DNA from: an uncultured archaeon | GTDB taxonomy: Archaea; Nanohalarchaeota; Nanosalinia; Nanosalinales; Nanoanaerosalinaceae | Assembly (NCBI GenBank): GCA_964633675.1 | Contig: CAZWHR010000001.1 | Span: 1 to 47,421 of the forward strand | Length of the DNA stretch: 47,421 nucleotides | Reading direction: 5' to 3' | Shown here: positions 1-47,421 of the stretch, piece by piece | Position numbering within the stretch: the stretch's first letter is position 1 | Layout of the letters: the number at the start of each line of letters is the position of its first letter | The notes under the pieces: generated by a model | Told to the model about the DNA's origin: nothing | Database searches by the model: none | Seen by the model: only the letters and a program-made list of their open reading frames with translations | Position numbers and translations under genes: made by a program

Positions 1-198
1 AATAAGACGCCTTCCTCTATTATCTTCTTGAAGATTTAGTTCTTCTATATGGGCTGTTGAATCCTTTATCAGAAGGTTCATAAGCTCTCCTGTACCTGAT
101 ACAAAGCTCAGGTCAGCTACTTCTCCGAATCGTTTTCCCTCTTCTTCTGATACTATTGTCTTGCCCATAAGGTTCTTTCCTCTGACTTCTCCTGACAT
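1..198 (-). CDS. PRC-barrel domain protein, N-terminal part (gene continues past the left edge)
   Basis: ATG at 198-196 on the minus strand, open to position 1. Absent from the ORF track because no stop lies in the window. My translation is MSGEVRGKNLMGKTIVSEEEGKRFGEVADLSFVSGTGELMNLLIKD..., which fits the GK-x-V-x4-G-x3-G-x-V-x-D...TG-x-L pattern of PRC-barrel proteins. Confidence 0.5.
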   Translation of the reverse strand, partial: MSGEVRGKNLMGKTIVSEEEGKRFGEVADLSFVSGTGELMNLLIKDSTAHIEELNLQEDNRGRRLI

Positions 199-251
199 GT
201 ATGTCACCTGTATATTCCTTTGTGGTCGGGATTAATAAATGTTACCAGCCC

Positions 252-1316
252 TTACTTGATGAAATAGGAATAGGATCTCCCTTCTTTCTCTCTGTCTACC
301 ACATCGTTTTCCATAAGTCTTTTTAGAATGTTATTAATCGACCTGATTGCATGTGACCTACTTCTATAGTCTTCAAAACCGAGGCTATCCACTATATCGC
401 CCGAGCTACACGAGTCTTCGTCTTTTAGGACAGTTAGTACTTTCTCCTGCTTTGGAGTTAGGCTCAAGTCCTCTATATCTATTTCATCTTCTGAACTTTT
501 TTCCTCTATCTCTTCGGAGTCTTCATATCGGGCGAACTCATCCTTGTCCAGTATGTTTTCCACGTCTTCTTCGTCTATTATTGAGAGATCCTCACGTGCA
601 GCATGGACAACACATTTGTTGCAGGCTCGTATAACCTCTCTAGGAAATCCTGCCGTCTTTTCATATATCTTTACAGCTGCCCCTGTGGTTAGGGGTTCTA
701 AGGAGGAACCACCAGACCTGTCTATCCGTCTTCGTATCAGTTTTATTGATTCATCTCTGTCTAGAGACTCCAGATTTATAGAGGCCGTGGCTCTACTATG
801 TAATGTCTCTATTTCTTCCTTGAGGCGTTCTTCAAATACGGGAAGGCCTGCAGCCACTACAGATAGATTCTCTACATGGTCTATAGCGGTTCTGACCCAT
901 CTAAGGACATCGGTAGATGCTTCGTGACTCTCATCTATTATAAGAAGAGCAGGCTGATCGAATTTCCTGTCCAACTCCTCGTGTAGATTGTATAGCGAAT
1001 AGGACTTGAATAAAGAGGAAAAAAGTCCGGGCTTTAGGACTTCCTTCTTCAGGTAGTCTAGAAGATCCTGGTTATTCTTAGGTGGCTTAGGCATATAAAA
1101 CACTTCACGGCTTTCTTCATACTCTGAAGCCAGCCATTTAAGAAGGTTCGTCTTACCTGCTCCGGTGTGGCCAGTGACTATTGAGAACTTATTACCCGCT
1201 GATATAGCGTCCTGAACCCTTTTTATTTCCTCTTTATAACCCACCAACAGATCCGAATATATTTTGAAGTTAAAGGGATTTTCCTCCCATCCAAATTTGT
1301 TCATCCATTCATCCAT
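252..1316 (-). CDS. AAA+ ATPase (ExeA / ORC-Cdc6-like fold) with acidic linker and C-terminal winged-helix domain
   Basis: Walker A GHTGAGKT and Walker B LLIIDESHE. A lid-like segment (AGFPREVIRACNKCVVHAAR) is followed by a D/E-rich linker. The C-terminal segment KQEKVLTVLKD...SGDIVDSLG...ILKRLMENDVVDREKEGRSYSYF looks like a wHTH. Confidence 0.6.
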   Translation of the reverse strand: MDEWMNKFGWEENPFNFKIYSDLLVGYKEEIKRVQDAISAGNKFSIVTGHTGAGKTNLLKWLASEYEESREVFYMPKPPKNNQDLLDYLKKEVLKPGLFSSLFKSYSLYNLHEELDRKFDQPALLIIDESHEASTDVLRWVRTAIDHVENLSVVAAGLPVFEERLKEEIETLHSRATASINLESLDRDESIKLIRRRIDRSGGSSLEPLTTGAAVKIYEKTAGFPREVIRACNKCVVHAAREDLSIIDEEDVENILDKDEFARYEDSEEIEEKSSEDEIDIEDLSLTPKQEKVLTVLKDEDSCSSGDIVDSLGFEDYRSRSHAIRSINNILKRLMENDVVDREKEGRSYSYFIK

Positions 1317-1465
1317 GCTTATTCACCGTTTCACTTTGAGTTCATTTGACCCACGTGCATAAAAATGTAGGGGTATCTGTTTCTTTCACACCCTCTTCAC
1401 AGAACCCTACTTCAGATGTGAAGTAGACCAAATTATTTATGTGTTCCGGTAGCTTTTTTTTTACG

Positions 1466-2023
1466 ATGTCAAGACGTCTTTTTATATCCATCGATATAGA
1501 GGATGAAGAAACCATCAAAGCCCTGAAAAAATTTCAAGATCAAGTATCTGGACTAGGACTGACCCGCCCTTCTAGCCCTGAAAACTTTCACATCACACTG
1601 AACTTCATCGGCGAGGTATCTGAAGATAGACTAGAACCCCTAGTTCAAGATCTTCGGCAAGTCAGATTTTCTTCATTTGAATTCATGGTAAAAGGTGTGG
1701 GTGTGTTTCCTGAACTTGATTTTATCAAGGTAGTCTGGGCGGGCATCGGTAAGGGTAGCCCCTCTATGTCTTCCCTTTCAAGCAATATTAGAGATTCAAT
1801 AGACCAAGATCTGGTTCAGGAGAGAGAGTTTCATCCTCATGTCACTCTCCTTCGTGTGAAAAACATAGGGCGTGAAGATAAGGATGAACTTCAGGAACTT
1901 GTTAATGAAGGGGAGGAAAGACTGTTTGGGGTGCAGAAAGCAGAAAGGTTCTACTTGAAGGAGAGCGTCCTGAAGAGTGAAGGCGCCAGACATGAAACTA
2001 TAGAGGAATTTGATCTAAAATGA
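1466..2023 (+). CDS. thpR: RNA 2',3'-cyclic phosphodiesterase / 2'-5' RNA ligase family (2H phosphoesterase)
   Basis: Two H-x-T-x motifs (HITLNF and HPHVTLLR) at the typical spacing. I prefer the second ATG (1466, MSRRLFISIDI) over the track start at 1439. Confidence 0.8.
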   Translation: MSRRLFISIDIEDEETIKALKKFQDQVSGLGLTRPSSPENFHITLNFIGEVSEDRLEPLVQDLRQVRFSSFEFMVKGVGVFPELDFIKVVWAGIGKGSPSMSSLSSNIRDSIDQDLVQEREFHPHVTLLRVKNIGREDKDELQELVNEGEERLFGVQKAERFYLKESVLKSEGARHETIEEFDLK

Positions 2024-2355
2024 AGGTCTCAAACTATATAGCGGTTTCTCTGCTGGTCTTTGGACTAATATTGCTGGGTGCTGCAGAGGTATTTTATGCT
2101 CCTGTGGAGATATCGCCTTCGGAGATAGATAAGTCCCTTCTGGGTGATAGAGTTATTACTGAAGGAACTATTACGGATATCACAGATCTGGAAGATATCA
2201 CGTTTCTCAAGATTAAGCAGAATCCTGATCTGAAGGTCGTGAAGTTCACGCCAGACTTGGACGCAAGCAAGGGAGATAAGGTTCTAATAGAGGGGGAGGT
2301 TGACCTGTATCAGGGAGATGTAGAGCTAATGGTTGATGAAATCAAAGTGAAATAG
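2020..2355 (+). CDS. membrane-anchored OB-fold-like protein
   Basis: ATGA start/stop overlap with thpR. N-terminal TM (YIAVSLLVFGLILLGAA), then a beta-rich segment VITEGTITDI...VLIEGEVDLYQGDVELMVDEI typical of tRNA_anti-like OB folds. Confidence 0.45.
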   Translation: MKVSNYIAVSLLVFGLILLGAAEVFYAPVEISPSEIDKSLLGDRVITEGTITDITDLEDITFLKIKQNPDLKVVKFTPDLDASKGDKVLIEGEVDLYQGDVELMVDEIKVK

Positions 2356-2372
2356 ATCTAAAGTTAAATGTG

Positions 2373-3638
2373 CTACACAACTATCTTCTGATTCTGGAAG
2401 ACCGCTTTCTTGGTCACTAGAGATACATTGCTTTTTTCCGGACCATAGAAGAACTTGTGGTTCTCAAGTAGTTCGAATATATTTCCAACAAACATACCGC
2501 TTTCTATGGCTCTTTCTTCTCCTTTAGAAAGCTCAAATCCTGTTGTTATGTTTAAAGAAAAGTCTCCAGAGGTTTTATTGGCTGTATGAACTCCTGCAAC
2601 ATCTTGTATAATTATAGCGTCATTTAATTCATCCTTTTTTCCTTCTTCTCCTTCGAGAACCATATTTGTAGGGTTTATGTGAGGGAGGGATCTATAGCCT
2701 CCGGAGGCGTTTCCTGTGGATTCTACGGACTCTCTTTCAGCTCGTTTAACATCGTATAGATAGCCATCTAGAACTCCGTCTTTAACCAGTTCGGTGTTCT
2801 TTGAGGGAGTTCCTTCACGGTCAAAGCTCCGGCTGTTCACGCCACCTTTCCTCAATCCTTGATCCATTATGTGAATGCTGTCTGAAGCAATTTTTTCTCC
2901 CTTCTTATTGTGGAAAGGAGACTTACCTCTCTGCACTCTCTCTGCACTGAATGCGGGATAGAGGATTCCGGAGAATATCTGGTACTGTGCATAGGGTGTG
3001 AGGACTATTGTCCTTTCACCCCCTTTTTCTAGTTTTTTCGGGTTAGATGATCTATGGAGCAGCTCCAGTGCCTCTTCTGCAGTTCCGGTAGGATTATGCT
3101 TGTCTCTACTTGTCCTGAAGAAATACTTGGATCTTCCATCTTTGTTTGCCGAGAAGAAGGAGCTGAAATAGGTGGATTTTCTCTGTCCCTTAAGCCCGGA
3201 AGAATTCATTATATACGAGTTTCCAATTACACGTGAAGTTGATCCCTCGGAGAAAATTGCTTCTCCTCGAGATATTGCTTTCTCTGTTAACGCTATTAGT
3301 TCTTTTTCTGTGGTTTCTGCTACATCCTGATTGAAGACACCTTCAACCTGTGGAAAACTTGATTTAAGAGGAAAAGATATTATAGGTGTCTGTGATAGCC
3401 TTGATAGCTGTACTGCCTTTTCTGCGGCATCCTTTATTGAATCAGGGTTGGTTGTATAGGAAAAGCCTACTTTGTTATCCACTAGAGCCCTTATACCGAT
3501 ACCCTTGAGATTCTCTGTTGTAACGTTTTCTATTTCGTCCTTAGACACTTGACAGTCTATGGACTCCTCCTTTTCGGCATATACTTCAAGCTGATCGTAT
3601 CCACCTATATCAAACGCTTTCTCCATACTCTCAAACAT
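2373..3638 (-). CDS. pmbA: PmbA/TldE-family metallopeptidase partner
   Basis: 421 aa with full-length TldD/PmbA-family architecture but no HExxxH. Its start abuts the tldD stop (TAG-ATG at 3639/3638). Confidence 0.8.
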   Translation of the reverse strand: MFESMEKAFDIGGYDQLEVYAEKEESIDCQVSKDEIENVTTENLKGIGIRALVDNKVGFSYTTNPDSIKDAAEKAVQLSRLSQTPIISFPLKSSFPQVEGVFNQDVAETTEKELIALTEKAISRGEAIFSEGSTSRVIGNSYIMNSSGLKGQRKSTYFSSFFSANKDGRSKYFFRTSRDKHNPTGTAEEALELLHRSSNPKKLEKGGERTIVLTPYAQYQIFSGILYPAFSAERVQRGKSPFHNKKGEKIASDSIHIMDQGLRKGGVNSRSFDREGTPSKNTELVKDGVLDGYLYDVKRAERESVESTGNASGGYRSLPHINPTNMVLEGEEGKKDELNDAIIIQDVAGVHTANKTSGDFSLNITTGFELSKGEERAIESGMFVGNIFELLENHKFFYGPEKSNVSLVTKKAVFQNQKIVV

Positions 3639-5021
3639 CTATCCCACCACCATTTTTTTTACCTTCATATGAGGGGAACCCGTGTCCACATACACTGTCT
3701 GTCCTGCTTTACCGCAGTAGCCAGGATCTCCTATGTTTCTGTCCTGACCCACCATTTCCACCTTCTCCAGTACTTCAAGAGTCTTCCCTGATATAGAAGG
3801 CCCTCTAACTAGTTCTCCTATTTCTCCATCCTGGATACGGTATGCATGGGTGGTTCCGAAGGTGAAGTTGCCCTCTGCAGTGGCGACCTGCCCACCCTTG
3901 AATCCTTTGAGATATATGCCCTCTTCTATACTTTCTATTATCTCTTCTTTTGAGCTTTCCCCATTCTCGAAGAACGTGTTTGACATCCTTGGCAACTGGC
4001 TACTGTTGAAAGACTGGGCTCTGCCGTTTCCAGTAGGTTTCACATTCATCCTTGAACAGGTATCTTTGGAATGCAAGTAGCGTTTAAAAACACCGTTCTT
4101 TATTATCTCGGTTCTCTTGGCCTTCATACCTTCATCATCAAACCGGTAGCTGCCGTGCTTCTCGTCTAGAGTTGAATCATCAACTACTGTGATATTTTTA
4201 GAACCTATCTTTTCCCCTTTTAGCCCTTCGAAGGTTGAATCTCCAGATATGACTGTATCAGCCTCGGAAGCATGACCTACAGCTTCGTGAGCGAATAGAC
4301 CTCCTAATTTGTCTCCCATAACTACCGGCATTTTGCCTGTAGGCGGTCGAGGAGCGTTTAATATTTCAAGTGCTCTGTCGGCAGATTTTTCAGCCAGTGA
4401 TATTGGGTCAGCCTCCTGGAAATGCTTCATACCGTTCACCGAAGCAGATCTTTCGAGATGTGTTTCTATCTTGTCCTCTGATTTGGCTGTTGCGTAGCAG
4501 TATATAGAGAAGTGTGTCGGCCTCTTCTCTATAAAAGAACCCTCGGAACTCAGAAACATGTATTTTCCTTCTGAGTCACTGTATCTAACTCTTGAACTTT
4601 TTATCTTCTCCGATCTGTTCCGTATAGTCCTATCTGCATCTTCCAGTATAGCAAGCTTCTGTTCTGCCTCCATATTTCCGGGAGGGATACTCGCCCTACT
4701 CTTAAGCTTTTTTTCAACGGTGGGATATTCTTTTAAGCTATATTCTTCCCTGTTTGAGTTCTTTTTAAGAAATTTTGCAGACTTGACTGCCTTTTCAGTT
4801 GCTTTTTTAAGGTTTTCAAGGCTGTTTGTGGATGAAAAACCCCAAAAACCCTTGTAGAATGCTCTTATTCCTACACCTTGATCCTTCCCCGCGCTTATAT
4901 CCTCCACTTTTCTGTCTTTGACCTCTAGCCTGTTAATATCGAAGCTTTCAAACCGTACATCTGCATAATCGGCTCCGTTCTTCTGTGCATGGTCGACAGC
5001 ATTCTCAAGTTTACCTCTCAT
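3639..5021 (-). CDS. tldD: TldD-family zinc metallopeptidase
   Basis: 460 aa with the metal-binding motif HEAVGHASEAD and a C-terminal GxC...G segment typical of TldD. Paired with pmbA immediately downstream. Confidence 0.85.
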   Translation of the reverse strand: MRGKLENAVDHAQKNGADYADVRFESFDINRLEVKDRKVEDISAGKDQGVGIRAFYKGFWGFSSTNSLENLKKATEKAVKSAKFLKKNSNREEYSLKEYPTVEKKLKSRASIPPGNMEAEQKLAILEDADRTIRNRSEKIKSSRVRYSDSEGKYMFLSSEGSFIEKRPTHFSIYCYATAKSEDKIETHLERSASVNGMKHFQEADPISLAEKSADRALEILNAPRPPTGKMPVVMGDKLGGLFAHEAVGHASEADTVISGDSTFEGLKGEKIGSKNITVVDDSTLDEKHGSYRFDDEGMKAKRTEIIKNGVFKRYLHSKDTCSRMNVKPTGNGRAQSFNSSQLPRMSNTFFENGESSKEEIIESIEEGIYLKGFKGGQVATAEGNFTFGTTHAYRIQDGEIGELVRGPSISGKTLEVLEKVEMVGQDRNIGDPGYCGKAGQTVYVDTGSPHMKVKKMVVG

Positions 5022-5048
5022 TTTTCTTACCTCTAAAATGTTTGGAAT

Positions 5049-5990
5049 CTATATCTGTAGCTTTCCGCCTTCCATCACTCTCCGATCTCCGAAATCTATT
5101 GTAGGCTCCTTGATTATTGCATCCCAGTGAATCTCTGAACTGGAATCTCCTCCATAGGAGGTGTTATCTCCGAATGCGAAATGGCAGGTCCCCATTACCT
5201 TCTCGTCCTGTAGTATGTTCCCTATAAGTGTGGCCTTTGGGTTAGTGCCTATACCAAGCTCTGCAAGAGTGTTGGCGTTCTCCACAGTCTCAAAGGCCTC
5301 TTTTAGTCTACACTCCTCGCTGATATCTATAGCTTTATTATCCCTAATTTTTACCTCTGTACCGGGAGGAGCCATCTCCTCTCCCTGCATCTTGAGGAAA
5401 TCTATCACTACTTTGCCTTCTGCTTTCAGGGGCGAACCGTCGGCTTCACCCGCTGGGAGATTCCCGAAGTCTCCGGGTTCATGAAGTACTCCTGTATCTG
5501 TGTGCCATCGATCCAGGTCAACCTTGAATCGGATATCGGTTCCTGAAGGACTCTTCACGTGAACCATTTTAGCCTCTGAGAGAAGGTTATAAAGTCTTTT
5601 AGACCTTTCCTTGATATTCTCGTAGTCCGCAAGCATGGATGTCGTGAATATCTCTTCGGTTATCCCTGGAAGGGTTGCAATTCTTGCACCGCTCTCACAT
5701 GCATCTATACGCGCCTTGGTGTGGGATAGAGAATAAGTGGTAGGCGCCAGAACAACATCTGCTTCTCTCATAGCAGAGGCCACAGACCTTGGAGGCTCTG
5801 CACCATGTTGGCCGGTCTCTTCGATATCCATGAAAACAGTATTTCCAGCTTCCTCCAGACTTACAGTTTTTATAGCCTCCGCTATATTTTTGCGCTTTTC
5901 ATCAGTGACTATTAGGGCTTCTTCCTCGGACTGTACATTTAGGCACTGCTTTACTGCTGTTTCAGCTCCATCTCTTAGATTTCTGGCCAT
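5049..5990 (-). CDS. M29-like aminopeptidase (AmpS / aminopeptidase T family)
   Basis: 313 aa. C-terminal signature ELGIGTNPKA...GNILQDEKVMGTCHFAFGDN matches my recollection of thermophilic/M29 aminopeptidases. Confidence 0.65.
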   Translation of the reverse strand: MARNLRDGAETAVKQCLNVQSEEEALIVTDEKRKNIAEAIKTVSLEEAGNTVFMDIEETGQHGAEPPRSVASAMREADVVLAPTTYSLSHTKARIDACESGARIATLPGITEEIFTTSMLADYENIKERSKRLYNLLSEAKMVHVKSPSGTDIRFKVDLDRWHTDTGVLHEPGDFGNLPAGEADGSPLKAEGKVVIDFLKMQGEEMAPPGTEVKIRDNKAIDISEECRLKEAFETVENANTLAELGIGTNPKATLIGNILQDEKVMGTCHFAFGDNTSYGGDSSSEIHWDAIIKEPTIDFGDRRVMEGGKLQI

Positions 5991-6184
5991 ACTTGTAGAT
6001 TATCTATTATGTTACCTCTCCTCCTTTTTACATTATTCCCCCTACTATAGAATTTTGAACCTTATCTCGGAACGTTATCTCAGGAACCTTATCTAGAAGG
6101 TAGTTTAGAATAGTAAGGTACAAAATTAAGGATGGTAACAAATAGTAACATACAAAAACCACCAGGGCTAATTATAGTATAGAT

Positions 6185-6634
6185 ATGAAGCTCTCAAGCC
6201 CAGAATTTGATGATAACGGTCGCATACCTGAAAAATATGGATATACACATCAGAATATAAACCCAACTCTCCTTTTAGAAGAGATTCCTTCTGAGGCAGA
6301 ATCTCTTGCGCTGGTAATGGACGATCCGGATGCCGTGGAACCTGCCGGCAAGGTCTGGGATCACTGGGTTATATGGAATATATCTCCGAAGGTATCACGG
6401 ATAGAGGAGGACTCCACTCCTTCAAGTGCTGTAGAAGGAGAGAACGACTACGGAGAGACTGGCTATGGCGGGCCTAATCCTCCAGACGGCGAACATACCT
6501 ATGTTTTCAAGCTGTATGCTCTTGACCAAGAGCTGGATCTACCAGCAGGATCTAAAAAGGAGGATGTTGAAAAGGTTATGGAGGGACATATTATAGCAGA
6601 GGCGAGACTTGAAGGTAAGTATTCACCTGTCTAG
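6185..6634 (+). CDS. PEBP / YbhB-YbcL family (Raf kinase inhibitor-like) protein
   Basis: Motifs DDPDA...WDHWVIWNI and GYGGPNPPDGEHTYVFKLYALD. Confidence 0.85.
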   Translation: MKLSSPEFDDNGRIPEKYGYTHQNINPTLLLEEIPSEAESLALVMDDPDAVEPAGKVWDHWVIWNISPKVSRIEEDSTPSSAVEGENDYGETGYGGPNPPDGEHTYVFKLYALDQELDLPAGSKKEDVEKVMEGHIIAEARLEGKYSPV

Positions 6635-6673
6635 ATGGCCACACTGTTTGAAGCTTTAGAGTGTTGATCATTT

Positions 6674-9600
6674 ATGGAAACATCAACAAGAAGCTACAGG
6701 TCTAATGTAGTAACTTCTTTAATAGCTCTAGCTCTATTCTTAGCTCTGAGCTCGACTCTAGTACTTTCCGCTCCGTTGGATTCTGATTCGGGCGATAATG
6801 AGTGGAACATGCTTCAGAGGCATGTAAACCATTCGGGGTACACCAACTCAAGCTCTCCTGCGAATATAGTTACCTCTTTCCTTGACTCAAATGATGTTGA
6901 TGCTTTGTCGGGTATGGCTGTAAACAGGGATTTTGTATATTTTGGAGGGGTTAACAACAGCATGGGTCTTTCCCGCAGTCTTTACCAGTTAAATGCTTCC
7001 GATATACATCAGAGTATAGCTGAGTTCAATAAGTCTGGGCCTATAAGCTCTACACCTGCGCTTACAGATGACTATGTGTATGTCGGTTCCAACGACACCA
7101 AAGTTTACCAGCTGAATGCCTCAAATGTTTCGAAGGAAATTGCTAACTTCTCTACAGAGGGAGGTATCTCTGCGTCTCCAGCGGTTTCCAACGGAAATGT
7201 CTATATAGGCAGTACCGATAACAAGCTTTATCAGTTGAATGCTTCGAATGTGTCCGACAACATCACCGACTTCGAGGCAGGAGATAACATAAATTCCTCG
7301 GCTGCAGTAGGGAACGGCTTTGTCTATGTTGGTAGCACCGATAAAAGGCTTTACCAGCTGAACGCATCAAACGTCTCTATAGAGATTTCCAATTTTTCTA
7401 CCAATGGACCGATTCTTTCCTCTCCCACGATTACCGATGAGTACGTGTATGTAGGTAGTGATGATAACACTATATACCAGTTGAATGCTTCGAATGTTTC
7501 TGAAAATATCTCTAGCTTCGAGACCGGTGGAAGGGTCAGAGGAGAGCTTGCTATATACAATGGATACCTATATGTTGGTAGCAACGATGGTAGCGTATAC
7601 CAGCTGAATGCCTCCAATATATCGAATGAGATAGCTAACTTTACTACCTTATCGCTGGCGAATGTAACAGCTCCTCCTGTGATAGCTGGTGATGACGTCT
7701 ATGTTGGGGCGGAGAACGATACGGATGCCCGCATATATCAGCTAAGTGCTTCCAATATCTCCAATATGAGGAGTGAGATGAGGAACTTTTCCACAAACCG
7801 TACGTCTCTTAATTCCCTTAAACCTCTGGCAGTTTCTCATGGAGTCCTGTATATGGGAGATGAGACTTCTCTGTACCGAGTTGGGAACTATAACATCACA
7901 GGGAAGTCAGCTACACTGGAGTTTAATGATTCTTTGGACTATTCATCCAGCAATTCAACGATAGTCACAGGTGATGTGGATGGCGATAACGTCACCGAGA
8001 CGGTTGCGGGCACTTCGAAGGGGATAATGGTTGTAAGCTATAACGGTAGTTCCCTGGCGGTAGAGGCAAATCACAGCCTAGGGCTTAATTGTTCGGACTG
8101 TCTAGGCATATCTACAGAGCCTCTTCTAGCTGATATCGATAGAGACGGGGATATAGAGATAGTTGCAGGAGCTTATGACGACAACACTACCTATGTGTTC
8201 CGACATAATGGTTCTGGCATAACTGAGGAGGCAAGCCTCCAGCTCGATGGAAGGATATACAGTTCTTCTCCAGTTACAGACGATATTGACGATGATAATA
8301 CGTGGGAGATAATTATGGGAGACGCAGATGACAGCATACACATATTGAACCATGATGGATCCTCACTTTCTGAAGAGGCAAGCTTTAGCATGGGAGGGAT
8401 GCTTGCTGACCCGGTCCTCGCTGATCCTGACGGCGACAACACAACCGAGATAGTTGCGGCCAGCCTGAATAAGAACCTGTATGTCCTTGAATATGACGGT
8501 TCAAGTATATCTGAAGAGGACAGCTTCAACACCACCAATATACTTGAGTTTGAACCTGTAGTGTCCGATGTTGACGATGATAATTCCCAAGAGATAGTGT
8601 TGGACAGGTGGAATGTCTCTATTTTTAACCACAGCGGTAGTCAATTGAGGGAGGAGGGTTTCTTTGACAAGGGTTGCCCTGTTACTACCGGTGTATTGAA
8701 CCCACGATGTATGAAACAGAACGGTTCCAGCCTTGCGACCGCTGATTTTGACGGTGATAATGATACCGAAATTTTCACGGGCGGATCAACCGAGGTACAC
8801 CTACTTCGCCATAACGGTTCGGATATAAGGGAGGTGGACAGCATGTCGGTGGAGAACCCCGTTATGAGCGAGCCCTTGGTGGTTGATGTAGATGGAGATA
8901 ATATAACCGAGGCGGTTTTCAAGGATCAGGAAGGTATCATGTACGTCTTCAGCAAGAGTTCCCCTATCCAGATGGAGCACAGGAACGATCTTGAGAGGAG
9001 TGGCACTATAAGGGCAATAGATGAGGGAACAGTGGTTGATAGAAGCTCTGGTGGCGGCCTTGAATTCGGGGCCTTTTCCTTGTATTATTACATAAAGCAC
9101 CTACCTACCATGGTGGCGATTATATTGATGTCTATAACCGTACTTGCATGTCTCACTCTCGTTCTTTCGATGTTCCTGCCCAAGAGGTTCCACAGGTTTG
9201 CCAGTCTGAGGGTTTTGAGGTATGGCTCGGTTACTGTTCTCTTTGTCTCTCTGGCAGGTGTGGGTGTCTATGCCGCCAGCAGTATAGGTTCAAGCGCCAT
9301 ATCAGACTACAGCGATGCAGCGGCCTGCGGAGATATTACTGGTAGCGGCAGTTTTGCACTGGTGGCTACTAACGGTGAGAGGATAAACCTGAAGACCGAA
9401 CCTGCCCCGATTCCCGGGGATTGTGGGGATGTGGTTCCTATACCTCCTGGCGACGGTAATGGAGGTAACGGAAATACGGGTAACCCTAATCAGGGCCAAC
9501 AGGGTAATGGAGGAGTCACAACTGGCGGGGGAATATCGGCTAAATCTGCCGTTGTTTCCGGGGAGATATTCCGTGAGAGACCTCCGCAGTTCCGAGGCCT

Positions 9601-11803
9601 AACTACGCAGACCCTCAAGGTAGAGGTAGCTAATTGCAGACCTGGAAACGAGTACCTGTTTGAGTTCGCTGATCCTCGACATGCAGCTATAACCGATGTT
9701 GAACGAGGTGGAGGAATAAGAGGACTAGGAGGCTGTAAGTTCACTCTTTCACTGATAGCCAGGCCTATAGGGATTCTAGGGCTTCAGGAGATTCAGTTGG
9801 TGGTGTCGGAGAAGCGGGAGGAGTTCGTACAAGAAGTAGATAGGCCTAGTGTCCCTGTAAGAGATAAACCAGGTATATTTAGCATAAGCAGGTCGGGAAC
9901 TATGCCTACGAGAGGTAGGTGGTTCGGTTTCAAGGTGCATGGTTTCATGCCCGAAGATATGGGTCTTAGACTAACTAATGCTGGCGGTCTCCCCATTTCT
10001 GTGGAGGAGGTGGATGCTGAGAGTATCACCAGCGGTGAAAAAACCGAGTTGGGTGAATCCGAGGACTTGATAGAGAAAGCTGTAGAATATATAGACGATT
10101 GGACCAGAAAGGTTTGGTTGCGTATACCTGAAGACTATGGAGGCAGCCAACAGCTAGATCTGGAGCTGATGTCTGAGGACACTCCGATACACAGGTTCAG
10201 ACAGGCTGTCCACGTACCTCAAAACTCCTTCATACAGGCTACATCCATAAGACCTGAGGTTGAGAGGGATAGAGCAGCTATATTTGGATTCGGTAGTGGA
10301 GGTGGTGGAGGAAATTGGATGAAGTTCCTGTTCAACCCGAGTAATCACTGTCTAAATGAGCTCGGTGATGAAGAATGTGCACAACAGTTCAAAGAAAGCC
10401 TTGAAGAGTTTGGGCTGGATGAAAACATAGATATAAGCAGTTCTACTCCAGGCAGCCTAACCATATCATTTGGCGGTACTAGCACCAGAAACTTTCTGAG
10501 TGGCGGTATAGGGGCATGCATATCCGGAGCTAACAGATACATAGGCAAGGTATGCATATATGAAAAAGGGAGGCAAGAGTCGCTGAAGGAAGCTAAAAAG
10601 GAATGCAGGAACTCATTTGACAGCAGGGAGGATCAGAATGAATGTATAGAAGCTGCATCTCAAGCACACGATCTTATATCAAACTGGGGGGCTTTCAGAC
10701 ACTGTGAGGAAGAGGTAAATTCTATTGAGGATGCTTGTAATTGCCTGCCAAAGGAGATGTTTGAGAGATGTAAGAGCAGGCACCCTGGCGAGTTGTCGGT
10801 TGAACTATCAGATATACCGCGGAGTTTCGCAATATCTGACCGAGGCTCTCGACAGGTCGCCTTCAAGCCATCTAACCTGAAGTACATGTTTGCCAGGGAG
10901 AACTCAGAAAAAGGAACTATGGATATAATACTGGCAACTTCGGATAAATCGGTGACTTTCAGAAATGTAGGCATAAACTATGATTCCATATATGCACTGG
11001 ATATAACCCCTGTACCGGATAACTGCAACGCAAACTGCAAGGCCGATGATGACTATACTAGAGGTCAGTGTTCACAGCGGGAACTTGGAGGGGACTGGGT
11101 GAAGAAACCTAGTCTAGGTGACTGCGCAGGAAATAAGGAATGTTATTGTAAGGAAAAGACCTCCAAGACTTCTTCCGCTCCAGCACCGGAAGACGCTACC
11201 GAGACGCTTGTTTCCCTTATAGGTAGGAAGGAATATACGCAGGACTGGCAGGAATATACGGTTTCGACGGAACTCTGTAGATCTTCTCCGGCCAAATGTT
11301 TAACAGGCATATTTGACAGCTTGGGATTGAGTGATAGTGTAAGGATACAGAGATCGAGTGCCCTAGACGCGAAAGTATCGGTAGGCGGTGAGTCCTACAG
11401 TTTCAACCCTTCGAAGCTTGAAACTGTGTTCATGAATAATGATAGAAGCCGTATCATCCTCCTGGCGGATAGATCCGTGTCGATTGACCTGTCCGAGGTT
11501 GCGGTTGGAGAACTCAATATCCCTGAAGATCCATTTGAGACCAGATTGTCCGGTTTCGATATCGGTATTAGGAACAGAGGTGGCAGGGAAGTATCGGTGA
11601 ATGCAGATATGCTGTTCACCCTGAAGTCGGAAGATAGTATAATGAAGTGGATTGTTGAGGACAGATCTAGTCTTCCTTCTGCAGAGGTAGCACCAACATT
11701 TTTGGACAGCATATTCAATGCTGTTGGTAATGGGATTAGGACAGTAGGGAAAAACACTAGGAGAATGTTTGGCAACCTTTTTGACCTAGTCAGCTTTGAT
11801 TGA
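6674..11803 (+). CDS. giant surface protein (1709 aa): signal peptide, PQQ/BamB-like propeller, FG-GAP-like propeller, internal TM hairpin, G/N/Q linker, Cys-rich C-terminal half
   Basis: Uninterrupted 5.1-kb ORF with an ATG start. N-terminal hydrophobic signal VVTSLIALALFLALSSTLVLSAP. Repeat families and TM segments were read directly from the translation (see repeat features). Confidence 0.85.
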   Translation: METSTRSYRSNVVTSLIALALFLALSSTLVLSAPLDSDSGDNEWNMLQRHVNHSGYTNSSSPANIVTSFLDSNDVDALSGMAVNRDFVYFGGVNNSMGLSRSLYQLNASDIHQSIAEFNKSGPISSTPALTDDYVYVGSNDTKVYQLNASNVSKEIANFSTEGGISASPAVSNGNVYIGSTDNKLYQLNASNVSDNITDFEAGDNINSSAAVGNGFVYVGSTDKRLYQLNASNVSIEISNFSTNGPILSSPTITDEYVYVGSDDNTIYQLNASNVSENISSFETGGRVRGELAIYNGYLYVGSNDGSVYQLNASNISNEIANFTTLSLANVTAPPVIAGDDVYVGAENDTDARIYQLSASNISNMRSEMRNFSTNRTSLNSLKPLAVSHGVLYMGDETSLYRVGNYNITGKSATLEFNDSLDYSSSNSTIVTGDVDGDNVTETVAGTSKGIMVVSYNGSSLAVEANHSLGLNCSDCLGISTEPLLADIDRDGDIEIVAGAYDDNTTYVFRHNGSGITEEASLQLDGRIYSSSPVTDDIDDDNTWEIIMGDADDSIHILNHDGSSLSEEASFSMGGMLADPVLADPDGDNTTEIVAASLNKNLYVLEYDGSSISEEDSFNTTNILEFEPVVSDVDDDNSQEIVLDRWNVSIFNHSGSQLREEGFFDKGCPVTTGVLNPRCMKQNGSSLATADFDGDNDTEIFTGGSTEVHLLRHNGSDIREVDSMSVENPVMSEPLVVDVDGDNITEAVFKDQEGIMYVFSKSSPIQMEHRNDLERSGTIRAIDEGTVVDRSSGGGLEFGAFSLYYYIKHLPTMVAIILMSITVLACLTLVLSMFLPKRFHRFASLRVLRYGSVTVLFVSLAGVGVYAASSIGSSAISDYSDAAACGDITGSGSFALVATNGERINLKTEPAPIPGDCGDVVPIPPGDGNGGNGNTGNPNQGQQGNGGVTTGGGISAKSAVVSGEIFRERPPQFRGLTTQTLKVEVANCRPGNEYLFEFADPRHAAITDVERGGGIRGLGGCKFTLSLIARPIGILGLQEIQLVVSEKREEFVQEVDRPSVPVRDKPGIFSISRSGTMPTRGRWFGFKVHGFMPEDMGLRLTNAGGLPISVEEVDAESITSGEKTELGESEDLIEKAVEYIDDWTRKVWLRIPEDYGGSQQLDLELMSEDTPIHRFRQAVHVPQNSFIQATSIRPEVERDRAAIFGFGSGGGGGNWMKFLFNPSNHCLNELGDEECAQQFKESLEEFGLDENIDISSSTPGSLTISFGGTSTRNFLSGGIGACISGANRYIGKVCIYEKGRQESLKEAKKECRNSFDSREDQNECIEAASQAHDLISNWGAFRHCEEEVNSIEDACNCLPKEMFERCKSRHPGELSVELSDIPRSFAISDRGSRQVAFKPSNLKYMFARENSEKGTMDIILATSDKSVTFRNVGINYDSIYALDITPVPDNCNANCKADDDYTRGQCSQRELGGDWVKKPSLGDCAGNKECYCKEKTSKTSSAPAPEDATETLVSLIGRKEYTQDWQEYTVSTELCRSSPAKCLTGIFDSLGLSDSVRIQRSSALDAKVSVGGESYSFNPSKLETVFMNNDRSRIILLADRSVSIDLSEVAVGELNIPEDPFETRLSGFDIGIRNRGGREVSVNADMLFTLKSEDSIMKWIVEDRSSLPSAEVAPTFLDSIFNAVGNGIRTVGKNTRRMFGNLFDLVSFD
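6929..7879 (+). repeat. about 8 tandem PQQ/BamB-like beta-propeller blades, each with Y-V-G-S-x-D-x-x-x-Y-Q-L-N-A-S-N-[VI]-S
   Basis: The YQL motif falls at aa 104, 145, 186, 227, 268 and 309, an exact 41-aa (123-nt) period, then at 355 and (YRV) 400. The repeat is visible at DNA level as taccagctgaatgc-tc-aatgt. Confidence 0.8.
7961..8944 (+). repeat. 7 FG-GAP/VCBS-like blades (integrin-alpha-type propeller)
   Basis: Seven D-x-D-x-D-N-x-x-E loops: DVDGDNVTE, DIDRDGDIE, DIDDDNTWE, DPDGDNTTE, DVDDDNSQE, DFDGDNDTE, DVDGDNITE. Each is followed by I-V/F-x-G and an H/Y-N/D-G-S-x-[IL]-x-E-E segment. Spacing is 47-59 aa. Confidence 0.7.
9104..9289 (+). other. internal transmembrane hairpin inside the 1709-aa protein
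   Basis: TM1 is TMVAIILMSITVLACLTLVLSMFL, the basic loop is PKRFHRFASLRVLR, and TM2 is YGSVTVLFVSLAGVGVYAASSIG. A PPGDGNGGNGNTGNPNQGQQGNGG linker follows. Confidence 0.6.
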
Positions 11804-11823
11804 TAGGAGGTGTGAAAGAAAAA

Positions 11824-12993
11824 ATGAAAAGAAAGATTAAGGCGCTGACGGTGATGTTGCTGATAGCATTGGCTATGCCGACAGTTTTTGCGCAGGAGGA
11901 TGCTAATGCTAGCAAAAGCGCCACTGTAGGCGCTGGAGATGAGGAAAGGCTTCATTTTGAAGTTCCGGACGAGTTCCAAGACAAGGAAAGCTTTAGGACT
12001 GTATTGAGACTGGAGAGTGGCAGGTCCATACTAGTAGAGAAATCACCTCCCCTGACCGATAGGACCTGGATAGGGCAGTTCGTGAAGATAGGAGGTCCTG
12101 ACAGCAACAGGGTTGTTGACCCCAATACACGCGTAATCTATCAGGTGGTTCCCAACGAGCAAAAGATAGCTATAGGCGTAGTGAAAGGATCTCTGGATGA
12201 ATCTCACTTCTATATAACCATTCCCTCTCTCTCCGCAAATGCGTATCCGAAACCGGTACAGGACGAGTCTCCCATTGTAGTCTCTCCAAAGAGATGTGAC
12301 AGTGTGCTGGTCACCCGTCCGGTAGAAGAAGGAGAGGTATTCAGATACCTCTCAGGCTTCCCTTGTAGAGTGCTTTCCGCCAGGGGAGGAGTTCCTGATA
12401 GAACTGTTTCCGCTCTACTTGGTGAGAAGGTGGAGCTAGGCCAATTAGAGGAGGGCGAGGTGGTGCAGTTAGATTTCCAGAACAGCAAAAACCTTAGGAA
12501 CGTCAAGATAACAGCTGGAGGCAGTGTGGAGGATGGCGCTATAACTATGAACCAGGTAGATGAAGAGGAATTAGATAGGGAGAATATAGGAGATGTAAAT
12601 GAGGAGGTTGTCTCGTACTTGAGAGCTGATCTCGAAAATATAGAGGATTCGGATATAAGGAACGCATACTTCACCTTTTCGGTTGACAAGGATAAAGTGG
12701 ATGCTTCAGCTGAGGGGGAGGTTGTCATGATGAGATATCGCGATGAATGGCGCGAATATACTGCTAGGCGGATAGGGGAGACTGACGACAAGTACCTGTT
12801 CCTAGCAAGCACTCCCGGAATGTCATACCTAGCTATAGCGGTAAAAGAGGTAGATACAGATGTGTCCGATTTTAAGGTGGGAATAATTACATTGCTTGTT
12901 TTTGCAACGGTGCTGGTAGTTGGAGGTGTGTGCTGGGCTCGTCGAAAGAAGGAAAAACGTAGAGATGATAGAGGTGGTGAGGATGCAGCATAG
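11824..12993 (+). CDS. secreted protein (389 aa) with C-terminal PGF-pre-PGF-like module, TM anchor and basic tail
   Basis: GGAGGTG at 11806-11812 and ATG at 11824. The track start at 11800 is a TTG overlapping the upstream stop. Signal peptide MKRKIKALTVMLLIALAMPTVFAQ. The C-terminus is ...LASTPGMSYLAIAVKE...ITLLVFATVLVVGGVCWARRKKEKRR. Confidence 0.75.
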   Translation: MKRKIKALTVMLLIALAMPTVFAQEDANASKSATVGAGDEERLHFEVPDEFQDKESFRTVLRLESGRSILVEKSPPLTDRTWIGQFVKIGGPDSNRVVDPNTRVIYQVVPNEQKIAIGVVKGSLDESHFYITIPSLSANAYPKPVQDESPIVVSPKRCDSVLVTRPVEEGEVFRYLSGFPCRVLSARGGVPDRTVSALLGEKVELGQLEEGEVVQLDFQNSKNLRNVKITAGGSVEDGAITMNQVDEEELDRENIGDVNEEVVSYLRADLENIEDSDIRNAYFTFSVDKDKVDASAEGEVVMMRYRDEWREYTARRIGETDDKYLFLASTPGMSYLAIAVKEVDTDVSDFKVGIITLLVFATVLVVGGVCWARRKKEKRRDDRGGEDAA

Positions 12994-15900
12994 TTTTAGG
13001 GAACCGATGGATAGTTCTGAAGCTTTAACCAGACTATGGAAAGCGGTTGCTATTTTACTGCTAGTTTTATCATTCACAGCTATATCTGCGTCTGCACCCG
13101 CTAATCTTGACAACCCCGCCATTGATGAAGCAGTAAACGTAACACCTCCTGTAGAACTTTCTGTGAGATATTCACACCCTAGAATAACTAACAACAATAT
13201 TATATTCTTTAGAATATGGGATAACAACACTTATAGCCGTATAGGTTCCTGTAGAGTTAAATCCGGTTCTCGATGTGGGGTAAACTGGACAAATCTAAAG
13301 CCTGGCTCTAGTTACAGGTACAAGGCAATGGTAAGAGTGGGTAGGAATCTATCTCGGAGCGAGACCTGGAGATTCACGACTAAGCCTACCCCGCCTCCAG
13401 AAAGCCTTAACTGCCAGTGTGTTACAAGCGGAAGTCATGAGACGGGGGAGGTGAGCTTTGATTTCAGCTGTGGCAGAGATCCTGATCGTGTAAAACTTAT
13501 AGGAGGTGAGGGAGGATGGAAGGATCCTAGTAGCTTCTTGCCATATTCTGTTGATGTAGAGAAACATAATGCAAGCATGAACGAGACTATAAGGTCTGAG
13601 TTCATGCTACAGAGGCGTAATGGTAGTAGAGTAGTTGGAATAGATAGAAAGACCTGTAGTGCGGAGTTAAGACATCCTAAAGAGAGTTCTGATACCAATA
13701 TTTCTGGCCCTGATTATCCTGATAGGGATACTCCGGACTGGGCTTTGTGCAAGAATCCCGAAAAATGCCTTATAGTGAATGGCACCGAGAAGTCCCTGCA
13801 CGGCATCCAGAACTACAAGAAGGTGCTGGTCATAAACGGTGGTGTCCTCCATGTAACGGATTACCGAGAGGGGGGTGGGAAACTGGTTCTTGCCTCTGAC
13901 AGCATATATGTTGATTCTAAATCCAGGATAGATGCTGAAGGACGTGGACTTCCCGGGGGTGAGAGCCCTATATGTTACCCTGATCGTGACAAGCCTAAGA
14001 TAGGAAGAAACGGTACAGGTATATCTGAAGGGGAGGGTGGTGGAGGAGCAAGTGGGAAGACTCATACCCCTGTAGAACGGAAGCGTTCCGATGTAGGTGC
14101 TGGCGGAGGTGGCGGTGGTCATGCGGCCAGAGGTGTGCATGGGGATCCTTCCCACAACCAGAACTTATGTGCAGGCGGACTACGTGATGCTTCCTGCTGG
14201 GCTTTTGGCCCCAAGGCCGGTAGAGGGGGGAGACCATACGGATCGAGATACGGTTCAAAGAACTTTCTAGGTTCTGGGGGTGGAGCTGGAGGCTGTGGAG
14301 CCTTAGCGGACATCCCTAATACAAAGTCAGGTCCAGGAGGTAGGGGTGGTGAAGGCGGAGATGGGGGTGGAGCTGTCACCTTGAAAGCAAGAGATGTTAT
14401 TATTGAAGGAGTTATAGATGCCGATGGAGAGGAAGGAGGAGCGGGAGAAGACGGTAGAATGCCTGTAGAATCGTTTGATGAAGATAGATGGGATCCTGTT
14501 AAAGGAACTGCTGGAGGAGGAGGTGGAGGCGGAAGCGGGGGCGGTATAAAGATAATTGGGAAGAAAGTCGATATTCCCGGGTCTCTCACTGCCAAAGGTG
14601 GCGAAGGCGGGAGAGGCGGTAGCGAGAATATTTTCCTAAATTCAACTCCTGAAGACGATAATCGGGAAGTTAGATCATTTGGCCGGAGGATGGAAGGAAG
14701 GTTGCTTCCTTATAGCTTGGTATCTGGTATATCCAATACTAATTCCCGACAGGGTGGGGCGGGTTCAGGAGGACGTATAAAGATATTTTCAGAGCGTACG
14801 ATTCGAGCCGATCACACCCTAGGAAATAAAGAACACCCCTTCTATAAGGGGATAAATAATCCTATTATTGATAGTCTTGGAACTTTAATTGGCTATGAAG
14901 CTATACCTTACAATAGAAAGAGAGGAACATTCTATTCAGATGATATAAAATACAAAGAACCTCAAATAAGTCCTTTTGTGGTTTCAGAATCTGCTCCTGA
15001 CCTGGTGGCGGGTAATAGATCTAGTACCGTATCCGGAGATAAGATATACGACGAAGTAAGGGTTGTGAACGGGAGCACCTTAAGAGTAAGAGATTTTGAG
15101 AAAGGAGACAACACTACCGGCAGACTGAATATAAAAGCAAATACTGTAGTAGTTGACGAAGATTCCCGTATAGTGGCGGATGGATCAGGATATTCTCCAG
15201 GTTCTGGGCCTGGAGCACCGACCTCAAAAAGAGGTAACGGAGGAGCATATGGAGGCCTAGGCTACTTTAATCCTGAAAAGGTTGGTTCCGGAAGAACGTA
15301 TGGTACCCAGTCCCTTATGGAGATTTCAAGAGGCTCAGGTGGAGGCGGCGGTTCTGGAGGAGGAGCCGTAGATATAAGAGCCAGGGAAATAGAGGTGAAG
15401 GGAACCATCTCCTCTAAAGGTAAAAACAGCAGTGACGGAGGCGGATCTGGTGGAGGCGTAATGGTTATAGGGGAGAATGTACGCCTGGATAATGCTTCAG
15501 CTAGAGGAGGGGGTGCAGGAGGCGGTACAGGTCTTAGTATAGGGGATCAGGCTGGTGGCGGTGGGGGAGGCAGAATCAAAGTATTTGCCGAACACCTGTC
15601 AGGTAATCAGCGTTTTTCCGTTTCAGGGGGAGGTTCCGAAATCTTTGAGAGTAAGGGGACTATATGGAAGGAATCTATAGATTATCCGGACGTAAATACC
15701 TCTATACTTGATGATATAGTTCTGACGCCGGGAGCCTCGTTCGATGTCTTTGCACAGGTTAGTGGAGAACCTATACTTGCTAGCAGAGGTGCTGTAGTTC
15801 CTTCTGCATGTAATGTTACGGTTAAGGATAGGGATGGAAATGCTGAAACCTACCGTATGGATATGGATAAGCAGTTTGGGGATAGAGAAGAAGCTCAATG

Positions 15901-16762
15901 TATATACACCGGAGTCTCTGTAGAGGACAATAAGGGCTGGAACATCTCGGACCGGCTGGAGGTTGAAGTCAAGGTCATGTTTGATACAGGAGACCAGTAT
16001 TCCAGGTCGATCCAGTATTCGTTCCCTGTGGAGAACCTTTCGGAGGATACCGAAGTAGGTTATATAAGTGCTCTTGTGAACCTGTCCGGAAGTTCCAAAG
16101 GCATTCCTGCTGGTGTATTTACCATAATAGCTAACACATCTTCATATAATCAGCGCATCTTAGGCAAGGTTAATAGGATTTTCAACACCAAAATTTCCAA
16201 CGGTACAGCCAGCGTTAACATTGGCAATGTCTCTAGAGGCGAACGCATAGATGTAAACTTTGAGTCCAATGTCACCGATTCTGCGCTGGTATCTGTTGAG
16301 TTCACTGCTGAAAACAACATTTCAGACGCAGGATTGGATGTTTCAGAGCTGGATGAGAAGCCTGAGGGTGTGGAACCTCCTAACGAAAGTCTAATCTCAG
16401 ATTACTGGCATGTAATACCTTCTAATATTTCTGAAGAGGATGTAAGAGATGTTGAATTTGTATTTGAGGTCTCAAAGGACAGGGTTGGTAGTATAAAGCA
16501 TCTGGAGGATCGAGCAATACTTCTTAAGAGCAGCGGAGGAGAATGGGTGGCTCTGGATATGTCGATGGTTGCGGAGACTGAGGACAGTTTTGTTATAGAA
16601 GCAAGTTCTTCTAGTTTGTCCTATCTTGCGGTGGCTCTGAAGGAGGATATATCTCAGAATTCTGACTATAGTAGCTTTCTATCGATTAATGCCTTGGTTC
16701 TCGTTATACTAGTTTTTGTTGTCTGCATTATTCTTGGCAGTAGAATATATGGAGGGGATTAA
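12983..16762 (+). CDS. giant secreted glycine-run protein (1259 aa), putative beta-helix, with C-terminal PGF-pre-PGF-like module and TM anchor
   Basis: GAGGTGGTGAGG then ATG at 12983, overlapping the upstream stop (12991-12993). The track start at 12920 is a TTG inside the upstream gene. Signal/anchor WKAVAILLLVLSFTAISASA. The C-terminus is ...SSSSLSYLAVALKED...LSINALVLVILVFVVCIILGSRIYGGD. Confidence 0.8.
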   Translation: MQHSFREPMDSSEALTRLWKAVAILLLVLSFTAISASAPANLDNPAIDEAVNVTPPVELSVRYSHPRITNNNIIFFRIWDNNTYSRIGSCRVKSGSRCGVNWTNLKPGSSYRYKAMVRVGRNLSRSETWRFTTKPTPPPESLNCQCVTSGSHETGEVSFDFSCGRDPDRVKLIGGEGGWKDPSSFLPYSVDVEKHNASMNETIRSEFMLQRRNGSRVVGIDRKTCSAELRHPKESSDTNISGPDYPDRDTPDWALCKNPEKCLIVNGTEKSLHGIQNYKKVLVINGGVLHVTDYREGGGKLVLASDSIYVDSKSRIDAEGRGLPGGESPICYPDRDKPKIGRNGTGISEGEGGGGASGKTHTPVERKRSDVGAGGGGGGHAARGVHGDPSHNQNLCAGGLRDASCWAFGPKAGRGGRPYGSRYGSKNFLGSGGGAGGCGALADIPNTKSGPGGRGGEGGDGGGAVTLKARDVIIEGVIDADGEEGGAGEDGRMPVESFDEDRWDPVKGTAGGGGGGGSGGGIKIIGKKVDIPGSLTAKGGEGGRGGSENIFLNSTPEDDNREVRSFGRRMEGRLLPYSLVSGISNTNSRQGGAGSGGRIKIFSERTIRADHTLGNKEHPFYKGINNPIIDSLGTLIGYEAIPYNRKRGTFYSDDIKYKEPQISPFVVSESAPDLVAGNRSSTVSGDKIYDEVRVVNGSTLRVRDFEKGDNTTGRLNIKANTVVVDEDSRIVADGSGYSPGSGPGAPTSKRGNGGAYGGLGYFNPEKVGSGRTYGTQSLMEISRGSGGGGGSGGGAVDIRAREIEVKGTISSKGKNSSDGGGSGGGVMVIGENVRLDNASARGGGAGGGTGLSIGDQAGGGGGGRIKVFAEHLSGNQRFSVSGGGSEIFESKGTIWKESIDYPDVNTSILDDIVLTPGASFDVFAQVSGEPILASRGAVVPSACNVTVKDRDGNAETYRMDMDKQFGDREEAQCIYTGVSVEDNKGWNISDRLEVEVKVMFDTGDQYSRSIQYSFPVENLSEDTEVGYISALVNLSGSSKGIPAGVFTIIANTSSYNQRILGKVNRIFNTKISNGTASVNIGNVSRGERIDVNFESNVTDSALVSVEFTAENNISDAGLDVSELDEKPEGVEPPNESLISDYWHVIPSNISEEDVRDVEFVFEVSKDRVGSIKHLEDRAILLKSSGGEWVALDMSMVAETEDSFVIEASSSSLSYLAVALKEDISQNSDYSSFLSINALVLVILVFVVCIILGSRIYGGD
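14030..15640 (+). repeat. glycine-run / short beta-strand repeat region
   Basis: Runs of G4-G7 alternate with short hydrophobic strands (AVTLKARDVIIEGVIDADG, GGIKIIGKKVDIPGSLTAKG, GGRIKIFSERTI, GAVDIRAREIEVKGTISSKG, GGVMVIGENVRLDNASARG, GGRIKVFAEHLSG). Two similar lead-in segments are VLVINGGVLHVTDYREGGGKLVLASDSIYVDSKSRIDAEGRG and VRVVNGSTLRVRDFEKGDNTTGRLNIKANTVVVDEDSRIVADGSG. Confidence 0.6.
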
Positions 16763-16831
16763 GCTGATGTTTCTGCGAAAGACCTTCCGGATTAAATAAT
16801 TTAAAGAAAGAGGAAGAACTTCCTGTTAGGG

Positions 16832-17737
16832 ATGGATATCACTATCGTTGGTGGAGCAGGCTTTGTAGGTTCAAATCTTGCAGACATCTTGAAAGATAAA
16901 GAAGACGTGTCTGTTACAGTGGCAGATCTGAACCCGAAAAATCCGGCTAAACCAATTTCTGAAGATGTAGAACGCCAAAATATGGATGTAACTGACTCCT
17001 CAACTATCAATTTTGAAGGTGCGGATGTTGTGGTGCATCTGGTTGCTCTGACACCTCTTAACAGCTCCGAAAGAGCACACCAGAAGGTTCATGTCGAAGG
17101 AACTGCTAATATAGTTGAAGCTGCTGAGGAAAAAGATGTTGAGCGCTTTATACATATGAGCGCCTTGGGTGCGGATCCTGAAGGCCAAACCTCATATATA
17201 AGGGCAAAAGGACAGGCTGAAAGATATGTGAGAGAGTCAAACCTTGATTACGCCATCTTTCGCCCTTCTGTAATCTTTGGTCGGGGGGACGAGCTTGTAT
17301 CAGGGATGATGGAGGCTGTCGGAATGTCTAGGTTTGTGCCTATACCTTCCCAGGTGCCTGAACTTCAACCACTGTATGTAAAAGATGTTGCCGAGATGAT
17401 ATCCGATGCGGCAGTCGGCGATATAGAGATGGGTAATATCTTTGAGATAGGAGGCCCGGAACAGATGGATCTTAAGGAGATGTTTGAAAAAGTATACAGC
17501 TCATTTGACGCAAAACCATACTTTCTGTCGATTCCTATGCCTATGGTTTTTGTTTTTCTGGCTTTTCTTGAGCTTATGCCGTTCACTCAGTTTGGTCTGG
17601 ATCAATACAGATTCCTGCGGATGGATAATGTAGTGGATGACAACGATATAAGGGGATTTGGCTTGTATAAGGAGAGCTTAACAACTTTTGAAGAGTTTCT
17701 GGAGATAAGAAAAATATCTAAGGGTGTAAAACAATGA
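16832..17737 (+). CDS. NAD(P)-binding atypical SDR (NDUFA9 / NmrA-like epimerase-dehydratase family)
   Basis: N-terminal Rossmann motif IVGGAGFVGSNL; 301 aa; RPSVIFG segment. Confidence 0.7.
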   Translation: MDITIVGGAGFVGSNLADILKDKEDVSVTVADLNPKNPAKPISEDVERQNMDVTDSSTINFEGADVVVHLVALTPLNSSERAHQKVHVEGTANIVEAAEEKDVERFIHMSALGADPEGQTSYIRAKGQAERYVRESNLDYAIFRPSVIFGRGDELVSGMMEAVGMSRFVPIPSQVPELQPLYVKDVAEMISDAAVGDIEMGNIFEIGGPEQMDLKEMFEKVYSSFDAKPYFLSIPMPMVFVFLAFLELMPFTQFGLDQYRFLRMDNVVDDNDIRGFGLYKESLTTFEEFLEIRKISKGVKQ

Positions 17738-18486
17738 AAGTTGATGTAGATCTTGCGATGGAAGCAGTCAAAAGTGCTGGAAAACTATTAAGAGAGAACT
17801 TTAGAGAAAAATATTCTGTTGAAAGGAAAGAGAAACACGATTTTGTAACTAATCTGGATCTTGAGGCAGAGAACAAGATTCTGGAGATACTGGGCGACAC
17901 TGGCTATTCTATATATGGAGAGGAGACTGGAGAACACCCTGGAGATGATGCTACATGGATTGTCGATCCTCTTGACGGTACAACAAATTACATTCTAGGA
18001 AATCCTGCCTTTGCCTCGGCAGTTGCGCTTGTAAGAGATGGGGAACCAGTGCTATCAGCAGCCTATCTACCGTTTACAGATGACCTTGTAACCGCTGAGA
18101 AGGGTGAAGGCACATACCTAAACGGAGAAGAAATCACTGTATCCAATGTATCAAGCCTTGATAATTCCTTCCTGATATTCTGCCATGGGAAGAAGCCTAA
18201 GGATGCGGAATCCGCAATAGAAGTCTACCAGAAATTCAAGACCCGGTGCAAAGATATGAGGCAGATAGGATCTGCGGTCTTTGAGTTCTTATCTGTAGCT
18301 CTTGGAAAGGCCGAAGCCTTTATATTTCCTGGAGCTCCTAGATACGATGTGGCGCCAGGCTATATCTTCCTCAAGGAGGCGGGAGGAAAGATAACTGATT
18401 TCTCTGGAGGAAAATATTCGTTCGACAGCGCTAATATGCTTGCCTCTAATAGGGAGGTACACAAAGAAATTCTGAAGGATCTTTAG
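17734..18486 (+). CDS. suhB: inositol monophosphatase / archaeal FBPase-IMPase family
   Basis: ATGA overlap with the upstream gene. Motifs EE(T)G...WIVDPLDGTTNY, and a downstream region consistent with the WDxAAG-equivalent. Confidence 0.8.
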   Translation: MKVDVDLAMEAVKSAGKLLRENFREKYSVERKEKHDFVTNLDLEAENKILEILGDTGYSIYGEETGEHPGDDATWIVDPLDGTTNYILGNPAFASAVALVRDGEPVLSAAYLPFTDDLVTAEKGEGTYLNGEEITVSNVSSLDNSFLIFCHGKKPKDAESAIEVYQKFKTRCKDMRQIGSAVFEFLSVALGKAEAFIFPGAPRYDVAPGYIFLKEAGGKITDFSGGKYSFDSANMLASNREVHKEILKDL

Positions 18487-18498
18487 ATACCTAATCGT

Positions 18499-20079
18499 TC
18501 AGTCTACCTGATTGAGGTATTTTTCTATTTCTTTTTTCTCTCTTTTCTGGCTCCATCCGAGAAGCTTCGCCATCAGTGATGAAACTTTCTCCACACAGCA
18601 TCGGCCTCTGCATTTCTCCCATCCAACTGTCCCTCTCCTCAGCATGAAGTCACACACTTTAACTGCTAGTTCTTCCTCTACCGCCAACTTTATCTGCGCC
18701 TTTATATCCTCTGTATGGCTACACAGCTTTTCTCCCATACTTTGACTGTCTTCTGCTATTTCTGCTACTTTCCTGTATCTTGAGCCATAGAGATCTTTCA
18801 AATGCTCTAAAGTCTCTTCAGGGATGTCAAAATCTGCTTTTTCTATTTCTTCTCCTCCGGGAAGCTTCCTTTCCGCGGTAATGCACTCTTCCTTTACACC
18901 CAGCTTCTCCGCTGCCAGGTCTGTAGCCTCCTCTGCTGCGACTCTGTAATTTGTTATCTTTGCTCCTAGCACCGAGATAATGTTTAACTCTTCGTGGTCT
19001 TCGATCTTGTGTTTTCTGGATACATCTGACTCTTTTGCGCTATCTCCAGAATTGTAGAGAGGCCTAACACCTGCATATGTGTAGATGATATCTTTCTCTT
19101 CTATTTCAGGAAAGTAGCGATTCAGCTCTCCTAGAAGATAATCTATGTCATTTTCTGTAGCTTCTGCCAGATCGGGATCCTCTCTGAAGTCGGTATCTGT
19201 AGTCCCAACAAGGGATTTTCCGTTCCACGGCACCACAAAGATTATCCTGCCGTCTTCTGTCGGTAGTAGAACTCCGTTTTCGGTTATTTTTGGGATAACT
19301 AGATGGATGCCTTTAGTTGGTCTAACAAGGTCTCTTTCCTCCATCCCTCCTAAGATCCTAGAGGCCCACGGTCCTGAGGAGTTTATGAAGATCTTACCTT
19401 CTATTTTTACCTTATCTCCGGATAGCTTTTTTTCCACCTCTATAGCTTCTATTCTACCTTCTTCAGTTTTGAAATTCTTAAACTCTGTATGGTTCAGGAT
19501 TTTAGCTCCGTTCTTAACTGCTGAGAGTATGTTCTCAACACAGAGTCTCTCGATGAACTCTGCCTGGCAGTCATAGTAAGTGAAGGCTTCCTGAAGCTCC
19601 TCCATAGGTAGCTCTGGGTCCTCTTCATTAACTTCATTTGGCGAGAGCACCCCATGGTTTGGCAGTTCCTTTCCATAAGAAAGCAGGTCGTAGAGCCACA
19701 GTCCAACTCTTATCTTGGCCCGGTGTAGAAAGCTATCTCCATAGCTAGGTATCAGGAATCTCAGAGGTTCTACAAGGTGTGGCGCGATTTCCCTCAGGAT
19801 GCTTCTCTCCTGCAGACTTTCAAAGACCAGTCCGAAGTCGAACATCTCAAGGTATCTCAGGCCTCCATGGATCAGTCTTGTGGATTTTGAGGTTGTTCCT
19901 GCCCCAAAGTCATCTTTCTCAACAATACAGACATCCATACCTCTGATAGAAGCATCTCTTGCTATCCCGCACCCAACTATACCCCCGCCAATGACCACAA
20001 GGTCATATTCCTTTCCCTCAAACGCCTCTAGATCCCTATCCCTGTTGACCTCTATGCCTTCTCTACCTTTACTTTCCAT
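18499..20079 (-). CDS. glpA: FAD-dependent glycerol-3-phosphate dehydrogenase (GlpA/GlpD type) with Cys-rich BFD-like C-terminus
   Basis: DLVVIGGGIVGCGIARDASIRGMDVCIVEKDDFGAGTTSKSTRLIHGGLRY. The C-terminus has CSHTED...CDFMLRR...CRGRCC. Confidence 0.8.
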   Translation of the reverse strand: MESKGREGIEVNRDRDLEAFEGKEYDLVVIGGGIVGCGIARDASIRGMDVCIVEKDDFGAGTTSKSTRLIHGGLRYLEMFDFGLVFESLQERSILREIAPHLVEPLRFLIPSYGDSFLHRAKIRVGLWLYDLLSYGKELPNHGVLSPNEVNEEDPELPMEELQEAFTYYDCQAEFIERLCVENILSAVKNGAKILNHTEFKNFKTEEGRIEAIEVEKKLSGDKVKIEGKIFINSSGPWASRILGGMEERDLVRPTKGIHLVIPKITENGVLLPTEDGRIIFVVPWNGKSLVGTTDTDFREDPDLAEATENDIDYLLGELNRYFPEIEEKDIIYTYAGVRPLYNSGDSAKESDVSRKHKIEDHEELNIISVLGAKITNYRVAAEEATDLAAEKLGVKEECITAERKLPGGEEIEKADFDIPEETLEHLKDLYGSRYRKVAEIAEDSQSMGEKLCSHTEDIKAQIKLAVEEELAVKVCDFMLRRGTVGWEKCRGRCCVEKVSSLMAKLLGWSQKREKKEIEKYLNQVD

Positions 20080-20161
20080 AGCTGTAGCTTTTATCCTCCT
20101 ACAATCTTACCATTAGGCATTTAACTCTTTAATCATTTTTCGTGTGTATGGTGAATAATTA

Positions 20162-20845
20162 ATGGATTTAAAGGCTATATTTCTGAACTGTACTTTGAAA
20201 GAGTCCCCCAAAACTTCTAATACCAGAGCCCTCATAGACAAGTCTGTAGATATATTTCACGATCTTGGAGTCGAAACTGAGGTCATCAGACCTGTAGATT
20301 ATAACATAGAGTTCGGTGTGACTTCCGATGAGGGAGAGGATGATGAATGGCCCGAGATACTTGACAAGATCAAGGAATCCGACATACTTGTAATAGGAAC
20401 CCCTATCTGGTTCGGTCTGAGAAGTTCTGTGGCGCAGCTTGTTGTTGAGAGGCTTGATGGGACCTACGAGGAGATGGATCCTGAGAACGGCCATTTCCCA
20501 CTTTACAACACTGTAGGAGGAGTTATAGTCACAGGGAACGAGGACGGCGCCCACGAGACAGCCGCCTCTACGCTTTTCAACCTGTCACATTTGGGATGTA
20601 CAATACCTCCCAACGCTGACAGCTACTGGGTTGGAGAGGCGGGACCAGGACCCAGTTATAGAGAAGCCGGCGGAGAGAACCACATGTACACCAACAAGAC
20701 CGTCAGGTTCATGACACATAACCTCTACCACTTCGCGGAGCGCCTGAAGGAAAACCCGATCGACACAAACCTCAACGAGCTAATTGAAGAGGCGAAGAAG
20801 GAAAGCGGAGAGTGTCCTGAGGATCAGCCCTGTCTTAAGGGCTGA
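20162..20845 (+). CDS. flavodoxin-like NAD(P)H-dependent FMN reductase family protein
   Basis: IFLNCTLKESPKTSNT... and ESDILVIGTPIWFGLRSSVAQLVVERLD are typical of the FMN_red/flavodoxin_2 fold. Confidence 0.65.
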   Translation: MDLKAIFLNCTLKESPKTSNTRALIDKSVDIFHDLGVETEVIRPVDYNIEFGVTSDEGEDDEWPEILDKIKESDILVIGTPIWFGLRSSVAQLVVERLDGTYEEMDPENGHFPLYNTVGGVIVTGNEDGAHETAASTLFNLSHLGCTIPPNADSYWVGEAGPGPSYREAGGENHMYTNKTVRFMTHNLYHFAERLKENPIDTNLNELIEEAKKESGECPEDQPCLKG

Positions 20846-20858
20846 TAGAACTTGGGAA

Positions 20859-20876
20859 AGCCCCGTCCGAGATTTG
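20859..20876 (-). repeat. orphan copy of the last 18 nt of tRNA-Thr (T-loop to discriminator)
   Basis: agccccgtccgagatttg at 20859-20876 is identical to 20976-20993. The sequence 5' of it on the minus strand has no T-stem partner. Confidence 0.85.
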
Positions 20877-20957
20877 GGCCTCTGTGCTTCTCTGGATTTG
20901 AGAAGCGCAGTCATGAAATCTTAGGGAAATAAAAGCACTCTTAACTGCCCAGAACTT

Positions 20958-20975
20958 CTAGAAAAGGAAATAGAG
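20958..20975 (-). terminator. T-rich tract directly after the tRNA-Thr 3' end
   Basis: The minus strand reads CTCTATTTCCTTTTCTAG immediately after the discriminator. Archaeal termination commonly uses oligo-T tracts. Confidence 0.3.
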
Positions 20976-21151
20976 AGCCCCGTCCGAGATTTGAACCCGG
21001 GACCTCGTCCTATCTGGTGCTTTTCAAGGTTTCTCGGTAGAGAAACCTGTATCGAAAATCCTGACGGATTTTCTCAAACCACCTTCTACTCGCTAGCGCT
21101 CGAGAAGGCGGTATTACCAAGGACGTGCTCTTCCAGCTGAGCTAACGGGGC
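20976..21151 (-). tRNA. tRNA-Thr(GGU) with a 103-nt intron at canonical position 37/38 (intron 21012-21114)
   Basis: Hand fold on the minus strand: GCCCCGT-TA-GCTC-AGCTGGAA-GAGC-A-CGTCC-TTGGTA[intron]A-GGACG-AGGTC-CCGGG-TTCAAAT-CTCGG-ACGGGGC-T. G18G19 and the T-loop are present. The U73 discriminator is as I recall for archaeal tRNA-Thr. No CCA is encoded. A TGGT/ACCA helix with a 3-nt GAT bulge sits at the 3' splice site (relaxed BHB). Confidence 0.8.
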
Positions 21152-21152
21152 T

Positions 21153-21274
21153 ATCAAGGGATCTCCTTAACTATACTGGTCTGTAATCGGGTAGCCTCCT
21201 CGTAGAGGAGGAATACCTGGTTGTTGCATTGTAGGGGCGTAACCCTACTGCTCTTCCAGCTGAGCTAACGGGGC
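21153..21274 (-). pseudogene. tRNA-Thr 5' fragment: 26 nt identical to the acceptor 5' strand plus D-arm of the downstream tRNA, then an aberrant hairpin, no T-arm and no 3' acceptor strand
   Basis: tgctcttccagctgagctaacggggc at 21249-21274 equals 21126-21151. It is followed (minus strand) by GTAGGG-TTACGC-CCCTAC and CCTCCTC-TACG-GAGGAGG hairpins. No ACGGGGC occurs before the next tRNA starts. Confidence 0.6.
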
Positions 21275-21306
21275 TTAGGCCAACACGGTTCAGTTGTCTT
21301 CGCAAC

Positions 21307-21319
21307 CTTTTTATTTATT
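21307..21319 (-). promoter_or_regulatory. A/T-rich TATA-like box upstream of the tRNA locus
   Basis: The minus strand reads AATAAATAAAAAG, 33-45 nt upstream of the first GCCCCGT (21274). The only A/T box before the complete tRNA (TATAGTTAA, 21167-21175) is too close (16-24 nt) to its mature 5' end. Confidence 0.3.
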
Positions 21320-22191
21320 CAGAGCACCACCATAGCAACCCCGGATATGATCAGGATGCTTCCAAGGGTCTTCCTCAGTATGTTGTCCTCTTGCAGGAAG
21401 TAGCCTCCGAGAAGAACGCTTGCCAGGATGTCTGTACGGAGTACTGAAACAACTTTCCCTGTTTTTGCCATTGAAAAAGCCTGGAAGGTTCCTGATATTG
21501 CTAGTACAGCAAGAAGGCCTGCAAGAATATACATCCAGAATGAGCTACCAAGGCTGTTCTTTATACTGTTCATACGACCCTTGTGTATCGCTATAAATCC
21601 CAAGGAAACTGAAATTATGGTGTAGAGGAGGAAGAGATAGATCTGGGGCGGGATATGCTGGGTTGCAAAACGATCTCCTACTGCCGCGATTGAGAAGGAG
21701 AACGCAGAGAAAAGCGCTATAAACACTGGTTTGTCGGTTAAAACTCTTTTGAGAGGTTCCAGAGCTGTTTTATTAGATTTGAGGAGGAGAAGATATCCTC
21801 CTGAAGTCACCACCAGAACTCCTACAAGATTCTTCCATGATAGAACCTCTCCAAGAAGGATCCAGGCGTTGAAGGCTGCTAGTACAGGTGTGATTTTTGC
21901 TATAGGCATGACAACCGATATATCCATCTTCTTTATAGAGTAGTGGAGAGTCCTCATACCTGCGATATTACCTACTGCAGACAGCCCGAGCGCCGCCCAT
22001 ACTGTGGTTCCAAAACTGAGGCTTGATCCTTGAATGAAGTATATGAAGAAAGGTATATACAGTACTGTTGTCATCCAGACATATGGCACGGTGTATTCAA
22101 AAGGCGGGGTGTCGGATAGAACCTTCTTCCCGACCAGGTTGGACAATGCCCAGAAAATCCCTGCAGCTATTGCATAAAATGCCCAGTTCAT
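21319..22191 (-). CDS. EamA/DMT-superfamily transporter
   Basis: 290 aa, about 10 hydrophobic helices arranged as two similar halves. Confidence 0.7.
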   Translation of the reverse strand: MNWAFYAIAAGIFWALSNLVGKKVLSDTPPFEYTVPYVWMTTVLYIPFFIYFIQGSSLSFGTTVWAALGLSAVGNIAGMRTLHYSIKKMDISVVMPIAKITPVLAAFNAWILLGEVLSWKNLVGVLVVTSGGYLLLLKSNKTALEPLKRVLTDKPVFIALFSAFSFSIAAVGDRFATQHIPPQIYLFLLYTIISVSLGFIAIHKGRMNSIKNSLGSSFWMYILAGLLAVLAISGTFQAFSMAKTGKVVSVLRTDILASVLLGGYFLQEDNILRKTLGSILIISGVAMVVL

Positions 22192-22226
22192 ACATCTTGA
22201 TTGGAGAAAATCCCTTAATAATTCTT

Positions 22227-22388
22227 CTATTCAGCAATCTCGCTGCTCTTCTCTCTGAGGCCCGAATACCCGCACTTCCTGCAGTTGGCGTTCTCAGGAT
22301 CCTTAACCCGGTTGCGGGCGTTGCACTTTCTGCAGATGTAGATCCCCTCGAACAGCCTCTTTTCAGCGATATCGAATCTTTCAGCCAA
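22227..22388 (-). CDS. rpl40e: 50S ribosomal protein L40e (eL40)
   Basis: Not in the ORF track (53 aa). My translation is (M)[52 protein letters not shown]. The C-x2-C-x14-C-x2-C ribbon and the ICRKC...CRKCGY..LR.K pattern match archaeal L40e. TTG start at 22388 with GAGGTG 6 nt upstream; an in-frame GTG at 22397 is the alternative. Confidence 0.8.
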
Positions 22389-22460
22389 TCTTGACACCTC
22401 AAACAGTAGTCGTTTCCGACCACCAACAGCAAAACACTGGAGAAAGCTTTAAATATGTGC

Positions 22461-23291
22461 TCATTTCTTCATGCCTTCCAGCCTTTTAATCCTCTCCTCT
22501 GTCGGTGGATGGGTTGAGAACAGCTTTGAAAGCGTATCCTTCTTGAAAGGATTGATTATGAACAGGTGGGAGGCTCCCTTTGCACCTGACTTCATAGGGT
22601 TTGCAGAAACCGAGTTCTCTATCGATTTCAGTGCATCAGCCAGGTATACAGGGTCTGTAACTTCTGCTGCAGAACTATCCGCAAGGAACTCCCTGCTCCT
22701 TGAGATAGCCATCTGCACCATGCTTGCAGCCAGAGGAGCAAGTATCATGCCTCCTATCATAAGCAGAGGGTTTCTAGCTTCACCGTCAAGGCTGGAGAAC
22801 CACAGGATCTGCGCAAGAAGAGATATTGCTCCTCCAAATACTCCTGCAATGCTCTGTATAAGTGTATCTCGGTTCTTTATATGTGCGATCTCGTGCGCTA
22901 GAACCCCTTCAACCTCCTCCCTATCAAGACTGTCGAGGAGTCCTGAGGTCACGCATACTATAGAGTTATCCGGGTTTCTACCCGTTGCAAAGGCATTAGG
23001 TGTACGTTGGTCCATCAAGTAAACCTCCGGCTTCGGGATTCCTGATTTTTCAGCAAGCGCCTCCACTTTATCATGGGCCCAACCATGCACTTCTCTTTTT
23101 AACGGCTGTGCTCCGTACATTTTTACAACCATTTTGTGGCTGTAGAAGTAGCTGAAGAAGTTCATTCCCAGGGCAAATACTAGCCCTACAACCAGCCCCG
23201 TGCTTCCTCCGAACAGATAGCCCATAAACCCTAAAAGCGCTATCAGCGTTGCGAACAGCATAGATAGACGGAATTTTTCCTGTATGCCCAT
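22461..23291 (-). CDS. htpX: HtpX-family M48 membrane zinc protease
   Basis: HEIAHIKNRD zinc motif, four TM segments, C-terminal STHPPTEERI. Confidence 0.9.
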   Translation of the reverse strand: MGIQEKFRLSMLFATLIALLGFMGYLFGGSTGLVVGLVFALGMNFFSYFYSHKMVVKMYGAQPLKREVHGWAHDKVEALAEKSGIPKPEVYLMDQRTPNAFATGRNPDNSIVCVTSGLLDSLDREEVEGVLAHEIAHIKNRDTLIQSIAGVFGGAISLLAQILWFSSLDGEARNPLLMIGGMILAPLAASMVQMAISRSREFLADSSAAEVTDPVYLADALKSIENSVSANPMKSGAKGASHLFIINPFKKDTLSKLFSTHPPTEERIKRLEGMKK

Positions 23292-23320
23292 TCCAAGTCC
23301 AGTTCGGTGTTCTATCTTTT

Positions 23321-23866
23321 TTATAGTTTGCGCATCGTATTATTTAGGTTCCACTCTGTGTTTCCAGGTCTGTAGTTCTTCGCTTCTCCTTCATTTTTGA
23401 GTATCTCGGCTACTATCTCGGAGGTTTCCTCCGCCGTTCTACTGCTTGTATCGAGTTCTACCACATCTTCGTTCTCAGCTACGGCCTGCTGGAGTATTGC
23501 ATCCAGTGCCTCGGCTTCCAGGTTTTCCTCGATCTTATCTCTTGCCCATCCTCTTTTCTTTAGACGTTTTCCCAGTTCTGAAGGATTGCATCTGAGAACA
23601 ACTACGATATCTGCAGGAAAATAATGCGAAAGATGCCCGTCAAGTACTGAATCATCATCTACAACCGCTTTAAGCTTTTTTACGAGGCTTTTAATGTCTA
23701 CAGAAAGCGCACCTCTCTTATAGTCTTCCTCTGCATTTACTTCCTCCGACCGGGCTACCTCATTGACATCCACATAGCTGTAGCCGAGCCTCTCTGCAAG
23801 ATCTTTTGATACCTTAGTTTTTCCTGTACCGGGTGTACCGGTAACTGATATTATCAATTCTTGCAC
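23321..23866 (-). CDS. Fap7/AK6-like adenylate kinase / NTPase
   Basis: P-loop ISVTGTPGTGKT; 181 aa; GTG start according to my reverse complement of 23864-23866. Confidence 0.7.
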   Translation of the reverse strand: MQELIISVTGTPGTGKTKVSKDLAERLGYSYVDVNEVARSEEVNAEEDYKRGALSVDIKSLVKKLKAVVDDDSVLDGHLSHYFPADIVVVLRCNPSELGKRLKKRGWARDKIEENLEAEALDAILQQAVAENEDVVELDTSSRTAEETSEIVAEILKNEGEAKNYRPGNTEWNLNNTMRKL

Positions 23867-24064
23867 CTCTTAAAAGTCTTCTAGGGTTGTAATGGCTGGG
23901 AGTTTTTTTCCTAGGTTTATCCTTAACCGAGGTTTAGGACTATAGAGATAAAAAGTTGAGGTTATCTTGAGGAACTTATTAGATTCTATAGTATCAAATA
24001 TAGGGGTAGAAGTGAACAGTTAGATATTTATAGCCGTGATGAGAACTATGGCAATATATTCGTA

Positions 24065-25237
24065 ATGGAAATTACATTTCAACCTGAAATAAGGATTAAG
24101 GAAAAACATCTCTATATCTTTGTTGTTCTTCTTCTGATTATTGGAGGTGTAATGCTAGCTTCAGGACAAGGAGTAGGAAATGCTCCTGATTCCGTCCTAG
24201 AACTGTTGGAGAGCAAGAGCCCGTCATCGTGGGATTCGGAACCGAAAGGCGCAACACATAGCGCCGCCGAGGTAAAGACAGCATTTGGTGATAATGTTAC
24301 AACCGTTCAAGATGCTATATCTGGCATGGAGAGAAAGATGAATCTTATTGAATCTAAACTGGGAGAGGAGGGTATATGTACTATTGGTGTGCAGACATGT
24401 GCAAAGCGTGTTGAAAAAGTTACTAGATATGGAAGAATTGTTAAAAGTAACGAAAAAGAAAACTGCAGTCCCAAGCAATACTTTTCTGGCGGATGGACAG
24501 ATTATGCTGATTCAGAGGTTCCTCCACCCTCCGAAGATTTAGAAAAATATTCTAGTTATGATTATCAATATCAATACTCTTCAGATGTAAAGACAAAAGC
24601 TCGAGCATTTATAGACTGCTCTGTTGAAATTGATACGGTGTTTTACCAGTGGAATGATGGCCGCCACTGCTATAACAACGGATGCGATACAGAACATATA
24701 CAGAGCAACGCGGATAAATCCAAGACTCTTATATATGAGAGAGACTCCAACCTTAATATCGATTTAAAGGGTAGAAGTGATGTATCTCGACCGGATTGGC
24801 TGGATTTCATTAATAGAGGGGAAAAAGTTAAAACAACTCCCTATTCGTCAGCTAGACTGGTTTTGAAGCAGGAACACCACCATAATCCGGATAAGTTGCT
24901 GACAGCTGCTTTCAGCATACACGATGTAGAGGTTGATATTGGAAGTGGAGACGCTCGTACCAGAGTGGCAAGGGTAGATTATGGAAAAAGCTGGGGTGGA
25001 AACACCGGAAAGTTCTCAAGGGAGGACATTGGGTCGGGTTCGCCAGTTCCTATAGACGGAAACTGGCACAACCTAGCAGAGATAGATGTCCATGGGAGGC
25101 CTACAAGAGCCAGCTACCAGGTAAAGTTCGAAACCGATGGACAGAAGGTGTGGATGTACGACAGGCTGAACCTTAAGAGTGGAGGTAAGTCCGGTGTATG
25201 GGGAGGTATTACCACCCATCGTATTACGGAAAAATAG
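24065..25237 (+). CDS. N-terminally membrane-anchored extracytoplasmic protein, unknown function
   Basis: ATG start. TM LYIFVVLLLIIGGVMLASG, then a Cys-containing, Y/W-rich 350-aa domain with no motif I recognise. Confidence 0.6.
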   Translation: MEITFQPEIRIKEKHLYIFVVLLLIIGGVMLASGQGVGNAPDSVLELLESKSPSSWDSEPKGATHSAAEVKTAFGDNVTTVQDAISGMERKMNLIESKLGEEGICTIGVQTCAKRVEKVTRYGRIVKSNEKENCSPKQYFSGGWTDYADSEVPPPSEDLEKYSSYDYQYQYSSDVKTKARAFIDCSVEIDTVFYQWNDGRHCYNNGCDTEHIQSNADKSKTLIYERDSNLNIDLKGRSDVSRPDWLDFINRGEKVKTTPYSSARLVLKQEHHHNPDKLLTAAFSIHDVEVDIGSGDARTRVARVDYGKSWGGNTGKFSREDIGSGSPVPIDGNWHNLAEIDVHGRPTRASYQVKFETDGQKVWMYDRLNLKSGGKSGVWGGITTHRITEK

Positions 25238-25250
25238 AGGAGGTTAAAGT

Positions 25251-25760
25251 ATGATGCGATATCTGGCGTATATACTTCTGGTAGTTTCTCTACTGGCTGG
25301 AGGGGTTACTGGATATTATATAGGGGTAGAGTCAGGATGGGACATGGCAAGGGAAAAGGTTTACAACGCAACAGGGGTGGATGATGCAGAGGAAGCGCTT
25401 ATAGACGGCATAGTAACAGCAACCCGGGAAAATGAATTGCTTGTGGAAACCCGTTCTCTGGATCCTGTAGTACAGGCTCTTTCAGATAAGGATCTATCTG
25501 TACGTACTGTTATACTTGATCATGACACGCAGTATTTTAAAGTTACTAGAAGGCCTCCGGAAGATCTACAGAGGCCTCTTAAATCTCCAGACGCGAATAA
25601 CACGAATAATACAGATCAACAATCTCTTTCTGCATTTAAAGAGGAAGAAGCAGAGCCGGAAGATATAGAAATAGGGGATGAGGTGGTTGTATATCCTATG
25701 ACTAGTTCCTCGGGGCAGAAGGAGATTGTCGCAAATCGTATAGATATTATAAAACAATAA
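25251..25760 (+). CDS. N-terminally membrane-anchored small protein, unknown function
   Basis: GGAGG 8 nt upstream of the ATG. TM YLAYILLVVSLLAGGVTGYYIG. Separated by 13 nt from the upstream gene. Confidence 0.55.
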   Translation: MMRYLAYILLVVSLLAGGVTGYYIGVESGWDMAREKVYNATGVDDAEEALIDGIVTATRENELLVETRSLDPVVQALSDKDLSVRTVILDHDTQYFKVTRRPPEDLQRPLKSPDANNTNNTDQQSLSAFKEEEAEPEDIEIGDEVVVYPMTSSSGQKEIVANRIDIIKQ

Positions 25761-25944
25761 TGCGCCTAGGAAAGTTCTGTCATTCACCTCCTTCTGCCTA
25801 TCCTATAAAAAGGTTGTATACTAAATATCTCCTAACTATAGTGGTGGCTTGATTTCCATCTGTGAGTGGAAATTTACTCAGTTAAGCGTCTGAGATGATG
25901 TGCTGGTATAGAAGCTTGGATTCAAGAAATCGTTGGTGATATTT

Positions 25945-26886
25945 ATGATTGATGTCTGGACAGAGAAATACCGGCCGGATACACTGGAAGAAGTTATAGG
26001 CCATGAAAATATTGTCGATAGGTTGAAGGCCTTTGTAGAGAGGGAGGAACTTCCTCACATGCTTTTCTCCGGGCCTGCAGGGGTGGGGAAAACTACAAGC
26101 GCTATTGCCCTTGCCAAAGACCTGTATGGTGACAAGTGGAAGCAGAACTTCAACGAGACCAACGCCTCCGATGACCGAGGTATAGATGTGGTCAGGAACC
26201 AGATAAAGGACTTCGCCAGGACAAGACCTATAGATGCGGACTTCAAGATAATATTTCTTGATGAGGCCGATGCTTTGACATCTGACGCACAGCAGGCACT
26301 CAGGAGAACAATGGAGAAGTTTTCCAGTAGCTGTAGATTCATCCTGAGCTGTAATTACTCGTCTAAAATCATTCCTCCGATCCAGTCGCGGTGCGCAATA
26401 TTCAGGTTCAACCGGCTGGACGAACCCGATGTACAGAAATACCTTAGAAACATAGTGGGGGAAGAAGATCTGGACATAGATGAGAGCGGAGTGGCTGCAG
26501 TTGCGAAGGTATCCGGAGGAGACCTGAGAAAGGCCACCAATCTACTACAGGCAGCCTCGATCCAGGGTGGAGGGATCGACGAGGAGACCGTATTCGAGGT
26601 CTCCGCATCTCTGAAGCCTGAGGAGGTGAAGGAGATACTTATGAAGGCGCTGGAAGGAAGTTTTGTGGAGGCAAGAGAGGACCTCTCCAGCCTTATGATA
26701 GACAGAGGCATGGACGGCCTGGATATAATAAAGGCAATCCACAGAGAGGTCTACAACCTGGAAATACCTGACAGGAAGAAGCTGAAGATCATAGAGAAGA
26801 TGGGGGAGTTTGAGTTCAGGATTGTGGAGGGCGGCTCCCCTGACGTCCAGATAGAGAGTCTTCTGGCTCAAATAGGGAATCTCTAG
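25945..26886 (+). CDS. rfcS: replication factor C small subunit
   Basis: WTEKYRP, Walker A GPAGVGKTT, LDEADALT, SRC motif (IQSRCAIFRF). ATG at 25945 is preferred over the TTG at 25933. Confidence 0.9.
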   Translation: MIDVWTEKYRPDTLEEVIGHENIVDRLKAFVEREELPHMLFSGPAGVGKTTSAIALAKDLYGDKWKQNFNETNASDDRGIDVVRNQIKDFARTRPIDADFKIIFLDEADALTSDAQQALRRTMEKFSSSCRFILSCNYSSKIIPPIQSRCAIFRFNRLDEPDVQKYLRNIVGEEDLDIDESGVAAVAKVSGGDLRKATNLLQAASIQGGGIDEETVFEVSASLKPEEVKEILMKALEGSFVEAREDLSSLMIDRGMDGLDIIKAIHREVYNLEIPDRKKLKIIEKMGEFEFRIVEGGSPDVQIESLLAQIGNL

Positions 26887-26907
26887 AGAGTTCTAAGACA
26901 GGGTTCT

Positions 26908-27732
26908 TCAGTAGTCAAGTTTTTCCTCCTTACCTACTTCTGTGGAGAATTCTCTGTCGACATCTGTAAGAGAATTTGTTGTAGTTATACCCTCTGCTCG
27001 GATATTTCCGTAGTAGATATAGGTATCAAAGTCGGTTCCCTGGCTAGAATCACCTTTAATGAAGTATACCCGTGCATCTGAACTTCCGCAGTCTGTGACA
27101 TTGTAGCTAGATTCTTCAAGAGCCTCCTGATCTTTCACTATCCTTAGATCATCGCAGTTAGACTGAAGTTTCCCTTGACTCATTAGAGAATCGGTATTTA
27201 GTCTCACAGAGGTCACTATAGAGCCGTCATTGGGGCCAGTGACCCTTATTTGCCTTCTATACTCCCAGTTTATGTCCCACCATTCCTGTCCCGCCCTGCA
27301 GAGATTTGAGAACGTTGTCCTGGAGTCCAGAATGTCCATTTCAACGTTATATACCGTTCCTGAGGTGAAGTTGCCATCCATTGAGACATTGAGGAAACCT
27401 GATTCTCCGGGTTTCAGATAGTTTCCTTCCAGGGAGACCGTTCTGGAAGAGAAGTTCCTGTCCAGCCTTCCGCCCCGGTATATAAGCAGTTCTGCCTTTC
27501 CTGATTCTATGGTAGCGTTACCCTCATTTGAAAAATAGATGGAAAGATCCTGTCCGTTACAGCTTATGCTCTCTACCTCTAGCTCTTCCTCTACCGCTTC
27601 CGATAGTCTTGTTGTTATCTTCTCCTGCTGGGTGTTGAGGAAGTATATGGCACCGCTTGCTAGAGAAATCACAAGCACAAGCATTAGAACGGCAGTTATT
27701 ACTGGAGTTATACCTTTTTCTTTATTCGTCAT
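26908..27732 (-). CDS. pilin-like protein (class III signal peptide) with C-terminal DUF2341-like domain
   Basis: MTNKEKG|ITPVITAVLMLVLVISLASGAIYF (ATG 27732). The C-terminal half is WWDINWEYRRQIRV...CDDLRIV...YIYYGN, as I recall the DUF2341 signature. Confidence 0.65.
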   Translation of the reverse strand: MTNKEKGITPVITAVLMLVLVISLASGAIYFLNTQQEKITTRLSEAVEEELEVESISCNGQDLSIYFSNEGNATIESGKAELLIYRGGRLDRNFSSRTVSLEGNYLKPGESGFLNVSMDGNFTSGTVYNVEMDILDSRTTFSNLCRAGQEWWDINWEYRRQIRVTGPNDGSIVTSVRLNTDSLMSQGKLQSNCDDLRIVKDQEALEESSYNVTDCGSSDARVYFIKGDSSQGTDFDTYIYYGNIRAEGITTTNSLTDVDREFSTEVGKEEKLDY

Positions 27733-27786
27733 ATAGTGCAAATTTGGCTCTGGAGAGTTAAAAACATTTACCACCCATTTTAAGGT

Positions 27787-28995
27787 ATGTCTGGAGAGGA
27801 GATTTGGACCGAAAAATACCGGCCCGAAAGCCTTGATGAGTACAGAGGCAAGTCCAAGACTGTTGAAAAGGTTCTGGACTGGGTGAAGAACTGGGACAAC
27901 AGAAAATCAAAGGCACTGCTTCTCCATGGCCCTCCCGGATCCGGAAAGACAGTCCTGGCGGAACTTGTAGCCGAAAAGCTAGGAATGGAGATATTTGAGA
28001 CCAATGCCTCGGAAGTTAGGACGAAAAAGGCCCTGAAGGCTAAGGTGGAGAAGGCAGTACAGCAGAAGTCCTTCACAGGCAAGAACAAGCTCATACTTGT
28101 GGACGAGGTCGATGGGATGACCGCTCAGGACAGGGGAGGTAAGTCGGAGATTACAAAGATAATCGACAAGTCCAGATTCCCGGTAATAATGACTGCGAAC
28201 GACGCCTATGAGACCTCCAAATCCATAAGGAGGAAGAGCAAGATGGTTGATGTAGGAAAAATCCATACCAACTCCATTACATCTATATTAAAGGACATAG
28301 CTAACAAGGAAGATCTGGACTATGAGGACAAGGCTATAAAGGCAATAGCAAGGCGCGCGAACGGAGATCTGAGATCGGCTATCAACGACCTAGAATCGGT
28401 AGCTGAGAAACATGACAGACTGGACAGTGAGGTGGTCAAAAGCATAGGATATCGTGACACAGAGAAAGATATATTTGAGGCTCTGAAGATAATATTCAAA
28501 ACTGAGGACGCTGATACTGCTTCAAAAGCTCTTGATAATGTGGATGAGGATCCTGACACGGTATTTGAATGGATAAGGGAGAACATACCAGCTGAATATA
28601 GTAGAAAGGAGGATCTCTCAGAGGCTTTTGAATGTCTTTCCCTGGCAGACCTCTTCAACGGCAGGATAAGAAAGAACCAGAACTGGGGTCTCCTCAAATA
28701 CGTCTACGACCTCATGACCGTCGGAGTAGCGTTGAGTAAGGGGAGCAAATACAAGGGCTTCAATAAATATTCGTATCCTTCTAAGATAAAGATGATGGGC
28801 AGATCTAAAGCAGCAAGAAATAAGAGAGAGGAGATAAGCAAGAAGATAGGTGAAAGGCTTCACACCTCTGTATCTACTGCTACTGATAGTATACCTTTCC
28901 TCAGAGAGCTTTTCAGAGATAAGGAGTGGAAGGAAAACATATCTAGGAACTTGGGATTGACAGATAAGGAGATAGAATTCATAGAGAAGTTCTAG
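27787..28995 (+). CDS. rfcL: replication factor C large subunit
   Basis: WTEKYRP, LLHGPPGSGKT, LVDEVDGM, GDLRSAINDL; 402 aa. Confidence 0.9.
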   Translation: MSGEEIWTEKYRPESLDEYRGKSKTVEKVLDWVKNWDNRKSKALLLHGPPGSGKTVLAELVAEKLGMEIFETNASEVRTKKALKAKVEKAVQQKSFTGKNKLILVDEVDGMTAQDRGGKSEITKIIDKSRFPVIMTANDAYETSKSIRRKSKMVDVGKIHTNSITSILKDIANKEDLDYEDKAIKAIARRANGDLRSAINDLESVAEKHDRLDSEVVKSIGYRDTEKDIFEALKIIFKTEDADTASKALDNVDEDPDTVFEWIRENIPAEYSRKEDLSEAFECLSLADLFNGRIRKNQNWGLLKYVYDLMTVGVALSKGSKYKGFNKYSYPSKIKMMGRSKAARNKREEISKKIGERLHTSVSTATDSIPFLRELFRDKEWKENISRNLGLTDKEIEFIEKF

Positions 28996-29010
28996 CATAC
29001 CGAAAAGACT

Positions 29011-31347
29011 TCAGCAAACCCTGTCAGTCAGAGTGAACCTACCATCATCAAAAGATATCCGGGAGCAACCTCTATCTATCTCTATATCGGTAGCTGAACC
29101 TATATCTGAAGAAGAACCAATCACTCTCTCCATATCTGAGGCGATCTCTCGGTACTGACGTACATCAGAAACGGCCCTTGTAGGCTTCACTACATCGTCC
29201 GCTGCTCTAGCCTTCATATTTGAGAAAGCTCCGGAGGAATCCTCACTTAGACCTGCAGGAGCCCCTCCAAATATTGAGATATCTCTATTAACTTTTCCGG
29301 ATGAGATATTAGCCAAAAAAACCATATCTGTGGTTGTAACATATTGATCGCGAATTTCATTTTTTCCAAGAGCTTTCTTGTAGAACTTGACCTCGTCCAT
29401 ACTTCCATTAAATCCTCTTCCAAGATCTACTGTGTCATCCTCCTGTTTAAGATTGCCTTTTATATCTCCTGTTCCATCTATTTCTCCGTCCAGGAAGATT
29501 GACATGTTAGAGCCTCTACTGTCGTATACCATGGCTACATGATGCCACCCAAGATCTAGAGAGGATAAATCTGTCGAACCTCTTACCACATTGCCTCTTC
29601 CGCTTTCGTTTCTGAATCTTCCTTCAAGCAGTATCCTATTCGAATCCTCCACAATCTCCAGTGAAGGAGTGCTTTCAGGATACTGTACTAGGCCTACATC
29701 TCGAGTATAATCTTGGGCTGTTGCGTTAGCTTTAAACCAGAGGGAGACTGTGAAAGATCCTCCTTTGAGTTCTATTCTTGGAGATTCCTCTATAACAGCA
29801 TAACCCTTCTCAAGGTCTAGACCGAGTTCAAAACGGCCTACATCCCACTTTGATTGGTCCTCCAGTCTTCCATTGAACACACCATCGCTGCTGTTGAATA
29901 TACTGCCTCTACCTCTATCCAGAGGGAACCGGGAAGTGAATCCCTTTGGTTCATCATAGTTCAGGCTGTCACATGGCCCTTTTATCACGTGCGGTCTGAC
30001 AATATCTTCTTCAACAACCACCAGATCGCTACAGTCTTCCCTTAGATCCATCTCTCCAAGGTTGAGGGATAGATTTATAGGGTGGTTAGGTAGGAACTCT
30101 CCTGAATGATCCTCCACAGATACTTTCTTCTTGGTACTCCATCCATCAGATAGCTTAAAGCTTCCTTCTTCTTCCATTCGGGACAAACTTGCCTTCGGGG
30201 GTTCTGTGTGCCTTCTGATGGCTGATCTGCTCACTCCGCCTCTTCCAATTATATAATCTAGATAGGGAACTGTTACCTCTCTACTGGAGGATCCTAGGCC
30301 GAAGGAGAATTCTCCGCCACTAGCTTCTCCTATATATTCGTCCAGTTCAGAATCTATTCCTGTAGTATCCGTAGTCAGGATAAGGCTCTCTCTTCCAGGG
30401 TTCAGCGCTGCTATATAGGGCAGGCTTGTTCCCGATATAGTTCCGGAAAAGGTATCGCCGTTGGCATTTATAGCTTTCTGATCTGTGGTATTGGCCTCCC
30501 AGTGAGTCATCACGTTGGCGTTTGAGGCGTACCAGAGGGGAGTTGATATCGAAAGAGTTACAGGACCTTCTCTTCTTATAAATGGATTAGAATCAAATAG
30601 GCGGAAACTATTCCCTGAATCAAACTCTAGAATCGTGTATATAGGTCCTTCATCCACCTTTGTAATATCGGATCTCTCGATAATCCTTCCCTCGGGAGCA
30701 AGATCCCTCAGACCTTTCCTCCGTGCCTCTACAAAACCTTTACCGCCTTCAGCACTCCCTATCTTCAGTCTCACTAGGCTGTTCTCCAAGACCTTTTTCT
30801 CGGAATCCCACTCTAGATCCGTGTGGTATACAGGTTTCTCAATATCGCTGTTTCCGTAGTAGAGATTGTATCTATCTCCTGCAGTGTAGAGAAACCATAT
30901 CTTCGTATTTTCAGTGTTACAGGTTCCTTCCTCTATTTGGAAGGGGATCTGTCTACCATTTCTCCCGATTCTAAGGTCTTTGCAGTTTTCTCGCATTTTA
31001 CCGTCTTCTATGAGCGCTGAGGTATTAACGGTCATAGAAAGAGGATATTTGTCCAATTTTAGACCTCTAACAGCATCTATCGATATAGCGCGTCTAAATT
31101 TCCATTCCTCGCTGTACCAGAGGCTATCAAAGCTCCGGGCTACGCTTTTAAACTGGGATACAGCCACACTTGAGCTACTCTGATCGTACTCTATGTCTTG
31201 ATAATCATCCAGTATATTCATAGTTATGGAGAGAGACCCGGCTACCAGTACAACGGTTATTATGAAGAACTGCGCCTTCCTATTCCTGCAAATATCCCTG
31301 ATGCCTCTGAATATATTTCGAATGATAGGAATCACTGGAACCACCAC
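29011..31347 (-). CDS. giant pilin-like adhesin candidate (778 aa): class III signal peptide, DUF2341-like domain(s), LamG/ConA-like domain
   Basis: GTG start at 31347, with no ATG before the TM. ...NRKA|QFFIITVVLVAGSLSI. The DUF2341-like segment is WYSEEWKFRRAISI...CKDLRIG...YNLYYGN. The LamG-like segment is FTVSLWFKA...GWHHVAMVYD...SIFLDGE...FNGSMDEVKFYKKAL. Confidence 0.65.
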   Translation of the reverse strand: MVVPVIPIIRNIFRGIRDICRNRKAQFFIITVVLVAGSLSITMNILDDYQDIEYDQSSSSVAVSQFKSVARSFDSLWYSEEWKFRRAISIDAVRGLKLDKYPLSMTVNTSALIEDGKMRENCKDLRIGRNGRQIPFQIEEGTCNTENTKIWFLYTAGDRYNLYYGNSDIEKPVYHTDLEWDSEKKVLENSLVRLKIGSAEGGKGFVEARRKGLRDLAPEGRIIERSDITKVDEGPIYTILEFDSGNSFRLFDSNPFIRREGPVTLSISTPLWYASNANVMTHWEANTTDQKAINANGDTFSGTISGTSLPYIAALNPGRESLILTTDTTGIDSELDEYIGEASGGEFSFGLGSSSREVTVPYLDYIIGRGGVSRSAIRRHTEPPKASLSRMEEEGSFKLSDGWSTKKKVSVEDHSGEFLPNHPINLSLNLGEMDLREDCSDLVVVEEDIVRPHVIKGPCDSLNYDEPKGFTSRFPLDRGRGSIFNSSDGVFNGRLEDQSKWDVGRFELGLDLEKGYAVIEESPRIELKGGSFTVSLWFKANATAQDYTRDVGLVQYPESTPSLEIVEDSNRILLEGRFRNESGRGNVVRGSTDLSSLDLGWHHVAMVYDSRGSNMSIFLDGEIDGTGDIKGNLKQEDDTVDLGRGFNGSMDEVKFYKKALGKNEIRDQYVTTTDMVFLANISSGKVNRDISIFGGAPAGLSEDSSGAFSNMKARAADDVVKPTRAVSDVRQYREIASDMERVIGSSSDIGSATDIEIDRGCSRISFDDGRFTLTDRVC

Positions 31348-33485
31348 GCTGAATCCACTACATATGGTGTTGAGAATTCTCCTTGGATGTTTCCTGAATA
31401 TGTAAGTCCTGATGCTGACGAACCTATTGAAAGCGTCTCTGTGAATCTTCTTCTATCTGCAGAGGACCGCATCAGAACGGCCTTAAGCAGAGCAGTATCA
31501 TCGTCTCCCAGATCCACGTTCCCCGAGAAGAACACTTTGCCGTTCCCCTGTTGGACTCCTGAACTCTGAACGAGAGAGCCTACGCGATTTTTAACCTGTC
31601 TCTCAATATAGGTCCAGTTTGATCCGCTGGCCCTAATCCTGAATTCTACTCCATCTACATCCACCTTCTCGTTATTCTGGTGTATGCCTTCGCTGCTGTA
31701 TCCTGATCCTGTCCCGAGTTCGCTGTCGTTGAACCTGTTGTTGCGGTTGAAATCAAAGTTGAAATATTCAAAATTATTGTCACAGGAGGAATCTCTGTTT
31801 GTAGCTAGAACCGAGTATTCTATCCCTCTAAAGGAGAAACTCCCATTGAAATAATTGTTGCTAGAGTCACAGTTTGTGTCTGGAGCTCCAGAAGGTCTAT
31901 CTATACTCTTCAAAGACACATTAAAGCTACCTGCCTCTTTGTCCCATCTCCATCCGGGCATGTATAGTATGTTCCTCTCTCCTATAATCTTACCCCCGTG
32001 GAAATCTCTAAAACTGTAGTCCGCAGATGCTGAGAGCTTTAGGGGATATGCATCTTTCACAGTGTAGAGGTTCCCTGTTACTGAAACTTTTTCCCCTTTT
32101 CTCAATTCTTCTACCTCCGATCTGTCTGTCTGTATCTCTACAATATCTTCCTGGGAGGAATTTACAGTCACATTCTGGCCTCTGAGGCTCATGTTAGCTA
32201 CTGCATATTCCCAGTTACTTTCCTTCGGATGGAAGCTATAACGGGATTGATCTACAGAGATATCTATAGAGCTGTAGTAGTCTCTAGTTAATTCCCCAAT
32301 TTCCTCTGAGCTGAACCTGTTAACATCTAATCCTCTATCAAGAGGTAGATCCCTCCATTTTAGGCCTATATCATTCTGTAGGCTGCCTTCAAATCTGTCT
32401 ATGTCCCAGTCCTGTAGATCAAGCATCTCTATGAGAACATTGTCTTGAGAAAGGAACGATTTTATAGTCTCATTATGTATATCAAGAAGTTTGGGAGGCA
32501 CATCCTTTGCCAGAAGGATGTCAGAATCTATGCGGTTGGTTGGAACAGCTTTGAAAGGCATAATACTATCTATGCTGTATACTCCGCCCATTAGTACCGC
32601 TATATCTCTCTCGTTATAGCTAGGAGTTAATCTTGAAGAGATGTTGAAACGCACAGAACTGTTGCGGTTCACCGCTATTATACCTATATCCACGCCGTTC
32701 ATCTCTTCTTTAGTCTTCCAAGTTGCACCGTCTTGCTGGAAATCACTCTCTTCTTTATCTATTTCTGGCCTGAGCTCCTGCGCACTATATGATAGATCTG
32801 TTTTGAAGGAACCGGCAGTTATTGAATCCGAGTCTACAATATTTTCATAGCTTTCCATACTGTAAAGGGTCAAAGTGTCGTTCATATATCCTATATAGAA
32901 TTTACCACATCTCTCGTTTAGGCATGCATCTAATGTGTCTCCAAAAACATAGGTGCCTTCTCTGGCGCCCTCTACTACCGAACTATAGTTTCCATCCTCA
33001 TTAAGATCGAAGCTCACTGCATTGTAAACCGTTTTCCCGTCCGGTTGGGCGTCTGAGAGCACAAAAGAGGTTCCAAGTATCTCTCCAGATCTATAGACTG
33101 AATATGGCTCTGGAAGACCGTCTGATGCATTGAGGGATGAGTTGACCTGACTACCTGCTCTGTATATGTCGGAGTCGTTCATGAGGAGGGAGACGGATAC
33201 GCTTGATGCAGGAACACCGCTTACGTACATAGAATAGGACATTCCTGTTTCCATGGAATTAGATATGCCTGAGATAATTTCCGGACTGTACCTAGCTACT
33301 GATTTGTCAAGCCACCCTGCACGGGATAGGGATTCAAGGAAATCGCTGGATCTCTTTGATATAGCAGTATTGCTCCAGTCCGTAGGGGAGGGTGCAGATA
33401 TGATGCTGCCAATATATATTAGAACAAGCAGACTGGCTATAACTCCCTCTATAGCGTACATGTATCCTTTCCTTTTCATATACAT
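31332..33485 (-). CDS. large pilin-like protein (717 aa), no recognisable globular domain
   Basis: ATG start. MYMKRKG|YMYAIEGVIASLLVLIYIGSII. Overlaps the downstream gene by 16 nt. Confidence 0.6.
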   Translation of the reverse strand: MYMKRKGYMYAIEGVIASLLVLIYIGSIISAPSPTDWSNTAISKRSSDFLESLSRAGWLDKSVARYSPEIISGISNSMETGMSYSMYVSGVPASSVSVSLLMNDSDIYRAGSQVNSSLNASDGLPEPYSVYRSGEILGTSFVLSDAQPDGKTVYNAVSFDLNEDGNYSSVVEGAREGTYVFGDTLDACLNERCGKFYIGYMNDTLTLYSMESYENIVDSDSITAGSFKTDLSYSAQELRPEIDKEESDFQQDGATWKTKEEMNGVDIGIIAVNRNSSVRFNISSRLTPSYNERDIAVLMGGVYSIDSIMPFKAVPTNRIDSDILLAKDVPPKLLDIHNETIKSFLSQDNVLIEMLDLQDWDIDRFEGSLQNDIGLKWRDLPLDRGLDVNRFSSEEIGELTRDYYSSIDISVDQSRYSFHPKESNWEYAVANMSLRGQNVTVNSSQEDIVEIQTDRSEVEELRKGEKVSVTGNLYTVKDAYPLKLSASADYSFRDFHGGKIIGERNILYMPGWRWDKEAGSFNVSLKSIDRPSGAPDTNCDSSNNYFNGSFSFRGIEYSVLATNRDSSCDNNFEYFNFDFNRNNRFNDSELGTGSGYSSEGIHQNNEKVDVDGVEFRIRASGSNWTYIERQVKNRVGSLVQSSGVQQGNGKVFFSGNVDLGDDDTALLKAVLMRSSADRRRFTETLSIGSSASGLTYSGNIQGEFSTPYVVDSAWWFQ

Positions 33486-33502
33486 CTACCCTTTCTCTTT
33501 TC

Positions 33503-34351
33503 CTAACCCCAGAACCTCATCTCTATCTTTATGGGGTTTTCCCTGATGTTTGAAAACCGGTTTACCTCTGTGACCCTATCTGCATCTTCCGGAGACCTCC
33601 TTCCCAGTCTACCCATAACTCTTACGAGCCCTACGACTTTTCCTTCCGATGCTACTATCCCCGAACTTCTCCCTTCAAACCTGTAGTTCCTGTCTCCGAA
33701 CTTCACTATCTGTGTGTCTGTGATTCCTAATGGCCCAATATCTGCAGCTTCGCTAAAGTCCCAGTCATCGCTGATATATACTTCATCGTAGCTACCGTTG
33801 TGCGATGTTACTAGGAATCTCTTTGAGTTTCCTTTGATAGATTTGGAACCATAATGTATTTCGGCATCCGCTGAATCATATGAGTCGTTGTCTGGAGCCT
33901 GGAAAGCAGAGGTCTCCGGAGGAGAGTTTGGCTTTCTGAAGCTCTTGTAGGTGTCCACAAAGGCGAATTCGGTTACCTGTAGGTTGAACTCCTTATCTGT
34001 CTTTAACAATCTTTTTATATCGCTGTAGTGGGAATTTAGTAGCGTTTTTATCTTCTCTCTGCTCAGCCCATCCTTTTCCGACTCAAGCCCTATAGTCTTT
34101 ATCTCCTTCAGAGCGTCCGGATCGCTTATATGTTTATGCCATTCTGTGCTTCTCTTGCTTTTGTTCTTCCAGAAGCCTGTGTCTTCCACTAGTTGAGTCG
34201 AGATAGACCATGCGGTTATCTCCAGCCTGTTTTGTCCTATTCCCTGCGAGAACTGCGGTATGGTGTTGAGGGCTGAGGTCACTATGAAGACGATCGATAG
34301 GAAGAACAGGAGGGCGCCCCCCATGTAATCTATATATATCTGTCCTTTCAA
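33503..34351 (-). CDS. pilin-like or N-terminally anchored protein (282 aa)
   Basis: The TTG start at 34351 (GGGTGA upstream) gives MKG|QIYIDYMGGALLFFLSIVFIV. If the ATG at codon 10 is used instead, it is a plain N-terminal TM protein. Confidence 0.5.
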   Translation of the reverse strand: MKGQIYIDYMGGALLFFLSIVFIVTSALNTIPQFSQGIGQNRLEITAWSISTQLVEDTGFWKNKSKRSTEWHKHISDPDALKEIKTIGLESEKDGLSREKIKTLLNSHYSDIKRLLKTDKEFNLQVTEFAFVDTYKSFRKPNSPPETSAFQAPDNDSYDSADAEIHYGSKSIKGNSKRFLVTSHNGSYDEVYISDDWDFSEAADIGPLGITDTQIVKFGDRNYRFEGRSSGIVASEGKVVGLVRVMGRLGRRSPEDADRVTEVNRFSNIRENPIKIEMRFWG

Positions 34352-34357
34352 AGCGGC

Positions 34358-35281
34358 TCACCCTAGTATTACCATTATTCCTATGTATATTACGGTGCCT
34401 AGAGGAACCATAAGCATTGAATGTTTGAATCCAGAAGCCACCTTACCAGATCCTATCTCTCCTGCAACTAGTCCATTGAAGAATCCCTGAACCAGAAGCA
34501 TAAGGAAGAAAAGGGATTTGTAGTAGCACAGCTTTGAGGTGGGATCGGAGTCAAGCCCCAGAGCAGGGCACAGACTGCATATATGTTCCGTTATAGTGCC
34601 CGAAGTACAGAAGTTAGGTGGTGTACCGATAAATCCTCCGCCTCCTATATCTAGTAGAGGGGTCATGACGTTAAAAAGAGCTATAAGTATACCTATAAAC
34701 AGGAAGAATATCGCATATATTATATACACCTGCTGCTGCAGGACAGCCTTCCTCTCTTTTTCTGCTTCCTTTATGGAAGATATATTTCTGGCTACAGAAT
34801 CTAGAGTTTCGGATACATCACCTCCTGATTCGTAAGACTGCATTATGATAGATATAGATCTCCTTACTAGGTCGGATTCTTTTAATCTGTCCCTGAGTCT
34901 GGTCATAACTTCCGGGAAAGGTATATCCCAGGAGAGTTGCTTTGAGGCTTTCTCAATTGAGGGATTTAGCCTGCCGTAATCAGTCTTTGTGGCGTTCATA
35001 AATGCTTCTGGCAGAGACATCCCGGATTTCCTGGATTCTGACAGATTTCTTAAGAAGCCTGGGAACTCCCTCTCTATTTCCCGGTACTTCTTGTTCTTGA
35101 AATAGATGTATATTCCGTAGGGGGTAAAGGATCCTATTATTGCTGCCAGGGTTAGTGCCCCTCCTACTGCCTTGTCTACCGAGATATATATGAAGACTGC
35201 TATAATTAGAAGCAACCCTCCAGCTCCAAATGAGGCGTACTCAACCTTCTGCGTGGTTGTAAGATCGCTTAACCATGACAT
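34358..35281 (-). CDS. type IV filament platform protein, TadC/FlaJ-half-like (single T2SSF domain)
   Basis: 307 aa. N-terminal TMs, a cytoplasmic helical domain (FPGFLRNLSESRKSGMSLPEAF...MQSYESGGDVSETLDSVA), then C-terminal TMs. Confidence 0.75.
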   Translation of the reverse strand: MSWLSDLTTTQKVEYASFGAGGLLLIIAVFIYISVDKAVGGALTLAAIIGSFTPYGIYIYFKNKKYREIEREFPGFLRNLSESRKSGMSLPEAFMNATKTDYGRLNPSIEKASKQLSWDIPFPEVMTRLRDRLKESDLVRRSISIIMQSYESGGDVSETLDSVARNISSIKEAEKERKAVLQQQVYIIYAIFFLFIGILIALFNVMTPLLDIGGGGFIGTPPNFCTSGTITEHICSLCPALGLDSDPTSKLCYYKSLFFLMLLVQGFFNGLVAGEIGSGKVASGFKHSMLMVPLGTVIYIGIMVILG

Positions 35282-35296
35282 AGTGTATCTACCTTG

Positions 35297-36181
35297 TTAT
35301 TCTAGCGGGGATGCCCCCTTTACAATCAGTATAAACATCACTGAGGCAGCTGGAAGCACTAGAAATATTGTTGCAGTTTGTATTCCTATTACTAGAGCTT
35401 CTCCGCCGCCAAGAGCAGACATTATAGTTGAAAGTATTATAAGGAATACTGATCCCACAATAACTATTGTTATGTACATTTCCACAAGCAAAGATAGTAG
35501 GTCGGTGAATTTGTCAAGCTCTCTTCTGTAATCTCGCATGAATTCTGAGGCCTTCTCACTTAGATAGGCTTTAAGATCGCCTCCAGTACTTACTATAGAA
35601 TTAAGACCCCATAAAAAGTTTTTAAATTTATCTGAGGGAGTTCTATCTGCTGAGCTATTTATAGCTTCTTCAACATCCGCTCCAAAGTTGTATACATCAC
35701 CTGCTATTTTTTTTGCCTCCTTTGATACTTCGCCGTATTCTTCAAACTGTCCAAGGAGCTTGAACATTGCTGATGGGGGATTTCCCGAGGAGGCTACTGT
35801 TGATAGGTAGAGTGTTGCAAAGGGGAGGTTGTGATTTATGTTGTCCCTCCTCCTTGCTACCTCAATAGAAGGGTATAAGTAAAATCCTGCAAATACTATA
35901 GTACTTAGTAGAGTCCCCAGAAAGAAGCCTGCGATTAATCCTGCCATTATACCGGTTATAGATCCCTGCATCAGGCCAACAAGGACTGATATTAATGGGG
36001 TGGCTATTACAAAGGTTGCGGTGGCCGACATCAGAGCTAGGCTTAGATACTGTTTTAGAGTATACTTGATATCAGCCTTCTGAAGTTCTTTTTTCGTATC
36101 CTGGAAATACTCTTCTATCAGCTCAGCATAGCTATGAAACCACTGCTCCGACTTTGAGAGATACCACTTGTGTAGGCCCAT
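35297..36181 (-). CDS. type IV filament platform protein, TadB/FlaJ-half-like (single T2SSF domain)
   Basis: 294 aa with NLPFATLYLSTVASSGNPPSAMF...STGGDLKAYLSEKA plus TM segments. Its ATG overlaps the ATPase stop by 1 nt (TAATG at 36179-36183). Confidence 0.75.
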   Translation of the reverse strand: MGLHKWYLSKSEQWFHSYAELIEEYFQDTKKELQKADIKYTLKQYLSLALMSATATFVIATPLISVLVGLMQGSITGIMAGLIAGFFLGTLLSTIVFAGFYLYPSIEVARRRDNINHNLPFATLYLSTVASSGNPPSAMFKLLGQFEEYGEVSKEAKKIAGDVYNFGADVEEAINSSADRTPSDKFKNFLWGLNSIVSTGGDLKAYLSEKASEFMRDYRRELDKFTDLLSLLVEMYITIVIVGSVFLIILSTIMSALGGGEALVIGIQTATIFLVLPAASVMFILIVKGASPLE

Positions 36182-37962
36182 TATAAAACACCTTCTCTCT
36201 CCTCTACTTTCTTCATAACTTCTTCGGGCCGGTCATAATAGTTAGAGATTATCCTTGCGACCTCTTTGTAATGTTTGATATCGTTCTTCAGCATCCATTT
36301 GAGGATTTTCTCCCTCCTTAGAAGTTCTTCTTGAACTTCCCTAGGGGTTGTGCCGTGTTCCTCAGAGATCTTGTGGAGAATATAAGACTCGTTAGGGTTC
36401 TCAAACTTGTCATCTGATGCATCCCACGTGAATATCCGGTTTACTAGAGGCTTGTCATCTTCTTTGGAATACCCTTCAAACTCGTAGATGTTATCCACCC
36501 TTCTCAGATATTTTCCCCTCCTCCTTGATCTCTTCATAAATACTATTAGGTCTAGATTCTCAATGAGGGATGGAGGTAACTCTATGGGTTTGGTTGTAAG
36601 TCTATCCATAACTTTCTGTAGGCTTGAGGCGTGTATTGTGGACATGCCGGGGTGTCCGGTAGCTATTTGCTGGAATAGTATATAGGCCTCCTCTCCACGC
36701 ACCTCTCCAACAATTATGTAGTCAGGTCTCTGCCTGAGGGATTCCTTGAGCAAATCGTCCATAGTAACTTCGCCTGTCTGGTGCTCACCGAAACCGAATC
36801 CCTCCCTAGAAACCTCTGGAACCCAGTTAGGATGTGGTAATCTTAATTCGGGTGTGTCCTCTATAGAAACTATCTTTAGCTCGGGTCTGATAAACAGAGA
36901 GAGCGAATTCAACATTGTAGTCTTTCCGGAGGCTGTAGCTCCAGATATTAGCAGTGATTTGCCGTTCTCTACTCCCATCCACAGATATGCCATCATCTTT
37001 GGGCTTATAGTACCGTACTCTAGGAGATGTATGGGTGTCAGAGGTTCTTCAGTGAACCTTCTTATAGTGAAATTGGTTCCTCTCCTGGCTATATCAGTCT
37101 CTAGGGTTGCCTGAACTCGTGAACCATCAGGTAGAGAGCCATCAAGGAGAGGTTCCGCCATGGATATACTTCGACCGCATCTCTGCGCAAGCTTTCTTAC
37201 AAAGGAATCCATCTCGTCCGCACTCTCAAATTTTACATTCGACTGTACCGACCCTATCTCTGTGTCTCGGTGGTAGATGTATACAGGAATGTCTATGCCA
37301 TCGCAGGAGATATCTTCTATCTGTTTGTCATTCATTAGGGGTTCTATCCTCCCGAGACCCACAAAGTTTCTGTAGGCGTAATACTCTATTATATCCTTGT
37401 CCTCATCGGAGAGGTTGAATTCTCTCTCTTCAAGAAGCTCCCTGACTTTCCTCTGCATGTAGTTTTTGGCCTCTTCCTTTTTCAGCTGTTCGAAATCTAT
37501 ATCCAGCCTCTCCTTTAGCATGTCCTCTATGGTTTCAAGTATTTCCTTGTTCTCTTCCGAGAGTTCTGGTTCTATAACCTTGTATATGACGCTGTCCTGT
37601 TCCTCATCGTAGGTTATATGGGCCCAAGCAAATACCTTCTCATCGTCTTTTGGGTCATTAGGAATTAGGGGATACTTACGTTCAATTCTCTTTTCTTCCT
37701 CTTTATCTTCCTCTTTTTTCTTAGCATCCTCTATCCAGTCTGTATCTCTTTTTTCCGGGTGTAGACCTATCTTCTCTGTATCTGTGTGGTCTAAAATATC
37801 TTCCTCCTCTTCACTTTCCTCTGATTGGGGGCCAGATATATCCGAATCACCTTGTATAACTATCTTTCCATTATCTATCTCCGCAGACTCCTTTTCTTCT
37901 TCCTCCCTACCTTCTTTGGCTCTTCTAAGCCTCTTTATAAGCTTAAGCATGTTGACTGGCAC
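36181..37962 (-). CDS. type II/IV secretion-family ATPase (archaeal PilB/FlaI/TadA-like) with about 100-aa acidic N-terminal extension
   Basis: Walker A GATASGKTT, Walker B/Asp box RQRPDYIIVGEVRGEEA, His box GHPGMSTIHA. The GTG at 37962 abuts the upstream TAA; the ATG at 37950 is the alternative. Confidence 0.9.
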   Translation of the reverse strand: MPVNMLKLIKRLRRAKEGREEEEKESAEIDNGKIVIQGDSDISGPQSEESEEEEDILDHTDTEKIGLHPEKRDTDWIEDAKKKEEDKEEEKRIERKYPLIPNDPKDDEKVFAWAHITYDEEQDSVIYKVIEPELSEENKEILETIEDMLKERLDIDFEQLKKEEAKNYMQRKVRELLEEREFNLSDEDKDIIEYYAYRNFVGLGRIEPLMNDKQIEDISCDGIDIPVYIYHRDTEIGSVQSNVKFESADEMDSFVRKLAQRCGRSISMAEPLLDGSLPDGSRVQATLETDIARRGTNFTIRRFTEEPLTPIHLLEYGTISPKMMAYLWMGVENGKSLLISGATASGKTTMLNSLSLFIRPELKIVSIEDTPELRLPHPNWVPEVSREGFGFGEHQTGEVTMDDLLKESLRQRPDYIIVGEVRGEEAYILFQQIATGHPGMSTIHASSLQKVMDRLTTKPIELPPSLIENLDLIVFMKRSRRRGKYLRRVDNIYEFEGYSKEDDKPLVNRIFTWDASDDKFENPNESYILHKISEEHGTTPREVQEELLRREKILKWMLKNDIKHYKEVARIISNYYDRPEEVMKKVEEREGVL

Positions 37963-38385
37963 TTATGACCCCTCCACAGTTATCTTGTTGTCCTGAAGGG
38001 TTATGGTTGCGGTCTGGAAGTCGTTGCTTACTTCACCTTCAAGCTCATACCTGTCCTCTAAACCATTTAGATTGCTACTTACATATGCGCCTCCACCTGC
38101 TAGGACTGCTACACCTCCCTGTTGGAATTCTATGATGTAGTCTTCGTCAGCTGCAGACCCTGGGAGGTTAAAGTTAATGCTTCCCTGGGTTCCGGCTTTT
38201 GCTAGTTCAACCACATGTAATGATACAAGATCAGCAAGCAACTCTCTCTGATCCTTCAGAGCTTCATTATTTACATCTCTTCCAAAAGATTCAAAAGCCA
38301 CGAGGAAACCTATAGCTATCGCTATTCCAAATCCAAATATTATTACCTGTTCAATTACTCCGTACTGACCCTTTCTGCGTCTCAT
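37963..38385 (-). CDS. small pilin (class III signal peptide), 140 aa
   Basis: MRRRKG|QYGVIEQVIIFGFGIAIAIGFLVAF. Confidence 0.75.
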   Translation of the reverse strand: MRRRKGQYGVIEQVIIFGFGIAIAIGFLVAFESFGRDVNNEALKDQRELLADLVSLHVVELAKAGTQGSINFNLPGSAADEDYIIEFQQGGVAVLAGGGAYVSSNLNGLEDRYELEGEVSNDFQTATITLQDNKITVEGS

Positions 38386-38389
38386 TAGT

Positions 38390-39037
38390 CTAAGATATTC
38401 TCACTAAGACCTTCCTAACTACAAGAGGCTCCCCAGTTACACCCCCGCCCTCTATAACTTCTTCACCGCCTTTTTCTATAGTTATCTTTTTTTCTCCTCC
38501 TGCCGCATTAAGGTTGCCGTCTCTCTCCAACTGTATCAGGTATGCCTTTCCTGCACTGGGGTCACGAAGCTGACGGTATTTCAGCTTGTAGGTGGTCTTG
38601 TATTCATCTCCCTGTAAATCTGCTTTTCCTATAATTACGCCGGGTTTGTCCTTGCCCTGTGTCCCCGCTTTCCCTCCTAGTCCTGCTTCTTTTATGCCGT
38701 TCATGTCGTTCTCGTTCAGTGGAACCCAGCTGTCAGGAGATACATATGCTGCACTGGTAACTGTGCTGTACGATATAGAATTGTCAGATACGTTTATGTC
38801 TAGGAATCCCTCCCCTAAGTCGAATTCTATAGTGCTTGATCCTCCTCTCCTTGCTGCCTTACGTATCTCTCCTGCTATGTTGTTCATCTTCTGAAGAGAA
38901 GACTCCAGCTTGTCGGTGTCCTGCTGTTTCTGTAGAAGAGGAAGGCCCCAGGTGTATGCTGAGCTTATGCCTGCCACCATTATGCCGGCAAGTATTACTG
39001 CAGTTACCACTCCCGACTGAGCTTTTCTTTCTATCAT
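38390..39037 (-). CDS. pilin (class III signal peptide), 215 aa
   Basis: MIERKA|QSGVVTAVILAGIMVAGISSAY. Confidence 0.75.
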   Translation of the reverse strand: MIERKAQSGVVTAVILAGIMVAGISSAYTWGLPLLQKQQDTDKLESSLQKMNNIAGEIRKAARRGGSSTIEFDLGEGFLDINVSDNSISYSTVTSAAYVSPDSWVPLNENDMNGIKEAGLGGKAGTQGKDKPGVIIGKADLQGDEYKTTYKLKYRQLRDPSAGKAYLIQLERDGNLNAAGGEKKITIEKGGEEVIEGGGVTGEPLVVRKVLVRIS

Positions 39038-39137
39038 GGGAGATCACATTCCGTATTATAGTTAATGGTAAAGGCTGGTTAAAAAAGATTCCCAATAAAT
39101 AGAGTTTAAGATCAAGAAAATCGCTGTATTTTAGATA

Positions 39138-39659
39138 TTATCTCTGTCCTGCTTCACAGGGTTTCCCTCGGCTAAGTTCTTCTTCATCGGTGAACACAAA
39201 GTCCACTTCGTATCTTTTACCAACCTCCATGGTTGAGTCCAGATCTATTTCATAGAGAGCTGAATCCCCTGGCGAGGAGAAATCTTTATTATTTGTCGCA
39301 TTAACACCGGGGCTAGTTCCCCTATCAGTTGAGAGTGATAGGCTAGTTCTTGTTAGCCGAGGATCGATGTTTCCTGTTGAAAACTCGCTTATGTCCATGT
39401 CTACAGGATCTAGATCGAGTTCGGTACTACCTGAGTTCTTGAAGAACACGCTTACTACTCCAGAACCTCCTTCGTTGAAACACCTCAGATCCTTGATCTG
39501 TGCATCTCTATTAGCTATGGACTCCCCTCTTTCTTGAAACTGTGTCTGAAGGCTTTGCATCCATACATAAGCTCCTCCTGCAGCTGCAACAGTCATCATC
39601 AGTAGTAGAAGTATTGCTATAACTGCGGTGATTCCTTTCCTGTTTCTGAAATTTATCAT
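39138..39659 (-). CDS. pilin (class III signal peptide, archaeal flagellin-N/DUF1628-like), 173 aa; candidate major subunit
   Basis: MINFRNRKG|ITAVIAILLLLMMTVAAAGGAYVW. It is the first pilin gene in the operon and is followed by the only sizeable intergenic gap (100 nt). Confidence 0.7.
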   Translation of the reverse strand: MINFRNRKGITAVIAILLLLMMTVAAAGGAYVWMQSLQTQFQERGESIANRDAQIKDLRCFNEGGSGVVSVFFKNSGSTELDLDPVDMDISEFSTGNIDPRLTRTSLSLSTDRGTSPGVNATNNKDFSSPGDSALYEIDLDSTMEVGKRYEVDFVFTDEEELSRGKPCEAGQR

Positions 39660-39662
39660 AAA

Positions 39663-40250
39663 TCACCCTTGGTTCTGCCGTGAACCCCTACGGTTCCCGG
39701 ATCTATTAGACCTCCTTGAGCTAGACCTGTTGCTCCGGGACTTAGAACTACGAGACTGAGAAGATTTGGAAGCTCTTTCTGAAGCCTGAAGTCTTTTCAT
39801 TCTCTTTTCCAGCTTCTCTATACTATCATTAATAGTTCCTAGGCCTTCAAGCATCTTCTTGTTAGTGTCCTCAAGACTGTTCATGGTTTCTGCTATTGGG
39901 TCGACTAGGTTCTTCGAGAGGTTGCCTGATACGTCTTCTTCCAGAGATGCTTCTGATGCATCTTCTAGTAGTTCCATGAAGTCCTGTATGGAATCCGCTA
40001 CATTGTCCATTTTGTTTGTCAGTTCCTCTACAGAGTTATGCAGCTGATCTGTGGAGTTAACCATGTCGTTGACCATTTTCTGGTTGGCCTTCATTATGTC
40101 AAGGATATCTCTAGTAAAGTCACCCCTACCTCCACCCTTCTGCTTCTCAAGCTCATCTATACGTTTCTCAAGTTTTCTTATTGGACCCATAGGGATTACT
40201 TCGTATTCTTCCGACCCATTATCACCGGATAGCTCTACTTCTTCGGACAT
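39663..40250 (-). CDS. acidic coiled-coil protein with Ser/Arg-rich basic tail, unknown function
   Basis: AAGGAG 9 nt upstream of the ATG at 40250 (the track start at 40259 is a TTG). Heptad-like segments are IRKLEKRIDELEKQ, MVNSTDQLHNSVEELTNKMDNVADSIQDFMELLED and NDSIEKLEKRMKRLQ. The tail is SKSSQSRSSKSRSNRSSSRRSNRSGNRRGSRQNQG. Confidence 0.6.
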   Translation of the reverse strand: MSEEVELSGDNGSEEYEVIPMGPIRKLEKRIDELEKQKGGGRGDFTRDILDIMKANQKMVNDMVNSTDQLHNSVEELTNKMDNVADSIQDFMELLEDASEASLEEDVSGNLSKNLVDPIAETMNSLEDTNKKMLEGLGTINDSIEKLEKRMKRLQASERASKSSQSRSSKSRSNRSSSRRSNRSGNRRGSRQNQG

Positions 40251-40359
40251 TCTAATCAACTCCTTGGATTACCTGCATCCACAGTTACCAGTTTATGGAA
40301 GAGCGCTATTTATAAGTTTCCCCGCTGTTGGAACCCTTTCCCCTTTAGAACCATCTCTA

Positions 40360-41439
40360 TCAACTGTACCTCTCGGATTTCTCAAAAATTTTCCTGATGC
40401 CTGCTGCCCCTGTTGAAAGCTCAAAGACACAGATACCTCCCACTATTGTAGGGACTACATATGTCGCAGTTCGGTAGAGTATGGCTGCAACCGAGGCTTG
40501 AGAGGCAGGTACTCCGGCTATTACAATTAGAAGGAAAATTAGGAATACTTCGAATCCTCCACTACCTCCGGGGGAGGGTATATTAGATCCCAGCGCTGAG
40601 ATAGGGAGAACCAGCATAATTAGGATATAGCTGGGCTGTCTCCACCCTACAGAGAGTAAGAAAAAATACAGAACCGTTATCTGAAGTATCCAGGCTATAT
40701 GTGAGAGCGCCACTATCTTTATGAATTTGCTCTTCGTCGAGACCACAGAATGTATGGTCTTATAGAAAGTGTCTACCTTCTTTGAAATGGTGTCTTCTTT
40801 TAGTTTTTCTTCAATACTCGAGGTTAGGAAGCCTATGTAGTCGAGGACGGTTGATACTATGCTTCCTAGATATACAGCTATCTTTTGTGCGTAATTCTTT
40901 TGAGTCCAGGCTATAAATATGAAGGAAGAAATTATTACTCCTACTACGAGTAGTAGTAGGGATATAAGCCTTATTATAGGGGTGGCTTTATTGAAGGCTA
41001 AGAATAACATTAGCCCGGCAACGGAAAGGGTGAAGAAGGGCATTTGGTTTATCACATCCGCAGTAAACACTGCTCCAAGACTTTTCTCATAGTTTACATC
41101 CGAGTTTTTGGATATAAGCCAAGCCATAAATGGCTCTCCCCCCATACGCCCCATAGGTGTGATGTTGTTGGCGAATAGACCGCCAAAGAAGAGCATAAGA
41201 TGCTTTGTAAGAGTAAAATTGTGTCCTACATGTCCCAGGACTATTAACCAGGACGCGCTCCAGGCAATCCATATCCCTAGGCTTGTTATGAAGCCAAGAA
41301 CTAGATATTTGGGTGAGGCTGACAGGAGCGCCCGGAGTATATCGGCCCACCCTACATAGGTTACAAATAAAGCAAGTATGACTACTGCACCTAGCGAGCT
41401 GTAGATCGCTTTCCGCAGGTTCTTGTCCATACTTTCCAT
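40360..41439 (-). CDS. UPF0104 / LPG-synthase-TM (flippase-like) family membrane protein
   Basis: About 8 TM segments. The layout with an N-terminal basic stretch and GGLFANNITPMGRMGGEPF loop matches my recollection of this family. Start is ATG 41439 or TTG 41445. Confidence 0.55.
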   Translation of the reverse strand: MESMDKNLRKAIYSSLGAVVILALFVTYVGWADILRALLSASPKYLVLGFITSLGIWIAWSASWLIVLGHVGHNFTLTKHLMLFFGGLFANNITPMGRMGGEPFMAWLISKNSDVNYEKSLGAVFTADVINQMPFFTLSVAGLMLFLAFNKATPIIRLISLLLLVVGVIISSFIFIAWTQKNYAQKIAVYLGSIVSTVLDYIGFLTSSIEEKLKEDTISKKVDTFYKTIHSVVSTKSKFIKIVALSHIAWILQITVLYFFLLSVGWRQPSYILIMLVLPISALGSNIPSPGGSGGFEVFLIFLLIVIAGVPASQASVAAILYRTATYVVPTIVGGICVFELSTGAAGIRKIFEKSERYS

Positions 41440-41532
41440 TTTCAACCGTCTACTTTAAAACCATTCAGGCCTCCTTTTTAAACCCGTCCAAAATCTATTT
41501 CAAGAACCGGAGACCACAACTTCTTTGAGAGG

Positions 41533-41802
41533 ATGAAAAGAGCACATGTCTTCATCTCGGGAAAAGTCCAGGGAGTCTTCTTCAGAGCCACTACACGGAA
41601 GGAGGCGCAGAAGCGCGGAGTCAACGGCTGGGTGAAGAACCTCTCTGACGGCAGAGTGGAAGCAGTCTTTGAGGGGGAAGAAGACGAGATTCAAGAGATG
41701 ATAGAGTTCTGCCACAAGGGCCCCGAACGCGCCAATGTGGAGGATATTGAGGTCGAATATGAAGATGCAGGAGGTTTCGAGAAGTTTGAGATTCGTAGAT
41801 AG
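41533..41802 (+). CDS. acyP: acylphosphatase
   Basis: [13 protein letters not shown] and [17 protein letters not shown]; 89 aa. Confidence 0.9.
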
Positions 41803-41883
41803 GTTTTTTCTGGCTGAACCTGTTTGGGATTTAGCTTAATGCTTCCCCTTTTTTAACTCTTAACCCCAAATTCCTTGCCTGAG

Positions 41884-43164
41884 ATGAACATAACAGAGAA
41901 GGCTGAGGCGCTCGATGAACTGGATCTGTGCGACCACTGCTTTGGAAGGCAGTTCGCAAGGCTTGGACACGGCCTGGAGAACTATGAAAGAGCCTGGATA
42001 ATACGGAAGAAGCTTGATTCCGGAGAAAGGATATCTGAAGATGGCATAGATCTGGAAGAGTCGCCGGAAAGAGAACCCAAGTCCCATGAAGGTTGCGAGA
42101 TCTGTAGTGGGCTGTTCCAGGATCTTGATCGCTATGTAGATATGGCCTTCAACGCACTGGAACGGTATGAGTTTAACACATACCTGGCAGGCACCAGACC
42201 TCCCTCGGAGGTTGTCGCTGCCGAGGAAGAGCTCTGGGAGAATCACGGCCTCCAGTGGGTTGAACCCATAAAGAGCGAATTGAATCGGCTTCTGGGCAAA
42301 AGAATAGAGAAGAAACTGGAAGAGGAGCGAGATATGGATACTACGGTGGATTTCGAGCGCGCAGATGTCAATTTTATAGTGGATATGGGCAAGGACCGTA
42401 TAGAGCTTCAGGTCAACTCTCTACTGGTGCACGGTTTCTACAACAAGCTGGAGAGAGGTCTGCCACAGACCGAATGGCCCTGCGGAAACTGTAGAGGGAA
42501 GGGATGCGACGACTGTGACTGGACAGGGAAGCAGTATCAGGAATCGGTCCAGGAATTGATAGCTGAACCGTTTATAGAAGCGGTTAATGGCTTGGAAACC
42601 AAGTTCCACGGCGCAGGAAGAGAGGATGTAGATGCTAGGTGCTTGGGCAAGCGCGAGTTTGTCCTTGAGGTTCTTGAGCCTCAGAAGAGAGACTTGGATC
42701 TTAAGAAGATGCAGGAGACGATAAACGAGAGGTACGATGGAAGGGTGCAGGTATTCAACCTTGAGTTCTGCGGCAAGGACCTGATAGAGAAAGTTAAATC
42801 TCGCAGATCCCACAAGACCTACAGGGCTCTGGTAGAGCTTGAAGAGGATGTATCTGAGGAAGATCTAGAGGTTTTGAAGGGGATTAAAGGAATTGTGAGG
42901 CAGAAGACACCTACAAGAGTTGACCACAGACGCGCCTCCAAGACCAGAAAGAGGCAGGTGCTGGATATTGACTGGAGGAAAACTGGAGAAAAAGAGATAG
43001 AGCTAGAGATAAAGGGAGAAGCCGGACTCTACATCAAGGAACTGATCTCCGGAGACCGGTCAAAGACCAAACCGTCAGCCTCACAGCTCCTGGATACCGG
43101 GGCAGAATGCCTTGAGCTGGATGTTATAGACATAGAGAAGCCTGAAGGATATGAGGACGTATAG
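41884..43164 (+). CDS. pus10: tRNA pseudouridine(54/55) synthase Pus10
   Basis: N-terminal CDHCFGRQF...CEIC zinc ribbon, CGNCRGKGCDDCDWTGK, catalytic GREDVDARCLG, GLYIKELISGD. ATG at 41884 preferred over TTG at 41875. Confidence 0.85.
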   Translation: MNITEKAEALDELDLCDHCFGRQFARLGHGLENYERAWIIRKKLDSGERISEDGIDLEESPEREPKSHEGCEICSGLFQDLDRYVDMAFNALERYEFNTYLAGTRPPSEVVAAEEELWENHGLQWVEPIKSELNRLLGKRIEKKLEEERDMDTTVDFERADVNFIVDMGKDRIELQVNSLLVHGFYNKLERGLPQTEWPCGNCRGKGCDDCDWTGKQYQESVQELIAEPFIEAVNGLETKFHGAGREDVDARCLGKREFVLEVLEPQKRDLDLKKMQETINERYDGRVQVFNLEFCGKDLIEKVKSRRSHKTYRALVELEEDVSEEDLEVLKGIKGIVRQKTPTRVDHRRASKTRKRQVLDIDWRKTGEKEIELEIKGEAGLYIKELISGDRSKTKPSASQLLDTGAECLELDVIDIEKPEGYEDV

Positions 43165-43293
43165 TTCTTCTCACCTACCTGGATGAAGCAAACCTTTTTA
43201 AGAGTAAGTGGTTGATAGAGTTTTAGGTAGCTTACAGTATACCGTTTTTAATGCGCTGTACCTGCGAAAAATAGGTACAAAAGGTGAGAACAG

Positions 43294-43587
43294 ATGGCAA
43301 AGAAATCTCAAGGAACAAGGAACAAGTCAAGAAGAAAGATGGCAAAGAGTAGCCGTGAGAAGACAACGGTCTCAAGCCATTTCACAGAGTTTGACAAGGG
43401 AGAAAACGCAGTTATAGACCTAGATCCAGCGGTACATGAGGGGCTACCACATCCCAGGTTCCACGGTAGGACTGCCAAGGTCTTGGGAAAGAGAGGTAAG
43501 TCCTATATAGTAGAGATAGATGATGGTGGTAGAAAGAAGGAGTTTCCTGCACATCCCGCCCATTTGAAGCCTGCTGAAGAGAATTAG
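43294..43587 (+). CDS. rpl21e: 50S ribosomal protein L21e
   Basis: MAKKSQGTRNKSR...HPRFHGRTAKVLGKRGKSYIVEI; 97 aa. Confidence 0.9.
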   Translation: MAKKSQGTRNKSRRKMAKSSREKTTVSSHFTEFDKGENAVIDLDPAVHEGLPHPRFHGRTAKVLGKRGKSYIVEIDDGGRKKEFPAHPAHLKPAEEN

Positions 43588-43611
43588 AGTTCTGGAAAGA
43601 GGTGTCCTAAG

Positions 43612-43941
43612 ATGAAGATTATAGAATCAAATGACATAAGTCCTGTGGAAGTCCTTGAAACTCTTGAAGAGGAAGAGGAGGGCTCTTTAGAACCTATACA
43701 GAAGACTATCCTTGAACATCTACGGCAGAACACAAAAATTGAGTCTGAGGAAGCCTTTGAGGAGTTGAAGGATGAGCTTGAAGATGTTGAATCTCTTAAA
43801 GAGAAGCATATATACAAGATACTTGAGATTTTGCCGGAACATCCAAAAGAGGTGGAAGCTCTCTTCTCAAAGGACAGAATTAGAATGGACGATTCTGAGA
43901 GAGAGAAGATAGCGGAAATTTGTTCTTCGTACAGCACATAG
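43612..43941 (+). CDS. rpoF: DNA-directed RNA polymerase subunit Rpo4 (F)
   Basis: 109-aa acidic helical protein in the conserved archaeal position between L21e and DUF655. HLRQ... and KHIYKILEILPEHPKEV segments. Confidence 0.7.
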   Translation: MKIIESNDISPVEVLETLEEEEEGSLEPIQKTILEHLRQNTKIESEEAFEELKDELEDVESLKEKHIYKILEILPEHPKEVEALFSKDRIRMDDSEREKIAEICSSYST

Positions 43942-43961
43942 CAACTTAGAGGGAATAAATA

Positions 43962-44528
43962 ATGAAAGATAACCACGCAGTTGTACTTGACTTTCTGGAG
44001 CATGGAAAACCTGGAGGAAGCGACCAGCCTCTGGCGCAGATACTAGGTAAGAACCACTTTAATCTTCTGGAGGTTGTTGCAAGACCTAATGTACGTCTTA
44101 AGACTGGTGATGAAGTATATATAGGAGACGGCGAGAGAGAGGATGTCAAGTTTATAAAGGGTAAAATAACTTCGGACGAGCTTACTGGAAACGCTGAATC
44201 GGAGCTGGAGTACGTTCTGGATGACCTGATTGAGGAGAAGGAGGACAAGTTCGTGGAGTTCTTCAACAATGCCGAGCCCATAACAACAAGGCAGCACGCC
44301 CTGGAACTGCTTCCCTCGGTGGGGAAGAAGCATATGTGGGAGATAGTTGAGGAGAGGGAAGGGGGAGACTTCGAAAGCTTCGAGAATATTCGAGACAGGG
44401 TTGACCTACTTCCGGATCCGAGAAAGCTCATAAAGAAGAGGCTGGAGAAGGAGCTTGGAGGAGGATGCAAGAGATACCTGTTTGTACCCCCACCAAGATC
44501 CGAAGACAAGAATAAATACATCGGCTAG
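43962..44528 (+). CDS. DUF655 family (COG1491) predicted RNA-binding protein
   Basis: AVVLDFLEHGKP...PLAQILGKNHFNLLEVV...GDEVYIG... and a C-terminal helix-hairpin-helix-like LELLPSVGKKHMWEIVEER. Conserved neighbourhood with rpoF and ksgA. Confidence 0.75.
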   Translation: MKDNHAVVLDFLEHGKPGGSDQPLAQILGKNHFNLLEVVARPNVRLKTGDEVYIGDGEREDVKFIKGKITSDELTGNAESELEYVLDDLIEEKEDKFVEFFNNAEPITTRQHALELLPSVGKKHMWEIVEEREGGDFESFENIRDRVDLLPDPRKLIKKRLEKELGGGCKRYLFVPPPRSEDKNKYIG

Positions 44529-44554
44529 ACCTAGTACAGGAGAAAGCTGGTAGG

Positions 44555-45367
44555 ATGATAGATCAGATTCTACAGAGATACGGTTTCGAGCCTGACAAGC
44601 TTAAAGGCCAGCATTTCCTCGACAGCGAGGATATTCTTGACACTGAAGTTGAAGAGGCCGATCTGGAAGGTTCTGAAACTGTTCTAGAGGTAGGGGGAGG
44701 TATAGGAAACCTTACGCGCAAAATAGCCGGAGAGGCAGGCGATGTACATACGGTAGAGAAGGATCCAAGACTTGTTGAGGTTCTGGAAGAAGAGCTCTCT
44801 GATTTTGATAATGTCCATATCCACAACAAGGATATACTGGACATGGAACTCCCTGATTTCGATAAGTGCATATCAAACCCTCCATACCAGATCTCCGGGA
44901 AGATAGTGGAGCTACTTGGGACAAGGGAGAAGATAAGCATCTTGACATTCCAGGACAAGTTCGCGGAGAGGCTGGTTGCCGCGCCCGGATCCAGCGAATA
45001 TTCAAGGATTTCTGTGATAGCCCAGTTCAGTTTTCTCCCTGTATTTCTCCAGGAAGTGCCTGCTGAGAGCTTTGTGCCTCCACCAGAGGTGGATTCTGCG
45101 GTTGTGAAGATGTATCCCAGGAACAAGAACTTCGAGGCCACGAGCAGAGAAGGCTTCAAGAGGACTGTCAGAGGACTGTTCACGAACAGGAGGAAGAAGG
45201 CAAGGAACGCTTTTGTGGACTCTCGCCACATACTGGAAATTTCAAAGGAAAGAGCAAAAAAGCTCCGAGACAAAATACCATTCAGCGAGGAAAGAGTTAT
45301 AGACCTAGAGGTTAAAGAGCTTGTAGAGATATCCAACTACCTGGAGGAAGAGATATATGGTAGATAG
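44555..45367 (+). CDS. rsmA: 16S rRNA (adenine1518/1519-N6)-dimethyltransferase KsgA/Dim1
   Basis: KGQHFL, VLEVGGGIGNLT, ISNPPYQIS. Confidence 0.9.
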   Translation: MIDQILQRYGFEPDKLKGQHFLDSEDILDTEVEEADLEGSETVLEVGGGIGNLTRKIAGEAGDVHTVEKDPRLVEVLEEELSDFDNVHIHNKDILDMELPDFDKCISNPPYQISGKIVELLGTREKISILTFQDKFAERLVAAPGSSEYSRISVIAQFSFLPVFLQEVPAESFVPPPEVDSAVVKMYPRNKNFEATSREGFKRTVRGLFTNRRKKARNAFVDSRHILEISKERAKKLRDKIPFSEERVIDLEVKELVEISNYLEEEIYGR

Positions 45368-45500
45368 ATGCAAACTATGCGGGGATAAGATAGAAGAGGA
45401 GGAGCATAAGGAGAAGAAAGTATGCCACTCCTGCCTGCACAAGGGGTTCCTGAAACTCACAGAAGTTATAGGTAGGATGAAAGACTCTGAAGATGGTTGA
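45357..45500 (+). CDS. 47-aa zinc-ribbon mini-protein (C-x2-C-x14-C-x2-C)
   Basis: Not in the ORF track. GGAGG at 45343-45347, 9 nt upstream of the ATG at 45357. My translation is MVDRCKLCGDKIEEEEHKEKKVCHSCLHKGFLKLTEVIGRMKDSEDG. It overlaps the ksgA end by 11 nt and the next gene's start by 8 nt. Confidence 0.45.
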   Translation: MVDRCKLCGDKIEEEEHKEKKVCHSCLHKGFLKLTEVIGRMKDSEDG

Positions 45501-46092
45501 TAAAGTATTCTGGAAAGATCTGGAGTTCCATGTGCCTGAAGGGGTCTATGTTCCCCGTGAAGACTCATATCTATCGGCGGAGGTCCTTGTAGATCAGAGC
45601 CTCGAATCAAAAAAGGTCCTAGATGTGGGCACGGGTTCAGGTTTTCTTGCAGTGATAGCCTCCTCTCTAGGAGCTGAAGTTGAAGCCTTGGATATAAACC
45701 CGAAGGCTGTGGAAGTAGCCAGGGAGAACGCCAGGAGGAACAGCTGTTCTCTGGAGGCTTTCAGAAGCGATTTATTCGAGGAGGTAACCGGCTCCTATGA
45801 TATAATTACCTTTAACGCGCCCTACCTACCTGAGGAGAAGGAAGAAGGCGGTGATTATGAGAATATGGCCTGGGAGGGGGGTGAAGAAGGCAGAGAGACC
45901 ATAGACAGATTTATAGAATCGGCAGGTGATTTTCTCAATGAGGGAGGATACATACTCCTCACACAGATAGAGTCTAACGGTGTCGACAGGACCCTGTCGG
46001 ATTTCGAGGACAGAGACCTGACTGCCGAAGTTGTCGGTAGGAAGAAGATACCCTGGCAGGAGCTGGTTGTTGTAAAGGCTTCGAAAATTTAA
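45493..46092 (+). CDS. HemK/PrmC-related (Mtq2-like) class I SAM-dependent methyltransferase
   Basis: VLDVGTGSGFLAV (motif I) and ITFNAPYLP (NPPY-type motif IV); 199 aa. Confidence 0.8.
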   Translation: MVDKVFWKDLEFHVPEGVYVPREDSYLSAEVLVDQSLESKKVLDVGTGSGFLAVIASSLGAEVEALDINPKAVEVARENARRNSCSLEAFRSDLFEEVTGSYDIITFNAPYLPEEKEEGGDYENMAWEGGEEGRETIDRFIESAGDFLNEGGYILLTQIESNGVDRTLSDFEDRDLTAEVVGRKKIPWQELVVVKASKI

Positions 46093-46109
46093 TATAAAGG
46101 GCGCGCCAA

Positions 46110-47421
46110 ATGAACGGTATGAGGATAAACTATAAGATCCTACTGCTAACGGTATTACTGCTGGCATTTTTCACTATCCCTGTTGCGGCCAATCACGGTG
46201 ATGGATGGCAGCTTAATGAGTCTTGGATGGCTCCAATAAATATTACGTCAGGTTCTACCGGAGTTGTAGTTATTCAGTTGCATAATGAATTTCATGAACC
46301 TGTCAATCCGGAAGACTGTGATTCTATGGAGACGCAGTACGTATATCCTCCAGGAAACAGTGAGGGACAAGGGGATTTGGAGTATATAAATAGCTCTCCT
46401 GGCTTCTATGCCGGCCAGTTCCAAGCAGTGGAAGGTGAAAATGAGATCAATATTGATGTATTTAATGTAGGGGGCTGTGACTTCCCAGGCGGAAAAATAG
46501 ACACTTCGCTTACAGGTTTGAACACCAGCGGAAATCTTACAGCTAATATTGTAAATACCACTGACAATCCTTTCCTTGAAGATCAAGAGTATAACCTGTG
46601 GCTTGAGGTCTTACAGCAGGGAGATTTTGAAGACGGCGTTGATGCTAACTGGACTATATACAACTGGAAAGGCGGTCGCGAGGACTATGACGAGCTAAGT
46701 AAGGGCGCAGGCGAGTTTTACGAGGATGAAAATGGGATTTTAATGCCTGAGGTCGATCTTCCTGAGGTAGAGGCCGGGAAGTACTTCTTAGTATTCCGAG
46801 CAGAAAAAGACGAGTCGGGACTGGACTATTACTATCCTTTTGGAGGAACCGCTAAAATCATAGAGGTTGCCAAGGACTTGAAGTTTGAGTTTGAGACGAT
46901 AGACCTGTTCAGGGCAATGGGTCGCGATGGATGGTGTGCGGAAAGTAACAAGAAAACCCTAGGTAGATGCCAAAAAGGCGCAAAGATACAGGTACGTCTC
47001 AGAGAGAACAGGAGTAGCGCCAGTGAAGTGGAAGGAGGGGTGAGCGGGAATGGGAAAAACCTCACACAGAAAGGACTGAATTTTACAGAGATATCTGAGG
47101 GTTTGTGGATAGCAAACTTTACAATCCCTACGGATCTTGATACCTCTAAATTTGGCAAAGAACTTGATATAAATGTGATAGGCAGAAATGATCTTTCTAA
47201 ATTTGAAAAAACTGACTCTGTGGACTTAAGCGTGTTTGAGGTAGATTCCTTGACTAGAGAATATGCTTTCCAGGGTGGAGAGATAGAGATATTGTTTGGG
47301 GCGGGGTATGAGTTCATCGATAAATTCCTGTCGAAAGATAAGATGGATACTGTATCGCTGGAGATACATCATCCTAACGGTACGACATGGGATATATGGA
47401 AGAATAAAGACGTGAGTAATC
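46110..47421 (+). CDS. secreted protein, unknown function (3' end beyond the window)
   Basis: I translated all 437 codons from the ATG at 46110 to the window end with no stop. Signal peptide MNGMRINYKILLLTVLLLAFFTIPVAANH. Many N-x-S/T sequons. Absent from the track because no stop lies in the window. Confidence 0.75.
   Translation, partial: MNGMRINYKILLLTVLLLAFFTIPVAANHGDGWQLNESWMAPINITSGSTGVVVIQLHNEFHEPVNPEDCDSMETQYVYPPGNSEGQGDLEYINSSPGFYAGQFQAVEGENEINIDVFNVGGCDFPGGKIDTSLTGLNTSGNLTANIVNTTDNPFLEDQEYNLWLEVLQQGDFEDGVDANWTIYNWKGGREDYDELSKGAGEFYEDENGILMPEVDLPEVEAGKYFLVFRAEKDESGLDYYYPFGGTAKIIEVAKDLKFEFETIDLFRAMGRDGWCAESNKKTLGRCQKGAKIQVRLRENRSSASEVEGGVSGNGKNLTQKGLNFTEISEGLWIANFTIPTDLDTSKFGKELDINVIGRNDLSKFEKTDSVDLSVFEVDSLTREYAFQGGEIEILFGAGYEFIDKFLSKDKMDTVSLEIHHPNGTTWDIWKNKDVSN

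Follow-up and report, generated by a model that had tools for sequence, protein, structure and literature searches.

An open reading frame on the forward strand (6674..11803; ATG start, 1709 aa plus stop codon) of the 47,421-nucleotide stretch of DNA analysed here, referred to as the window, encodes a putative surface protein in which, by rule, an n-h-c signal-peptide-like segment lies inside the polypeptide, behind a stop-transfer anchor. We tentatively interpret the product as a lineage-specific nanohaloarchaeal surface protein that arose when two genes for secreted proteins fused in frame and that is exported in two parts. The order of elements described in the initial annotation, a signal sequence followed by eight PQQ blades, seven FG-GAP blades and two hydrophobic segments, is reproduced by Pfam searches, motif counts and Kyte-Doolittle profiles. 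The hydrophobic pair looks like an asymmetric hairpin: the first segment (TM1) is anchor-like, and the second (TM2) resembles a cleavable signal peptide more than a stable anchor. As far as sequence databases reveal, the fused architecture is unusual and so far a one-off, a singleton on one MAG contig; the encoded protein is identical to database protein P0001, which forms a singleton cluster. Because the protein is a singleton, comes from one contig and has a C-terminal half (aa 873-1709) with no homologue, this architecture is without evolutionary support.

Genomic context

On sequence similarity, the contig is from a Nanohalarchaeota archaeon related to the Asbonarchaeaceae: its TldD has 77% identity to a Ca. 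Asbonarchaeaceae (Nanohalarchaeota) MAG, and the flanks are collinear with that MAG at 70-80% nucleotide identity. As a nanohaloarchaeon, the organism is a DPANN symbiont of haloarchaea, and the possible role in host contact put forward in the initial annotation fits a symbiont of this kind. Genes on the contig are packed tightly or overlap, most being preceded by a Shine-Dalgarno motif, and a search of the whole window for RNA and tRNA genes found none.

The gene is the first of three surface-protein genes in a variable island of 10.2 kb (6635..16831), located between a PEBP gene and an epimerase gene and delimited by synteny using blastn and tblastx. The closest related genome, L001 (JAXINT010000124.1, Ca. 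Asbonarchaeaceae), has no counterpart of the island and carries 27 bp in its place; the left flank (window 6185-6627) corresponds to L001 3284-2842 and the right flank (window 16832-18450) to L001 2814-1200. The second gene (11824..12993, +) starts 21 nt past the stop codon of the first, has a strong GGAGGTG Shine-Dalgarno motif, and encodes a 389-aa secreted protein with a signal peptide, a PGF-pre-PGF domain (NCBIfam TIGR04213, 41.4 bits) and a C-terminal TM anchor. The third (13007..16762, +) encodes a 1251-aa Gly-rich surface protein that also has a PGF-pre-PGF domain (TIGR04213, 33.4 bits) and a C-terminal TM anchor, and is rich in N-glycosylation sequons (28 observed vs 9.4 expected). 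The 1709-aa protein itself has no TIGR04213 match in the NCBIfam search that detects the domain in both downstream genes. An origin of the island as a mobile element was considered and rejected: it has no integrase and no flanking direct repeats of at least 7 nt, and its GC and GC3 lie in the range of the contig.

The N-terminal half: signal peptide and two beta-propellers

The protein begins with a predicted Sec-type signal peptide (aa 1-33; 6674..6772, +) with a Kyte-Doolittle peak of 2.33 at aa 12-30, and its cleavage is predicted at L-S-A↓P by the -3/-1 rule (the arrow denotes the cut here and below). An eight-bladed PQQ/BamB-like beta-propeller follows (~aa 62-412; 6857..7909, +), identified by PF13360 (PQQ_2; 64.2 bits, above the cut-off of 27.6) and PF13570. 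A Beta-prop_ACSF4 match over aa ~110-450 scores 119.3 bits, under its whole-protein cut-off of 133. Motif counting gives exactly eight '[LVI]YQLNASN[VI]S'-type blades at aa 103-406, spaced by 41 aa, or 46 aa in the last two, and the YQLNASN[VI]S of each blade bears 2-3 N-glycosylation sequons. At the DNA level the propeller has a period of 123 nt, with copies 61-74% identical to each other.

The second propeller (~aa 425-790; 7946..9043, +) is a seven-bladed, integrin-alpha-like FG-GAP propeller matched by PF13517 (FG-GAP_3) over aa ~487-710 (35.2 bits vs a cut-off of 26.9) and by PF01839 at 19.8 bits, short of the cut-off of 22.1. It contains seven DxDxD[GN] loops at aa 434-743, which we presume from family knowledge to bind Ca2+. 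Its homologues are distant FG-GAP/VCBS proteins with at most 32% identity. The seven repeats with DxDxDG-type loops are shared with integrin alpha and FG-GAP (VCBS) propellers; unlike integrin alpha, the protein has no leg domain or beta-subunit partner, and its FG-GAP propeller is placed behind a PQQ propeller. In total the N-terminal half has 44 sequons. Judged by its families, the double propeller is a typical adhesin module in DPANN archaea.

The best homologues of the PQQ propeller are DPANN proteins that share the YQLNASN[VI]S motif, with 33-49% identity over the propeller and query coverage of at most 36%. These include 'PQQ-binding-like beta-propeller repeat' proteins from Woese-, Nanohalo-, Pace- and Nanoarchaeota (P0002, P0005, P0007, P0013, P0029 and P0032), which likewise have a signal peptide and eight-blade propellers, with a single C-terminal TM anchor and a basic tail. 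However, they stop within 160 aa of the anchor, where the protein described here runs for 874 residues further, and none of them joins its PQQ propeller to this FG-GAP propeller and C-terminal half. Among the 119 best PQQ homologues, three carry multi-pass domains at the C-terminus and a fourth shows one marginal segment in its interior; in all others, strong hydrophobic segments are confined to the N-terminus or the last 160 aa. Since the anchors of its homologues lie near the C-terminus, the N-terminal half is complete as a protein of this type. The combination of an internal anchor with a long extension behind it that lacks TM segments occurs in 0/119 of the best PQQ homologues and 0/77 of the FG-GAP homologues, in agreement with the initial annotation, which had called the arrangement uncommon.

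The junction between the halves

TM1 (aa 813-835, MVAIILMSITVLACLTLVLSMFL; 9110..9178, +) is a predicted stop-transfer membrane anchor, TM2 (aa 852-867, SVTVLFVSLAGVGVYA; 9227..9274, +) has the form of the h- and c-regions of an internal signal peptide, and between them lies a basic loop (aa 836-851, PKRFHRFASLRVLRYG; 9179..9226, +) with five Arg/Lys and one His in 16 residues. The loop string reported previously is present as P836-KRFHRFASLRVLR-Y850, as are the two hydrophobic segments said to surround it (aa 813-831 and 853-871), the second being far weaker (Kyte-Doolittle 1.90 vs 2.78). By the positive-inside rule the loop is predicted to be cytoplasmic, and it also supplies the n-region for the signal-peptide-like TM2. 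It contains no twin-arginine motif, and export of the C-terminal half by the Tat pathway was rejected.

Hydrophobicity peaks were taken from Kyte-Doolittle 19-mers and insertion energies from Hessa 19-mer sums. On the Hessa scale, TM1 (-3.71) falls with the C-terminal anchors encoded by the neighbouring genes (-1.81 and -4.15, the latter that of the third island gene), and TM2 (+1.96) with their N-terminal signal peptides (+1.88 and +0.76); the protein's own N-terminal signal peptide has a sum of -1.5. A short weak core, Gly near its end and a V-x-A motif mark cleaved signal peptides off from stable anchors. In TM2 the hydrophobic core spans ~13-16 residues, and the segment closes with G-V-G-V-Y-A↓A-S, which puts Gly at positions -4 and -6, Val at -3 and Ala at -1. 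Its VYA↓AS can be set beside the other cleavage motifs on the contig, VFA↓QE, ISA↓SA and LSA↓PL. The short core, the Hessa sum, the V-Y-A↓A-S and the Gly residues at -4 and -6 together make TM2 signal-peptide-like, and a signal-peptidase site is predicted after A867 from the -3/-1 rule alone, in which case the product would continue from A868 as ASSIGSSAISDYSDAAACGDITGSGSFALVATNGER. Because TM2 looks cleavable, the C-terminal half may be released and not tethered.

In the initial annotation, both halves were placed outside the cell and held together by the hairpin. The outside location is the likelier one, on the grounds of charge, cysteines and sequons set out below, but a picture of the two segments as equivalent TM helices is not supported (+1.96 vs -3.71). 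If both nonetheless stayed in the membrane uncleaved, a glycosylated propeller half and a Cys-rich half would sit side by side as a two-headed protein. This is a doubtful reading that still retains an appreciable share of probability: the topology evidence serves it as well as the two-part export that we prefer, and P0005 ends in TM-PKFELK-TM, with a junction (SFMPKFELK) similar to that of the present protein (SMFLPKRFHRF), indicating that hairpins exist in the family. Against it stand the properties of TM2 listed above, namely its short core, positive insertion energy, Gly at -4/-6 and V-x-A at the outer end.

The junction also resembles the end of one gene and the beginning of the next, and MFLPKRFHRFASLRVLRYGSVTVLFVSLAGVGVYA↓AS would make a perfect pre-sequence if translated from an in-frame ATG at 9170 (aa 833). 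Two genes, one for an anchored propeller protein and one for a secreted Cys-rich protein, could thus have been merged through an error in base calling or assembly, or the second part could have a separate internal start. The tight packing of the contig's genes and the derivation of the sequence from a single MAG contig, with a second copy found nowhere, speak for such an artefact or mis-annotation. However, the frame runs unbroken from TM1 across the loop into TM2 and reads sensibly on both sides, and therefore an indel within the junction is unlikely. The region 9000-9400 shows no repeat and no break in composition or GC3 (0.47 vs 0.45 in the two halves). Misassembly driven by repeats was rejected separately: the junction has neither tandem nor dispersed repeats, and the blades are too divergent in DNA (identities given above). 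Neither the ATG at 9170 nor any other candidate start is preceded by a Shine-Dalgarno-like motif, although most genes of the contig have one, suggesting that the protein is made as one polypeptide; internal initiation was accordingly set aside as the main reading. Overall, we regard an artefact as improbable. The C-terminal half is coding, as 837 codons free of stops would be expected by chance with a probability of only ~1e-21 (stop probability 0.056 per codon).

Location of the C-terminal half

No Arg or Lys is found in the 35 residues after TM2, compared with five in the loop. Of the protein's 27 cysteines, 22 are in the C-terminal half, four in the propellers and one in TM1; the initial annotation had put about 28 in the second half, which is an overcount, and both of the Cys-rich strings that it quoted are present there. 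At 2.6% Cys the C-terminal half ranks highest among the ORFs of the contig, and its 22 cysteines include no CxxC or metal-cluster motif. Cys counts are even in all six predicted ectodomains of the contig and odd in 10/17 cytoplasmic ORFs. Finally, no N-x-S/T sequons occur in the C-terminal half where 5.9 are expected (P=0.0014, for a feature spotted post hoc). The cytoplasmic ORFs are sequon-neutral (31 observed vs 25.5 expected), and every 837-aa window across the concatenated cytoplasmic proteins contains at least one sequon, so this depletion suggests contact of the domain with the glycosylation machinery, with the caveat that zero sequons would equally be expected of an unglycosylated cytoplasmic domain. 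Given the loop charge, the acidic stretch after TM2, the even number of non-CxxC cysteines and the apparent counter-selection of sequons, the C-terminal half is more likely to lie outside the cell.

The opposite arrangement has a precedent in the SPEARE proteins of Nanohaloarchaeota, which combine a large adhesion ectodomain and a single TM with an extensive C-terminal domain in the cytoplasm (Hamm et al. 2019; PMC6642349). Serine-protease and laminin-G domains are found in these proteins, together with type III restriction-enzyme domains on the cytoplasmic side, and a part in host interaction has been proposed for them (PMC6642349). In a comparable type I topology, TM1 alone would span the membrane, TM2 would not insert, and the 840-residue C-terminal half would be cytoplasmic. 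The likeness is that of a very large nanohaloarchaeal membrane protein with a TM deep within the chain and a long remainder behind it. At ~+2 kcal/mol, TM2 is marginal and its insertion might fail; the K+R content of the C-terminal half (10.8%) lies nearer to that of the cytoplasmic ORFs, and the missing sequons are compatible with this side of the membrane as well.

Several features argue against this topology, which we consider unlikely. The part after TM1 differs from that of SPEARE proteins in following a signal-peptide-like segment and in appearing extracytoplasmic. Its cysteine content and even, motif-free cysteine count speak against a cytoplasmic domain, its sequons are below the neutral level of the cytoplasmic ORFs, and behind TM2 the sequence is acidic and lacks positively charged residues. 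Pro-rich and G/N/Q linkers of the kind present here are characteristic of multidomain proteins that are exported. Pfam detected neither an enzyme domain of cytoplasmic type nor a nuclease domain, and the SPEARE domains (laminin-G, protease, type III restriction) were absent at E<=0.1 for the protein and E<=5 for segments of the C-terminal half.

Composition of the C-terminal half

The C-terminal half, which the initial annotation could not recognise, is an ORFan: among 1.84 billion representative proteins, phmmer retrieves the protein itself alone. Pfam, NCBIfam and PHROGs give no match, nor do four sub-segments searched in Pfam at E<=5; PDB sequences give nothing below E=0.07, and nothing is found in GTDB genomes, JGI metagenomes, IMG/VR, phages or plasmids by searches that included tblastn. 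Comparison with all other ORFs of the contig and with the protein's own N-terminal half (phmmer --max) yields no meaningful match. Single-sequence AF2 models have low confidence (pLDDT 36.5 for aa 873-1709 and 40.5 for aa 1216-1709), and from them the secondary-structure pattern alone was used, cautiously. Foldseek of the low-confidence model against the PDB returns 0 matches at E<=0.001, with TM-scores of at most 0.12.

Following TM2, the second part starts with an acidic region (9275..9538, +) containing one Cys pair (C885 and C917), a Pro-rich stretch and, at ~aa 924-953, the G/N/Q linker noted in the initial annotation, for none of which AF2 predicts secondary structure. The next region (aa 956-1215; 9539..10318, +) is putatively beta-rich according to the low-confidence AF2 model, has two cysteines (C988 and C1021) and ends in GFGSGGGGG. 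It is followed by a Cys-rich region (aa 1216-1672; 10319..11689, +) with 18 cysteines, in which the modelled secondary-structure pattern suggests helix-plus-beta-meander modules, three at most. The motif F[KN]PS[NK]L...IIL[AL].... is common to two of them, at aa 1385-1445 and 1565-1625. The alignment of modules B and C has z=4.5, its score being reached by 0/500 shuffles, for segments that were chosen by eye; module A has no significant alignment to B (z=0.5) or C (z=1.2).

At the very C-terminus (aa 1673-1709, TFLDSIFNAVGNGIRTVGKNTRRMFGNLFDLVSFD; 11690..11800, +) lies a predicted pair of cationic, strongly amphipathic helices, a feature absent from the initial annotation; both AF2 models show the segment as helical. 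Of the 12 protein-wide maxima of the helical hydrophobic moment, 10 fall in this segment (0.64-0.72, compared with a mean of 0.19 and a 99th percentile of 0.59). A membrane-binding role for these putative helices is speculation. The C-terminal anchor reported missing in the initial annotation is indeed lacking, as the Kyte-Doolittle 19-mer profile has no hydrophobic peak after aa 871.

Proposed export in two parts and its implications

For the favoured reading of fusion and two-part export, the following sequence of events is envisaged. On the evidence of sequence and families, the Sec signal peptide exports the sequon-rich double propeller, and TM1 with the basic KRFHRF is an ordinary C-terminal stop-transfer anchor at the position where, by comparison, such proteins end. 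TM2 would then act as a signal peptide within the chain and open the translocon again, so that the other 840 residues are exported. If this internal signal peptide works, cutting by signal peptidase after A867 is somewhat more probable than retention. The products would be a membrane-anchored glycosylated propeller and a separate protein, anchor-less, sequon-free and probably disulfide-rich with its 22 Cys, which may stay on the propellers or leave towards the host. Its C-terminal helices, cationic and amphipathic, are candidates for binding membranes, and our best guess for the activity of the C-terminal half is contact with the host surface or host membrane.

Cleavage by signal peptidase at internal signal peptides is known from flavivirus and other viral polyproteins and from Bradyrhizobium FbcH, the cytochrome b/c1 precursor. 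To our knowledge, signal-peptidase processing of a polyprotein has not been described in archaea, and we know of no archaeal surface adhesin in which an anchor is followed by an internal signal in this way. In the tomato ringspot virus NTB-VPg protein, signal peptidase cleaves after a short internal hydrophobic segment (PMC5010249). Such precursors resemble the present protein in layout: behind a TM anchor come a short loop in the cytoplasm, a brief hydrophobic stretch bearing a small-x-small site and then a new exported domain. They have no sequence relationship to it, and cleavage in the present case is predicted from the sequence.

DPANN archaea, including Nanohaloarchaeota, live attached to hosts, and large, fast-evolving surface proteins are prime candidates for attachment or host manipulation. 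The protein suggests a route by which these could evolve, with an anchored propeller adhesin capturing a downstream secreted protein in frame, whose export signal would now be an internal element for re-export and probably cleavage. If cleavage is true, this would be a rare cellular case of polyprotein processing by signal peptidase. In a more elaborate version, which we consider decidedly unlikely as a whole, a processed 'polyprotein' of an archaeal symbiont would supply in 1:1 ratio an anchored glycosylated adhesin and a released, disulfide-rich, glycan-free ORFan effector whose amphipathic helices engage the host membrane, forming a dock-and-strike module encoded on a variable island. The contrast of 44 vs 0 sequons in one polypeptide would also provide a natural test case for how certain exported domains are kept unglycosylated in archaea.

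A separate observation, suggestive only, bears on the two halves as possible separate genes elsewhere: at the locus of P0005, an unrelated gene for a Cys-rich secreted protein lies just downstream of the propeller gene.

Domain architecture and propeller homologues

The open reading frame at positions 6674 to 11803 (+ strand) starts with ATG and encodes a protein of 1709 aa. The frame is real; its C-terminal half (aa 873 to 1709) consists of 837 stop-free codons, a run expected by chance with a probability of about 1e-21 given the base composition found here. In the N-terminal half, Pfam matches to PQQ_2 (64.2 bits against a cut-off of 27.6) and Beta-prop_ACSF4 span aa ~110 to 450, and an FG-GAP_3 match covers aa ~487 to 710 (35.2 bits, cut-off 26.9); motif counts give eight [LVI]YQLNASN[VI]S blades and seven DxDxD[GN] loops. 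Kyte-Doolittle hydrophobicity peaks at aa 12-30 (2.33), aa 813-831 (2.78) and aa 853-871 (1.90), with no peak beyond aa 871, and the loop between the last two segments reads P-KRFHRFASLRVLR-Y. The frame and sequence features described in the initial annotation, this loop included, are confirmed with one correction: the C-terminal half holds 22 cysteines, not about 28.

The best matches to this protein, itself a singleton cluster, are DPANN proteins annotated as PQQ-binding-like beta-propellers whose blade motif is equally sequon-laden, and they cover at most 36% of the query. Among the best 119 PQQ matches, three carry C-terminal multi-pass domains and one a lone marginal internal segment, and in the remainder strong hydrophobic segments are confined to the N-terminus and the last 160 residues. 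The FG-GAP part has homologues of 300-850 aa, all of which leave the hairpin uncovered. By these anchor positions, such proteins normally end at the first internal hydrophobic segment (TM1, aa 813-835) and the adjoining KRFHRF. The N-terminal half therefore belongs to a known kind of protein and is unexceptional within it, and the 874 residues beyond the anchor are an addition found nowhere else. What is new here is a DPANN propeller adhesin extended by a second, ORFan and probably exported part.

One DPANN propeller homologue, P0005, encoded within positions 7490-12698 of ENA contig k141_1112782, terminates in a TM-PKFELK-TM hairpin, and a gene 52 nt downstream encodes a 327-aa protein that has a signal peptide, contains 12 Cys and is anchored at its C-terminus. 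As this contig is crowded with small unannotated ORFs and carries a resolvase, it possibly represents a virus or other mobile element.

Probable internal signal peptide and predicted topology

TM1 and the second segment (TM2, aa 852-867), separated by a basic loop (aa 836-851), are unlike, making the 'hairpin' asymmetric. Membrane insertion was scored as 19-mer sums on the Hessa 2005 scale. TM1 scores -3.71, and the C-terminal anchors of two neighbouring genes -1.81 and -4.15; TM2 scores +1.96, the cleaved-type N-terminal signal peptides of neighbours +1.88 and +0.76, and the N-terminal signal peptide of the protein itself -1.5. The hydrophobic core of TM2 spans 13-16 residues; the segment has five Arg/Lys ahead of it and zero positive charge in the 35 residues behind, and ends in G-V-G-V-Y-A↓A-S, local cleavage sites being VFA↓QE, ISA↓SA and LSA↓PL. 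Signal peptides have a short h-region, a helix breaker at -4 to -6 and small residues at -3 and -1. These rules, for which we also refer to PMC13385932 and PMC5010249, fit the core, Gly positions and V-Y-A↓A-S of TM2, which by general rules would thus be an internal signal peptide and not a stable second anchor. An anchor followed by an internal signal peptide points to an origin by gene fusion and to probable cleavage into two proteins, one an anchored glyco-propeller, the other unattached, devoid of sequons and rich in disulfides.

The junction at positions 9000-9400 contains no tandem or dispersed repeat, the propeller blades are no more than 61-74% identical at the DNA level, and no GC or GC3 break was found. 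An artefact or two separate genes, for example with a base error that deleted a stop codon, is an unlikely but conceivable reading. No Shine-Dalgarno motif was found at the in-frame ATG at aa 833, most genes of the contig carrying one, which favours synthesis as a single polypeptide.

The charge distribution around TM2 fits an N-in/C-out orientation. The C-terminal half has the highest Cys content among the contig's ORFs (2.6%), with spacings of CX3C to CX12C only and no CxxC motif. Each of the contig's six predicted ectodomains has an even number of cysteines (4, 22, 2, 14, 6 and 4), against odd numbers in 10 of 17 cytoplasmic ORFs, a pattern suggesting that cysteines in this halophile's exported proteins are systematically paired in disulfides. 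The N-terminal half contains 44 N-x-S/T sequons against 13.5 expected and the C-terminal half none against 5.9 (P=0.0014, for a feature noticed post hoc). The 17 cytoplasmic ORFs are sequon-neutral (31, 25.5 expected), further large surface ORFs show an excess (28 and 15, with 9.4 and 8.4 expected), and the concatenated cytoplasmic proteins contain no 837-aa window with zero sequons. A lack below neutrality is suggestive, not decisive, of selection against glycosylation, which would imply that the C-terminal half meets the oligosaccharyltransferase and hence lies outside the cell. The SPEARE proteins of Nanohaloarchaeota, in which a single TM is followed by a large cytoplasmic part (PMC6642349), offer a precedent for a cytoplasmic C-terminal half; set against the charges, Cys features and sequon depletion, such an arrangement seems unlikely here. 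The two-headed protein first proposed is accordingly retained in part: both halves are probably extracellular, whereas an anchor followed by an internal signal peptide explains the central tether better.

The ORFan C-terminal half

The C-terminal half, unrecognised in the initial annotation, is an ORFan. A phmmer search against 1.84 billion cluster representatives returned only the protein itself, and no match was found in GTDB representative genomes, JGI metagenomes, IMG/VR, phages, plasmids, PDB sequences, Pfam, NCBIfam or PHROGs, nor any paralogue on the contig. Single-sequence AF2 models reached pLDDT 36.5 and 40.5, and Foldseek matched nothing with the low-confidence model. A linker that is acidic and rich in Pro and G/N/Q and contains a single Cys pair (aa 868-955) precedes, in the low-confidence AF2 prediction, a putative beta-rich region (aa 956-1215) and up to three possible helix-plus-beta-meander modules with 18 Cys (aa 1216-1672), two of which are weakly similar (z=4.5). 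The protein ends in a cationic amphipathic helix pair (aa 1673-1709, positions 11690-11800) whose hydrophobic moments exceed those elsewhere in the protein: of the 12 highest helical hydrophobic moments among the 1709 residues, 10 fall in this extreme C-terminus, TFLDSIFNAVGNGIRTVGKNTRRMFGNLFDLVSFD. This tail is basic, the rest of the protein acidic, and it may bind the membrane in-plane or be membrane-active.

A variable surface-protein island

TldD, encoded nearby, shares 77% identity with its counterpart in a MAG of Candidatus Asbonarchaeaceae, a Nanohalarchaeota family within the DPANN archaea. Five collinear blocks (70-80% nucleotide identity) are shared with the closest related genome, Ca. 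Asbonarchaeaceae JAXINT010000124.1, in which the gap between the PEBP and epimerase genes is 27 bp (2815-2841) versus 10.2 kb here (6635-16831), an indel relative to that genome. This island encodes the propeller protein and two PGF-pre-PGF proteins of 389 and 1251 aa, all three with signal peptides; the second gene begins 21 nt past the stop codon of the first and is preceded by a GGAGGTG Shine-Dalgarno motif. Neither an integrase nor flanking repeats were found in the island, and its GC3 is unremarkable. The propeller gene thus heads a variable surface-protein island of a host-dependent nanoarchaeon, and from this lifestyle and context a putative function in host contact is a reasonable inference. 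Its architecture and sequon asymmetry are unusual and testable, although the protein is so far represented by a single MAG contig.

The third island gene (13007-16762, + strand) encodes repeated blocks with long Gly-rich runs (GGGGGG, GGAGGG), 28 sequons (9.4 expected), 14 Cys, the PGF-pre-PGF domain and a C-terminal anchor, with no domain match in Pfam. An FAD-dependent glycerol-3-phosphate dehydrogenase/oxidase gene (DAO and DAO_C; 18499-20079, - strand) is absent from the syntenic stretch of JAXINT010000124.1, where its place would be flanked by genes for inositol monophosphatase and FMN reductase. The same contig carries a type IV pilus-like locus (29011-41445, - strand), a candidate for another host-contact apparatus, with DUF7287/DUF7289 pilin-like ORFs, two T2SSF (PilC-like) genes, a T2SSE/PilB3_C ATPase and two large secreted or surface ORFs (778 aa with Laminin_G_3, and 717 aa) that overlap by 16 nt.

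Follow-up and report, generated by a model that had tools for sequence, protein, structure and literature searches.

The tRNA-Thr(GGU) gene considered here is enclosed by copies of its own two ends, an orphan piece of the 5' end lying upstream and an orphan piece of the 3' end downstream, which raises the question of how such pieces arise and whether they are part of the gene. The gene is located in a window (the whole stretch of DNA that was analysed, 47,421 nucleotides in length) of a MAG of 1.26 Mb in 200 contigs, with a GC content of 48% (labelled G000, the related genomes being labelled in the same manner), the RFC protein of which is 63% identical to its counterpart in the Candidatus Nanohalarchaeota MAG QJJ-9. 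Beyond what the original prediction had described for this one locus, the pattern was found to be genome-wide, and the spacers between the copies and the gene are related to tRNA introns. The explanation that we prefer, with middling confidence, is that the locus is made of small insertion cassettes that are related to introns and restore whichever tRNA end they have interrupted.

When the sequence was re-read and subjected to a repeat search, the coordinates, hairpins and T-rich tract that had been assigned to the locus all proved correct (Table 1).

Table 1. Features of the tRNA-Thr(GGU) locus, in positions of the window and in minus-strand order.
Feature	Position	Strand	Basis or remark
TATA-like promoter box AATAAATAAAAAGG	21306..21319	-	read from sequence
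31-nt stretch between promoter box and outer 5' copy (a)		-	transcribed leader begins inside the stretch
Outer 5' copy (a), tRNA positions -1 to 26	21249..21275	-	27-nt exact direct repeat
Spacer (b), 97-nt S-type intron-related element	21152..21248	-	model R2 match 21185-21248
Spacer (b), hairpin 1, invariant (G)TTACGC loop, then AATGCAAC	21248-21231	-	
Spacer (b), hairpin 2	21211-21195	-	
Functional tRNA-Thr(GGU)	20976..21151	-	ARAGORN with introns allowed
tRNA-Thr exon 1	21151-21115	-	
tRNA-Thr canonical 103-nt intron	21114-21012	-	three hairpins, shared module types
tRNA-Thr exon 2	21011-20976	-	
Spacer (d), T-rich stretch, then E3 element	20877..20975	-	model R1 79 bits over 20928-20859
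Spacer (d), T-rich stretch	20975-20929	-	
Spacer (d), anti-T-loop box AGATTT	20921-20916	-	
Spacer (d), hairpin GCTTCTC/GAGAAGC (loop AAATCCA)	20906-20886	-	
Outer 3' copy (e), tRNA positions C56-U73	20859..20876	-	18-nt exact repeat

The 5' copy, described originally as 26 nt long, is exact and extends to 27 nt (21275-21249 = 21152-21126, the copies being 123 nt apart), and it contains the acceptor 5' strand together with the complete D-arm. The 3' copy is likewise exact over its 18 nt (20876-20859 = 20993-20976, 117 nt apart), and matches at 20 of 21 positions (95%) when extended. A search of the entire 1.26-Mb genome, as the original prediction had proposed, found each of the 26-nt and 18-nt strings exactly twice, in both cases only at the two sites of this locus, and none in the reversed-pattern controls. 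In ungapped matching, the two copies scored 26 (5') and 18 (3'); the best score of the controls, which were the wrong flank or 30 random 300-nt segments, was 9 or less for tRNA-Thr and 17 over all tRNAs. When long introns were permitted, ARAGORN confirmed the complete, intron-containing tRNA and returned this single tRNA-Thr(GGU) (20975-21151), in agreement with the earlier failure to assemble a second tRNA from the pieces. The BHB of its intron, at 37/38, has all four pairs of the central helix and an outer helix of 5 bp. The gene went undetected by ARAGORN under default settings and by Rfam at gathering and E-value thresholds. The neighboring genes are of a housekeeping nature (glycerol-3-phosphate dehydrogenase, FMN reductase, EamA transporter, M48 peptidase), and no integrase or cargo was found nearby or between the repeats, where the spacers span only 97 and 99 nt. 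Mis-assembly is argued against by the equal architecture seen in several independently assembled genomes.

Both spacers are structured. The RNA fold of the 97-nt spacer (b) had a z-score of -2.4, both of its hairpins being real, and its conserved 3' end reads GATCCCTTGATA; a match antisense to the D-arm (21179-21164) is weak, and non-significant at this locus alone. In spacer (d), the hairpin is followed by the junction ACAGAGGCC, and the AAATCT of copy (e) (20875-20870) is able to pair with the AGATTT box, although this 6-bp pairing, too, is non-significant at the tRNA-Thr locus alone, as is the pairing there of each copy with its own spacer. The intron of the gene itself contains a GAGAAAATC..GATTTTC hairpin.

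Copies of tRNA ends are found at 8 of the 26 bona fide tRNA genes of the MAG. The tRNA's own 5' end recurs within about 150 nt upstream of five (Thr, Met, Pro, Gln, Tyr) and its own 3' end within about 190 nt downstream of four (Thr, Ala, Leu, Lys), each at a score of at least 14, the wrong-flank and random controls for which were mostly 12 or less, with one outlier at 17; a weaker 3' copy lies behind tRNA-Gly. Many tRNA genes of the MAG also carry canonical introns of 90-190 nt. Among the related genomes, the full nested layout (5' copy, intact tRNA, 3' copy) was observed at the tRNA-Pro(UGG) and tRNA-Tyr of G001, the tRNA-Pro of G002, and the tRNA-Pro(CGG) and tRNA-Tyr of G006, the spacings of the first (-123 and +100) being close to those of the tRNA-Thr locus, and 3' copies alone occur at several other tRNAs. 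In this census, which favours loci fetched by similarity to the source genome and draws on incomplete MAGs, no copies were seen in the sampled loci of two genera of this family, g3 and g5, or in those of the other families covered. Even at one and the same tRNA, the distribution is patchy: at tRNA-Tyr the elements are present in G001 and absent in G000, and at tRNA-Thr they are present in G002 and absent in G006. Decayed copies were found as well, several distal copies being incomplete or mutated.

Across these loci, the repeats vary in length between 9 and 32 nt, with the tRNA termini as their anchor and without TIRs that are apparent by eye, and the spacers measure 43-190 nt. The junctions are recurrent, falling between positions 26 and 27 in three different tRNAs and between 55 and 56 in many. 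Arrangements at tRNA-Ala and tRNA-Tyr are common to several genera, with perfect distal copies and spacers of 50-85% identity. T-runs follow many of the distal 3' copies, and at the G001 tRNA-Tyr the T-run terminator lies within the repeat, ahead of the element. At the G001 tRNA-Pro, the spacer on the 5' side is homologous to that on the 3' side.

A few individual loci are to be noted here. On contig C63 (2122-2290, minus strand), tRNA-Gln(CUG) is preceded by a tandem pair of 5' units, in each of which a copy of positions 1-15 is joined by a GTGAAAT..ATTTCAC hairpin and by 9 nt complementary to the copy; units of this design also lie ahead of tRNA-Tyr on contig C81 and of tRNA-Pro on contig C61. 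Upstream of the G006 tRNA-Tyr (locus L049), a 55-nt 5' copy is followed by a run of N, which is either masked sequence or a scaffold gap. On contig C69 (4664-5030, 56% GC), tRNA-Met is followed by near-exact copies of its last 23 nt every ~125 nt, each with a similar spacer, which resembles the serial att repeats of a haloarchaeal-type contig; this contig may be contamination from the host. Lastly, contig C51 (1484-5186) packs 22 intron-less tRNA genes into 3.7 kb, unlike the remaining genome, and is probably a phage or foreign contig that was binned into the MAG.

The 3' spacer belongs to a family of elements, here called E3, in which a box antisense to the T-loop is followed by a conserved hairpin, a short junction and the copy of the tRNA end. 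The hairpin is CTTCTC..GAGAAG as at tRNA-Thr or, in other members, GAGAAAATC..GATTTTC; these hairpin types also occur inside the tRNA-Thr gene's own intron. A covariance model (R1) built from four members, for which, as a custom model, the E-values are rough, gave 28 matches; these fall in 5 of the family's 10 genomes and in three genera. Where a tRNA could be identified upstream of a match, the match mostly begins no more than about 50 nt from it and terminates in a 16-30-nt copy of that tRNA's 3' end, and the tRNAs involved include Ala, Arg, Glu, Phe, Ser, Thr, Gly, Lys and Pro; tandem arrays lie behind the G001 tRNA-Arg and the G002 tRNA-Thr(CGT). The pairs of the model were 88% paired, with covariation above that of shuffled and slid controls. 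Moreover, the box extends to match the T-stem of each tRNA's own sequence (permutation p = 0.0002, family-wide), and an antisense relation of the box to the tRNA end is supported for the 3' spacer family, whereas for the 5' spacer at tRNA-Thr it is weakly suggested. Of 20 E3 modules, 13 have their closest relative in their own genome but at another tRNA (80-97% identity), whereas modules at the same tRNA in different genomes share 50-75% identity. The tRNA-Thr module, for example, is 80% identical to that of tRNA-Ala(CGC) on contig C5, and the Thr, Gly and Lys modules of G002 are mutually 93-97% identical.

The 5' spacer represents another family, S, which at the tRNA-Thr locus begins directly after position 26 with the hairpin and its loop (Table 1); elsewhere, its first nucleotide adjoins position 73 where the tRNA is intact, and position 26 or 19 where a 5' fragment precedes it. 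In eleven members, all six pairs of the stem show compensatory changes and 98% of the cells are paired. The S model (R2), a custom model whose E-values are rough as well, matched 25 of the 41 genomes of the order. The same element serves as the canonical intron of tRNA-Thr(GGU) in G018 and G026, two complete genomes of the sister family, and, in G000 itself, as that of a tRNA-Gly (contig C48). Of the eight GGGTTC..GAACCC hairpins in the genome, six are in or beside tRNA genes. Spacer (b) is unrelated to the intron of the gene that it precedes. Since the modules recur in leaders, trailers and introns, all three are built from one module pool. On contig C32 (1928-1945, 2124-2219), an S-like hairpin (GTGGTTACGCCACAG, then ACAATAAGCC) was seen just downstream of a TnpB fragment, which hints at a link of the S hairpin to the right end of IS200/IS605; the S-like motif was absent from the other IS loci fetched.

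Comparison with the uninterrupted tRNA-Thr(GGU) of G004 bears on which of the copies is ancestral. The promoter box and leader of copy (a) aligned with those of G004 at a score of 9.5, against -5.1 +/- 3.5 for shuffled sequences, none of 1000 being as high; the sequence just before the inner tRNA gave no alignment to the G004 leader (p = 0.40). Owing to this homology, copy (a) is placed in the pre-tRNA leader, behind the promoter, as had been proposed. Because it keeps the native promoter, the outer copy is probably the original gene start, and the 123 bp made up of (b) and the inner positions 1-26 would be the insertion. The other 5' copies inspected also lie behind promoter-like TATA boxes with normal spacing. 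For the 3' side, the observations point in different directions: past the distal Thr copy of G002, the flank matches that of the copy-less G006 tRNA, but over 6 nt only; at the tRNA-His of G002, the most distal copy is the one that precedes the native S trailer; and at the tRNA-Thr locus the proximal 3' flank has a weak likeness to the G004 trailer (p = 0.06).

Taken as insertions, the structures of the locus could be accounted for as follows. One tRNA-Thr(GGU) gene would have received two small, gene-less, hairpin-rich insertions, each of which duplicated the tRNA end that it struck. The 5' unit of 123 bp would comprise the S element (b) and a regenerated copy of positions 1-26, placed between (a) and the remainder of the gene, and the 3' unit of 117 bp would comprise one copy of positions 56-73 and the E3 element (d). 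In general terms, an intron-type element would land at the end of a tRNA gene, and the event would duplicate 9-32 nt of that end. Since a substitute end would be brought along or generated with every unit, an intact tRNA would remain in all cases, with a dead end-fragment outside it. Since transcription would proceed from the old promoter, (a) and (b) would form a long leader, which RNase P presumably removes and in which the GCCCCGU could compete for the 3' acceptor strand, while (d) and (e), behind the T-rich tract, would be either trailer or untranscribed DNA. RNase P RNA had no match in G000, G001, G003 and G004, and the EndA (splicing endonuclease) domain had none in G000 and G001, both being found in other genomes of the family; these gaps are probably due to incompleteness or divergence, but are relevant to how such long leaders would be taken off.

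That the cassettes are DNA-level insertions, placed by a mobile or recombination process, is suggested by their recurrence and patchiness, by the tandem and decayed copies, and by the likeness of modules within a genome. Against it, the covariation of the stems and the invariant loop fit a function in host RNA as well, and gene conversion could look like spread inside one genome and might account for part of the evidence on either side. Neither the elements nor their cores were found as free or viral copies in the viral contigs scanned, which come from incomplete collections, and these contigs had no exact 18- or 26-nt match that would constitute the att core sought on viruses; the metagenome collection scanned held no strain variant of the locus, and a search for related loci with glycerol-3-phosphate dehydrogenase gave no match. 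To our knowledge, a duplication of variable length (9-32 nt) that is anchored at a terminus fits no known transposase. IS200/IS605 was rejected as a driver, as TnpA/TnpB are found in genus g1 and had no match in the cassette-rich g2. Reverse-transcriptase stop sites were also rejected as a source of the junctions, the positions being too scattered and lacking CCA, and K-turns, C/D boxes, anticodon arms and integron attC sites were a poor fit to the hairpins by eye. In its broadest form, the proposal is that this family of Nanohaloarchaeota hosts undescribed, miniature, gene-less cassettes, derived from tRNA introns and moving between tRNA ends, each with a hairpin and a target-antisense box, and each duplicating the end it strikes; this is possible, but is offered tentatively.

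Several other origins of the locus have to be weighed against insertion. It is conceivable, although unlikely in our assessment, that the leader and trailer structures work at the level of host RNA, where they would insulate folding or would signal processing or termination of the pre-tRNAs in a lineage with long structured introns. Such a function would explain why the S stem covaries around an invariant loop, why the E3 hairpin and the pairing of box to copy are maintained, why the Ala and Tyr arrangements cross genera with perfect distal copies in spite of the divergence of their spacers, and why promoters lie outside the 5' copies and T-runs behind many distal 3' copies. It does not sit well with elements that are missing from two genera of the family and variable between congeners, that exist in decayed and tandem copies, and that resemble each other more closely in one genome than at orthologous sites, nor with the G001 tRNA-Tyr, where termination would precede the element. 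The original prediction had considered scars of integrase-mediated recombination at a tRNA att site, i.e., large viruses or plasmids that integrated at tRNA attB sites and were later deleted to ~100 bp. The part of this idea that stands is that the copies mark recombination or insertion at tRNA ends; that they are plain integrase scars is distinctly improbable, since the spacers are two conserved structured families found at many tRNAs, and are thus not random debris. The repeats do run from inside the tRNA to its end as in attL/attR, tyrosine recombinases are present in these genomes, a classical integration with a 26-nt repeat occurs in the family, and such fragments are described in the model of Sugahara et al. 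2012 (PMC3293823) and in the survey of PMC9897764. Random deletion, however, would not yield the narrow range of spacer sizes or architectures that are conserved over different tRNAs and genera; in addition, the repeats have no integrase or cargo between them or in their vicinity, no modules are found in the arms of the genuine element, and the cores occurred on no viral contig scanned.

A decayed tandem duplicate, also put forward originally, would consist of exon 1 and intron debris upstream, and of intron debris and exon 2 downstream. The intron-type modules in both spacers are in line with this, as is the mutual homology of the two G001 tRNA-Pro spacers, but the junctions are too precise and recurrent, the flanks are not repeated, a repeated trailer was not found, and spacer (b) is unlike the gene's own intron; we therefore regard a duplicate as very improbable. 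Finally, the outer copies could be real exons, and the pieces extra non-canonical introns or parts of a split or multi-intron gene, seeing that splicing from copy to copy would restore the same tRNA, that the spacers are homologous to introns, and that a T-run follows the distal copy at several loci. This suggestion is hardly credible after inspection of the BHB: the motif was absent at every copy-to-copy register tested here and at 8 other loci, while the canonical intron scored as expected. Several distal copies are, moreover, incomplete or mutated, the spacers are not complementary, the (b)-(d) duplex being no better than shuffled sequences, and a split gene made of (a) and (e) would lack positions 27-55.

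Returning to small insertion cassettes, these can be compared with known mobile systems. Casposons generate duplications of 14-15 bp at tRNA 3' ends. With these elements the cassettes share the targeting of tRNA ends and the duplication of the target, and with MITEs or small palindromic repeats they share the small, non-coding, multicopy and hairpin-bearing nature; they differ from both in that TIRs are not apparent by eye, the duplication is of 9-32 nt and anchored at the terminus, and no matching transposase was found among the enzyme families searched. The attL/attR repeats left by archaeal viruses and plasmids in SSV- and pNOB8-type integration (Sugahara et al. 2012, PMC3293823; PMC9897764) similarly bound an insert with a repeat of the tRNA end and regenerate the intact tRNA, the displaced fragment keeping its native flank and repeated use of a tRNA leading to serial copies, but the inserts of the cassettes amount to only 43-190 bp, contain no integrase or cargo, and are conserved intron-related modules with a target-antisense box, in families that serve many tRNAs. 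Fragments of tRNA genes left by integrations of 9-23 kb are well documented (PMC9897764), and the closest published parallel is the heterogeneity of the Caldiarchaeum tRNA-Thr(GGU), in which a 5' fragment and an extra intron remain from a recombinase-bearing insert of 1.8 kb (PMC3293823). Mobile BHB introns of the Thermoproteales (PMC4090602) resemble the cassettes as related short structured sequences in various tRNAs and positions, and the S element is a true canonical intron in relatives; the cassettes are distinct in lying outside the functional gene, without a BHB, bounded by duplicated exon ends, and in not being spliced. Our literature searches returned no description of gene-less, intron-related cassettes of 50-190 bp with antisense boxes.

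A classical integrated element of ~9.8 kb was encountered at the tRNA-His of G002 (contig C2, ~145744-155646; locus L085, 5744-15646). A 348-aa tyrosine integrase adjoins the tRNA, and the element is bounded by a 26-nt direct repeat of the 3' end; its arms are without S or E3 modules, and it lies ahead of an older 43-nt mini-cassette and the S trailer.

The origin of archaeal tRNA introns and of split tRNAs is an open question, on which these loci bear in that the same short structured modules appear in three settings, namely canonical introns, leaders or trailers, and insertions with duplicated tRNA ends as their borders. Congeneric genomes can be seen to differ by gains and losses, and this makes for a testable system for the birth of introns and fragments at tRNA genes. 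If the broadest form of the proposal is true, the cassettes would be a missing link that connects non-canonical tRNA introns and split tRNA genes with integrative elements, and they may be one way in which archaea come by tRNA introns. On the practical side, default tRNA finders overlook such genes, and the partial copies are prone to mis-annotation. A related miscall was seen on contig C5 (3379-3543; locus L066), where a tRNA-Ala(CGC) with G3:U70 was called Leu(UAA) or Pyl by ARAGORN, because its long intron shifts the anticodon call.

Follow-up and report, generated by a model that had tools for sequence, protein, structure and literature searches.

A conserved ten-gene type IV pilus operon with outsized, modular pilin-like proteins in the Nanohaloarchaeota

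The window analysed here is a contig of 47,421 nucleotides (CAZWHR010000001.1, assembly GCA_964633675.1) from an uncultured archaeon of the Nanoanaerosalinaceae, a very small halophilic symbiont. Its minus strand carries, at 29011-40250, ten tightly packed genes, all of which were found where an earlier note on this DNA had placed them. They encode, in order, a coiled-coil protein, a PilA-like pilin, two small pilins, a PilB/VirB11-type ATPase, a two-gene platform, and three large proteins. The ten-gene operon is real and codes for a type IV pilus. Its features are given below together with one satellite gene lying outside it; the contents of the two spacers were read from the sequence.

40260..40359, minus strand: upstream spacer with TATA-like box and AAGGAG
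39663..40250, minus strand: coiled-coil protein, 195 aa; ATG at 40250, ORF reaching TTG at 40259
39138..39659, minus strand: PilA-like pilin, 173 aa; class III signal RK-G followed by ITAVIAILLLLMMTVAAAGG
39038..39137, minus strand: 100-nt spacer, the sole long spacer of the operon
38390..39037, minus strand: minor pilin, 215 aa, DUF7289-like; class III signal RK-A followed by QSGVVTAVILAGIMVAG
37963..38385, minus strand: minor pilin, 140 aa, DUF7266 family; class III signal RK-G followed by QYGVIEQVIIFGFGIAIAIGF
36181..37962, minus strand: assembly ATPase (PilB/VirB11 family), 593 aa; T2SSE and PilB3_C
35297..36181, minus strand: platform N-terminal half (TadB-like), 294 aa; T2SSF 1.8e-16
34358..35281, minus strand: platform C-terminal half (TadC-like), 307 aa; T2SSF 2.1e-16
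33503..34351, minus strand: enlarged minor pilin, 282 aa, DUF7287-like; class III signal MK-G followed by QIYIDYMGGALLFFLSIVFIV
31332..33485, minus strand: greatly enlarged minor pilin, 717 aa, DUF7288 superfamily; class III signal KRK-G followed by YMYAIEGVIASLLVLIYIG
29011..31347, minus strand: modular pilin-like adhesin candidate, 778 aa; class III signal RNRK-A followed by QFFIITVVLVAGSLSI
26908..27774, minus strand: satellite pilin, 288 aa, outside 29011-40250; class III signal KEK-G followed by ITPVITAVLMLVLV

The genes are joined as the earlier note had described. At TAATG (36183-36179), one A is common to the ATPase stop and the platform start; a TAA-GTG junction occupies 37965-37960; and the 717- and 778-aa genes overlap by 16 nt (GTGGTGGTTCCAGTGA, 31347-31332), an overlap of identical length, together with the start MVVPV, being also present in the relative L002. 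The remark that there are almost no spacers holds as well: they measure 0-17 nt, with the single exception of 100 nt (39038-39137) located 3' of the 173-aa pilin gene. The GC content of the operon (0.43-0.45) is like that of the remainder of the window. For gene 1, the mechanical ORF start is TTG 40259; the end coordinate 40250 of the earlier note is nonetheless correct, since the start MSEEVEL... at ATG 40250 matches the orthologue start MSDEVEL.... Upstream, the TATA-like box TTATAAATA (40315-40307, about 60 nt 5' of this ATG) and AAGGAG (40265-40260, 9 nt 5' of it) form the putative operon promoter and ribosome-binding site. The 100-nt spacer contains oligo-T runs at 39120-39114 and 39086-39081 and the TATA-like TTAACTATAATA at 39064-39053, and may act as an attenuator or internal promoter between the major-pilin genes and the machinery genes.

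The ATPase consists of an acidic, Lys-rich N-terminal extension of about 110 aa followed by T2SSE (1.3e-34) and PilB3_C (6.1e-10, 39.6 bits versus a cut-off of 27). It scores under the FlaI, BasE, and TadA equivalog cut-offs of NCBIfam. Its top PDB sequence match is the secretion ATPase of Archaeoglobus fulgidus (2OAP, 3.3e-120), with FlaI behind at 1.8e-84, and it shares 40-49 % identity with haloarchaeal plasmid PilB proteins. Each platform gene contains one T2SSF domain, and in ArlJ/UpsF models the first gene corresponds to the N-half and the second to the C-half: the 294-aa protein covers positions 13-248 of a 555-position ArlJ model, and the 307-aa protein covers 197-380 of 465 and 287-460 of 555 in ArlJ models. 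The profile searches that the earlier note had suggested thus place T2SSE in the ATPase and T2SSF in both platform genes, and Laminin_G_3 in the 778-aa protein; DUF2341 reaches only 0.003 in the last and passes its cut-off in the L004 orthologue (28.1 versus 23.4).

Class III signals were searched with a FlaFind-like filter ([KR][GA] within 45 aa, then an uncharged hydrophobic stretch), applied to the 137 six-frame ORFs of at least 60 aa. Nine ORFs pass, six of them being the operon proteins that had been named beforehand, out of ten; the [KR][GA] motifs are kept in orthologues at only 35-50 % overall identity. Gln occupies position +1 of the predicted cleavage site in four of these six pilins. 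The other three ORFs are a protein with an ordinary Sec-type signal, a multi-TM membrane protein, and the pilin-like protein at 26908-27774. This 288-aa satellite pilin combines a PilA-like domain related to the 173-aa pilin (Pilin_N 0.0032) with a C-terminal DUF2341-like module (0.0011 in an orthologue), and by blastp it matches both the 173-aa family and the DUF2341 region of the 778-aa family. Its gene lies between the genes of the RFC large and small subunits and is syntenic in L002, L004, and L006. The remaining ORFs of the window with 110 aa or more yielded neither an A24 prepilin peptidase nor an archaellum accessory gene, as the earlier note had said.

The coiled-coil protein exhibits an acidic N terminus, a central coiled coil, and a basic Ser/Arg-rich tail, with neither a signal peptide nor a TM segment; its profile matches are limited to generic coiled-coil Pfam/NCBIfam models. 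It is 63-64 % identical to a protein amid the pilin genes of L002 and L004. The 173-aa PilA-like pilin, which is the candidate major subunit, matches the archaellin/type IV pilin N-terminal domain TIGR02537 (2.5e-7, 30 bits versus a cut-off of 20) and, weakly, UpsA. Its top hhalign match is to haloarchaeal Pilin_N proteins, and L002 and L004 each have two paralogous copies. The 215-aa pilin matches DUF7289 at 5.1e-5 (23.4 bits, under the cut-off of 27, the match including the hydrophobic N terminus); its orthologues all match DUF7289 specifically, one of them over the cut-off (27.3), and haloarchaeal DUF7289 is its top hhalign match. For the 140-aa pilin, orthologues of 44 % identity match DUF7266 over nearly the full length with 36.2 and 27.8 bits versus a cut-off of 27.6, and DUF7266 is the top hhalign match as well.

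The three large proteins had been called pilin-like, and their conserved class III N termini bear this out. The 282-aa gene lies directly 3' of the platform gene, which is the position of DUF7287 in the haloarchaeal reference locus L010 (Halobaculum halophilum plasmid NZ_CP058531.1). Its protein matches DUF7287 at a sub-threshold 4.9e-4, in the N-terminal part only and including the hydrophobic N terminus; four of the five members of its family match DUF7287 specifically, and hhalign independently aligns the C-terminal part with a haloarchaeal DUF7287 protein (E 3.4e-4). The sequence KGQISIEY of its orthologues agrees with the QxSxE motif found in class III signals of the Epd type. The N-terminal (about 1-110) and C-terminal (about 646-717) regions of the 717-aa protein make up a pilin-like core; between them, a central alpha/beta domain (about 315-440) is flanked by two inserted modules rich in beta structure, at about 111-314 and about 441-645. 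Searches of Pfam, NCBIfam, and PDB sequences gave no match for this protein, which has 91 representatives in 1.84 billion proteins. Its confident AlphaFold model (pLDDT 87.9, pTM 0.83) has no structural neighbour in PDB or BFVD. Against an alignment containing two bona fide haloarchaeal DUF7288 proteins, hhalign yields 99.6 % and E 6.8e-25, with a second, collinear C-terminal match (E 7e-4), and jackhmmer gives the same link. The link is transitive, running via a group of proteins of about 340 aa; the 717-aa family HMM alone does not match the haloarchaeal DUF7288 proteins. The protein has 15 N-glycosylation sequons versus 8.2 expected and four conserved Cys, and its relatives reach 2058 aa with LamG insertions. 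In the 778-aa protein, blastp matches to the 288-aa family mark out two regions resembling DUF2341 (about 77-190 and about 403-461), and a LamG/concanavalin A-like domain occupies 523-665 (Laminin_G_3 3.8e-17). Relatives carry the NCBI names "DUF2341 domain-containing" protein and "LamG-like jellyroll fold" protein; no similarity was detectable between the 778-aa protein and the one at the equivalent position in the haloarchaeal locus. The LamG and DUF2341 regions of the 778-aa protein and the sequon excess and conserved Cys of the 717-aa protein support a predicted extracellular, modular nature.

The L010 order is Pilin_N, ATPase, T2SSF, DUF7287, DUF7288, DUF7261 (weak), DUF7266, and DUF7289. 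This locus represents the haloarchaeal/euryarchaeal PilB-PilC loci (clade 2, "PilB4-type", of Makarova et al. 2016), with which the window shares, besides the related ATPase, a PilA-type pilin and the accessory pilins DUF7287, DUF7288, DUF7266, and DUF7289. A DUF7287-like protein, a DUF7288-like protein, and a third protein, which is large in the window, follow in this order directly 3' of the platform gene(s) in both. The hhalign matrix of window pilins against haloarchaeal families is strictly diagonal: at the level of profile comparison, the 215-, 140-, 282-, and 717-aa proteins are shown to map one-to-one onto DUF7289, DUF7266, DUF7287, and DUF7288. The two loci differ in that L010 has a larger ATPase (989 aa) and a larger, fused platform (679 aa), the latter being two genes in the window; in that DUF7289 and DUF7266 have shifted, in the window, to a position upstream of the ATPase gene; and in the added coiled-coil protein. 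Furthermore, the 186 aa of DUF7287 and the 196 aa of DUF7288 in L010 have grown to 282 and 717 aa in the window, and the DUF7261-like third protein is replaced by, or has diverged into, the DUF2341/LamG protein. As far as homology can tell, the outsized proteins are enlarged versions of small haloarchaeal pilus subunits. The giant pilins, which the earlier note could match to nothing described, are hence no orphans, mapping to the DUF7287 and DUF7288 families and to DUF2341/LamG class III proteins.

The gene set as a whole, likewise thought to be unmatched, turns out to be conserved across the Nanohaloarchaeota. Synteny extends over the entire operon in four or more divergent contigs, with identities down to 29 %, and in L002, L004, and L007 a chaperonin gene (Cpn60_TCP1) lies upstream of the locus and the gene of a P-loop NTPase (RFC large subunit) lies downstream of it. 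In the available passages of Hamm et al. 2024 (Nat Commun, PMC11291902), "Locus 1" is described from Nanohaloarchaeota and other cluster-2 DPANN as comprising a coiled-coil protein, CpaF, TadC, and PilA/FlaF, adjoining a chaperonin and a P-loop NTPase, and is proposed for host interaction. Judged by gene content and flanking genes, the operon is most likely this "Locus 1": as far as those passages go, they share the lineage, the coiled-coil protein (to whose genes that of the window corresponds), a CpaF-type ATPase, two TadC genes, and PilA/FlaF-like pilins, and the flanks in the three relatives are as in the figure legend. In the window, the chaperonin is not adjacent, and an LPG_synthase_TM gene lies upstream instead. 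Among the same passages, the account of "Locus 1" contains neither the three large class III proteins nor the relation to DUF7287, DUF7288, and DUF2341.

The label "Epd/Tad-like" given earlier applies loosely. The Epd locus of Methanococcus maripaludis (Makarova clade 1) resembles the window in two TadC-like genes, several essential minor pilins, Gln +1 (as in the four operon pilins), the QxSxE-like motif of the 282-aa family, and large DUF2341/LamG class III proteins, which were predicted as tip adhesins (Makarova et al. 2016, PMC4858521). It differs in that the window locus has no EppA peptidase, FleN/MinD ATPase, or major pilin of about 70 aa. Bacterial Tad/Flp systems share a CpaF-like ATPase (PDB CpaF 2e-44) and a platform split into two TadB/TadC-like genes; the window locus differs by lacking Flp pilin, TadV, TadZ, RcpA secretin, and TadE/F/G, and its ATPase scores 175 in the NCBIfam TadA model versus a cut-off of 373. 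Because of the PilB3_C domain and the DUF72xx pilin set, the locus is nearer to the euryarchaeal/haloarchaeal type than to Epd or Tad, and the pilus is probably of the PilB3/PilB4-like type (Makarova clade 2). In Haloferax volcanii, PilB1-C1, in an operon with clade-2 pilins, contributes to adhesion (PMC6491452).

We consider it probable, at roughly 0.65, that the product of the operon is an archaeal type IV pilus serving adhesion and not motility, with a complex of modular minor pilins that primes its assembly and caps it. Herein, a prepilin peptidase encoded elsewhere would cut after the conserved [KR][GA], and the ATPase and the split platform would polymerise the 173-aa pilin into the shaft. 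The other five pilins would form the priming complex, starting assembly and remaining at the distal tip; the minor pilins could instead sit at the filament base. The coiled-coil protein would be a conserved, cytoplasmic-looking accessory. A comparable working principle is known from the modular minor pilins PilB/PilC of Streptococcus sanguinis, which include a ConA-like lectin module and assemble into a complex at the tip, and from bacterial HIJK (+PilY1) tip complexes (PMC9934059, PMC8179133): few minor pilins prime assembly and cap the filament, and bulky modules grafted on a pilin moiety confer adhesion. These systems are bacterial, with no detectable sequence relationship to the window proteins, and the modules of the 717-aa protein are built into its pilin-like core instead of being attached to it.

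A less likely possibility is a competence-type pilus mainly for the uptake of DNA or other host material, the DUF2341/LamG proteins being needed in uptake, which would be compatible with adhesion. A screen of M. maripaludis for mutants defective in transformation yielded insertions in epd pilus genes, among them one coding for a DUF2341 protein of the epd locus (PMC10133366). For Nanohaloarchaeota, which have no nucleotide biosynthesis, DNA import by means of pili has been put forward (PMC9563170). Against this, the window contains no DNA-binding or translocation component (ComEC-like, nuclease) and no retraction ATPase, and the LamG fold binds carbohydrates or proteins, not DNA. It is rather improbable that the machinery makes no long pilus and instead, as the bindosome (Bas) of Sulfolobus does for sugar-binding proteins, inserts and displays large class III proteins on the surface or a short pseudopilus, with the 717- and 778-aa proteins as membrane-proximal binding proteins. 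Bindosome substrates are typically very large globular proteins that carry class III signals, and the ATPase and platform match BasE (1.6e-56) and BasF (2.6e-16) partially; however, the scores are 192 versus a cut-off of 1000 and 59 versus 1300, the operon is headed by a PilA-like pilin that is duplicated in relatives, the accessory proteins belong to minor-pilin families accompanying haloarchaeal PilA-type pilins, and no solute-binding or ABC transporter genes are adjacent. A reduced archaellum for swimming is very improbable, as the earlier note had argued: the ATPase has the FlaI model as top NCBIfam match (1e-132), the platform halves match ArlJ models, and the pilins weakly match Arch_flagellin, ArlF, and ArlG, in line with automatic FlaI/FlaJ/archaellin annotation, but all scores lie under curated cut-offs (FlaI 443.6 versus 550; Arch_flagellin 15.3 versus 29.5, so that no archaellin reaches the Pfam threshold), ArlH, the ArlF/G stator, and ArlCDE/X are absent among the other ORFs of at least 110 aa, the ATPase contains PilB3_C and is closer to the non-archaellar A. 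fulgidus ATPase than to FlaI, the platform is encoded by two genes, unlike ArlJ, and Hamm et al. 2019 (PMC6642349) also rejected an archaellum for the Nha. antarcticus genes.

For the adhesive pilus, the role best supported for the large proteins is that of minor-pilin or tip adhesins. In Nanohaloarchaeota, the 282-, 717-, and 778-aa pilins would have been enlarged through the insertion or addition of beta-rich and lectin-like modules, and the tip is proposed to display surfaces that bind, most plausibly, to glycans on the envelope of the haloarchaeal host. A host-interaction pilus made by FlaI/FlaJ/pilin genes was proposed earlier by Hamm et al. 2019 (PNAS, PMC6642349), and pilus-like proteins were detected in the proteome of Ca. 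Nanohaloarchaeum antarcticus (PMC6642349; passages of PMC11291902). This type of locus thus already stands in the literature, as represented by these sources, as a candidate host-attachment device.

The pilus operon lies on the complete contig of an archaeal MAG (47,421 bp, GC ~45 %), whose housekeeping genes are typically archaeal (Pus10, the small and large subunits of RFC, and DUF655) and from which the operon does not stand out by GC content. An earlier note, made from the sequence alone, had described it as a run of ten genes, and all ten are recovered in the ORF map. The features dealt with first are the following.

29011-40250, minus strand: ten consecutive ORFs of 198/195 (coiled-coil protein), 173 (PilA-like), 215, 140, 593 (ATPase), 294 and 307 (platform), 282, 717, and 778 aa
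39663-40250, minus strand: coiled-coil protein
39038-39137: spacer of 100 nt after the 173-aa gene, the sole long one in the operon
31332-33485, minus strand: 717-aa protein
26908-27774, minus strand: satellite pilin of 288 aa, with a class III signal, a DUF2341-like module at the C terminus, and a PilA-like domain that is akin to the 173-aa pilin

The close gene junctions that had been read from the sequence are all present: TAATG at 36183-36179, TAA followed by GTG at 37965-37960, and an overlap of 16 nt at 31347-31332. The same overlap, together with the start "MVVPV", is found in a relative that is 38 % identical in that protein. The spacer contains oligo-T runs, which immediately follow the PilA-like gene, and a TATA-like box, and it may act as an attenuator or internal promoter fixing how much major pilin is made relative to the machinery. 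Its TATA-like box is located ~20 nt ahead of the next ATG. The 5' side of the first operon gene exhibits TATA-like TTATAAATA and AAGGAG; regulatory roles for these and for the spacer elements are putative. Plus-strand ORFs of 83-123 aa across the operon are unsupported and were regarded as artefacts that shadow the genes on the minus strand. Scans of the window for tRNAs and Rfam families gave no match.

Class III signals were scored with a FlaFind-like filter on 137 six-frame ORFs, nine of which pass: six operon proteins, the satellite pilin, and two evident false positives that were set aside, one with a Sec-type signal and one a multi-TM protein. The six operon signals are the ones already named from the sequence, and their cleavage-site motifs are kept in orthologues (RKG/ITPVIA, [KR][AG]/QSQVVTAV, RKG/QY.V.EQV, KG/QISIEY, K[GA]/Y[ML]HAIEGVI, and RKA/QFFIITVV; the slash marks the site). 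An A24 prepilin peptidase (PibD/EppA) was not found among the ORFs of the window, as the earlier note had stated; the prepilins would be cut by a peptidase encoded elsewhere.

The operon contains the parts by which an archaeal type IV pilus is recognized, meaning a PilB/VirB11-family ATPase, a T2SSF platform, and class III pilins. The ATPase matches PF00437 (T2SSE) at 1.3e-34 (120 bits versus a cut-off of 24.9) and PF23989 (PilB3_C) at 6.1e-10 (39.6 bits versus 27). This PilB3-like C-terminal domain, which also occurs in relatives, is shared with the euryarchaeal/haloarchaeal clade-2 pilus. The platform is split into two adjacent genes with one PF00482 (T2SSF) domain each (~60 bits versus 25.2), and these align to the N-half and C-half, respectively, of the ArlJ/UpsF models. 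The T2SSE and T2SSF assignments proposed for the ATPase and both platform genes are thus all above cut-off. The 173-aa pilin scores above cut-off with TIGR02537, the N-terminal domain of archaeal pilins, and is duplicated in relatives, and hence it ranks first among the candidates for major pilin; a PDB sequence search with it yielded nothing significant. The coiled-coil protein exhibits neither a signal peptide nor a TM segment, and its C-terminal tail is basic and rich in Ser and Arg. If it is cytoplasmic, its published comparison to a viral attachment fiber would be hard to reconcile with this location. Its gene varies in place among the pilin genes, lying before both in one relative (L002) and between both in another (L004). 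The PMC11291902 supplement lists a FlaI-like ATPase of 1249 aa in Ca. Nanohaloarchaeum antarcticus (Halo_Nar1_01710) that contains an intein with a LAGLIDADG endonuclease, and its gene number is close to that of the coiled-coil protein gene NAR1_01690. The 593-aa ATPase of the window is without intein.

As to what such a filament does, a pilus for the uptake of DNA or nutrients is compatible with adhesion; a DUF2341 class III protein of the epd locus was recovered in a screen for transformation-defective mutants of M. maripaludis (PMC10133366). The other systems were ruled out on curated score cut-offs. As to an archaellum, the ATPase is nearer in the PDB to 2OAP, a nonarchaellar ATPase of A. 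fulgidus (3.3e-120), than to FlaI (1.8e-84), and it reaches 443.6 bits versus a cut-off of 550 with the FlaI equivalog NF058587. Archaellin fails as well (Arch_flagellin, PF01917, 15.3 bits versus 29.5), as do the accessory genes: ArlF and ArlG give E values of 0.06 and 0.02, and neither a KaiC-like ArlH nor ArlCDE or ArlX is found in the window, in line with the absence of archaellum accessory genes noticed earlier. The bacterial Tad pilus fails with TIGR03819 (175 bits versus 373) and with no Flp pilin, TadV, TadZ, RcpA, or TadE/F/G in the window. Display of proteins on the surface by a bindosome (Bas) as in Sulfolobus is dismissed by the scores of BasE (192 bits versus 1000) and BasF (59 versus 1300). 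The operon thus encodes no novel type of machine but a recognizable archaeal type IV pilus; the earlier finding holds, and reading it as an adhesion pilus is reasonable.

Relatives of the 717-aa protein lie in the same operon on five Nanohaloarchaeota contigs: L002 (458 kb), L004 (205 kb), L006 (GCA_034190605.1, Ca. Asbonarchaeaceae), L007 (GCA_022729275.1), and L012 (Ca. Asbonarchaeum danakilense). The common order starts with a chaperonin; next come the coiled-coil protein and a pair of PilA-like pilins, whose relative order differs between contigs, and then proteins of ~220 and ~140 aa. It continues with the ATPase, two T2SSF genes, and proteins of ~275, ~720, and 780 to 1080 aa, and it ends with the RFC large subunit on the opposite strand, a pilin of ~270 aa, and the RFC small subunit. 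Protein identities are as high as 85 % for the platform and as low as 29-37 % for the large proteins. An order conserved over such a range argues for an old arrangement under selection. The satellite pilin gene, which is flanked by the genes for the large and small RFC subunits and lies outside the range first described, is syntenic in three relatives; in L007, its place is occupied by a gene for a protein of 393 aa that contains an InlB B-repeat (Flg_new_2) domain.

Published precedent exists for this locus. Nanohaloarchaeota and other cluster-2 DPANN have a pair of conserved type IV pilus loci that also encode coiled-coil proteins (Hamm et al. 2024, PMC11291902), and "Locus 1" combines a chaperonin ("GroEL") and a P-loop NTPase with CpaF, TadC, and FlaF/PilA. 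Content and flanks of this locus are those seen in L002, L004, and L007, by which the two probably correspond. FlaI, FlaJ, and archaellin-like proteins were detected in a proteome, and a host-interaction pilus rather than an archaellum was argued for (Hamm et al. 2019, PMC6642349); Tad-like clusters are discussed for another nanohaloarchaeal order (Zhao et al. 2022, PMC9563170). The central idea of the earlier note had thus been put forward before, and both the lineage-wide presence and the proposed role of this pilus type are published.

The accessory pilins are where the operon can be taken further. A haloarchaeal reference locus (L010) was retrieved from a plasmid of Halobaculum halophilum with the ATPase of the window as query. 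The genes there run Pilin_N, ATPase (989 aa), fused T2SSF (679 aa), DUF7287, DUF7288, DUF7261 (weak), DUF7266, and DUF7289. The ~140-aa family corresponds to DUF7266: orthologues with 44 % identity score 36.2 and 27.8 bits versus a cut-off of 27.6 over nearly the full length, and the window protein itself is without a match. The ~215-aa family resembles DUF7289, with specific matches in every member (23.4 bits in the window protein and 27.3 in one orthologue versus a cut-off of 27; hhalign E 5.9e-4), which are confined to the N-terminal ~80 aa. The ~280-aa family resembles DUF7287, with specific matches in four of the five members, all below cut-off and N-terminal only; a separate C-terminal match to DUF7287 was obtained by hhalign (E 3.4e-4), and the gene holds the same position as DUF7287 in L010. 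The 717-aa family is related to DUF7288 at the superfamily level only, by hhalign and jackhmmer. The all-against-all hhalign matrix of these families is strictly diagonal. In both loci, a DUF7287-like gene and then a DUF7288-like gene directly follow the platform, whereas the DUF7289 and DUF7266 genes of the window have moved upstream of the ATPase and its platform is split instead of fused. The gene set, and especially its giant pilins, had been held not to be matchable to any described system. This view has to be given up, since four accessory proteins probably map to the haloarchaeal DUF7266, DUF7289, DUF7287, and DUF7288. Their one-to-one mapping to haloarchaeal minor-pilin families is new here and points to them as probable counterparts, with DUF7289 and DUF7287 mostly below threshold.

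For the 717-aa protein, neither a direct Pfam DUF7288 match nor a direct match of its family HMM to haloarchaeal DUF7288 proteins was obtained; the link needed profile-profile and iterative searches. The family matches by hhalign an alignment of two haloarchaeal DUF7288 proteins and ~340-aa intermediates (99.6 %, E 6.8e-25), the two DUF7288 proteins themselves matching DUF7288 at 2.4e-65 and 7.3e-31. A second match is C-terminal and collinear (E 7e-4). Jackhmmer from a haloarchaeal DUF7288 protein reaches the family, and six of its distant members match PF23959 directly. A word-indexed search of a 5.8-billion-protein collection gave only three close relatives; an exhaustive profile search of 1.84 billion representatives gave 91 matches. 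A repeat homologue search with a 25-sequence profile returned only the four proteins already known, and a profile scan of genome contigs gave three loci only, in Ca. Asbonarchaeaceae, Ca. Asbonarchaeum danakilense, and one MAG.

AlphaFold with a four-sequence alignment was unusable (pLDDT 43.5), whereas 25 sequences gave a pLDDT of 87.9 and a pTM of 0.83. The model consists of an N-terminal helix (residues 7-28), a short helical region, and a mostly β remainder. Herein, the 340-aa relatives also have the α/β domain (~315-440), and the terminal strands match the C terminus of smaller family members. This layout fits a pilin-like core into which two modules (~111-314 and ~441-645) have been inserted. 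Foldseek of the whole model against PDB and BFVD gave no match at E <= 0.001 (TM-scores < 0.12), and a PDB sequence search with the family profile gave nothing significant. New here is a confidently predicted model without structural relatives in the PDB. The protein contains 15 N-X-S/T sequons, where shuffles give 8.2 +/- 2.6, and four of its cysteines are conserved; both features fit an extracellular protein. Four relatives (P0026, P0030, P0033, and P0034) reach 1040-2058 aa, and Laminin_G_3 matches four of the members scanned (best 5.9e-64). Such LamG insertions indicate a scaffold that tolerates the gain of modules, and it is apparently at DUF7288-type scaffolds that adhesion modules are acquired with preference. 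Outside the Nanohaloarchaeota family, a platform, small pilin, and DUF7288-like arrangement occurs on a Logan contig (L014, SRR24236061, 840-4118), where a ~350-aa relative with a weak DUF7288 match is separated from a nearby T2SSF gene by the gene for a 164-aa protein and by a pentapeptide-repeat gene on the opposite strand.

The 778-aa protein contains two DUF2341-like regions and a LamG domain. Both domains had been proposed for checking by HMM: LamG is found, and DUF2341 scores below cut-off in the window protein (18.4 bits versus 23.4) and above it in the L004 orthologue (28.1). A PDB sequence search gave nothing significant. The protein holds the position of the DUF7261-like protein of L010, with which it has only this position and the N-terminal [KR]AQ[FM]F[LI]I motif in common; neither the family HMM nor hhalign detected significant similarity between the two. 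Similar in kind are large class III proteins with DUF2341 from the clade-1 loci of Methanococcus and Thermococcus; these proteins were predicted to be tip adhesins (Makarova et al. 2016, PMC4858521). The Methanococcus Epd system shares these proteins with the window but differs in EppA, a FleN/MinD ATPase, and a short major pilin of ~70 aa, all of which are absent from the window. New here is also that, as far as domain content can tell, three of the five accessory proteins are probably hypertrophied, modular pilins, the oversized ones being enlarged members of known families.

The adhesion pilus may be pictured as follows. The 173-aa pilin would form the shaft. The five other pilins would prime and cap it as a complex, in the manner of bacterial HIJK/PilY1 and the PilA-B-C tip complex of S. 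sanguinis, in which PilC carries a ConA-like lectin module (PMC9934059). LamG, DUF2341, and the inserted modules would bind glycans of the host envelope and thereby mediate adhesion. In H. volcanii, PilB1-C1 contributes to adhesion, and its operon carries clade-2 pilins (PMC6491452). It is tentatively proposed, with a probability of roughly 0.3, that in Nanohaloarchaeota an ancestral set of five minor pilins was turned into a modular host-recognition tip complex, with the DUF7288 core as a scaffold for β-rich modules, and that these modules and the DUF2341/LamG protein decide which haloarchaeal host can be attached to.

Elsewhere in the window, a second cluster of giant surface proteins and a group of peptidase genes unrelated to the pilus locus are located.

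6674-16762, plus strand: second cluster of giant surface proteins
within 6674-16762, plus strand: 1709 aa, signal peptide, PQQ-type β-propeller, FG-GAP repeats
within 6674-16762, plus strand: 397 aa, signal peptide, C-terminal TM anchor
within 6674-16762, plus strand: 1280 aa, signal peptide, C-terminal TM anchor, no Pfam match
2373-5021, minus strand: tandem pair of TldD/PmbA-family metallopeptidases
5049-5990, after the TldD/PmbA pair: M29 aminopeptidase-like gene

The three surface proteins are further candidates for cell-cell contact in a small genome.

To our knowledge, no DPANN archaeon in culture can do without physical contact with a host, and we know of no molecules identified for the first contact. 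The operon is conserved across Nanohaloarchaeota, and orthologues are reported to be expressed in Ca. Nanohaloarchaeum antarcticus. The present analysis gives testable identities to formerly unannotated genes. With three of the five accessory proteins apparently enlarged by extra modules, including the lectin-like LamG, the orthologues of the 717- and 778-aa proteins become specific candidates for host contact.

Follow-up and report, generated by a model that had tools for sequence, protein, structure and literature searches.

Trm112 (PF03966/COG2835) is a small activator of the Mtq2, Bud23, Trm9, and Trm11 methyltransferases. KsgA is the universal 16S rRNA dimethylase, and it is not known to be a Trm112 client. 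The Trm112 fold consists of a small N-terminal helix and a four-stranded antiparallel β-sheet, which forms a β-zipper onto strand β3 of the methyltransferase (PMC6144793). The Haloferax Trm112 is without the cysteines, and the protein is absent altogether from the Thermococcales and Methanobacteriales, where its client methyltransferases act alone (PMC6144793). Orphan Cys4 microproteins to which no function can be given are also numerous in archaea (PMC12949519), and the zinc-finger μ-protein families HVO_2753 and HVO_0758 of Haloferax combine a length of less than 70 aa with two CxxC pairs. Other points of comparison are the N-terminal zinc finger of the archaeal and eukaryotic ribosome-biogenesis factor NMD3 (PF04981/COG1499) and that of ClpX. 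The N-terminal C4 zinc-binding domain of ClpX is a treble-clef module for dimerization and adaptor binding, that is, for protein interaction.

The present study concerns a gene for a 47-aa Cys4 microprotein (here, the mini-gene and the mini-protein) that lies between ksgA and a gene for a class I methyltransferase of the HemK2/Mtq2 family (here, Mtq2-like) in the window, the whole stretch of 47,421 nt of nanohaloarchaeal DNA that was analyzed. Like Trm112, the mini-protein is very small and carries a putative Cys4 zinc knuckle of the kind often found in Trm112, and its gene is flanked by those of two translation-related class I methyltransferases, of which one is of the Mtq2 type that Trm112 serves. 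It differs in that its structural model consists of a knuckle and one long helix, and in the conserved linkage of its gene to ksgA. With HVO_2753 and HVO_0758 it shares the small size, the two CxxC pairs, and the halophilic archaeal setting, but it has one metal site rather than two and, in addition, a conserved helix and a CLHxGF motif. The ClpX zinc finger has the same succession of C-x2-C-G, a hydrophobic residue before a second C-x2-C, and a helix; in contrast, the mini-protein stands alone, its loop is shorter and acidic, and no ClpX structures were recovered with it by Foldseek. The NMD3 zinc finger shares the pattern CxxCG ... LCxDC. Membership in the NMD3 family was nevertheless rejected, because the NMD3 domain spans about 230 aa and has two N-terminal Cys4 clusters, as against 47 aa and one cluster.

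A Cys4 Gene Overlapping ksgA and an Mtq2-like Gene

The mini-gene occupies positions 45357–45500 of the forward strand and is present once in its genome. It encodes a CxxCG-x13-CxxC-L-H-x-G-F motif followed by an amphipathic helix, the cysteine pattern being C5xxC8-x14-C23xxC26 with codons at 45369, 45378, 45423, and 45432. The first putative metal knuckle is C5-K-L-C8 with G9 next to it (45369–45380, forward strand), and the second ligand pair is C23-H-S-C26 (45423–45434, forward strand), which lies at the N terminus of the predicted helix. A GGAGG Shine-Dalgarno-like site is found at 45343–45347 on the same strand, 9 nt before the ATG and within the last ksgA codons; it overlies the codons for the conserved LEE/LED at the KsgA C terminus and is therefore partly constrained by coding.

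On its upstream side the mini-gene is flanked by ksgA/dim1 for the 16S rRNA adenine dimethyltransferase (44555–45367, forward strand; PF00398, 3.4e-45; TIGR00755, 204.6 bits), and downstream by the gene for the 199-aa Mtq2-like enzyme (45493–46092, forward strand; TIGR00537 “HemK2/MTQ2 family,” 157.3 bits; NF011529, 190.5 bits), identities that agree with those given to the two neighbors by the earlier, sequence-only reading of this DNA. The start of the mini-gene overlaps the end of ksgA, whose stop codon ends at 45367, by 11 nt, and its stop overlaps the Mtq2-like start at 45493 by 8 nt; if the mini-ORF is discounted, a gap of 125 nt is left between the ksgA stop and the Mtq2-like start. The ORF, its own GGAGG, the two overlaps, and the 125-nt span had all been reported in that reading, and remeasurement returned the same values. 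Further upstream the same strand carries Pfam matches to L21e (43294–43587), RpoF/Rpb4 (43612–43941), and DUF655 (43962–44528), so that the cluster reads Pus10, L21e, RpoF/Rpb4, DUF655, KsgA, mini-ORF, and Mtq2-like.

Two features of the downstream side were recorded in their own right. Next after the Mtq2-like gene comes a gene for a large protein with a signal peptide, in the window (46110–47421), at locus L044 (2937–3767), and on contig L117 (2953–5691), its place beside the translation cluster being conserved in the source genome, a genome of another family (f5), and L117. In addition, motif IV, the motif with which these methyltransferases bind the substrate glutamine or adenine, reads N-A-P-Y in the Mtq2-like protein (about 45793–45804) instead of the canonical N-P-P-Y. 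NAPY occurs in every genome of the source family (L082–L090) and NPPY is kept in the families f3, f4, and f5 and on L117, making NAPY a family-wide change.

Distribution, Conservation, and Selection

A profile search covered all 70 genomes of the phylum, the source genome G000 included, which fall into five families (f1 to f5). G000 not counted, the mini-gene was found in nine of nine genomes of the source family f1, in the single f2 genome, and in six of eight f4 genomes, and was absent from the single f5 genome (G013) and from all 50 genomes of f3. Outside f3, then, 16 of the 19 genomes besides G000 carry an intact ORF with invariant cysteines, the very conservation that the sequence-only reading had proposed to look for. 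A search of 41 related genomes likewise returned intact homologs in all nine other f1 genomes and in six of the eight from f4. The two negative f4 genomes also lacked matches to ksgA and to the Mtq2-like gene, and probably the locus as a whole is missing from these assemblies. A further carrier is L117, a distant contig of low GC content (30%) whose KsgA is nearest to that of the f5 genome (61% identity) and is in this sense f5-like.

Beyond these genomes the family is small. A database search returned 16 proteins, and every named one was a “hypothetical protein” from metagenome-assembled genomes of Candidatus Nanohaloarchaeota or Nanohaloarchaea; when 1.84 billion representatives were searched exhaustively with an HMM, about 20 further small proteins of the same design came to light and no more. 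Judged by these searches, the family is restricted to the Nanohaloarchaeota, and both the family and its linkage to ksgA appear to be undescribed in the searchable literature. Weak tblastn “homologs” in f3 were rejected as orthologs; they are RpoP beside L37Ae, or the N termini of NMD3. A different Cys4 ORF of 53–61 aa (MRCEACGALVEAEE...CQDCSAKL) is found in genomes G002 and G006 (L078, 1483–1644, forward strand; L079, 1447–1632, reverse strand), where it adjoins a gene for an Lrp/AsnC-type regulator. Its match to the mini-protein profile is weak (E about 1e-4), and it is possibly a distant paralog.

Family members range from 45 to 70 aa, with 14–19 residues between the knuckles. C5, C8, G9, C23, C26, and G30 are invariant in the family alignment, and the cysteines remain so when the proteins are grouped at 50% identity into roughly 30 clusters. 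The C-x-x-C-L-H-x-G-F motif and the ensuing amphipathic helix are conserved, and the loop between the two cysteine pairs is rich in Glu/Asp in every member. In the congeneric genomes G007 and G008 the mini-genes differ by 19 synonymous changes and one nonsynonymous change, and dN/dS for other pairs is about 0.07–0.6. To judge from the conserved residues and these substitution patterns, the mini-ORF is a real gene under purifying selection.

Predicted Fold and Sequence Likenesses

An AlphaFold2 model of the mini-protein, built from the 16-sequence alignment, has a mean pLDDT of 78 (moderate confidence). It shows a short knuckle at C5/C8 that leads through a brief turn into a single long helix at residues 24–45, and otherwise isolated bridge residues only; C23 and C26 lie in the first helical turn. 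The classical zinc ribbon is built of two β-hairpin zinc knuckles that contribute one CxxC each. Because the second CxxC of the mini-protein sits at the N terminus of a helix, its modeled fold is treble-clef-like and not that of a classical two-hairpin ribbon. Of the “genuine small zinc-ribbon protein” of the sequence-only reading, therefore, the first half held up, namely a real Cys4 gene with an intact ORF and dN/dS well below 1, but the ribbon gave way to a treble-clef-like model.

Neither structure nor sequence placed the mini-protein in a described family. Foldseek found no PDB match to the model below an E value of 0.78, and no Trm112 chain stood among the 50 best matches listed. Pfam searches with the 16 members yielded subthreshold generic zinc-finger matches only, among the best 25 of 37 matched families. 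The most recurrent specific signal was the ClpX C4 zinc finger (PF06689), seen in 5 of the 16 members with a best E value of 2.8e-4 and always below the 27-bit cut-off; conversely, ClpX-type zinc-finger proteins match the family profile weakly, at about 5e-5. A sequence search of the PDB returned knuckle motifs only, such as Thermotoga maritima bL28 (E = 0.0016, over stretches of 10 and 12 residues) and rubredoxins, with matches to the archaeal μ-proteins at chance level (E about 1). The zinc form of bL28 was rejected as a relative, with about 36 residues between its knuckles as against 14–19 in the mini-protein family.

Family members differ widely in net charge, between −11 and +12. A basic, RNA-binding character was on this account rejected as a family trait, and a conserved RNA-binding surface is unlikely. 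The features that stay constant, namely the metal site, the acidic loop, and a hydrophobic stripe along the helix, suggest a module for protein–protein contact.

Conserved Linkage to ksgA

Eighteen mini-gene-bearing loci have both ksgA and the mini-gene on one contig. In 16 of these, the mini-gene starts somewhere between 11 nt inside the end of ksgA and 30 nt past it. At all f1 loci its start overlaps the ksgA stop, mostly by 4 nt (ATGA type), by 7 nt in G001, and by 11 nt in G000, whereas at the f2 locus, at three f4 loci, and on L117 it begins 6–30 nt after ksgA. A (G)GAGG(A) stands 7–11 nt before the start in most f1 relatives, two relatives of genus g5 having GGAGA only. The two carrier loci in which more than 30 nt separate the genes have inserts of 578 nt (L042, genome G025) and 814 nt (L048, genome G027). 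In L042 the insert harbors an ORF for 97 aa (903–1196), in which membrane helices are predicted. Genome G012 has a natural in-frame arrangement of KsgA, stop codon, and mini-protein. The order L21e-RpoF-DUF655-KsgA-mini recurs in relatives and on L117, distant as that contig is.

Without exception, the Mtq2-like gene shares the strand of ksgA and lies 0–4.6 kb downstream of it. The mini-gene directly adjoins it only in the source genus (G000 and G001) and on L117, where the mini-gene stop and the Mtq2-like start overlap by 8 nt in the two genomes and by 17 nt on the contig. The other f1 genomes have the order ksgA-mini-pyrG-Mtq2; in f4, other genes occupy the 3–4.6 kb that separate the mini-gene from Mtq2; f3 has ksgA-pyrG-Mtq2 without the mini-gene; and in the f5 genome, also without it, Mtq2 is the next gene after ksgA, at a distance of 57 nt. 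The neighborhood is conserved as a whole, but the conserved link of the mini-gene is with ksgA, every rearrangement having kept the two together. As to pyrG, most of the phylum has this CTP synthase gene upstream of the Mtq2-like gene and after ksgA or the mini-gene (L035–L062), whereas the source genus, the f5 genome, and L117 lack it at that site, either through insertion in the former or through excision in the latter.

Fifty f3 genomes and G013 have ksgA but no mini-gene, and the Mtq2-like gene is kept in 49 of the 50 f3 genomes, all without the mini-gene, and in 66 of the 70 genomes overall. Because both persist in f3, neither KsgA nor the Mtq2-like enzyme strictly needs the mini-protein. 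When KsgA proteins of carriers were aligned with those of noncarriers, family-level differences alone were seen, with no indel or missing segment, and the idea that the mini-protein is a split-off piece of KsgA was rejected. A fusion (Rosetta-stone) link was also sought and rejected, the larger profile matches being unrelated multi-zinc-finger proteins of the LIM, DZR, DA1, and ClpX types.

Discussion

The mini-protein is a plausible partner of a flanking methyltransferase, and the neighbor to which its gene is tied is ksgA. If the order ksgA-mini-Mtq2 is ancestral, gene order alone would fit a partner of KsgA and a partner of Mtq2 alike, and cannot separate the two. The reading that we prefer, to which we give a probability of roughly 45%, is that of a lineage-specific zinc microprotein that acts with KsgA, as an accessory or adaptor, in maturation of the small ribosomal subunit. 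Zinc binding, KsgA binding, and a role in ribosome biogenesis are what we infer for it. In such a model, the CxxCG knuckle, the acidic loop, and the second CxxC, which caps the long amphipathic helix, would form a metal-binding protein, the metal most likely being zinc. The mini-gene would be transcribed together with the archaeal L21e-RpoF-DUF655-KsgA translation cluster, and in the source family its translation would be coupled to that of ksgA through the start/stop overlaps of 4–11 nt. The protein could then assist KsgA on the maturing small subunit, for example with its helix docked onto KsgA or onto the pre-30S particle. It would be a dispensable aid, since one large family has lost the gene. 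Against this reading stand the KsgA alignment, in which carriers lack no segment for the mini-protein to supply, the fifty f3 genomes and G013 that retain KsgA without it, and the wide range of net charge, which speaks against a conserved surface for RNA.

A possible but more doubtful reading is that the mini-protein is an independent zinc-finger microprotein, a regulator or a module for binding proteins or nucleic acids, whose gene hitchhikes in a highly expressed operon. The wealth of orphan archaeal Cys4 microproteins agrees with such a role, as do the loss of the gene with no visible change in KsgA or the Mtq2-like protein, the variable charge, and similarities that are solely of the generic zinc-finger kind. 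However, four family-level lineages, whose GC content runs from about 30% up to 48% or more, have all kept the gene right after ksgA, with start and stop codons that overlap. A gene without a functional link would not usually hold its place in this way, and we favor an independent role less for this reason.

It is unlikely that the mini-protein is a functional analog of Trm112, which would bind and activate or stabilize the HemK2/Mtq2-like release-factor glutamine methyltransferase and would perhaps be an adaptor shared with KsgA. The sequence-only reading had drawn attention to Trm112, and taken as homology that comparison failed. The mini-ORF has no PF03966 match (hmmscan, E ≤ 1), the 16 members have none among the best 25 of 37 matched families (hmmscan, E ≤ 10), and the model has neither the helix plus four-stranded sheet of Trm112 nor any β-sheet with which to form its β-zipper; homology is ruled out on these two counts. 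Analogy could still draw on the stop/start overlaps with the Mtq2-like gene in the source genus and on L117, on the constant strand and nearness of that gene downstream of ksgA, and on the lack of a recognizable Trm112 in 41 nanohaloarchaeal genomes (G000–G040). In these, a search for stand-alone proteins matching PF03966 gave no credible candidate, the best matches falling in frames that are large or of a generic zinc-finger type; in the source genome, the weak matches correspond to the zinc ribbon of TFB and to a 124-aa protein of generic type with several zinc ribbons. The same search was positive in the controls Methanocaldococcus jannaschii, Haloferax volcanii, Sulfolobus acidocaldarius, and Methanosarcina acetivorans. 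The lack of Trm112 needs no substitute, however, because the clients of the Thermococcales and Methanobacteriales work alone, and the nanohaloarchaeal Mtq2-like enzyme presumably does so too. Moreover, pyrG or other genes part the mini-gene from the Mtq2-like gene in most carriers, and the pairing is not obligate, the Mtq2-like gene being present without the mini-gene in G013 and in 49 of the 50 f3 genomes, the latter without a detectable Trm112 as well. A bolder form of the idea, in which the mini-protein is a structurally unrelated replacement for Trm112, a shared adaptor whose amphipathic helix docks on both KsgA and the Mtq2-like enzyme and stabilizes the two in the high-salt cytoplasm, seems slightly less likely again.

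Very unlikely, in our view, is that the mini-protein arose when a copy of the first NMD3 zinc finger became detached; NMD3 is a 60S-type biogenesis factor, and on this reading the mini-protein would act on the large subunit. One 47-aa member is labeled “NMD protein affecting ribosome stability” in IMG, some of the weak tblastn matches of the mini-protein in f3 fall on NMD3 N termini, and hhalign gives a probability of 72%. Yet that alignment covers 14 columns only, the CxxCG knuckle; none of the members has a Pfam NMD3 match among the matches listed; and 38 of 41 genomes, the source genome included, encode a separate full-length NMD3. In the source genome, a run of N (masked sequence or a scaffold gap) in the NMD3 gene (contig C8, 10347–10838, reverse strand) removes the residues that lie between the first zinc finger and about profile position 130. 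Finally, a chance ORF in a noncoding spacer, or a purely regulatory upstream ORF, as shortness and the lack of a database family might suggest, can be dismissed almost entirely in view of the cysteines that are invariant over roughly 30 clusters and the 19 synonymous changes against a single nonsynonymous one in one pair of genes.

Archaea abound in small zinc-finger proteins, most of which have no assigned function. The kind of object described here is thus well known, and the present result, as it stands, is no surprise but a well-supported annotation for an orphan family that had not been described. What the mini-gene offers is an unusually clean genomic clue, its apparent coupling to ksgA inside a conserved translation cluster. 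The mini-protein might be a nonhomologous replacement for Trm112. If it is a cofactor of KsgA or of Mtq2, it would be a lineage-specific addition to the maturation of the ribosome or of release factors in reduced, symbiotic archaea.
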